Shown here in pieces: positions 1-24,631 of a DNA stretch of 24,631 nucleotides. Each line of letters starts with the position of its first letter. Position 1 is the first letter of the stretch. The DNA is taken from assembly GCA_034722955.1 (NCBI GenBank), contig JAYEOM010000001.1:38987-63617 (forward strand), read 5' to 3'. The notes below the pieces were generated by a model. It made no database searches and was not told where the DNA came from. It was given only the letters and a program-made list of their open reading frames with translations. This DNA comes from Campylobacterota bacterium (GTDB lineage: Bacteria; Campylobacterota; Campylobacteria; Campylobacterales; Sulfurovaceae). A program made the position numbers and the translations under genes.

Positions 1-284
1 AAAAGATCATCTATAGAATTGAAAAATTTAACAATGTCAGGTAGTTTATTAAAAGTTGAAAGCTTATATGAACTTGAATTTAAAAAAGTTGCTAAAAACC
101 AATCTTGTCTACCACTATTATTTTTTTCAAAATATGCATAGATATCATCAAAATGTGGTGTTAATAAGCCTGTATTAAAACAAGCAATTTTAGTTCCATC
201 TTCTTTTTCTGAATAAACTATTAAATCATCATCATATACTTTACGAAAGTAAAGCTCTTTATGTAGACATTTGTAAGTTTTTTG
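1..284 (-). pseudogene. 5'-truncated DUF3825-like gene fragment (runs off the left edge)
   Basis: My translation of the minus strand: ...YFRKVYDDDLIVYSEKEDGTKIACFNTGLLTPHFDDIYAYFEKNNSGRQDWFLATF...LPDIVKFFNSIDDL. The ACFNTGL, IYAxF, WF and LP motifs match my recollection of DUF3825. There is an in-frame TGA at 285-287 and no ATG/GTG/TTG in frame between it and the window edge. Confidence 0.65.
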
Positions 285-516
285 TCAAAAAGTAGATTAG
301 ATTGGGATAATGACCCTTACCCCGTGGTTCCTGATTCGTCGCAACTTTTCAGGTCAATAGTAGTAATAAACTATTCAGTCTATATTGTTATTATACAAAC
401 TATTAGCTTATGGTTTTATTAAATAGAAAATATACTTTGTAGCTGTTTTTTTATACTATTATTGAGTGTCAAATTTTTTAATTATAGGAAATTGATTTTG
501 TTGTAGTTACTCCAAT

Positions 517-549
517 AGGCATTCAACAACGAGGAGCTGTTGAGCGAGG
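517..549. repeat. REP-like palindromic element or possible terminator just 3' of the DCL gene
   Basis: GC-rich island aggcatTCAACAacgaggagcTGTTGAgcgagg with arms at 523-528 and 538-543, in AT-rich DNA about 7 nt after the stop codon of 556..1260. Confidence 0.4.
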
Positions 550-555
550 AAAATA

Positions 556-1260
556 TTAACTTAGTTGACTATCTTTTTTAGTTGGTTTAATACGAGCAGA
601 ACTTGCTAGTTTATTATTTTCTTTAGTGGCAAGAATTCTCAAAACAGCCATATCCTTATGAAACGAATCAAATTTATTAGCTAAATCTTTATCTTTAAAA
701 TTTTCAATTGTATATTCACTAACATATTCAACTGTAGAAATATCAATATTATTTGCAATAATAAAACTCTTTACAATAACAGAAAATGTTAGTGGAGATT
801 TATGGTCAATTTGGCACTCTTCCCACTCTACAATATTATTTGTTATTGCACATCTAATAGGTCTATTTTTAAATATACTTTTTTTTAAATCTCTCAGTCT
901 ATCAGCAACTAAAAATCGACAAGCATTAGTAAAGCGTTGTGAGTCTGAAGGTAATCCATTAATAGCAAGCCTATAACTAAAAATTTCTTTTTTATCATCT
1001 CCGATAAGAAAAAAACATTTTGTTCTTCTAAATTCAGGATGATAGTCTACAGCAATAGATTTAATATCGTTAATTATTTGAAAATTTTCCAAGGGTCGTG
1101 TAAATAATCTATGTTGTACCAATTCCATAATATTCTGAAAGTCATTATTATCTAAAATACTATTACTTTCATAAGAGTTAAGAATATTTTTATAGTACTC
1201 TAATGCTTTAGATTTTGAAGAGAATACTAATTTACTTATTGTAATATCATATCGACCCAT
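556..1260 (-). CDS. DCL-family (DUF3223-like) protein with C-terminal HNH-like domain, 234 aa
   Basis: Start reassigned to ATG 1260 (MGRYDITI), with AGAGGA upstream. N-terminal FSSKSKALEYYKNILNSY...ELVQH...CFFLIGDDKKEIFSYRLAI resembles DCL. C-terminal CAIT...QIDH...FH...LRIL...EN resembles an HNH/beta-beta-alpha-Me motif. Markedly AT-rich. Confidence 0.7.
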   Translation of the reverse strand: MGRYDITISKLVFSSKSKALEYYKNILNSYESNSILDNNDFQNIMELVQHRLFTRPLENFQIINDIKSIAVDYHPEFRRTKCFFLIGDDKKEIFSYRLAINGLPSDSQRFTNACRFLVADRLRDLKKSIFKNRPIRCAITNNIVEWEECQIDHKSPLTFSVIVKSFIIANNIDISTVEYVSEYTIENFKDKDLANKFDSFHKDMAVLRILATKENNKLASSARIKPTKKDSQLS

Positions 1261-1267
1261 CTTAATG

Positions 1268-1381
1268 TCATTTCCTCTTATAATACTCCACAACCCCCAG
1301 TCCAATCCCAACAACCACAAAGATAATCGCAATCGAGCCTATGATGACCTCCATACCTACGGGTTGGCTTAGGTCAAACAT
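1268..1381 (-). CDS. Small single-pass membrane protein, 37 aa (not in the ORF track)
   Basis: ATG directly follows the ileS TAG, with GAGG upstream. Sequence MFDLSQPVGMEVIIGSIAIIFVVVGIGLGVVEYYKRK*: one hydrophobic helix and a basic tail. Confidence 0.75.
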   Translation of the reverse strand: MFDLSQPVGMEVIIGSIAIIFVVVGIGLGVVEYYKRK

Positions 1382-4132
1382 CTATACTACCTCTGCACAG
1401 CGAGGGCAAGCACTCTCTTCATCTACTGATACAAATCTCCAGCATCTTGGGCATTTGGCTTGTGTGGCTTTGTGTACAGTAAAGGTTGCTCCTTCTACTT
1501 CAAAGCTAGCTATCTGCTCACCACTGCACTCCCTCTTAAGAGCAGAGACAACAAACCAATCCTCTAAATCCTTACTATCATTAATAGTAAACTTATCTAC
1601 TTCTCCTGCTATCTCTACTTCAAGTGTAGACTTCATCACTTTCTCTTTTTTGAGTCTATCTACAGCTTCAGAGAACTTCTCTCTAGCAAGTATTAGTATA
1701 GCATCATCAAAACTAGAGCTAACCTCTGGCAACTCCTCATAGACTAGGTCAAAGATATTTTCCATATCACCCTTGAATAGAGCAGGAGCATAGTCAAGTA
1801 TCTCGTCAGCTGTATAGGTGAGTACTGGGACTACTAGGGCTAACATAGAGCGAGAGATGAGAAACATCGCTGACTGTGTGGCTCTTCTTGTGGTGCTATC
1901 TTTGGCTTCGCAGTATAGGCGGTCTTTGGTGATATCCATATAGATACCACTAAGTTCATTGGTGATGAAGTGGTTAAGCGTAGCAAACCCACGGAGGAAA
2001 TCGTAGTTATCAAACGACTCTTTGACTTCACCTAGTACGGCTTTTGCTTTGGTGAGTATCCATCTATCTAGTTCACCATATTTATCTACAGATACTACAG
2101 CGTCCAAGTCATCGACATTGGCTAGGAGAAATCTAAAGGTATTGCGGATTTTACGGTACTGCTCTGCGGTTTGCTTGAGGATACCATCAGAGATTTTAAG
2201 GTCACTTTGATAATCACTCAAAGCTACCCATAGACGGAGTATCTCTGAGCCATACTGCTTGGTGACTTTGTCAGGGGCTACTACATTGCCTTTGGATTTA
2301 CTCATCTTCTCACCCTTCTCATCGACGGTAAATCCGTGAGTAAGGAGTGTTTTGTATGGGGATTTGTGGTTGATGGCTGCACTTAGTAGTAGTGATGACT
2401 GGAACCAACCTCTATGCTGGTCGCTTCCCTCCATATAGAGTGAAGATGGGTAAGCTCCTGCGTCATAGTTACGGCTTCTTAGAACAGAGTTCCAAGTAGA
2501 ACCACTATCAAACCAGACATCAAGTATATCATCTATCTTCTCTAGCTCATCAGGTTGGTATCCACTTCCTGGGTAGAGTAGCTGTGAAATCTCCATATCA
2601 TACCAAGCATCTGCACCAAATTGGTCAAATATCATAGCGATGAAGTTGACAACTTTCTCATCAAAGATTACCTCTTTGGTAGCCTTGACGCGGAAAAATG
2701 CTATCGGTACACCCCAAGATCTTTGACGAGAGATACACCAGTCAGGTCGTCCCTCTATCATCGGTTTGAGTCTATTTTTGGAGCTCTCTGGGTGGAACTC
2801 TACACCCTCTATAGAGTCTAGGGCTATATCTCGTAGGCTTTTCTCTTCGCCTGTAGGGTTGTCATCTATAGAGATGAACCACTGGTTTGTTGCACGATAG
2901 ATGAGTGGCTTTTTGGTTCTCCAGCAGTGTGGGTAGGAGTGGGTGAATTTGCCTACTTTGAGTAGGTTTTCACCGAGGAGTTCTAGTATAGGTTCGTTGG
3001 CTTTGAAGATATGCATCCCTACGAACTCTTCAGGGTTTGGCAAGAGGTTGAGTCCTACTACAGACTCATCGAAACAGCCTCTCTCATCAACAGGCATCAC
3101 CACTTCAAGACCATTTTTGAGACCCACACGATAATCATCCTCACCGTGACCAGGGGCTGTGTGTACACATCCTGAGCCACCATCAAGCATTACATGCTCG
3201 CCCAATACAACTTTTGAACTTCTTCCATTTAGTGGATTTATTGTCTCTAGTCTATCAAACTCTAGTGCCAAAAACTCTTTGAGAGCGTGAGGAGATACTA
3301 CACCCTCTTCTGCCATCGCCTCATAGCGAGACGCGGCTACTATATGACCATCTTCACTCAAGATATAAGTCTCATCGGGATTGAGTGAGATACCTGTATT
3401 TGATGGAAGTGTCCAAGGTGTTGTTGTCCAGATAACAAGACCTGCTTTACCCTCAATACCTAATTTCGACTTAGCATCATCGCTAAGCTCAAAATGGACA
3501 TAGAGTGAGTAGTCCTCTTTATCTTGGTACTCTACCTCAGCGTCAGCAAGTGCTGTCCGTGCTGCCCACGACCAAAATATCGGCTTGTGTCGCTCTACAA
3601 GCAGACCTTTTTGTGCTACTTCGCAAAGTGTACGGTAGATATTTGCTTCAAATTTGAAATCCATCGTCACATAGGGGTTTTTCCAGTCAGCTATACAGCC
3701 TAGAGATTTGAATCCCTCTTTTTGTATATCGACAAACTTTGTCGCATGTTGACGGCAAAGCTCACGGAACTTGGCTGTAGGCATCGCCTCTTTTTTGCTC
3801 TTTCCTAGCTTCTCTTCTACTTTCTGTTCTATTGGCAAACCATGACAATCCCAACCTGGAGTCATTCGTACGGCTTTGCCTTGAAAGTAGTTGTACTTCA
3901 ATATAATGTCTTTGAGGATTTTGTTGAGTGCATGACCTATATGGATATCACCGTTAGCATAGGGAGGTCCATCGTGGAGAGTGAAGAGTTCTGCCCCCTC
4001 TCTTTTGCTCTTCATCTGCTCATAGATACCAGCGTCAAACCACTGTCTGTATCGTTTTGGTTCATTAGTGGGTAGATTGCCACGCATAGGGAAATTGCTC
4101 TTTGGGAGTAGTAGTGTATCTTTGAAATCCAT
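1382..4132 (-). CDS. ileS: Isoleucine--tRNA ligase (type 1)
   Basis: HDGPPYANGDIHIGH, GWDCHGLPIE, WTTTPWT, DWCISRQRSWG, KMSKS and C-terminal CPRC..CPRC zinc motif. Start taken as ATG 4132 (MDFKDTLLLP). Confidence 0.99.
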   Translation of the reverse strand: MDFKDTLLLPKSNFPMRGNLPTNEPKRYRQWFDAGIYEQMKSKREGAELFTLHDGPPYANGDIHIGHALNKILKDIILKYNYFQGKAVRMTPGWDCHGLPIEQKVEEKLGKSKKEAMPTAKFRELCRQHATKFVDIQKEGFKSLGCIADWKNPYVTMDFKFEANIYRTLCEVAQKGLLVERHKPIFWSWAARTALADAEVEYQDKEDYSLYVHFELSDDAKSKLGIEGKAGLVIWTTTPWTLPSNTGISLNPDETYILSEDGHIVAASRYEAMAEEGVVSPHALKEFLALEFDRLETINPLNGRSSKVVLGEHVMLDGGSGCVHTAPGHGEDDYRVGLKNGLEVVMPVDERGCFDESVVGLNLLPNPEEFVGMHIFKANEPILELLGENLLKVGKFTHSYPHCWRTKKPLIYRATNQWFISIDDNPTGEEKSLRDIALDSIEGVEFHPESSKNRLKPMIEGRPDWCISRQRSWGVPIAFFRVKATKEVIFDEKVVNFIAMIFDQFGADAWYDMEISQLLYPGSGYQPDELEKIDDILDVWFDSGSTWNSVLRSRNYDAGAYPSSLYMEGSDQHRGWFQSSLLLSAAINHKSPYKTLLTHGFTVDEKGEKMSKSKGNVVAPDKVTKQYGSEILRLWVALSDYQSDLKISDGILKQTAEQYRKIRNTFRFLLANVDDLDAVVSVDKYGELDRWILTKAKAVLGEVKESFDNYDFLRGFATLNHFITNELSGIYMDITKDRLYCEAKDSTTRRATQSAMFLISRSMLALVVPVLTYTADEILDYAPALFKGDMENIFDLVYEELPEVSSSFDDAILILAREKFSEAVDRLKKEKVMKSTLEVEIAGEVDKFTINDSKDLEDWFVVSALKRECSGEQIASFEVEGATFTVHKATQAKCPRCWRFVSVDEESACPRCAEVV

Positions 4133-4301
4133 AATTAGTAGTACCTTCAGTTTATATATTGCCGTGAGTATAGCCAAAAGTTGGTTAATGTTGTGATTTT
4201 ATGGGTATCTGTAGAGTATAGTTTGGTTTGATAATATACTTTTAACGAGTAAGTATCTATATTATGATAAACTTATCGTCAGTTTACCCCAAGGAGATAT
4301 C

Positions 4302-4853
4302 TTGAAAAAATCTATTATCGTTATGATGGTTTTACTCTTTTCTGCAGCCTTTGTAACTGCTGCTCCGCCCAATCCACACACCTTTGTACCCAATCGTGCA
4401 GCTAAGCCTAGTATAGTTCTTGCAAAGTATATGAGAGCAAATATCAGTGGCGGTATACGCAATTTTATCTTTGTGTGGAACCGCTCTTATGATAATCCTA
4501 CTCTACAGGTTGCTGATATGATGAAGATCTTTGACACTTTGAGCAATTCACCTGTCCTGCCAAAACAGATGCTAGAAAATCAAGAGTTTCAACTCTATCG
4601 ACTGCTTGACACCAAAAAGATGCTCAAGGCATTAGATAGATACCAAAAAACTCTCAAAACAGGATTTCGCTCACTATTTGAGTACTCCAGCCTAATAGTA
4701 GGTACAAAAGATGGGAGCATGAACAAAGCTTATAAAAAGATGAATAGAGATATGAAAAAAGTTGTGAAGAGTTACAACCACCTTGCCAAGGTAACTAACA
4801 AGCAGTATGGACAAAATATAATGCCGTACTATGAGTTGAATTATAAAAAGTAA
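4302..4853 (+). CDS. Secreted hypothetical protein, 183 aa
   Basis: AAGGAGA RBS before a TTG start and a classical signal peptide (MKKSIIVMMVLLFSAAFVTA). No family recognised. Ends 12 nt before the ubiD-family gene. Confidence 0.8.
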   Translation: MKKSIIVMMVLLFSAAFVTAAPPNPHTFVPNRAAKPSIVLAKYMRANISGGIRNFIFVWNRSYDNPTLQVADMMKIFDTLSNSPVLPKQMLENQEFQLYRLLDTKKMLKALDRYQKTLKTGFRSLFEYSSLIVGTKDGSMNKAYKKMNRDMKKVVKSYNHLAKVTNKQYGQNIMPYYELNYKK

Positions 4854-4865
4854 AGGAGAGAGCTG

Positions 4866-6686
4866 ATGGAAGATGTCGTAGGATGGCTCAAGGAGAATGG
4901 AAAGCTCAAAGTGATAGATGAGCCTTTGGATGTAGTGCTTGAGATTCCTCATGTGGCTTATATAGAAGTCAAGAGTGAGGATTCTCGTCCACTGCTTTTT
5001 ACTCATCCTATCAATAGAGAGTTAGGTATAGAGTATGATATGCCTGTCCTGATGAATATCTTTGCCAACGCAGAGGTGACTCAGAGGCTATTTGGTCGTC
5101 ATCCGGATGAGATAGCAGATGGGATAGATGAACTCCTAAAGCTCAAACCTCCTCAAGGGTGGAGAGCCAAACTATCGATGATACCTAAACTTTTTTCTCT
5201 TAAAAATGTCTTTCCCAAGCGTTTGCCATTTAGAGGGGAGTGCCAAGAGATCATCACCCCAAAAACGGAAGTTGACCTCGATAAACTGCCTATATTGAAG
5301 ACTTGGGAGGAGGATGGCGGACCCTTTATCACGATGGGGCAGGTCTATACACAAAGCTTGGATGGATCGATGCAAAATCTAGGAATGTACCGCCTGCAGC
5401 AGTATGATAAAAATAGGCTAGGTATGCACTGGCAGATACACAAAGATGCTTCTCACTTTTTTGATCAGTACCAGAGAGCTGGGAAAAAGATGCCTGTGAC
5501 AGTCGCTATCGGTGGTGATCCACTCTATATCTGGTGTGGGCAAGCACCTATGCCACATGGGATGTTTGAAATGCTACTGTATGGTTTTGTACGAGGCAAA
5601 AATGCTCAGCTGGTCAAATCTATCACTAACGATATCTATATACCACGGGATGTAGATGTGGTGATAGAGGGATTTGTAGATCCCAAACTCACAGAGATAG
5701 AGGGCCCATTCGGAGATCATACCGGATACTATACACTCAAAGAGCCTTTCCCCGTCATGGAGGTTGAGAGAGTCACTATGAAGAAAAATCCTGTTTTCCA
5801 AGCGACTGTCGTAGGCAAACCACCGCTAGAAGACAAATATATGGGTTGGGCAACAGAGCGGATCTTTCTGCCTATGCTCAAGCCTATGGCACCTGATCTC
5901 ATCGACTACAATATGCCTGAAAATGGTGTCTTTCACAATCTCATACTAGCCAAGATGAAAACCCTCTATAGAGGACATGCACAACAATTTATGCATGCTT
6001 TCTGGGGTGTTGGTCAGATGAGTTTTGTCAAACATGCTATCTTTGTGGGGGAGGATGCCCCAGAGTTAGAGGAGTTCGAAGCTCTAACCAAGCATATCCT
6101 CAACAGAGTAGACAGAGATAAGATACTGATCACCCAAGGTATAGTCGATCAGTTGGATCACTCCTCTCCAGAGCAGTTAGTTGGTGGCAAACTAGGTATA
6201 GATGCCACAGGCGATGAGGTAGAGAGTGGTCTCTCCTCACCACTGAGCGACAGTGAACTTCTCACGAAGATGCAAGCGATAGATAGTGATATCATCAATC
6301 TAAAGCAGTACTATACTGAGACTAAAACCCCTATCTGTATCATTACCGTAGACAAATCAAAGTCTATGCAGACCCTAATAGAGAGGATGGAGAGTCTCAA
6401 AGAGAGTATCAAGCTTCTGGTTATAGTCGATAGAGCCAACAATGATATAGAGGATCTCTACATGCTAGTCTGGCGTGTAGTCAACAATATCGATGCACGC
6501 AGAGATATATCACTCTCACCCTTCATCGCCATAGATGCTACCAACAAAGGTGAGATAGATGGCTATGATAGAGAGTGGCCCGAAGATACATGGTGTACCG
6601 AAGAGGTGCTAGATAGACTTCAACAAAAGGGTCTTATAGAGATAGATGAAGCTTTTATCAAGAGATTTGGTCTATTGCCATTTTGA
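4866..6686 (+). CDS. ubiD: UbiD-family decarboxylase, probably the menaquinone (futalosine pathway) decarboxylase MqnL
   Basis: DGGPFITMG, NLGMYRLQ, MHWQIHKD, EGPFGDHTGYY, VVGKPPLED, GGKLGIDAT motifs. The ~600-aa form with C-terminal extension is typical of Campylobacterota. Confidence 0.92.
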   Translation: MEDVVGWLKENGKLKVIDEPLDVVLEIPHVAYIEVKSEDSRPLLFTHPINRELGIEYDMPVLMNIFANAEVTQRLFGRHPDEIADGIDELLKLKPPQGWRAKLSMIPKLFSLKNVFPKRLPFRGECQEIITPKTEVDLDKLPILKTWEEDGGPFITMGQVYTQSLDGSMQNLGMYRLQQYDKNRLGMHWQIHKDASHFFDQYQRAGKKMPVTVAIGGDPLYIWCGQAPMPHGMFEMLLYGFVRGKNAQLVKSITNDIYIPRDVDVVIEGFVDPKLTEIEGPFGDHTGYYTLKEPFPVMEVERVTMKKNPVFQATVVGKPPLEDKYMGWATERIFLPMLKPMAPDLIDYNMPENGVFHNLILAKMKTLYRGHAQQFMHAFWGVGQMSFVKHAIFVGEDAPELEEFEALTKHILNRVDRDKILITQGIVDQLDHSSPEQLVGGKLGIDATGDEVESGLSSPLSDSELLTKMQAIDSDIINLKQYYTETKTPICIITVDKSKSMQTLIERMESLKESIKLLVIVDRANNDIEDLYMLVWRVVNNIDARRDISLSPFIAIDATNKGEIDGYDREWPEDTWCTEEVLDRLQQKGLIEIDEAFIKRFGLLPF

Positions 6687-6718
6687 TCCGAGTCATGACT
6701 CTAAATAGAGAAATATCT

Positions 6719-7180
6719 TTATAGCTCTGTTATCTCCTCATCTGGGATAGCTATGATGCGTCTCTCTAGACGGTTGATCTCTGCTAGTAGCTCTTTGGAT
6801 ATAGCTTCTAGCCGAATATAGTGTTCTCTACCTGCTTCGATAGTCTCTTCGGATACCTTCTGTTTCTTGCCAAAGAATTTTGAAAAAAAGCCTCTATCCT
6901 CTGTACTGTAGTACAATTTGAATATCTTCAGATAGACATCGTGAAGTTCAAAATGTAACTCCTCTACGGTTCCCATACACTCTAAACTATTATTTCTCAA
7001 ACCATTGAGTTTTTGTGCATCACTATAAAACCATTTACCAAATTTGCACTCTGTAGAGTTCATGGGTATAGAGTCTTTATCTATATCTATCCCCTCAATC
7101 ATAAGTTTTGCTCGCTGTACCCAGCTAATATGAGCTGCTTTTGCAGCACGAAGCTGATCTAATACTTGATGTTTATCCAT
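6719..7180 (-). CDS. Stand-alone CZB (chemoreceptor zinc-binding) domain protein, 153 aa
   Basis: AHISWV...TECKFGKWFY...LHFELH gives the 3His/1Cys zinc set. GGAGA RBS before ATG 7180. Confidence 0.9.
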   Translation of the reverse strand: MDKHQVLDQLRAAKAAHISWVQRAKLMIEGIDIDKDSIPMNSTECKFGKWFYSDAQKLNGLRNNSLECMGTVEELHFELHDVYLKIFKLYYSTEDRGFFSKFFGKKQKVSEETIEAGREHYIRLEAISKELLAEINRLERRIIAIPDEEITEL

Positions 7181-7296
7181 TTTATTTCTCCATATTTGTA
7201 ATAATAGAGTCAATAGTACCCAAAATAAACTTAATAAAGATAAAATTATAATTATTCATAAACAGTTCTTGAGACTTTGCAATCCTTGGTAAGTTC

Positions 7297-8697
7297 TCAC
7301 TCATTCAGCACTCTTTTGATCTCTTCAGCTACCCTCTCTGCTCTAGTGCCCAATACGATCTGTATACTCTCTCTGTTAGGGCGTATCACTCCACTAGCAC
7401 CTAGAGTGATAAAATCCTCATCTTTGAGGCTGCTGCTATCGACTACTACCATTCTCAGACGCGTAATGCAGGCATCGGTATCTACAATATTCTCTGCACC
7501 TCCAAGTGCTGATATAAAATCTTCCGCCTCTATATATTGAGTGGTAGATTCTGCTTTTTGATCTTCTCCTGTCGTACTGTTTTGCATCTCATCAAATAGA
7601 TTTACTTTGAGGAGTTTGAGGAGTGTATATCCAGTGACAAAATAGAGAAGTCCCATAAAGAGTCCTAGGGGAAGTATAAGGATAGGTTTAGTAGCTAATT
7701 TATAGTTGATAACATAGTCTATAAAACCGGCAGAGAAGCCAAAGCCATGGTGTATATCCAAAAGTTGTGCCAGTGCCATAGATAGTCCGGCAAGAAGAGC
7801 ATGTGCTACGAATAGTATAGGGGCGACAAAGAGAAATAGGAATTCAAAAGGTTCTGTAATACCTGTCAAAAAGGAGGTCAATGCTACACCTGCCAATATA
7901 GCACCTACTTTTTTTCGTTTGGGTTTTGGGGTATGGAGATACATAGCTAGTCCCAATGCAGGCAGTCCAAACATCATCACTGGATAAAACCCTGCCATGT
8001 AGGTTCCTGCACTCTTGTCTCCTGCAAAAAAACGGGGTAGATCTCCATGTACCATGATCTCTTTGCCTGCTTTGATATATTCAAAATCACCTAGCTGAAA
8101 CCAGAAGATAGAGTTGAGAATATGGTGCAGTCCTAGTGGGATGAGCAGACGATTTAGTGTACCATAGATAAAAGTACCGACCTCTCCCAGCCCTATGATG
8201 CCTTTTGAAAAGGCATCAATAGCATCTTGAGCATATGGCCAAAAGTACCCTGCCAACACACCTACACCAATCGCAGCAATAGCAGTGATGATAGGAACAA
8301 AGCGTTTGCCTCCAAAAAATCCAAGAAATTCAGGGAGTTTGATAGAGTGAAAACGGTTATAGAGTGCTCCAGCTATCACCCCCATAATGATCCCTATGAA
8401 GACCCCCATTTTTATATCTTCATCTATAACTTGATAGACATCTTTTGCGACGAGGACACCGATCGCACCAGCTAGAGCAGCTGCTCCATCATGGTTCTTT
8501 GACAAACCATAAGCGATACCGATCCCAAAAAGCAAGTCAAGATTGCCAAAGAGAGCCTCCCCTGCAGCCTTCATAATCTCAGCAGTTTGTCCATCAAAAA
8601 TATCTCCAAAGCCAAAACGCAAAAGCAGAGCTGCCACAGGAAGGACAGCGATGGGTGTCATCAGTGCTTTACCTATTTTTTGTAAAAAATTGAGCAT
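7297..8697 (-). CDS. nagE: PTS N-acetylglucosamine-type transporter EIICB (no EIIA domain)
   Basis: LQKIGKALMTPIAVLPVAALLLR, LPEFLGFFGGKRFVPI, NRLLIPLGLHH, GITEPFEF, GFSAGFIDY (EIIC), and EIIB motif DACITRLR with the phospho-Cys. Confidence 0.88.
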   Translation of the reverse strand: MLNFLQKIGKALMTPIAVLPVAALLLRFGFGDIFDGQTAEIMKAAGEALFGNLDLLFGIGIAYGLSKNHDGAAALAGAIGVLVAKDVYQVIDEDIKMGVFIGIIMGVIAGALYNRFHSIKLPEFLGFFGGKRFVPIITAIAAIGVGVLAGYFWPYAQDAIDAFSKGIIGLGEVGTFIYGTLNRLLIPLGLHHILNSIFWFQLGDFEYIKAGKEIMVHGDLPRFFAGDKSAGTYMAGFYPVMMFGLPALGLAMYLHTPKPKRKKVGAILAGVALTSFLTGITEPFEFLFLFVAPILFVAHALLAGLSMALAQLLDIHHGFGFSAGFIDYVINYKLATKPILILPLGLFMGLLYFVTGYTLLKLLKVNLFDEMQNSTTGEDQKAESTTQYIEAEDFISALGGAENIVDTDACITRLRMVVVDSSSLKDEDFITLGASGVIRPNRESIQIVLGTRAERVAEEIKRVLNE

Positions 8698-8801
8698 TGG
8701 TACTCTCTCCTTGATAATCTAAGATTGATTTTACCCAAAAATATTGGATACTAAGAAGCATTTATGATATACTATAAATGATGAACATGAAAGGGGTAGG
8801 T

Positions 8802-9113
8802 ATGAGTGATATTGAGAGTAAGATAGACAGACTGCTGGAGGATGCACAGCAGCTGCGGGATGAGCTGGTATTGAAAGCAAATTTGGGTGTTGCTGAGGCA
8901 AAAGATGAACTTGATAAATTTGATGATCAGTATAAACTCTTCAAACTGAAGGGTAAAGAGATCGCAGATGTAGCAGGTGATTCTGCTGAAGAGATTCGTA
9001 TCGCAGCAGAGATGGGTATCCATGCCAACTCTAAAGAGGATCTATCTACAGCATTTGAACTTGCAGGAGAAGAGATCAAAAAAGGGTATGAGCGTATCAA
9101 AAAACTTATATAG
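8802..9113 (+). CDS. Small acidic helical hypothetical protein, 103 aa
   Basis: Purine-rich RBS (AGGGGTAGG) before ATG 8802. Contains QQLRDELVLKANLGVAEAKDE. Lies 26 nt upstream of ppk2. Confidence 0.75.
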   Translation: MSDIESKIDRLLEDAQQLRDELVLKANLGVAEAKDELDKFDDQYKLFKLKGKEIADVAGDSAEEIRIAAEMGIHANSKEDLSTAFELAGEEIKKGYERIKKLI

Positions 9114-9139
9114 TCAAAATTTCAGAGAGGGAGAAAAAG

Positions 9140-10105
9140 ATGAGTAAAAATCGCAAAATTATAGATACTGAGATGGGAGAGAATACCAACATCAAAGAGC
9201 AGATACATGAAGATCGAAGAGATGAGACCCGTGAGAGTTTCGAGGAGGGGAAGAGACGCGCAGCCAATAAAAAAAAGGAGAGAGTGCCTGTCTGGATAAA
9301 ACAGGAGGTACTTGACTATGAAGATGAGCTATCGACTCTACAGATAGAGTTGTTGAAAATGCAGAGATACATCAAAGAGAAAGAGCTGAAACTGTTGGTT
9401 ATCTTTGAGGGGCGTGATGCGGCAGGAAAGGGTGGTACCATCAAGCGTATCACAGAGCACATCAATCCCCGTGGAGCAAGAGTAGTAGCACTCAACAAGC
9501 CATCTGATGTAGAGAAGACACAGTGGTATTTTCAGCGTTATATACAGCACTTGCCAAATGGGGGCGAGATAGTACTTTTTGATCGCAGTTGGTACAATCG
9601 CGGAGGTGTCGAACCTGTCTTGGGTTTTTGTACTCAAGAGGAGCATCAGAACTTCCTGCTCACCGTACCTCTACTAGAGAGAATGCTGGTCAATGCCGGT
9701 ATCATTCTCATCAAGCTCTACTTCTCTATCAGCAAAGATGAAGAGGAGAAGCGATTTAAGGAGCGGTCTACCAATCCTCTCAAACAGTATAAACTATCAC
9801 CTACAGATCAATATTCACAAACACTTTGGGATCAGTATACTATGGCAGAGCACTCAATGTTTATGGCTTCCCATACAGAAATTGCTCCTTGGAGAGTTAT
9901 AGAGTCCAACAATAAGAAAAAAGCACGCATCAATGCTATCAAACATATCTTGAATCAGATCGATTATCCAGATAAGCTCAAAAAGAAAAAGTTGAAAGAG
10001 AACAAAAAGATCAGCTTCTCTGCCAATGTAAAGATAGCAGAGTTTGATAAGTTATTTTTGACTAGACCGCCCCAAGAGGATGAGAAAGAGAGTTCAAAAG
10101 AGTAA
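9140..10105 (+). CDS. ppk2: Polyphosphate kinase 2
   Basis: FEGRDAAGKGG (Walker A), QWYFQRY, FDRSWYNR and KKARINAI motifs. Confidence 0.96.
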   Translation: MSKNRKIIDTEMGENTNIKEQIHEDRRDETRESFEEGKRRAANKKKERVPVWIKQEVLDYEDELSTLQIELLKMQRYIKEKELKLLVIFEGRDAAGKGGTIKRITEHINPRGARVVALNKPSDVEKTQWYFQRYIQHLPNGGEIVLFDRSWYNRGGVEPVLGFCTQEEHQNFLLTVPLLERMLVNAGIILIKLYFSISKDEEEKRFKERSTNPLKQYKLSPTDQYSQTLWDQYTMAEHSMFMASHTEIAPWRVIESNNKKKARINAIKHILNQIDYPDKLKKKKLKENKKISFSANVKIAEFDKLFLTRPPQEDEKESSKE

Positions 10106-10115
10106 ATAGTATATA

Positions 10116-13100
10116 CTATATCTTGGATATATAAAACTCGATCAGATCTCTATCCGCGATATTTGGGATGATGAAATCATAATCTTCGACCCTTAGGTTA
10201 GCCTCTTTACCTAAGGGCTTATCGATAAAGACAATATTTTTAACATGTTTTTTGTGAAGTATTTCGATAAGATGGTGATTGTTCTCCAAGATCAGAGCGT
10301 CTGCAAATGAGTAGATGTAGTTGACTGTTTCGAGTCTGTTTTTGTAACTTTTTAGATCACGCACTACATCAACAGTGTATCCTATACCTTTGAGGATAGC
10401 TTCAAACATTTTGCTATTGAGATCTCTCTCTCGATAGAGAATGATATCTGCAGAGTCACTATCGTAAGTGACATTGTCCGGAAAATAGCCTTTGAGTAGA
10501 GCCTTCATGGTTTTTAACTCAATGGGTTTTGGTAAAAACTCATCCATACCCTCCTTGATGAGTCTCTCTCTGTCACCCTTGAGATTGTTGGCTGTCAATG
10601 CAACGATAGGAACATGAGGGACTTGATTTTCCTCTTCATATTCCAGGATAGCATGTGTCGCTTCTACGCCGCCCATGATCGGCATTTGGATATCCATAAA
10701 TACCAAGTCATAATCATTCTCTTTTCTTAGATCTAATGCCACTTGTCCATTTTGGGCAATCTCTACAGTGATATTTATATTGGATAGTGCATGAGTGATT
10801 AACTTCTGGTTGATTGTGTTATCCTCTGCCACAAGAATAGAGAGATTGTTGAAGGTGTAGCTATCATCTTCACTGTGCTCTTTTTTCTCTATGATCCCCT
10901 TGCTCTCTATATTTAGATTACTGATGGCAGATATGCCTCTTTTGATCTTTGTAAAAGTGCTTGGTTTGTAGATAATATACTCTGCATAAGAGAGAGACTC
11001 TCTCTCCTCCTCTCGTCGCACAGTATTGTGTCTGGAGATATAAACGATTTTTAACTCTCCTTTTGGATATTTTTTGAGCTCATTTATATCAACATTTTCC
11101 ACAAACAAAATATCAGGTTTATGCTCATCGTCAAGATCAAACACCTCCTCTAGCGAAGCATACTCTATGTAGTTTGCACCTGTAGCTTTGATATACTCTC
11201 TTATATTCTCTTTTTCATCCCCCAAGAGATCTTTTTGTGGCATATAAAAGCCGATACTGTAGTCATTCTTTTCGAGAGGCAATATAGAGACCTCTGGCAA
11301 ATTCAAAGTAAAGAAGAATGTAGCTCCTTCCCCTTCCATACTATCAATATCGAGTTTGCCTCCCATAGCTAAAATCAATTTTGTTGAGATAGTCAATCCT
11401 AAACCGGTACCGCCAAACTTACGATTTGTAGAGATATCTGCTTGTGAAAATGCTTTGAAGATACTCTCTTTCTGTTCAGCACTGACACCAATACCCGAAT
11501 CCTTGACAGAGAATCTTATACTTGAAGTTTTATCCTCTTGGGCAATTTTTTCTATCCTCACCTCTACCTTGCCGCTGTCTGGTGTAAACTTGATGGCATT
11601 ACTTATGAGATTGACTAGTATCTGAGTAATCTTAGTTGGATCACCCTGCATGGTTTTAGTGATTTTGGGATCGATAAAGAGTTCAAGTTCGATATTTTTC
11701 TCATCAGCTCTTGCTCCATAAGACTCTATAGCAGACTCAAAGACTTCAAAGGGATTAAACTCAATCTTCTCTAGATCGACTTTATCCTCTTGAATCTTAG
11801 CTAGATCAAGGATATCATTGACGATTATCAGAAGATTTTCTGAACTATTATCTATAATAGTGATAAATTCACTCTGCTCCTCCGTCAAGTTGGTACTTCT
11901 CAATAGTTGAGTAAAGCCAACTATACCATTGAGAGGTGTTCTGATCTCATGTGACATATTTGCAAGAAATAGATCTTTTGTTCTGTTGGCATCTGCTATC
12001 GTATTTGCCATAAAGTTATATATCTTGACCTTCTCTTGCTTTTTGATGATAAGATTGAGCTCTTCTCTCTGTTCATCATTAAGATTGAGGCTAATATCCT
12101 CAATAGCCTCTTTGAACTCTTTGGCATCTCTACGGTAGGATTGAAATATAACATGAAGAATCAAAATAATGATAATCAAAGCAGCGATCAAGGAGAGTAA
12201 AAAGTATAACTGCTTCTTCTTTTGTGAAATATTTTCATTAAGAATTTGGTTGACTGATGAGGAGATGAGATTTTCTACTCTGGAGATCTCAGATATTTTT
12301 TCTGTCTGTACTCTATACCATTTTTTACTCTGAGAGGATTTGAGATTGTTATTGGCAGAGTTGAATATAACCTCTGTTCTCTCTATATCTACCTTATTGG
12401 AGTATATATTTTTATCAAATGAGAGATCCTTTTTTTGACCAAAAGAGCTATCCTTTAGACTATCTAGCAGAGGAGTATAGTCTCTATCTATCAGCAGATC
12501 CCATACTTCAAAATCTTTATCTGTCAACGGAGTACTCTTGTTGATCTTATACGATATAAAACCTCTCTCAACTGCACTGTTTTCCCTGATCTTTACTAAC
12601 TTAAGATATAGATCAAGAATCACTTTATTTGATTTGAGCTCTTCTAGTTGTATAAGTTTGTCAAGCTTTAAGAGTTTGACATAGGTATAGAGTTGACTCT
12701 TCTCCTTTTGACTCTCCAGCTTCTTTTGAAATTTAGCCATCTCATCAATGATGGGATTGCTGAATCTATCTCTGTAATTTTTAAAAAAGAACTCATCAAA
12801 TGGTATGTCATGAAGCTTGATCCTGCTTCTGATTTCACTCAAATCTTCTAAATTTTTGAGTAAGTTTTTAGATCCTTTTATATCCGTATTACTCTTTATG
12901 GAGTCAATGATACTATCTACAGTACCTTGTTGATTTTTAAGTTTTTCAAAACTATTTTGATCATCTGAGTCTCCCATATATATAGCAGCCAATCCTCTCT
13001 CTTCGTCTATATTGAGAAGCAGGCTATTTAGCTCCTCAAGATAAACAAGTTGTTTTTTGGAGTCAGAAAAAGTTTTATACTCATTGTACTCTAGATATGA

Positions 13101-13181
13101 GTAGTAGGAGAGGAGAAGAGCTATGACAAACAGAGGAACCAAAACCATAGATTCGAGAAATTTACTATTAACCGTTTTCAT
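10116..13181 (-). CDS. Hybrid sensor histidine kinase: TM-NIT(nitrate/nitrite-sensing)-TM-HisKA-HATPase-degenerate REC-REC-degenerate REC
   Basis: NIT-like motifs EERGLAAIY and RENSAVERG. H-box NMSHEIRTPLNG, N-box NLISNAIKFT, G-boxes DSGIG and GGTGLGL. Receiver ILVAEDN...FMDIQMP...PKP. Confidence 0.9.
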   Translation of the reverse strand: MKTVNSKFLESMVLVPLFVIALLLSYYSYLEYNEYKTFSDSKKQLVYLEELNSLLLNIDEERGLAAIYMGDSDDQNSFEKLKNQQGTVDSIIDSIKSNTDIKGSKNLLKNLEDLSEIRSRIKLHDIPFDEFFFKNYRDRFSNPIIDEMAKFQKKLESQKEKSQLYTYVKLLKLDKLIQLEELKSNKVILDLYLKLVKIRENSAVERGFISYKINKSTPLTDKDFEVWDLLIDRDYTPLLDSLKDSSFGQKKDLSFDKNIYSNKVDIERTEVIFNSANNNLKSSQSKKWYRVQTEKISEISRVENLISSSVNQILNENISQKKKQLYFLLSLIAALIIIILILHVIFQSYRRDAKEFKEAIEDISLNLNDEQREELNLIIKKQEKVKIYNFMANTIADANRTKDLFLANMSHEIRTPLNGIVGFTQLLRSTNLTEEQSEFITIIDNSSENLLIIVNDILDLAKIQEDKVDLEKIEFNPFEVFESAIESYGARADEKNIELELFIDPKITKTMQGDPTKITQILVNLISNAIKFTPDSGKVEVRIEKIAQEDKTSSIRFSVKDSGIGVSAEQKESIFKAFSQADISTNRKFGGTGLGLTISTKLILAMGGKLDIDSMEGEGATFFFTLNLPEVSILPLEKNDYSIGFYMPQKDLLGDEKENIREYIKATGANYIEYASLEEVFDLDDEHKPDILFVENVDINELKKYPKGELKIVYISRHNTVRREEERESLSYAEYIIYKPSTFTKIKRGISAISNLNIESKGIIEKKEHSEDDSYTFNNLSILVAEDNTINQKLITHALSNINITVEIAQNGQVALDLRKENDYDLVFMDIQMPIMGGVEATHAILEYEEENQVPHVPIVALTANNLKGDRERLIKEGMDEFLPKPIELKTMKALLKGYFPDNVTYDSDSADIILYRERDLNSKMFEAILKGIGYTVDVVRDLKSYKNRLETVNYIYSFADALILENNHHLIEILHKKHVKNIVFIDKPLGKEANLRVEDYDFIIPNIADRDLIEFYISKI

Positions 13182-13190
13182 ATTTTCCCT

Positions 13191-13955
13191 TTATTGGTTT
13201 TTACTATGATAAATTTCAAGAACTCTAGCGTTTTTTCTTACCTCTAGAGAGGCGAGTAGTACAATGTTTGGAGCTTTTAACTTCTTGTTATTGAGATAAA
13301 ACTTTTTAAGAACTATCCAGTTCCCTCTTAGCTTGACCAGATGAGATAGGTTTTCTGGAGAGTATTTGTACTCTTCAAGAAGTGATAGATCTCTCTCCAT
13401 CTCCTCTATGGATTGATTGAGCATCTCTGCATAATTTATACCGTCTCCTCCTATCAGAATCGCCATATAATATTTGGTCATTCTCTCAACTAGAAAAGAG
13501 ATATCTTTCATATCCATCATCATTTTTTCCTCTTTAGAGGGTGTATAGTCAATATTTCTATTGATAGACTCGGCTCCCTCCAAAAGAATCTCACTATAGT
13601 CTAGCATCAGAGATGGATTATCCTTGTCAAAAGGGTCACGGAGTACATCCTCTATCCTCTCTTTAGTATAATCCAAAAAAGCAAGTACATCTTTTGAATC
13701 TTCATCTTTTGTAGTCTTGGCAATTAGACGAAACTGCTTATCAAGGTCTGCAAGTCCGCTCTCTGCCATCTTTTTGTAGTGAATTTTTTTTGGATTACTG
13801 TAAAAATAGAGATAGTTCTTTGAAATTTCCTGACTATCTAGGCGAATATTTTCAGATGCCTGCATAAGCAAAACTTGATTTCTGATAGAAGCAGCAGATA
13901 CAAATGATAAGAAAAAGATAAACAATAATCCAATTTTTACAATACTCTTTGTCAT
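13191..13955 (-). CDS. Secreted protein with two degenerate PilJ/NarX-like helical domains
   Basis: Signal peptide. ASENIRLDSQEISKNYLY and DISFLVERMTKYYMA align by eye with the neighbour's AGKQRMLSQRMAKDYFY and AGKQRMLSQRIGKYYIA. LMLDYSEILLEG resembles IILDLSESMLEG. Confidence 0.7.
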   Translation of the reverse strand: MTKSIVKIGLLFIFFLSFVSAASIRNQVLLMQASENIRLDSQEISKNYLYFYSNPKKIHYKKMAESGLADLDKQFRLIAKTTKDEDSKDVLAFLDYTKERIEDVLRDPFDKDNPSLMLDYSEILLEGAESINRNIDYTPSKEEKMMMDMKDISFLVERMTKYYMAILIGGDGINYAEMLNQSIEEMERDLSLLEEYKYSPENLSHLVKLRGNWIVLKKFYLNNKKLKAPNIVLLASLEVRKNARVLEIYHSKNQ

Positions 13956-14776
13956 TATTTCTCCAACACCTTAACATACATAGCTACAATTTTGTTCATC
14001 TTGGAGGTGATATCGTCAGTAGTAGAGAAGACGATGATAGGAAGTCCGCCCTTCTCTATATTGAGATAAAATTTGTAGACTATTTTCCACATTTTGTTGA
14101 CTCTCAAAAGCTCTTTTTGTATCTGGGGGGTGTTGCCTTCGCTGTTTATAAGTTTGTTGAGAGCGGTATCAAACTCCTTGACAGTCTCTTTCATCTGTGT
14201 AACAGTGTTATCATCCCTGATCCCTGCTTGATAGGCAATATAATATTTTCCTATACGCTGAGAGAGCATTCTCTGTTTTCCTGCCATGTCGATGATCTCA
14301 TTGGATGATTTACCCTTGGCGAGAGCTTGTACTATATAGTTGCTTCCCTCAAGCATAGATTCGCTCAGGTCAAGAATAATCGTACCATTGTCAACACTGT
14401 AATCCTCTTTTGAGATACTTATAAACTCATCAAGACTCATATCAACAAAAGCGATGAGATTGGTAATCTCCTCATCTTTGATATTGTCAGTCAAGAGTTT
14501 TTGAGTACTCTTGAAATCTGCCAGAGTTGTTTTGAGTTGTCTATTGGCATTGCTCTTGTTGATCTTTTTTCCGGCATAAAAATAATCTTTTGCCATCCTC
14601 TGTGAGAGCATTCTCTGTTTTCCTGCCATATCAACCATCTGCCCTTCAGAGATGACTGATTGTGCAGATTGTGTCTCTATAGAAGTATCAGAAGTGGCAC
14701 CACTCTCCTGAGCAAACGCAACACTACCGACAAAGAGTGCTCCTATCGTTACAGTTTTTACTATATTCTTAATCAT
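13955..14776 (-). CDS. Secreted tandem PilJ/NarX-like (P-box) domain protein
   Basis: Signal peptide ending VAFA, two DMAGKQRMLSQR motifs, and no second TM or signalling domain. Confidence 0.88.
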   Translation of the reverse strand: MIKNIVKTVTIGALFVGSVAFAQESGATSDTSIETQSAQSVISEGQMVDMAGKQRMLSQRMAKDYFYAGKKINKSNANRQLKTTLADFKSTQKLLTDNIKDEEITNLIAFVDMSLDEFISISKEDYSVDNGTIILDLSESMLEGSNYIVQALAKGKSSNEIIDMAGKQRMLSQRIGKYYIAYQAGIRDDNTVTQMKETVKEFDTALNKLINSEGNTPQIQKELLRVNKMWKIVYKFYLNIEKGGLPIIVFSTTDDITSKMNKIVAMYVKVLEK

Positions 14777-14787
14777 TCTCTTGCTCC

Positions 14788-15555
14788 TTATTTCACATCT
14801 ACATAGAGTTTAGTCACATCGTTCATCTTCTTGGTTATCTTATTGGAGGAGCGAGCGATGAGACTTGGGATAAATTTTTTGGATTTTGATACGCCTAGTA
14901 CTTCAAAAAACATAAAGTCTTTTTTGACAGCAAGAAGACCAGCATTGATCTTATCTGTATTTTTAGGAAAAGCTTCTAGCTTTTTTTGTGCATCGGAGAA
15001 CTGATCCATAGACTTCTTCAGATCACTATCATCCATACCTACACCCCAGACTTTTAGCATATAGAGACTTGCCAATCTCTGGGAGAGCATTCTCTGTCGT
15101 CCGGATACATTGATAATCTCACCCGTACTCTCTTTGGAAGTTGCTGCGATAGCATTTGTCGCCTTATGTGCAGCAGCCAAGAGTTGATTGACAGAGTTAA
15201 ATATCTCTACAACTTTATCTTTATTTGGTGGAGAGAGAAGCTCTTTTTTGAGTGGCTCCCAGAGTGTGTCAACCTCTTGGAGAGCTTCAAAAGAGGGCTT
15301 ATCTCTCTCCTTTGCAAATGCCAACAGGTCAACTAGGGTAACTGAAAAGAGATCTGCTGACTTTTGCAGCTCCTCTTGGGGGCTTCCAAATGTTATCTTC
15401 ATGCCTATCATAGAGTAGTCTTTCATCATTCTCTGAGAGAGCATTCTCTGTTTCCCAGCTTTATTGATAGCATCATTGAGAGTTGTTATCTCTGCTTGAG
15501 AGAGTGTCACGAGAGAGCTTATCATAAAGATCCCCGATAGTATTTTTCTTTTCAT
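14788..15555 (-). CDS. Secreted tandem PilJ/NarX-like (P-box) domain protein
   Basis: Start at ATG 15555 (GGAGA RBS), signal peptide ending SQA, motifs INKAGKQRMLSQR and INVSGRQRMLSQR. Confidence 0.88.
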   Translation of the reverse strand: MKRKILSGIFMISSLVTLSQAEITTLNDAINKAGKQRMLSQRMMKDYSMIGMKITFGSPQEELQKSADLFSVTLVDLLAFAKERDKPSFEALQEVDTLWEPLKKELLSPPNKDKVVEIFNSVNQLLAAAHKATNAIAATSKESTGEIINVSGRQRMLSQRLASLYMLKVWGVGMDDSDLKKSMDQFSDAQKKLEAFPKNTDKINAGLLAVKKDFMFFEVLGVSKSKKFIPSLIARSSNKITKKMNDVTKLYVDVK

Positions 15556-15771
15556 TTCGATCTCCATAGTTCTTTGAGTCGTATTTCTCAATACATATAA
15601 AAAGTATAGATCAATTCTATCAAGTTTCGGCTAATAAAAGCCCAAATGAGTCTATTTAGATAGGTCTTGTTTTTAAAGTGTGAAATTTGGTAAAATCTTA
15701 GGCTACTCAAAGGGAATAAACATATAATTTATAGATAGCAAAGAGTTACAATTAAGAGGCATAAAATCAGA

Positions 15772-15848
15772 TGGCGCGGTGGACGAGACTCGAACTCGCG
15801 ACCCCCTGCGTGACAGGCAGGTATTCTAACCAACTGAACTACCACCGC
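15772..15848 (-). tRNA. tRNA-Asp(GTC)
   Basis: GCGGTGG...CCTGC-CT-GTC-AC-GCAGG...GTTCGAGTC...CCACCGC-G-CCA, 77 nt. Confidence 0.98.
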
Positions 15849-15870
15849 ACATATAATTAATAAGGAGTGA

Positions 15871-15879
15871 ATTATATCA
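15871..15879 (-). promoter_or_regulatory. Putative internal extended -10 promoter (TGaTATAAT) for the last tRNA-Asp
   Basis: Minus strand reads ttaagttaagctTGATATAAT, 22 nt upstream of tRNA-Asp. This stretch is absent from the paralogous Val-Asp spacer. Confidence 0.55.
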
Positions 15880-15975
15880 AGCTTAACTTAATCAAACCTA
15901 AAACAATAAACTTTAAAGTCAACTTTTTACCAACGAAATTTAGTTTCGTGAGCCGTCTGCTGAAGACGATAATAG

Positions 15976-16051
15976 TGGTGGTCGCTACAAGACTCGAACT
16001 TGTGACATCTACCTTGTAAGGGTAGCGCTCTACCAACTGAGCTAAGCGACC
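15976..16051 (-). tRNA. tRNA-Val(TAC)
   Basis: GGTCGCT...CTACC-CT-TAC-AA-GGTAG...AGCGACC-A-CCA, 76 nt. Confidence 0.98.
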
Positions 16052-16130
16052 TACAAATAAAACTGACCATCTAAAGATATAATTGCGAAACCAGTTTCGC
16101 GAGCCGTCTGCTGAAGGCAATATCAATAAG

Positions 16131-16206
16131 TGGCGACCCTTAGAGGATTTGAACCTCTGTTTCTGCGTTGAAAACGCAGTATCCTTGGCCACTAGATGAA
16201 AGGGTC
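16131..16206 (-). tRNA. tRNA-Glu(TTC)
   Basis: GACCCTT...CTGCG-TT-TTC-AA-CGCAG...GTTCAAATC...AAGGGTC-G-CCA. Confidence 0.96.
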
Positions 16207-16230
16207 ATCTAGTCCATATTAAGTCATAAG

Positions 16231-16306
16231 TGGTGACCCGTCTAGGATTCGAACCTAGGGCCCATTCCTTAAAAGGGAATTGCTCTACCAACTGAGCTAA
16301 CGGGTC
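16231..16306 (-). tRNA. tRNA-Lys(TTT)
   Basis: GACCCGT...ATTCC-CT-TTT-AA-GGAAT...ACGGGTC-A-CCA. Confidence 0.98.
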
Positions 16307-16375
16307 ATATAATCATTCAACATAAAACAGAAGCAATAAATTACATGAGTAGCCTGCTGAAGACAATATTGTAAA

Positions 16376-16452
16376 TGGCGCGGTGGACGAGACTCGAACT
16401 CGCGACCCCCTGCGTGACAGGCAGGTATTCTAACCAACTGAACTACCACCGC
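16376..16452 (-). tRNA. tRNA-Asp(GTC), second copy
   Basis: Same sequence as 15772-15848. Confidence 0.98.
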
Positions 16453-16525
16453 ACCTAAAACAGTAAATATCAACTTTTACTAATGAAACTAGTTTCATGA
16501 GCCGTCTGCTGAAGACGATAAAACA

Positions 16526-16601
16526 TGGTGGTCGCTACAAGACTCGAACTTGTGACATCTACCTTGTAAGGGTAGCGCTCTACCAACTGAGCTAAGCGAC
16601 C
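16526..16601 (-). tRNA. tRNA-Val(TAC), second copy
   Basis: Same sequence as 15976-16051. Confidence 0.98.
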
Positions 16602-16686
16602 AAATAAATATGTGATGACATTTTCATACAAAAGGCATAGATCAACAAAACTAGTTTCGTGAGCCGTCTGCTGAAGACGATATACA

Positions 16687-16762
16687 TGGTGACCCGTCTA
16701 GGATTCGAACCTAGGGCCCATTCCTTAAAAGGGAATTGCTCTACCAACTGAGCTAACAGGTC
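16687..16762 (-). tRNA. tRNA-Lys(TTT), second copy
   Basis: Same as 16231-16306 except C5->T, which gives a U5-G68 wobble pair in the acceptor stem. Confidence 0.97.
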
Positions 16763-16798
16763 ACACTCTTTACCTACTCTACTGAATAAGTGGACGAA

Positions 16799-16827
16799 AT
16801 TATATCTGATAAAGCTTCAATTGTCAA
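16799..16827 (-). promoter_or_regulatory. Consensus sigma70 promoter of the tRNA operon
   Basis: Minus strand TTGACA (16827-16822), 17-nt spacer, TATAAT (16804-16799), 36 nt upstream of tRNA-Lys. Confidence 0.9.
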
Positions 16828-16856
16828 GAGATTCTTTAAAAAAGTGCCAAAATCTG

Positions 16857-17360
16857 TTACTTTAGGTTTTTAGCCAAAATATTTATAGCTTTTTGGGTTG
16901 CCGACTCTTGTACCTCATCACGCGTACCTTCAAAGTGAAACTTCTCAACTCTACTATATGACGGAGTAAGCAGACCTATATATACAGTACCTACGGGCTT
17001 GAGCTCTGTACCGCCTGTAGGACCTGCTATACCGCTCACGGCGATAGCATAGTCGGACTCTGCCATCTTCTGTATACCTACCAACATCTCCTCTACACAC
17101 TCACGACTCACAGCCCCAAAATCTATCAAAGTCTCTTCCCTAACTCCCAACCATTGATGCTTGATCTCATTAGAGTATGTCACACAAGAGCCATTCAGTA
17201 CAGCAGAAGCCCCAGATATAGCAGTAAAAGCAGATGCGATCTGCCCACCGGTACAACTCTCTGCAAAGGTAATAGTTTGATGTTGCTGGGTTAAGTAGTC
17301 GATGATCTGTTTGGCAAAAACAGATGATGGGATAAGTTCATCCAGTGTGTAAGCCACCAT
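16857..17360 (-). CDS. cinA: CinA C-terminal domain / PncC-like NMN deamidase
   Basis: TITFAESCTGG, TYSNEIK, GAVS, SGIAGPTGG and KPVGTV motifs. Start reassigned to ATG 17360 (GGAGA RBS). Confidence 0.93.
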   Translation of the reverse strand: MVAYTLDELIPSSVFAKQIIDYLTQQHQTITFAESCTGGQIASAFTAISGASAVLNGSCVTYSNEIKHQWLGVREETLIDFGAVSRECVEEMLVGIQKMAESDYAIAVSGIAGPTGGTELKPVGTVYIGLLTPSYSRVEKFHFEGTRDEVQESATQKAINILAKNLK

Positions 17361-17375
17361 CTTCTCTCCATGTCT

Positions 17376-17438
17376 TAAACCCGAACTATGCAATAGAGAT
17401 TACTAAACTAGCATTTGTCATTGCACAATTCGGGTTTA
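17376..17438. mobile_element. MITE-like or collapsed-IS remnant with 19-bp imperfect terminal inverted repeats
   Basis: taaacccgaactatgcaat (17376-17394) matches the reverse complement of 17420-17438 (taaacccgaattgtgcaat) at 17/19, around a 25-bp core. The outer TA/TTA could be a target duplication. Confidence 0.55.
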
Positions 17439-17590
17439 GGTTTTTCAAAGTGTAGCGTATATACCTAAAACTCATCCTACAATTAGGGTTCAAAGCAAAT
17501 CTACGCTAAAATAGAGTATGTAGAATATCCAAGAAGAGGACTATCTATTTAGGAGTGATATCGGAGTATATCGAACTAAAAGGAGAGTGG

Positions 17591-19009
17591 ATGAGTATTT
17601 TGAAAAGTTCTGTTTTTATACTATTGGTAGCTGCAGTTATCGGTAGTTTTTATATACACAAAGATACTACACTCATAAAAGGTCAAGAGGCAGACTATAT
17701 AGGAAGTGATAGCTGCAAGCAGTGTCACAACAAAAAGCATCACAGCTGGCACCACTCAACTCATCCTAAAATATTTCAAAAATATAGTGACAGATCTCAA
17801 ATAGTAGCCGATTTCAAAAATAGACCCGATTTTGTAAAGTTTGATGAAGAGGATATAGAGGTTATAGTTGGCGGCAAGTGGGAGCAGGTATTTGCTAGGG
17901 AGATAGATGGTGAGTACTATCCGTTTCCTGCCAAATGGTTGAATCTCACAAAAGAGTGGGTACCCTACAAGACGGACAAATGGAGAGATACCCCATTGAA
18001 TCAAAAGTGCAACGGATGTCACACTACAGGACTGAATGTAAAGACAGGAGAGTTTAAAGAGTATGGAGTCTCTTGCGAATCTTGCCATGGACCAGCTAGC
18101 AGACATGTACAAAACAAGCGTATCCTAGGAGACCCGAAGTGCACTATTTGTCATAGCTCAAAGAGTCTCAAAGATGAGCTTGAAAAAGAGATGGATATAG
18201 TTGTATCGATCAAGTCAGCTGTATGTGGGCAGTGTCACAGCAGAGGGATAGAGAAGATACTAAACTCCCATGAGACACAAGTAGAGTTTAATTTCCCTAT
18301 CGAATATCTTCCTGGGCAGATGCTGAGCAAAAACTTTCAACAGACAACTCCACAGAGTGATAAAAAAGGCAAAAATTGGTGGGGCAATGGTATCTCCAAA
18401 AATAGACACCAAGAGTATGCCGACTTTGCCAAGTCAGGACATTCAAAATCTCTAAGAAATCTACGAACAAAGAGAAGAGTCGCGTGCAAAGAGCATCCCA
18501 ACGACAACTGCCTAAAGTGTCATAGTGGTGACTATATCATAGCAAAAAGACAAAAAGATAGACTAGACAATAAAAAGAGCATAACACTGCCAACTATAGA
18601 TAATGCCAAAGATAGCATAACCTGTGTTGTATGTCATCAACCCCACAAGGTAGGAGATAGCAGTATAAAGGTCTCCGACAAATGCATAGAGTGCCATACC
18701 AAAGATACAAAAACACTAAAAGAGCATAAAAAACACTACCCATGTCCCAGCCAAAAGGTCACTTGTGTTGATTGTCATATGCCAAAAATTGCCAAAACAG
18801 GAGGGAAATTCACTATAAGAAGCCATGCCTTTAGGATCATACCGCCAGAGGCAACTATAAAATACGGTATGCCCAACTCTTGTCAAAATGGATCTTGCCA
18901 TGCAGATAGATCAACAAAATGGGCAATAGATGAATATAGTAAATTTTATAAAGATAGAAATATCACAAAAAATTTGGCAAAAGAGATAAAGGGGTGGAGC
19001 AGTGAGTAA
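17591..19009 (+). CDS. Membrane-anchored or periplasmic multiheme cytochrome c (9 CxxCH + 1 CX4CH)
   Basis: AAGGAGA RBS and N-terminal hydrophobic anchor. Motifs CKQCH, CNGCH, CESCH, CTICH, CGQCH, CLKCH, CVVCH, CIECH, CVDCH and CQNGSCH. Confidence 0.93.
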   Translation: MSILKSSVFILLVAAVIGSFYIHKDTTLIKGQEADYIGSDSCKQCHNKKHHSWHHSTHPKIFQKYSDRSQIVADFKNRPDFVKFDEEDIEVIVGGKWEQVFAREIDGEYYPFPAKWLNLTKEWVPYKTDKWRDTPLNQKCNGCHTTGLNVKTGEFKEYGVSCESCHGPASRHVQNKRILGDPKCTICHSSKSLKDELEKEMDIVVSIKSAVCGQCHSRGIEKILNSHETQVEFNFPIEYLPGQMLSKNFQQTTPQSDKKGKNWWGNGISKNRHQEYADFAKSGHSKSLRNLRTKRRVACKEHPNDNCLKCHSGDYIIAKRQKDRLDNKKSITLPTIDNAKDSITCVVCHQPHKVGDSSIKVSDKCIECHTKDTKTLKEHKKHYPCPSQKVTCVDCHMPKIAKTGGKFTIRSHAFRIIPPEATIKYGMPNSCQNGSCHADRSTKWAIDEYSKFYKDRNITKNLAKEIKGWSSE

Positions 19010-20858
19010 AAAAATCATCTTTTATCGTAAAATCATCTTCAAGATATTTATCTTGATATCTCTTGTACTGTTTGGTGCATTTGGCATCAATATGATACTA
19101 ACCAATAAAATGCTAGACGAAAGGATAGAACAGAGAATTTTAAGTGATTTTGATTTGGCTTATAACACAACTAGGAACTTTATCAATCTAGTGTCTCAAA
19201 CTTCTCAAATGTGGGCAAAAGATGTAGCATCACACTCTGAACTTTTAGATTCCGATAGGGATAGGTTGAAGAGATATCTTCAAGAAAAAAAGATAGAGAT
19301 GTCTGCCGATTCTATCATACTGTTGAACGATAAAGGTGATATACTGGCACAAATAGGAAGCGAACATATCGTGGATGATTCGCTAGCATATAGAGATATC
19401 GTCCGTCAAACCATCAGAAACCAGACACAGACAACAAAAATAGCCAGAGAGAGAGAAACCTTCATACTCTACTCATCTGCTATCGTCAAAGGGGAGGGAG
19501 ATCTATCGAGAGTCCTAATGGTGGGTTATTTTATCAATGATATATTTTTGGAAAATATCAAAAATAATACTCATCTAGAGTTGGCCTTGATAGGAAATAG
19601 TGCTGTTATGAGCTCCACAAAGTGGGGATCATCACAAAATCTTGCTAAACTGCCAATATCCTATCTGCAATACCAAAATCTACTTAAAAACCCAAAATCA
19701 ACAAGCCAGACAAGATATCAAGATAGATTATATATAGTAAATGTAAGAGAGTTGACCGATAGAGAGTCTCTCACATCAGGATCTATACTGTTAGCTTATC
19801 CATATGATACTATAGCCAAAGAGAAAAGCAGACTATCTAGAAAAAAACTCTTTATCTTTTATGTGATTATATCTGTATCTTTGATCTTGATATATATAGT
19901 TGTGAGAAAATATCTAAAGACTATCAATGAGTTGACAGATGCTATAGAAGATATCTCTGCTCAAAAAACCTATAGAGATATCGATATCTATACAAAAGAT
20001 GAAATCGGACTTTTGGCATATAGCTTCAACCAAATGGGAAGTGAGCTAAATATACTGCATACCGATATGCAGCATCAGATAGAGAGTAAAACTAAAAAGC
20101 TAGATGAACTAAATAAAAATCTTGAAAAAAAGGTAGAGGAGGAGGTTGAAAAAAATCGTCAAAAAGATAAAATAATGCACTTTCAGTCTCGCTTGGCACA
20201 AATGGGAGAGATGCTATCTATGATAGCCCACCAGTGGAGACAGCCGCTCTCAGCTATCTCCTCTGCAAGTGCAGGATTGGAACTCAAGGCAGAACTAGGC
20301 AAAGCAGATAAGGATACAATCATAAAACAATCTAAAAATATAACTAAATATACACATTTTCTTAGTGAAACGATCGATGATTTTAGAAATTTCTTTAGAG
20401 CAGATAAGTGTGAAATAGAGACATCCTATAGTGATATTATCACCTCTGTATTAAGCATAACAGAGAACTCCTTAACCAATAAAAATATATCTATTATCAA
20501 AGAGTTCAATAGTGAAGATAGATTTATGACATATCCAAATGAGATAAGACAGGTGATACTCAATCTCATCAAAAATGCAGAAGATATTTTAGTAGAGAAG
20601 AGTGTAGAGGATCCTTATATAAAGATTGTAACTCACAAGAGCAACAACAAGGACATATTGGAGATCAGTGACAATGGAGGTGGAGTACCTGTAGAGATCA
20701 TAGATAAAATCTTTGATCCATACTTCTCTACAAAACTAAACAGAGATGGTACGGGATTGGGACTCTATATGTCAAAGACTATCATAGATGAGCATTGCCA
20801 TGGTGAACTAACCGTATCCAACACAAAAGATGGTGCACTGTTTAGTATCACACTATGA
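19002..20858 (+). CDS. Membrane sensor histidine kinase (TM-Cache-like-TM-HAMP-HisKA-HATPase)
   Basis: Two TM helices, HAMP DEIGLLAYSFNQM, H-box MIAHQWRQPL, NLIKNAED, DNGGG, GTGLGL. GTG start overlaps the cytochrome stop by 8 nt. Confidence 0.93.
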   Translation: MSKKIIFYRKIIFKIFILISLVLFGAFGINMILTNKMLDERIEQRILSDFDLAYNTTRNFINLVSQTSQMWAKDVASHSELLDSDRDRLKRYLQEKKIEMSADSIILLNDKGDILAQIGSEHIVDDSLAYRDIVRQTIRNQTQTTKIARERETFILYSSAIVKGEGDLSRVLMVGYFINDIFLENIKNNTHLELALIGNSAVMSSTKWGSSQNLAKLPISYLQYQNLLKNPKSTSQTRYQDRLYIVNVRELTDRESLTSGSILLAYPYDTIAKEKSRLSRKKLFIFYVIISVSLILIYIVVRKYLKTINELTDAIEDISAQKTYRDIDIYTKDEIGLLAYSFNQMGSELNILHTDMQHQIESKTKKLDELNKNLEKKVEEEVEKNRQKDKIMHFQSRLAQMGEMLSMIAHQWRQPLSAISSASAGLELKAELGKADKDTIIKQSKNITKYTHFLSETIDDFRNFFRADKCEIETSYSDIITSVLSITENSLTNKNISIIKEFNSEDRFMTYPNEIRQVILNLIKNAEDILVEKSVEDPYIKIVTHKSNNKDILEISDNGGGVPVEIIDKIFDPYFSTKLNRDGTGLGLYMSKTIIDEHCHGELTVSNTKDGALFSITL

Positions 20859-20871
20859 GGAGGTTTGTGCT

Positions 20872-20906
20872 AGGCTACCCCAAGGAGATAAGGCTACCCC
20901 AAGGAG
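20872..20906. repeat. 16-bp direct repeat, two copies (aggctaccccaaggag)
   Basis: Exact copies at 20872-20887 and 20891-20906, in the intergenic region. Confidence 0.85.
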
Positions 20907-20984
20907 GCTCAGACGCTAGTTTGATAATCTCCATTATATAACACAAATAAACAGTATGGTAGAATAGATCATTCAGGAGTCTCT

Positions 20985-22787
20985 ATGCGTGCTATTATTT
21001 ACCTATTTCTATCTCTTTCTCTTCTGCCTTTTCAAGCCAATGCAGCCAGAGAAGTTCAGTCCAACAATATAGAGAAAGAGTTGATCCAAGATCATCAGCA
21101 GGCAGCTATCGGCAACGGAGTAGATTGCAACAGAAGCAGACAGATCAATTTTACAGAGGATGATCTCTCTTGGATAGAGCAGCACCCACAAATAAACTTT
21201 ACCGGTGATCCCAACTGGTTGCCGTTTGAAGCATTTACCAAGGAGGGTAAATATATCGGTATCATTGCCGGCTTGATAGATATCATCGAGAAGAGAAGTT
21301 CACTCAAAATCAACAAAATACCCACAAAAACTTGGGAAGAGTCCATAGGTCATCTCAAAAGTGGCAAAGTCAACATGCTAACCGAGACTACCGACTCTCC
21401 ATTGGGGTCAGAATTTCTCTTTACTCAGGCTATCTTGCCCAATCCTATCGTAGTTATGATGCAGGAGGGAAATCCTTATGTACACTCACTCAGACAACTA
21501 TCTACAAAAAAAATAGCTATTATCAAAGAGTATGGATATATATTCAAAATCAAAGAGAAATACCCAGACTATGACTTTCATGAAGTAGATAATATTCAAG
21601 AGGGTCTATATGGTGTAGCAGAAGGAAAATATGATGCCATGCTGACAACGATGGCTCTAGGTAGCTACACTATGAAAAATATGCAGCTTAGCAATATCCA
21701 AGTTGTCGGCAAAACCGAGTTTAATACACAGATCGGTTTCGCTATCAGTCGTGAATATGCACCTCTAGTTGGTATCTTGAACAAGATTATCAATAGTATA
21801 GACGAACAGACAAAACAGAACATAATGGACAAATGGGTTACCCAGGAGTATATAGAGAAGATCGACTATACGCTTATCTACCGGATAGCTTTTATTGCGT
21901 TTCTGATTATCAGTGGGACACTTTTTTGGAGTTGGCGTCTCAAAAAAGAGATCCATCGTCGTACAATACTCGAAAACAAGCTTGCTCGTGTCAACAAGCA
22001 GATCACTGATTCTATTGAGTTTGCTGCGATTATTCAGCAAGCTTTCATCCCTGAAGAGAGGGAGCTTTCCCTCTTTTTTGAAGACTATTTTACTATCTGG
22101 GAACCTAGAGATATCGTAGGAGGTGATATCTATTTTTTTGATAGACTCAACGACAGAGATCAAGCACTGCTGATACTCATAGATTGCACTGGGCATGGTG
22201 TGCCAGGTGCATTTGTCACAATGCTGGTCAAAACACTAGCTCGCAATCTCCTCTCCTTTATCAACAAAGAAGATGAAGAGGTTGATCCGGCAAAACTATT
22301 GACCATCATCAATCGCTCTTTGAAGCATCTGCTCAAACAACACAATAAAAATTCTCTCTCCAATGCAGGATTGGATGGGGCCATTGTCCATATCGACAGG
22401 AGAGAGTGCAGAGTTATCTATGCCGGAGCCAATATTCCTCTTTTTTACAAAAGAGATACTACAATAACAATGATCAAAGCAGATCGGCACTCTCTGGGGT
22501 ATAAGACATCAAATACCGACTTTATGTTCAGTAACCATCAGCTCTCTTTTGATCAAACAGTGCAGTTTTATCTCACAACTGATGGCTACATCGATCAAAA
22601 TGGCGGAGAGAACGGCTTCCCTATGGGGAGAAAACCATTCAGAAGAGTGCTTGAGACCCATACAGAGGCATCTATGCAAGAGCAGAAGAGTCTCTTGGAA
22701 GAGGCACTTATGGTCTACCAAGGGGATGAAGATCGCAATGATGATATCACTGTCATTGGATTTAGATGCAAAGGGGTAAACGAATGA
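20985..22787 (+). CDS. SiaA-like membrane PP2C/SpoIIE phosphatase with a periplasmic solute-binding (family 3) sensor domain
   Basis: Signal peptide, DPNWLPFE...YIGI (PBPb), one TM, then PRDIVGGDIY, IDCTGHGVPGAF, GLDG, LTTDGYIDQNGG and RNDDITVIG. Confidence 0.88.
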   Translation: MRAIIYLFLSLSLLPFQANAAREVQSNNIEKELIQDHQQAAIGNGVDCNRSRQINFTEDDLSWIEQHPQINFTGDPNWLPFEAFTKEGKYIGIIAGLIDIIEKRSSLKINKIPTKTWEESIGHLKSGKVNMLTETTDSPLGSEFLFTQAILPNPIVVMMQEGNPYVHSLRQLSTKKIAIIKEYGYIFKIKEKYPDYDFHEVDNIQEGLYGVAEGKYDAMLTTMALGSYTMKNMQLSNIQVVGKTEFNTQIGFAISREYAPLVGILNKIINSIDEQTKQNIMDKWVTQEYIEKIDYTLIYRIAFIAFLIISGTLFWSWRLKKEIHRRTILENKLARVNKQITDSIEFAAIIQQAFIPEERELSLFFEDYFTIWEPRDIVGGDIYFFDRLNDRDQALLILIDCTGHGVPGAFVTMLVKTLARNLLSFINKEDEEVDPAKLLTIINRSLKHLLKQHNKNSLSNAGLDGAIVHIDRRECRVIYAGANIPLFYKRDTTITMIKADRHSLGYKTSNTDFMFSNHQLSFDQTVQFYLTTDGYIDQNGGENGFPMGRKPFRRVLETHTEASMQEQKSLLEEALMVYQGDEDRNDDITVIGFRCKGVNE

Positions 22788-23701
22788 AGAGTGAAAATTT
22801 GACTCTCTTGGAACGATTGGATGAGGTGATCGATTCGGAGACTATAGATGAAGCTAAAATCAGAGCGGTTTTAAAAGAGAGCCGAAAATCTATCAAGCGT
22901 TTTGATACAATCCTCAAGCAGTCCGACAAACAACTCTCGCAACAGGTACATCAACTCGAAGAGGAGTTTGAACTTAGAGTACATAGTGAACGGATACTAG
23001 CCCAGCAAGCCAAACATGCTGCTATGGGAGAGATGATGGATGCCGTAGCCCATCAGTGGAAGCAGCCACTCAATGCCATCTCTATGCTCACTGATCTACT
23101 CCTGATAGAGTACAGAGAGGGTGAAGTAGATGAGGCTTATCTTAAGAATTATAAAAAAGTTCTTTGGGAGCAGATCGATCATCTCCTCAATACCTTGACA
23201 GAGTTTCGATCCTTTTTTAGACCAGACAAAGAGAAGAGAGATTTCAATATTCGCCATGCGATTGATTCGGTTTTGCTACTCATCAAAGATGAATTTTTAA
23301 AAGAGATGATCTCCTTTATCATAGAGGGAGATGAGAGACTGGAGTTATATGGTGTAGAGAATGAGTTCAAACATATCATCCTCAATATCCTCAACAATGC
23401 CAAAGATGCCTTCAAAGAGAATGCTATCGCATCACGAAAAATCTCATTTGACATTTACCAAGAGAGCGACATGATCATCTTGGAGATTTGTGACAATGCC
23501 GGTGGCATACCTGCCTCTGTCATTGAGACTATCTTCAAGGCAAATGTCACTACCAAGGCTGAGGGGAAGGGAACAGGAATCGGACTCTATATGAGTGCAC
23601 AGATTGCAGAAAAGATGGCTGCCTCATTGACCGTGACCAACAGAGATGATGGGGCATGCTTCTCATTTAAATCCCAAAAATCTAAGGGGGGAAGAGTATG
23701 A
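22784..23701 (+). CDS. Soluble histidine kinase with short N-terminal coiled coil, 305 aa
   Basis: ATGA overlaps at both ends. H-box AVAHQWKQPL, NILNNAKDA, DNAGG, GTGIGL. No TM or sensor domain. Confidence 0.92.
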   Translation: MKSENLTLLERLDEVIDSETIDEAKIRAVLKESRKSIKRFDTILKQSDKQLSQQVHQLEEEFELRVHSERILAQQAKHAAMGEMMDAVAHQWKQPLNAISMLTDLLLIEYREGEVDEAYLKNYKKVLWEQIDHLLNTLTEFRSFFRPDKEKRDFNIRHAIDSVLLLIKDEFLKEMISFIIEGDERLELYGVENEFKHIILNILNNAKDAFKENAIASRKISFDIYQESDMIILEICDNAGGIPASVIETIFKANVTTKAEGKGTGIGLYMSAQIAEKMAASLTVTNRDDGACFSFKSQKSKGGRV

Positions 23702-24240
23702 ATATGCTCACATTTAAGGATATACTAGAGAGAGAAGGTGTACTTTTCAGTTTTAGCGGTACTGTTTCACAAAACATCTTGAGCAGTCTTGCGGAGACAC
23801 TTGAAAAAGAGTTGAATGCAACAGGTATTGCCTTTACCCTCATCCAAAATATCTTTTCTATTTTTACTGAACAGATGCAAAATATCATGAGTTACTCACA
23901 AGAGCGTATTCACCTAGGAGATAACGCTTTTGAGAGTCCCGGTATCTGCATTGTAGGGTATGATCAGGATAGAGGACACTTCTTTGTGAGCTCTGCAAAT
24001 ATCATTCATCCCGAAGATGAATCAAAACTGAGTAAAAAATTGGATAAAATCATACCTATGAAAAAGAGTGAACTCAGAGAGTACTACAAAGTATTGCGAC
24101 GAAGTGGCAGAGAGAAGCATGGCAGAGGTGCAGGTCTGGGTCTATTGGAGATGGCAAAAAAAAGTGCACTTCCAATGGAGTATGAGATTACCCACTTGGA
24201 TGAAAAGCGATCATTTTTTGAAATAAAAACCTATATCTAA
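23698..24240 (+). CDS. siaB: SiaB-family protein kinase
   Basis: FSFSGTVSQ, FSIFTEQMQNIMSYS, SANII and GAGLGLLEMAKKS motifs. Adjacent to siaC. Confidence 0.9.
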   Translation: MNMLTFKDILEREGVLFSFSGTVSQNILSSLAETLEKELNATGIAFTLIQNIFSIFTEQMQNIMSYSQERIHLGDNAFESPGICIVGYDQDRGHFFVSSANIIHPEDESKLSKKLDKIIPMKKSELREYYKVLRRSGREKHGRGAGLGLLEMAKKSALPMEYEITHLDEKRSFFEIKTYI

Positions 24241-24250
24241 CGGAGTAAAA

Positions 24251-24631
24251 ATGGAAAATTTACATATTGAAGCGACAAAATATACACCACAGATTGATCT
24301 GGATGCCAAAGCCGGCCTGCTCTGCTTTTCGGGCAAAAGCTATCCTGAAAATACCTTTGACTTCTACCAACCCACGATGAAGTGGATCCAAGAGTTTTTT
24401 GAACAAGATAGAGAGATAAAAAGCCGGCTTAAGATGGATATCATCTATTTTAACTCAAGTAGCTCCAAACTCTTTTTTGATCTTTTTGATATCATCGAAG
24501 AGGCACAAGATGCAGGAAATAGTATCACTATAGAGTGGTTCTATGATGGGGAAAATGAAAATGCTTTGGAGGCAGGCGAGGACTTTAAAGAGGATTTTGA
24601 ATCTCTCGATTTTAATCTCATAAAGAGATAA
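24251..24631 (+). CDS. siaC: SiaC-family (DUF1987) regulatory phosphoprotein
   Basis: IEATKYTP, SGKSYPEN, FYQP, YFNSSSSK, IEWFY and EAGEDFKED motifs. Confidence 0.93.
   Translation: MENLHIEATKYTPQIDLDAKAGLLCFSGKSYPENTFDFYQPTMKWIQEFFEQDREIKSRLKMDIIYFNSSSSKLFFDLFDIIEEAQDAGNSITIEWFYDGENENALEAGEDFKEDFESLDFNLIKR

Follow-up and report, generated by a model that had tools for sequence, protein, structure and literature searches.

Results

Organization of the Locus

The DNA analyzed here (the window) is a stretch of 24,631 nucleotides from a Campylobacterota bacterium (GCA_034722955.1, JAYEOM010000001.1:38987-63617). It carries four co-oriented open reading frames on its minus strand, referred to here in 5' to 3' order as P1, P2, P3 and the kinase. 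P1 (14788..15555, minus strand) encodes a secreted tandem-PilJ protein of 255 aa when read from the ATG chosen in the preliminary description of the locus, with a TTG open as an alternative start upstream at 15591. P2 (13955..14776, minus strand) encodes a second secreted tandem-PilJ protein of 273 aa, P3 (13191..13955, minus strand) a secreted, box-less paralog of P2 of 254 aa, and the last gene (10116..13181, minus strand) a hybrid sensor histidine kinase of 1021 aa. On recomputation the gaps between the genes were 11, -1 and 9 nt, the values originally given, with the stop codon of P2 and the start codon of P3 overlapping by 1 nt. A scan of the neighboring genes confirmed that neither a response regulator nor an HPt gene adjoins the operon. 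The N terminus of P1, MKRKILSGIFMISSLVTLSQA, reads as a signal peptide on inspection. P1, P2 and P3 each consist only of a signal-peptide-like N terminus followed by eight helices, as judged from sequence and from the P2 model, which leaves no room for an output domain and agrees with the earlier statement that all three lack a cytoplasmic one.

Paired N-Boxes and the Fold of P1 and P2

In Pfam scans, PilJ (PF13675) was found in two stretches of both P1 (76.2 bits) and P2 (77.2 bits), above the gathering score of 26.6, whereas NIT (PF08376) had no match in P1, P2 or P3. Both P1 and P2 had been described as carrying two intact boxes, and a regular-expression search recovered all four: GKQRMLSQR at residue 34 and GRQRMLSQR at residue 152 of P1, and GKQRMLSQR at residues 52 and 166 of P2. 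The McpN N-box pattern, [IVL]-[ND]-x-A-G-x-Q-R-M-L-[ST]-Q as published, is matched exactly by three of the four, namely P1 N-box 1 (INKAGKQRMLSQ, residues 30-41, 15433..15468, minus strand), P2 N-box 1 (VDMAGKQRMLSQ, residues 48-59, 14600..14635, minus strand) and P2 N-box 2 (IDMAGKQRMLSQ, residues 162-173, 14258..14293, minus strand). The exception, P1 N-box 2 (INVSGRQRMLSQ, residues 148-159, 15079..15114, minus strand), has a single deviation, S for A.

The AlphaFold2 model of P2 (pLDDT 91.3, pTM 0.84) has eight helices forming two four-helix bundles, with N-box 1 on helix 1 (residues 44-69) and N-box 2 on helix 5 (residues 157-183), in keeping with the single-chain pseudo-dimer that had been proposed. 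Its sole full-length structural match was the NIT domain of NasR (VIA Z 19.1, rmsd 3.4 Å over 230 residues); the next match (Z 11.7) covered a single bundle. Single P2 bundles matched McpN (Z 10.9, rmsd 2.0 Å over 114 residues), NarQ (Z 9.8) and NarX (Z 8.7), and the single-bundle matches from the searches with the P2 and kinase-sensor models also included 3o1h, 5xsd and 9m08 (TorT-TorS, XylFII-LytS and QseG-QseE). At the level of the model, the architecture taken up by tandem PilJ proteins is that of NIT.

Among solved structures, the ligand-binding domain of McpN (6gcv, E 9.1e-10) is the nearest in sequence to the two-box family. The family is large (2550 proteins at E <= 0.001 among 3959 candidates scored), which argues that the box motif is not a chance feature. 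As a secreted, unannotated family of about 260 aa it comprises 465 representatives at E <= 1e-10, and the boxes are absent from 41 of 128 full-length representatives.

P3 Is a Box-Less Paralog with Its Own Conserved Motif

P3 and P2 are real paralogs (27% identity, E 3e-23), while P3 and P1 had no similarity detectable by BLASTP (E 6.1). P3 matched no Pfam family and hence not PilJ. Alignment with P2 places its former box 1 at residues 31-42 (MQASENIRLDSQ, 13830..13865, minus strand), where Gly is replaced by E35 in 27 of 28 orthologs, Q42 is present in all 28, and the Arg is retained as R38 in 25 and replaced by Lys in the other 3. For former box 2 (residues 146-157, 13485..13520, minus strand) the register was set without gaps from a KYY common to the sequences; here K150 takes the place of Gly in 28/28 orthologs, and the key Arg position holds S153 in this P3 and Glu in 17/28. 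The ligand-binding Arg is therefore kept in the first box only. These column counts refine the earlier view that both boxes of the third protein are degenerated: the boxes are indeed lost, but judged from the alignment they are a separately conserved, charge-swapped motif rather than the product of drift, so that the original wording was imprecise.

In a phylogenetic tree the P3 clade (100/100) nests within the P2-type clade, and a box-less pair (C54_deg/C59_a, 100/100) nests within the P1-type clade, in which P1 itself is also placed. Box-less forms thus arose at least twice. In both kinase-linked cassettes, that of the P3 type and that on contig C54, the gene nearest the kinase is the box-less one.

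The Kinase Has a Periplasmic NIT Sensor

The kinase consists, in order, of a first transmembrane helix, a periplasmic NIT domain (residues 31-323, 12213..13091, minus strand; Pfam and model), a second transmembrane helix, HisKA (residues 402-465, 11787..11978, minus strand; 74.6 bits, H-box MSHEIRTPLNG), HATPase_c (residues 513-629, 11295..11645, minus strand; 96 bits, G-boxes visible in the sequence), a stretch without assignment, a receiver (Response_reg, residues 782-896, 10494..10838, minus strand; 81.3 bits) and a C-terminal stretch of 125 aa without a family, the three catalytic and receiver domains being assigned by Pfam. The assignment of the sensor to NIT, already made in the preliminary description, holds on two grounds. 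Pfam NIT scored 29.6 bits against a cut-off of 24.9 (25.2 bits in a whole-genome scan), aligning residues 57-308 to profile positions 5-236 of 239, and the sensor model (pLDDT 88.1) superimposed on NasR (4akk_B) with Z 25.3 and an rmsd of 3.6 Å over 266 residues, the next match having Z 13.2. The Pfam scan gave no HAMP match in the kinase, and no Hpt match was found in the whole kinase or in its last 354 residues; HPt domains are encoded elsewhere in the same genome (contigs C54, C86 and C52).

Assignment to known kinases was rejected for BarA (397.5 bits against a cut-off of 890) and TorS (308.1 against 676.5). Membership in NarX/NarQ was likewise rejected, the boxes being on separate secreted proteins and the kinase having a NIT sensor and no HAMP match. 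Profile comparison by hhalign gave probabilities of 0.5% and 1.4%, and so no sequence homology, for the P proteins against the NIT domain of the kinase. Since they also lack a Pfam NIT match and yet the P2 model superimposes on NasR with the Z score given above, what P1-P3 and the kinase sensor have in common is the architecture alone.

A Predicted Complex of P3 with the Kinase Sensor

Complex prediction with kinase residues 31-323 and P3 residues 22-254 gave ipSAE values of 0.87, 0.88 and 0.88, the best of 3 controls reaching 0.08. The runs agreed in at least 97% of contacts, with a pLDDT of at least 89 for the partners. In calibration, the ipSAE mark was reached by 116/157 solved complexes and 2/215 mismatched pairs, counts that hold roughly here because we used our own alignments. 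The predicted P3 patch comprises kinase residues 221-238 and 265-277, on the side of the second bundle in the one P3-kinase pair modeled. W227, P237 and R268 of the sensor are invariant across 28 orthologs; two of the four invariant sensor residues, W227 and R268, are among the predicted contacts, and P237 has contact residues on either side. The interface as a whole showed no excess conservation on the kinase side (mean entropy 2.13 versus 2.34 for the rest; permutation 0.14), and on the P3 side it was less conserved than the rest (2.28 versus 1.68).

Genomic Linkage and Distribution

In a synteny survey of 20 loci from 20 Sulfurovaceae genomes in 8 genera (2 of the 20 repeat contigs from another locus sample), a hybrid kinase of the NIT type lay directly downstream of P3 in all 20, and in a separate sample of P3-bearing loci the kinase followed directly in 11/12, the twelfth contig ending inside P3. 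The linkage to the kinase postulated at the outset is thus conserved. Adjacency in 20/20 loci and predicted docking at ipSAE 0.88 make P3 a candidate accessory protein of the kinase, in line with the earlier proposal of an adaptor role for the degenerate paralog; interface conservation is not supportive. P3 was present in 83 of 151 sampled Sulfurovaceae genomes.

A P2-type gene precedes P3 directly in 17/20 loci. P1 and P2 are nevertheless tied to the kinase less tightly than P3, since P1+P2 occur without P3 and the kinase (L005, L006 and contig C59 of the window's own genome) and P3 with the kinase occurs without P1 and P2 (L019, L022 and C36, the last a contig of the same genome with a P3-like gene and a NIT kinase). 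A tandem-PilJ gene stands alone on C108/C134, and contig C54 of the window's genome combines a kinase and an HPt protein with a P2-type gene, a P1-type gene that is box-less and a 525-aa gene without a Pfam family. Three loci from one genus (L023, L030 and L037) lack P1, and their P2-type gene is box-less. Across the loci examined, cassettes contain one to four P1-type copies and two to six paralogous bundle genes.

Association with Nitrate Metabolism

The window's genome encodes NapA (1327.5 bits), with nap on another contig. Among 151 family genomes, NapA was found in 88/109 with a PilJ match and 18/42 without, a positive association that is confounded by kinship and genome completeness. NapA had no match in the remaining 21/109, and it is also missing from all three genomes in which P3 occurs without a PilJ match. 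The flanks of the cassette in six related loci consist of unrelated housekeeping genes, with no nap, nir or nos. Among 18 distant metagenomic relatives examined, two lie in nitrate/nitrite assimilation loci, one between a NarK-family transporter and NirB+NirD (L091) and one adjoining a NasA/NasC-like reductase (L116); four have a c-type cytochrome as neighbor and three lie near DUF411.

Discussion

Relation to Known Sensors

All the parts of the preliminary interpretation that are open to in silico testing were supported. The closest architectural counterpart of the P2 model and of the kinase sensor is the NIT domain of NasR from Klebsiella oxytoca (4AKK), also a single-chain double four-helix bundle. 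The published account places the residues proposed to bind nitrate in NasR, arginines, on helices 1, 5 and 6; the P2 N-boxes are on helices 1 and 5. In contrast to NIT domains (PF08376), which are parts of receptors or regulators, P1-P3 are free secreted proteins, with N-boxes of the PilJ type. These boxes and the single-bundle fold of the P2 model are those of McpN and NarX/NarQ (three of the four boxes exactly), in which one nitrate sits on the symmetry axis of a membrane-anchored homodimer. Experiments have defined the N-box as the site for nitrate in McpN, and the P-box G-x-x-R as that in NarX/NarQ. P1 and P2 instead appear to pack two bundles into one soluble chain without transmembrane or output parts, and their binding of nitrate, perhaps also nitrite, is what we infer from the motif alone.

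Two consecutive PilJ domains per chain also occur in the sensor of Pseudomonas aeruginosa PilJ (7ZJR, 8WDF), which matches in sequence at E about 1e-5. This sensor belongs to a membrane chemoreceptor; its N-box is not conserved and it does not bind nitrate. Over the whole chain it superimposes poorly (Foldseek TM 0.27), so its two domains are arranged differently.

The pairing of a helical-bundle kinase sensor with a separately encoded extracytoplasmic partner, predicted here for P3 and the kinase, is known from TorT-TorS, XylFII-LytS and QseG-QseE. The partners in those systems have periplasmic binding-protein folds or are lipoproteins, whereas those encoded here are paralogous bundles of the sensor type, one of them without a ligand site.

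A Candidate Periplasmic Sensor

We prefer the reading, at about an even chance of being right, that the four genes form a multi-protein periplasmic sensor of the nitrate/nitrite type with P3 as an adaptor on the kinase. P1 and P2 would be exported as soluble periplasmic proteins, each with two NarX/McpN-type bundles side by side in a NIT-like manner, so that a single chain, with N-boxes on its helices 1 and 5, would take the place of the two protomers of a homodimer and nitrate, perhaps nitrite, could bind at the pair of boxes. P3 would derive from a P2-like ancestor whose anion site was swapped for a conserved charged motif, with Glu and Lys for the two Gly, one Arg kept and the other replaced mostly by Glu (here Ser), and may, without binding a ligand, stay attached to the kinase NIT domain at its second bundle in the role of a fixed adaptor or co-receptor. 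Ligand-loaded P1 and P2 might alter kinase activity via P3 or by competing with it; the kinase would autophosphorylate and then phosphorylate its own receiver domain, after which its output would need a separate HPt protein and a response regulator encoded elsewhere. In this scheme we infer the coupling of P1 and P2 to the kinase, the sign of the regulation and the output.

A more specific version, speculative and more doubtful, holds that this is a new receptor design, in which the modules that bind ligand in a NIT/NarX-type sensor became detached as soluble paralogs. P1- and P2-types would then be interchangeable single-chain nitrate/nitrite binders, and P3 a permanently docked, ligand-free mimic of the occupied state, its pocket filled by a Glu/Lys/Arg salt-bridge network, with signaling by exchange or stacking of modules on P3.

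Alternative Explanations

It is unlikely, but worth weighing, that the ligand of P1 and P2 is some other small anion that matters to a sulfur-oxidizing vent bacterium (sulfite, thiosulfate, a different oxyanion or nitrite alone) and that the cassette reports that compound. The box alone does not fix specificity, since published work on these receptors describes NarX as responding also to nitrite and sulfite and McpN as nitrate-specific despite a pocket resembling that of NarX. As for NIT domains, the literature records responses to nitrate/nitrite for some receptors, NasR among them, and binding of neither ion by the NIT domain of PA4520. The housekeeping flanks of the six related loci, the 21 genomes with a PilJ match but no NapA, and the distant relatives found beside a c-type cytochrome or near DUF411 rather than nitrate genes are all compatible with a different ligand. 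The exact fit of three of the four boxes to a nitrate pattern, the nitrate receptor McpN as nearest solved relative, the two relatives in assimilation loci and the positive association with NapA argue instead for nitrate.

The other two alternatives concern how the proteins act. The secreted proteins could be decoys, mimics of a sensor domain that bind the kinase NIT domain and hold it off (or on) as titratable negative regulators, until ligand-loaded P1 and P2 sequester P3 and relieve this, a role that we regard as rather improbable. The NIT architecture common to P3 and the kinase sensor would suit it, as would their predicted contact and a locus (L017) that closes with a protein of 543 aa in which HATPase_c gives just a weak match. 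That contact, however, is at the side of the second bundle and comes from one modeled pair; moreover, nothing separates a decoy from a co-receptor here, the sign of regulation being unreadable from sequence. That P1 and P2 do not signal at all, and bind, buffer or deliver periplasmic nitrate (for Nap or for uptake, for example) while sharing an operon with an independent P3-kinase pair, seems to us very improbable. Their stand-alone pairs, the lone tandem-PilJ gene and the relatives at L091 and L116 beside transport and reductase genes fit such a role, but a P2-type gene lies directly and tightly spaced upstream of P3 in most loci, the P2 stop overlaps the P3 start, and nap is on another contig.

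Implications

Nitrate sensing is understood for NarX/NarQ, McpN, NasR and NreA, and we know of no NarXL system in Campylobacterota, whose vent Sulfurovaceae are major nitrate-respiring sulfur oxidizers. Our literature search found no publication on a secreted tandem-PilJ/NIT-kinase cassette. The cassette points to an undescribed mode of sensing via soluble periplasmic co-receptors in a vent-type Sulfurovum-like bacterium, and provides a testable candidate for the sensing of nitrate or a related anion in vent Sulfurovaceae. To our knowledge, paralogs of sensor domains, in place of transporter-type binding proteins, have no precedent as soluble co-receptors of a histidine kinase; if the preferred reading is true, the cassette would be the first such case. 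The predicted NIT architecture of tandem PilJ proteins links two families held apart by Pfam and by profile comparison, and the assignment of a ligand to one member of the two-box family would carry to many others. Should the split-module design hold, the cassette would encode a periplasmic hetero-oligomer whose sensing could be re-tuned simply through duplication or inactivation of its soluble subunits; such re-tuning is suggested by box losses that recurred independently and by the one to four P1-type copies per cassette.

Organization of the Cassette

The four genes lie on the minus strand of the window (G000:C1:38987-63617) in the order P1 (14788-15555, 255 aa), P2 (13955-14776, 273 aa), P3 (13191-13955, 254 aa) and sensor kinase (10116-13181, 1021 aa), and recomputation returned exactly the co-orientation and the intergenic gaps of 11, -1 and 9 nt given in the preliminary description. 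Pfam assigns two PilJ stretches to each of P1 and P2 and no family to P3, which is related to P2 (27% identity, E 3e-23); in the kinase it finds NIT, HisKA, HATPase_c and Response_reg domains and neither a HAMP nor an Hpt match. By inspection, the N-termini of P1, P2 and P3 run from basic to hydrophobic to small residues, lack a lipobox cysteine and read as putative Sec signal peptides. Four G[KR]QRMLSQR boxes were found in P1 and P2, in agreement with the two intact boxes described for each, and three of them match the N-box pattern, which its published account defines for the nitrate chemoreceptor McpN. In a review of NarX and NarQ, this G-x-x-R site is placed on helix 1, at the dimer interface. 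A promoter and terminator scan of positions 9900-16000 was uninformative, with 22 promoter-like sites versus 18.9 expected and 4 terminator-like sites versus 3.3. Among the sequencing runs listed as containing the stretch are four DNA runs from a single study and no RNA run.

A Double-Bundle Architecture Predicted for All Four Products

The AlphaFold2 model of P2, computed from a 136-row alignment (pLDDT 91.3, pTM 0.84), consists of eight helices, is of low confidence in its first 40 residues only, and carries the two boxes on helix 1 (44-69) and helix 5 (157-183). Foldseek found no match to this model at E 0.001, and NasR was its sole full-length match of moderate TM (TM 0.57, E 0.033). A structure search independent of Foldseek also placed the NIT domain of NasR at the top (Z 19.1, rmsd 3.4 Å, 230 residues), followed by rows at Z 11.7 and below that cover one bundle each (LytS-N, McpN, McpS, NarQ, PilJ, NarX and TorS). 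The kinase sensor, modeled as the N-terminal 350 residues with a 28-row alignment (pLDDT 88.1), hit that NasR entry as well, with Z 25.3 across 266 residues and the next row at Z 13.2; this fold match and the Pfam match both uphold the NIT domain ascribed to the kinase. According to the models, two side-by-side four-helix bundles per chain are the architecture common to all four products.

A figure legend on NasR assigns its proposed nitrate pocket to arginines of helices 1, 5 and 6. Given this pocket and the NIT-type double bundle of the P2 model, P2 may well be a single-chain pseudo-dimer, as had been suggested for the tandem domains. Compared profile to profile with the NIT alignment of the kinase (A2), the tandem-PilJ family (A1) reached a probability of 0.5% and P3 (A3) one of 1.4%, i.e., no significant homology. 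We therefore claim a shared architecture alone for P1-P3 and do not class them as NIT members, a relation to the kinase NIT domain being undetectable at the sequence level.

P3 Carries a Conserved Altered Motif

In 28 orthologs, what was the first box of P3 reads E-A-S-E-N-I-R-Y-L-S-Q, with Glu at the Gly position in 27 sequences, the ligand Arg kept in 25 (Lys in 3) and Gln in all 28. At the former second box, the Gly position is Lys in 28/28, and the Arg position is Glu in 17/28 and Ser in the clade of the window. The boxes of P3 had been called degenerate; their loss is confirmed, but what replaces them is an altered motif conserved in the 28 orthologs, and P3 is, as far as the alignment tells, re-purposed and not decayed. 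The charged residues suggest that side chains could pair between helices 1 and 5 and thereby occupy the anion pocket.

We built a maximum-likelihood tree from 35 rows, hand-picked from seven loci, the genome of the window and five outgroup representatives; its midpoint root serves drawing only. It places the P3 clade (100/100, on a long stem) inside the P2-type clade (100/100). The box-less proteins of two other contigs of this genome, C54 and C59 (100/100), fall inside the P1-type clade, and from this double nesting it follows that the boxes were lost at least twice. A box-less gene adjoins the kinase in both kinase-linked cassettes of this genome.

Predicted Docking of P3 onto the Kinase Sensor

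We modeled the periplasmic domain of the kinase (31-323) together with mature P3 (22-254), each with a 28-row alignment. The pair gave ipSAE values of 0.87, 0.88 and 0.88, against 0.08 for the best of three controls; of 157 solved complexes, 116 attain this mark, as do 2 of 215 mismatched pairs, counts that are approximate, with custom alignments. Contact agreement between runs was at least 97% and partner pLDDT at least 89. The docking of P3 on the kinase periplasmic domain, for which multimer modeling had been proposed, is thus predicted by the models, which supports, without showing, binding of P3 to the sensor. No solved complex of this type is known to us, which makes a favorable score from a memorized structure seem unlikely. 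The fold-match lists do hold kinase complexes with accessory proteins, namely TorS-TorT, QseE-QseG and LytS-XylFII, and there the partners have folds other than that of the sensor bundles.

The predicted patch joins residues 221-238 and 265-277 in the second bundle of the kinase to residues 54-59 and 212-238 of P3. W227 and R268, two of the four invariant sensor residues, are in the contact list, and P237 lies between listed residues. On the kinase side, the interface is no better conserved than the remainder of the sensor (permutation 0.14), and the P3 side belongs to the more variable parts of P3; a variable interface could reflect pair-specific co-variation or a wrong interface. Since interface conservation is not supportive, we keep the docking as a prediction only.

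P3 and the Kinase Form the Invariant Core

A scan of species-representative genomes with P2 yielded 17 loci, all from Sulfurovaceae-type Campylobacterota. BLAST against the window proteins identified a P3-type gene in 12 of these; a kinase of this type directly follows it in 11, and the twelfth contig stops inside P3. The contig ends after P2 in three of the 17 loci, L005 and L006 have P1 and P2 followed by unrelated genes, and the gene downstream in L017 encodes a protein of 543 aa whose one match, to HATPase_c, is weak. When the best P3 locus was taken from 20 genomes, two of them repeating contigs of the 17-locus scan, the kinase gene immediately followed P3, co-oriented, in 20/20, bearing out the proposed linkage to the kinase for P3. 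The next gene upstream of P3 was P2-type in 17/20 (L019 and L022 have none there, and the contig of L021 stops), and the number of P1-type genes ranged from 0 to 4 per cassette. P3 and the kinase are the invariant core. P3 occurs in 83 of 151 sampled Sulfurovaceae genomes, representing 8 of the 11 genera. Of 301 genomes sampled across the phylum, only 9 carry it, by family 5/12, 2/23 and 1/1, with 0/90 and 0/124 in the two largest.

The flanks of six related loci consist of unrelated housekeeping genes that differ by genome, so the conserved unit is the cassette itself; those flanks, viewed for regulated target genes, hold nothing conserved outside it. One related locus, L001, has the P1-P2 pair twice in tandem (332-3634), with identical BLAST figures for both P2 copies; the repeat stems from a recent duplication or from the assembly. 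The window kinase is convergent with a PPK2 polyphosphate kinase gene (9140-10105), beyond which lies a PTS EIICB gene (7297-8697); neither neighbor is conserved in related loci. Directly upstream of P1 are seven minus-strand tRNA genes (15772-16762; Asp, Val, Glu, Lys, Asp, Val, Lys), with two copies each for Asp, Val and Lys, and a 106-aa ORF overlapping them (15872-16192) was rejected as spurious. A second signaling cluster occupies 17555-24631 on the plus strand. It opens with a cytochrome of 484 aa that has nine CxxCH motifs and whose gene overlaps at its end with the beginning of a dCache_3-HAMP histidine kinase gene (19002-20858, plus strand), and continues with an SBP_bac_3-SpoIIE phosphatase (20985-22787, plus strand), a 311-aa kinase-like protein, DUF6272 and a SiaC-family phosphoprotein; the arrangement is reminiscent of a partner-switch module of the SiaABC type linked to a multihaem protein.

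Further Versions in the Same Genome and Family

The genome holds four further family loci, L118 (C54:1-8000), L119 (C36), L120 (C59) and L121 (C134). C36 has a P3-like gene (47% identity) and a NIT kinase without P1 or P2. The C54 cassette comprises a P2-type gene, a box-less P1-type gene, a 1088-aa hybrid kinase lacking a Pfam NIT match and a 525-aa gene that Pfam assigns to no family, and it ends in a single-domain HPt protein with a membrane anchor (Hpt 28.1 bits). A pair of box-less proteins without a kinase is found on C59, and an identical lone two-box protein on both C108 and C134, next to what reads as a candidate transposase. On C86, an HPt-containing ORF precedes a NIT kinase. The HPt proteins of these other contigs are candidates for the HPt absent from the window kinase.

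Two boxes are present in 70 of the 128 full-length family representatives (exactly 116 residues apart in 59), one box in 17 and none in 41, and PilJ matches reach up to 18 per genome in Sulfurovaceae. Related genomes contain open frames of ~560-570 aa with four PilJ stretches, and there are proteins of 750-770 aa with several; these (represented by P0138, P0162, P0165, P0175, P0229 and P0241) are apparently longer chains of the same PilJ module. Five proteins (P0026, P0060, P0085, P0120 and P0304) are labeled 'Nitric oxide-responding transcriptional regulator Dnr (Crp/Fnr family)' in hydrothermal-vent metagenome records, a mislabel of secreted helical proteins whose sequences lend it no support.

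Nitrate as the Candidate Ligand

Several findings count for nitrate, among them these: the nearest solved sequence relative is McpN (E 9.1e-10), P1 and P2 contain exact N-boxes, and the genome has NapA. Likewise on the side of nitrate, 88 of 151 family genomes have both PilJ and NapA, 21 PilJ only, 18 NapA only and 24 neither, figures confounded by kinship and completeness; all three genomes with P3 and no PilJ match lack NapA. Metagenomes were scanned with a 17-row two-box alignment, whose rows were picked for both boxes so that box invariance is circular; the 136-row alignment has no conserved stretch and was unsuited. Two of the 18 distant metagenomic relatives examined (23-36% identical) lie in nitrate/nitrite assimilation loci, again in favor of nitrate. 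L091 combines a NarK-family transporter with two tandem-PilJ genes and with NirB and NirD, both scoring higher than their cut-offs; the relative in L116 adjoins a NasA/NasC-like reductase that scores below curated cut-offs. L107 was rejected as a nitrate-reductase neighbor, its best NCBIfam match being formate dehydrogenase-N alpha. Other distant relatives stand beside a c-type cytochrome or DUF411, which counts against nitrate, as do the box counts given above, with 17 one-box and 41 box-less proteins among the 128 representatives. In one distant clade (L088, L090, L101 and L109), a two-box protein is paired with a ~210-aa c-type cytochrome within a conserved yhdP / CN-hydrolase / tldD neighborhood.

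These neighbors bear on whether the same device serves another anion. NarX is described as sensing nitrite and sulfite too, and one NIT domain as binding neither nitrate nor nitrite; set beside the McpN relationship, the N-boxes and NapA, a different ligand seems unlikely. The secreted proteins might also form a decoy or inhibitor arrangement, which we consider quite unlikely, and that P1 and P2 are binding proteins with no signaling role strikes us as improbable.

Literature searches returned no publication on free-standing secreted tandem-PilJ proteins or on the cassette. The reading that we favor, at about even chances, is that several proteins together make up a periplasmic sensor. In it, P1 and P2 would each bind a nitrate/nitrite-type ligand as a single chain, P3 would bind no ligand and act as an adaptor on the kinase NIT domain, and the hybrid kinase would signal into a phosphorelay by way of an HPt protein whose gene lies elsewhere. 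Such a cassette would be akin to accessory-protein-dependent two-component sensing, here built from NarX/NIT-type modules.

Follow-up and report, generated by a model that had tools for sequence, protein, structure and literature searches.

A putative SiaC-docking helix on a sensor-less histidine kinase in a Sia-type partner-switching operon of Campylobacterota

The phosphoprotein SiaC is known to control a single enzyme, the cyclase SiaD of Pseudomonas aeruginosa. Could the same Ser/Thr partner switch also address a histidine kinase (HK)? This question is raised by the last four genes of the window analysed here (the whole stretch of DNA examined, 24,631 nucleotides from a Campylobacterota genome of the Sulfurovaceae), in which an HK lies among Sia-type genes. 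A first-pass annotation, made from the sequence alone, had proposed that SiaC controls this HK directly by way of a SiaD-like helix.

A four-gene operon beside a scaffold gap

The operon consists of four open reading frames on the + strand (20985-22787, 22766/22784-23701, 23698-24240 and 24251-24631), which encode, in this order, a PP2C phosphatase with an SBP sensor, a sensor-less HK, a SiaB-family kinase and SiaC. The raw sequence reads cgaATGAag at the phosphatase/HK junction (22784-22787) and gtATGAat at the HK/siaB junction (23698-23701), so that both ATGA overlaps are real. Such overlaps recur in the relatives L025 (6421-6424 and 7338-7341) and L105 (3888-3891). The gene order given by the first-pass annotation, with an ATGA on each side of the HK, is therefore confirmed from open reading frames, Pfam and raw sequence. 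The gap of 126 bp between open reading frames upstream of the phosphatase gene (20859-20984, + strand) is the likely operon start; the promoter-like site that it contains (20938-20965, 9 of 12 matches, with a TG) is weak, since 11 such sites occur in the region against 10.3 in shuffled sequences, without any excess. A promoter and terminator scan, whose counts do not exceed those of shuffles, found no + strand terminator inside the operon. At the other end, the siaC stop codon forms the final three bases of the window, and 100 N follow in the scaffold.

The SiaA-like membrane phosphatase (20985-22787, +, 600 aa; Pfam SpoIIE, 3.1e-21, and SBP_bac_3, 3.8e-09) begins with a hydrophobic or signal segment at its N-terminus, followed by SBP_bac_3 on the periplasmic side (residues 73-286), a single transmembrane segment (~300-320) and a PP2C/SpoIIE domain (392-595). 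Its PP2C part matches positions 401-657 of the 658 of the NCBIfam SiaA model NF038263 (E 5.5e-69), while the whole protein, with SBP_bac_3 as N-terminal sensor, scores 233 bits where an equivalog would need 700. The SiaB-family Ser/Thr kinase (DUF6272; 23698-24240, +, 180 aa; PF19788, 7.5e-36, 123 bits) passes the family model NF038262 SiaB_fam_kinase (162.7 bits, cut-off 85) and stays under the equivalog NF038264 (100.8 bits, cut-off 225). SiaC (24251-24631, +, 126 aa; PF09345, 3.8e-41, 140 bits, cut-off 24.5) aligns to the P. aeruginosa SiaC chains 6kko and 6k4f (E 2.3e-24), and is taken as a member of the family and not as an equivalog because it reaches 118 bits with NF038265, whose cut-off is 150. 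Its Ser69 (codon 24455-24457, +) aligns with Thr68, the residue phosphorylated in the P. aeruginosa protein (NTSS versus NSSS); among 22 SiaC sequences from Campylobacterota, neither N68 nor S69 varies.

The HK (22784-23701, +, 305 aa from the overlap ATG) is composed of an N-terminal helical module, a DHp and a CA domain (HATPase_c, 1.1e-14, 55.3 bits for a cut-off of 26.4; HisKA, 1.9e-05, 25.1 bits, 1.8 under the cut-off of 26.9). Neither a Pfam sensor domain nor a hydrophobic stretch is found in its 305 residues, in agreement with the sensor-less kinase with a helical N-terminus of ~75 aa described previously; this N-terminus carries KRFDTILKQSDKQ, residues 37-50 being IKRFDTILKQSDKQ. The H-box AHQWKQPL lies within the DHp, and the phospho-accepting H90 (codon 23051-23053, +, 43 residues past the motif Ser47) is invariant in 21 orthologues, as are N201/N204/N205, D237, G240-G241 and G263-L268 (N, G1 and G2 boxes). 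That the HK itself might be the Ser/Thr kinase phosphorylating SiaC was considered and rejected, in view of the presence of SiaB and of the full DHp His box. The glnA-linked, NtrB-like kinases of Sulfurimonadaceae and Arcobacteraceae are similar in their DHp-CA core (46-57% identical), H-box (AHQWKQP) and length (~315 aa), but they adjoin glutamine synthetase instead of sia genes, lack the motif in 25 of 30 cases and cluster apart in the core tree.

The locus resembles SiaABCD of P. aeruginosa in having a PP2C phosphatase, a kinase of the SiaB family and a SiaC whose phospho-site position is occupied by a hydroxyl residue. It differs in the SBP_bac_3 periplasmic sensor on the phosphatase, in a phospho-site that is Ser here and Thr there, in SiaA, SiaB and SiaC scores that fall short of the NCBIfam equivalog thresholds, and in its output, which would be an HK together with an HD-GYP protein just past the window instead of a GGDEF cyclase. 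Campylobacterota clusters of a periplasmic-sensor PP2C, a STAS-type Ser/Thr kinase and a STAS-like protein with c-di-GMP enzymes have already been likened to SiaABCD (mBio 2022, PMC9239204). The prediction made in the part of that paper covered here is a different one: it makes no HK a phosphoprotein target and mentions neither a docking motif nor a cyclase output, and HKs enter it solely as potential inputs of REC-PP2C fusions.

An N-terminal module shared by SiaC neighbours

Is the N-terminus of the HK particular to this kinase? Across 401 Campylobacterota genomes, 16 of which are SiaC-positive (22 SiaC loci) and 385 SiaC-negative, the same module of ~75 residues heads a SiaC-neighbour gene in 16 of the 22 loci, on HD-GYP proteins (11 loci), HKs (6), class III cyclases (2) and a GGDEF protein (1). 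The module is detected by profile A2 in 14 of the 16 genomes with SiaC and in none of the 385 without it, only the latter of these two counts being independent, because the profile was itself built from the surveyed genomes. Besides these 6 of 22 SiaC loci, sia genes adjoin 12 of 20 motif-positive HK relatives versus none of 60 motif-negative ones, so that the conservation of the HK within sia loci, on which the earlier proposal depended, is borne out; in all three genomes with an "orphan" strong-motif HK, SiaC is encoded elsewhere. A single SiaC is common to two docking-helix proteins in 9 of 17 docking-HK loci, and L006 harbours a docking helix of 77 aa standing alone, indicating that the module can exist without an enzyme. 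A weaker SD[KR]xQ motif occurs in 5 of the 30 HKs labelled glnA-linked, NtrB-like, and SiaC is absent from the two weak-motif-HK genomes tested, those of L075 (glnA label) and L033 (scored as "other", with a 495-aa open reading frame upstream), hence the motif can outlast SiaC.

The genome of the window contains a second sia locus (siaB-siaC-cyclase-PP2C), where a module of identical type is borne by a class III cyclase, and totals exactly two SiaC, two SiaB, two SiaA-type PP2C and two modules. When 20 foreign modules are used as a leave-out profile against its 22,517 open reading frames, the cyclase (2.6e-16) and the HK (2e-5) are recovered ahead of the next one (0.054), and a profile restricted to 15 non-HK modules places the window's HK at rank 2 of 22,517 (E 7.2e-4), the stretch matched by the leave-out profiles being HK residues 10-70. 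The HK and the cyclase are also the only matches of the motif regex in the genome, which is descriptive only as the regex was composed after both were known.

The module is comparable to the stalk of SiaD, between whose two coiled-coil helices SiaC binds (eLife 2021, PMC8457831; PDB 7E6G): in both cases the target has an N-terminal parallel coiled coil, predicted here, with a motif of the R-x-x-x-[IV]-x-x-x-S-D-[KR]-x-Q type, present in one copy here and in two in SiaD. When a mixed profile is assembled from 22 N-terminal modules linked to sia genes, the aligned segments of the SiaD chain (PDB 7e6g) are RLERIARISDGFQ and RRLEKVARISDRYQQ, close to the motif given in the first-pass annotation. 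With this mixed profile, SiaD (7e6g_A) ranks fourth among 177,635 PDB sequences (E 0.15), and the alignment covers both SiaC-binding motifs. The NCBIfam SiaD model NF038266 is matched by 10 of the 22 modules at model positions ~43-96, that is, the SiaC-binding stalk (best E 3e-9), including the HK modules of L006, L012 and L016 (5e-5 to 1.6e-4). The N-terminus of the window's HK alone does not match NF038266, and an HK-only profile places SiaD at rank 16 in PDB (E 2.5), below unrelated coiled coils, of which KIF21A is one example scoring ahead of SiaD in such searches; the link between the HK and SiaD is therefore transitive, and the proposed likeness stands through the sister modules and the mixed profile but not for this HK taken alone. 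At the residue level, SiaD S82 and Q86, which form hydrogen bonds with SiaC Thr68 (PMC8457831), have S47 and L51 as HK counterparts. The Ser47 position is Ala in 5 of 21 HK orthologues and the Gln position is Leu in the clade of the window's HK, while R39, I43, D48 and Q50 are invariant or almost so among HK relatives.

A predicted SiaC-HK complex and competing readings

The proposed SiaC-docking helix spans HK residues ~25-59 (22856-22960, +), with the core R39 FDTILKQSDKQLSQQV55, as delimited by predicted interface, conservation and leave-out profiles. Modelling of two copies of HK residues 1-150 with two copies of SiaC, using custom alignments, gives a median ipSAE of 0.73 over three runs (0.80, 0.73, 0.73), against 0.34 for the best of three controls; the ipSAE mark was calibrated on a set-up unlike this 2:2 one, where 116 of 157 solved complexes attain it, as do 2 of 215 mismatched pairs. 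The runs share at least 82% of contacts, with a partner pLDDT of at least 88. On the HK side, the predicted interface (39, 42-55 and 59, of both copies) falls exactly on the motif, and on the SiaC side it involves residues 10-11, 31, 33, 35, 66-70 (including Ser69), 72-73, 76, 104, 107-108, 111 and 115, the equivalents of positions named for SiaC-SiaD in PMC8457831. As regards the direct control of the HK by SiaC put forward initially, binding is thus predicted, by a model that may simply reproduce PDB 7E6G.

We consider it likely that the locus encodes a SiaABC-type partner switch in which a portable coiled coil at the N-terminus of the targets, the docking site of SiaC, determines the outputs, one copy of this module being fused to a DHp-CA HK core. 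Several other readings have to be weighed against it. SiaC may still dock while the HK serves as a feedback or input loop, passing its phosphoryl group to a receiver (REC-PP2C or stand-alone REC) that controls the PP2C and thereby tunes SiaC dephosphorylation. A receiver is indeed encoded in 8 of 17 distinct docking-helix HK loci, either as REC-PP2C fusions (L006, L016, L023) or as a stand-alone REC of 119-127 aa adjoining the HK (L008, L028, L031, L038, L041), and REC-PP2C-kinase fusions of Campylobacterota have been proposed to be driven by an unknown HK (PMC9239204). This reading is nevertheless unlikely here, as Pfam finds no receiver domain in the window's phosphatase, REC genes are missing from the operon throughout the clade of the locus (L025, L026, L105), and a profile of six sia-linked stand-alone receivers singles out no clear orthologue among the ~30 REC-bearing open reading frames of the genome.

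Slightly less probable still is an HK merely co-transcribed with the sia genes and regulated by another partner or by none, its coiled coil being derived from an ancestor shared with the glnA-linked NtrB-like kinases, and its likeness to the SiaD stalk reflecting composition or old ancestry. The non-significant direct similarity to SiaD, the coiled coils ranking above it, the motif remnants in glnA-linked HKs, the weak-motif-HK genomes devoid of SiaC and the variable Ser and Gln positions would all fit such an origin. It accounts less well for a non-HK module profile that picks out this very HK genome-wide, for a module not found in the 385 SiaC-less genomes searched, for a sia adjacency confined to motif-positive relatives, for an ATGA-coupled place between siaA and siaB kept in relatives, and for a predicted SiaC interface that coincides with the HK motif. 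Finally, could the HK module be mainly a sink, competing with an HD-GYP protein for unphosphorylated SiaC and setting a threshold, with little effect on kinase activity? The sharing of one SiaC by two docking-helix proteins and the stand-alone helix of L006 are compatible with this, which we hold to be very improbable: all kinase boxes of the HK are conserved, and in 16 of 16 sia-linked sensor-less HKs the distance from the motif Ser to the H-box His is 43, 50, 57 or 64 residues, always 1 modulo 7, a heptad phase that speaks for a mechanical link with the catalytic core. From its spacing alone, this series suggests a helix continuous from the motif into the H-box.

A probable joint output to His-Asp signalling and c-di-GMP breakdown

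What then becomes of c-di-GMP? No GGDEF gene is present among the four genes of the operon (open reading frames and Pfam). In the closest relatives, an HD-GYP gene with a docking helix directly follows siaC, and in this genome the 14 codons past the 100-N gap fit the C-terminus of such a protein. Judging from these sequences, a docking-helix HD-GYP gene almost certainly occupies the gap just beyond the window, and the HK output would come in addition to c-di-GMP turnover. The description of the operon as rewired away from c-di-GMP was consequently overstated, since the relatives and the post-gap codons point to a retained c-di-GMP arm; its milder form, an HK output as well as c-di-GMP synthesis, holds for the retention of a turnover arm but not for its direction, which would be degradation. 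Past 24631, where the first-pass annotation had suggested looking for siaD or a response regulator, the 100 N and these codons are what is encountered. No response regulator is encoded within the operon either, and for want of a clear REC orthologue none is proposed.

In the favoured reading, the SiaA-like PP2C would sense a small ligand through its periplasmic SBP domain, which would set phosphatase activity, and SiaB would phosphorylate SiaC at Ser69. Two molecules of unphosphorylated SiaC per HK dimer would bind across the R39-V55 stretch of the two parallel helices at the N-terminus, in the manner known from the SiaD stalk; phospho-SiaC would not bind. With the helix in heptad register into the H-box, SiaC binding would shift the balance between autophosphorylation and phosphatase activity of the HK; that it activates is a guess by analogy with SiaD. 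Small proteins that bind a sensor-less HK and set its activity have precedents in Sda and KipI acting on KinA, but these bind the DHp or CA region and, unlike SiaC, are not phospho-switched STAS-like proteins. The HK would then pass its phosphoryl group to a response regulator encoded elsewhere, and the HD-GYP c-di-GMP phosphodiesterase of the scaffold gap is very probably a further docking partner of this SiaC, so that one Ser/Thr switch would drive His-Asp signalling and c-di-GMP breakdown jointly.

Binding of a phosphorylatable STAS-like protein that modulates a signalling enzyme is also known from HptB-HsbR-HsbA/HsbD and BgrSTUWV/BgrR, STAS partner switches modulating diguanylate cyclases (cited in PMC8457831); in HptB-HsbR-HsbA and BgrSTUWV two-component parts feed the partner switch, whereas here the switch would feed an HK. 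The authors of the SiaC-SiaD structure go no further than a general conjecture, namely that members of DUF1987 modulate the proteins adjacent to them (PMC8457831). In the literature searched, no paper counts an HK, an HD-GYP protein or a class III cyclase among the targets that SiaC reaches by way of this motif, and the part of a JBC 2025 article (PMC12834913) that was covered contains nothing on non-GGDEF outputs.

In broader terms, we lean slightly towards the view that the helix of ~75 residues is a portable SiaC adaptor for at least four enzyme classes (HK, HD-GYP phosphodiesterase, GGDEF cyclase and class III nucleotide cyclase), and that, held in strict heptad register to the His in HKs, it makes SiaC a phosphorylation-gated, detachable sensor. 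His-Asp signalling and c-di-GMP breakdown would here be switched together, and natural strain variants may keep the kinase arm only, having lost the HD-GYP arm. The module provides a simple and testable sequence signature for SiaC targets in any genome, and the heptad-phased linker a clean system for how a bound protein alters kinase output. If SiaC does dock on HKs, a Ser/Thr partner switch would feed straight into two-component signalling, in the direction opposite to that known for HptB-HsbR-HsbA, and the input route of a widespread class of sensor-less kinases would be explained.

The sia operon and its predicted outputs

Four ORFs on one strand fill positions 20985–24631: a phosphatase gene (600 aa, SBP_bac_3 and SpoIIE/PP2C domains), a histidine kinase (HK) gene with its ATG at 22784 (HATPase_c and a near-threshold HisKA), a SiaB-family kinase gene starting at 23698 (DUF6272), and siaC, encoding a SiaC-family protein, all domains being those of Pfam. 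The phosphatase stop overlaps the HK start (22784) and the HK stop the siaB start (23698), in both cases as ATGA. The gene order phosphatase–HK–siaB–siaC with an ATGA on either side of the HK, as read in the first-pass annotation, is thus borne out by ORFs, Pfam and raw overlaps; its description of the HK as sensor-less also holds, no sensor domain having been detected in this protein. NCBIfam places the third protein among SiaB-family kinases (162.7 bits against a cut-off of 85), links the PP2C domain with SiaA at 5.5e-69 and gives the fourth protein 118 bits with its SiaC model, each standing below the respective equivalog cut-off. Aligned to its counterpart chains of P. aeruginosa (E 2.3e-24), the window SiaC has Ser69 where the phosphorylated Thr68 stands, and N68 and S69 are invariant among 22 Campylobacterota SiaC sequences. 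Immediately upstream (17555–20858) lie a multihaem cytochrome c gene (484 aa) and then a dCache-HAMP histidine kinase gene; a multihaem cytochrome is also found upstream of the sia operon of locus L025 (2114–3793), a neighbourhood that may link the sia switch to respiration or redox sensing.

The siaC stop is the window end, and is followed by 100 N in the scaffold and then by a convergent CHAD gene. In the closest relatives, an HD-GYP gene headed by a docking helix comes straight after siaC: the protein has 269 aa in locus L105, whose HK is 85% identical to the window HK, and 298–299 aa in L025 and L026 (HKs 59–60% identical). In the stretch adjoining the window end (L001 4619–4766), the gap gives way to 14 codons that spell EILEVRDTYKDQFE-stop and resemble the HD-GYP C-terminus of L105, EEILKVRETYKDQFD-stop; one contig among four brine-metagenome runs of one study, of which one run may have supplied the DNA of the window, spans the gap with 776 letters, which fits such an HD-GYP gene. 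In two further runs the junction has only 12 letters (short side 30), which may reflect a strain that lacks the HD-GYP gene. The assembled genome has five other HD-GYP matches, and the docking module is absent from all five. The order in relatives, the post-gap codons and the 776-letter bridge make it most likely that the switch acts here on a second docking-helix output besides the HK, an HD-GYP protein; such a pair is present in 9 of 17 distinct docking-HK loci. A look downstream of 24631, which the first-pass annotation had proposed for siaD or a response regulator, leads into the scaffold gap, where an HD-GYP protein of about 270 aa with the motif is predicted.

A response regulator gene is absent from the sia operon, and a sequence search gave no assignable candidate among the about 30 REC-bearing ORFs of the genome. 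The locus itself encodes a receiver in 8 of the 17 docking-HK loci, either as a PP2C fusion (L006, L016, L023) or as a stand-alone protein of 119–127 aa adjoining the HK (L008, L028, L031, L038, L041), which suggests feedback from the HK to the switch in such loci; no in-locus receiver occurs in the window's clade.

Likeness of the proposed docking helix to the SiaD stalk

According to the available portion of PMC8457831, four SiaC molecules bind a dimer of SiaD stalks, SiaC Thr68 inserting between the two helices and bonding S82 and Q86 (S50 and Q54 in the distal motif), and the SiaD contact residues are R74, K77, V78, R80, I81, S82, D83, R84, Y85, Q86, M88, R90 and D91. A mixed profile of 22 modules (A2) finds the SiaD chain 7e6g_A among PDB sequences at rank 4 of 177,635 (E 0.15) with both motifs aligned, and three unrelated coiled coils outrank it. 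Searched singly, 10 of the 22 modules match the NCBIfam SiaD model NF038266 over stalk positions (best E 3e-9), and any other family is matched by at most 2 of the 22; among HK modules, those of L006, L012 and L016 match at 5e-5 to 1.6e-4 and that of L008 at 0.033. Judged by sequence, the direct likeness of the window HK to SiaD is not significant, because its module, like that of the L023 HK, has no NF038266 match when searched singly, and an HK-only profile (A4, 20 sequences) gives SiaD at rank 16 with E 2.5. The link to SiaD proposed for the HK helix is therefore an indirect one, by way of its sister modules. In a register of our own reading, anchored on the SD pair, HK R39, I43, K45, S47, D48 and K49 face SiaD R74, V78, R80, S82, D83 and R84, and HK T42, Q46, Q50, L51, Q53, V55 and H56 face SiaD K77, I81, Y85, Q86, M88, R90 and D91.

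Leave-out profiles were searched against the 22,517 stop-to-stop ORFs of the window's genome. With the genome's own two sequences left out, its docking-helix cyclase was recovered at 2.6e-16 and the HK at 2e-5 (next ORF 0.054); with all HK modules also left out (15 remaining), the HK ranked second at 7.2e-4 (next ORF 0.024). Over 401 genomes, A2 gave 27 matches in 14 genomes, all 14 among the 16 SiaC-positive ones, and none in the 385 SiaC-negative genomes, a co-occurrence whose positive half is partly circular (A2 was built from those genomes), whose zero of 385 is not, and in which related genomes are not independent.

SiaC–HK binding, as the first-pass annotation expected, was also predicted by complex modelling, with two copies of HK residues 1–150 (alignment A1) and two of SiaC (alignment A3). 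The median ipSAE was 0.73 (runs 0.80, 0.73 and 0.73) against 0.34 for the best of three controls; the score mark is reached by 116 of 157 solved complexes and by 2 of 215 mismatched pairs, a calibration unlike the 2:2 set-up and own alignments used here. At least 82% of contacts agree between runs, and partner pLDDT is at least 88. The predicted interface comprises R39, T42–V55 and E59 on both HK copies, and SiaC residues 10–11, 31, 33, 35, 66–70, 72–73, 76, 104, 107–108, 111 and 115, the same SiaC face as the available portion of PMC8457831 gives for SiaC on SiaD. The model speaks for binding without demonstrating it, and its pass may be memory of the solved 7E6G.

The motif Ser of sia-linked HKs stands 43 (three HKs, including that of the window), 50 (one), 57 (eleven) or 64 residues (one) from the phospho-accepting His, so that spacings differ by whole heptads in 16 of 16 sensor-less HKs of this kind whose H-box is recognisable; motif HKs outside sia loci have spacings of 36, 50, 57 and 64, with one exception of 40 (L027). 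This series fits a continuous coiled coil, along which a change of register at the SiaC site would reach the DHp.

The module across sia loci and histidine kinases

A PF09345 search of 401 Campylobacterota genomes, with loci gene-mapped and run against Pfam, gave 23 SiaC genes in 22 loci of 16 genomes. At least one module-headed neighbour occurs in 16 of the 22 loci, and none was seen in L010, L014, L015 (cut by a contig end), L020, L022 and L024. Counted by locus, these neighbours are HD-GYP proteins (11), HKs, sensor-less or CheX-fused (6), class III cyclases (2) and a PAS-GGDEF protein (1), besides a 300-aa protein without Pfam match and a 77-aa stand-alone helix. The former lies right after siaC in L009 (6053–6955), has no Pfam domain beyond its docking helix and may be a SiaC-controlled output of unknown kind; the latter, flanked in L006 (8401–8634) by PAS-GGDEF and HK genes that both carry the docking helix, gives a SiaD-model match at 7.7e-6, has a TAA inside its profile match, and may be either a gene fragment or a decoy for SiaC. 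The second sia locus of the window's genome, on contig C4 (L004 255–3713), has another gene order: siaB, siaC, a class III adenylate/guanylate cyclase (340 aa) and then a sensor PP2C. The cyclase has an N-terminal helix of the same kind, which reads ...LKQLDKIIKMSDKQQ... and hits the SiaD model at 3.5e-5 to 3.7e-6, so that cAMP or cGMP synthesis may be under SiaC control too.

A single protein combines phosphatase and kinase in L016 (4370–6928; REC-REC-PAS-PP2C-SiaB, 852 aa) and in L046 (5772–10874; AAA16-GAF-PP2C-SiaB, 1700 aa). A TonB-dependent receptor and a YfiR/HmsC-like (DUF4154) domain or protein recur with the sia loci L037, L099, L102, L106 and L010, the YfiR-like domain being fused to the PP2C in L099 and L010; this association is reminiscent of the YfiBNR c-di-GMP system.

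The window HK has about 3,500 matches among proteins of similar length, many of them ~300-aa kinases of Sulfurimonadaceae and other Campylobacterota. Of 606 pattern matches to the HK alignment in a contig scan, 452 were confirmed, and the best 80 of the 452 were kept (L063 being the same contig as L016, and L099 a near-copy of L102). The module is present by HMM in 20 of these 80, and siaB, siaC or a SiaA-type PP2C lies at most four ORFs away from 12 of the 20, against 0 of the 60 others; together with the 6 of 22 SiaC loci, this makes the HK recurrent in sia loci, as the earlier reading required. Strong-motif HKs that appear as orphans come from genomes encoding SiaC elsewhere (three of three). 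Across 21 HK orthologues, His90 and the kinase boxes are invariant, and L30, R39, I43, D48 and Q50 nearly so; within the window HK's own clade, the motif Ser is replaced by Ala in 5 of the 21, and Leu stands at the SiaD Q86 position. An unrooted tree of DHp-CA cores (84 rows, SH-aLRT support only) groups the window HK with those of L025 and L026 and two sensor kinases (97), most remaining sia-linked HKs forming a second group (94) and glnA-linked HKs a third (85).

These last make up 30 of the best 80 HKs, directly downstream of an ORF labelled glnA (a glutamine synthetase by Pfam in all three examples checked): in L066, L075, L035 and 27 further loci, ~317-aa sensor-less kinases with the same H-box lie 3' of glutamine synthetase, in an NtrB-like position. 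A weaker SD[KR]xQ motif is kept in 5 of the 30, with heptad-phased spacing. SiaC was not found in two tested genomes with a weak-motif HK, which may be incomplete (L075, glnA-labelled, and L033, scored as 'other' despite a 495-aa ORF upstream of it); the motif can thus be retained where SiaC is absent.

Relation to SiaABCD and overall reading

The window operon would work like SiaABCD, but is not SiaABCD in the strict sense, because it has no GGDEF output and its proteins do not reach the equivalog cut-offs. Campylobacterota clusters of PP2C, kinase and STAS proteins beside c-di-GMP enzymes had already been noted (mBio 2022, PMC9239204), and the eLife 2021 authors guessed that DUF1987 proteins modulate adjacent proteins (PMC8457831); the available portions of these two papers name neither a histidine kinase target nor a portable motif, and a literature search found no paper naming a histidine kinase as SiaC target or a portable docking motif. 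Taken together, SiaC probably docks on the window HK and controls it.
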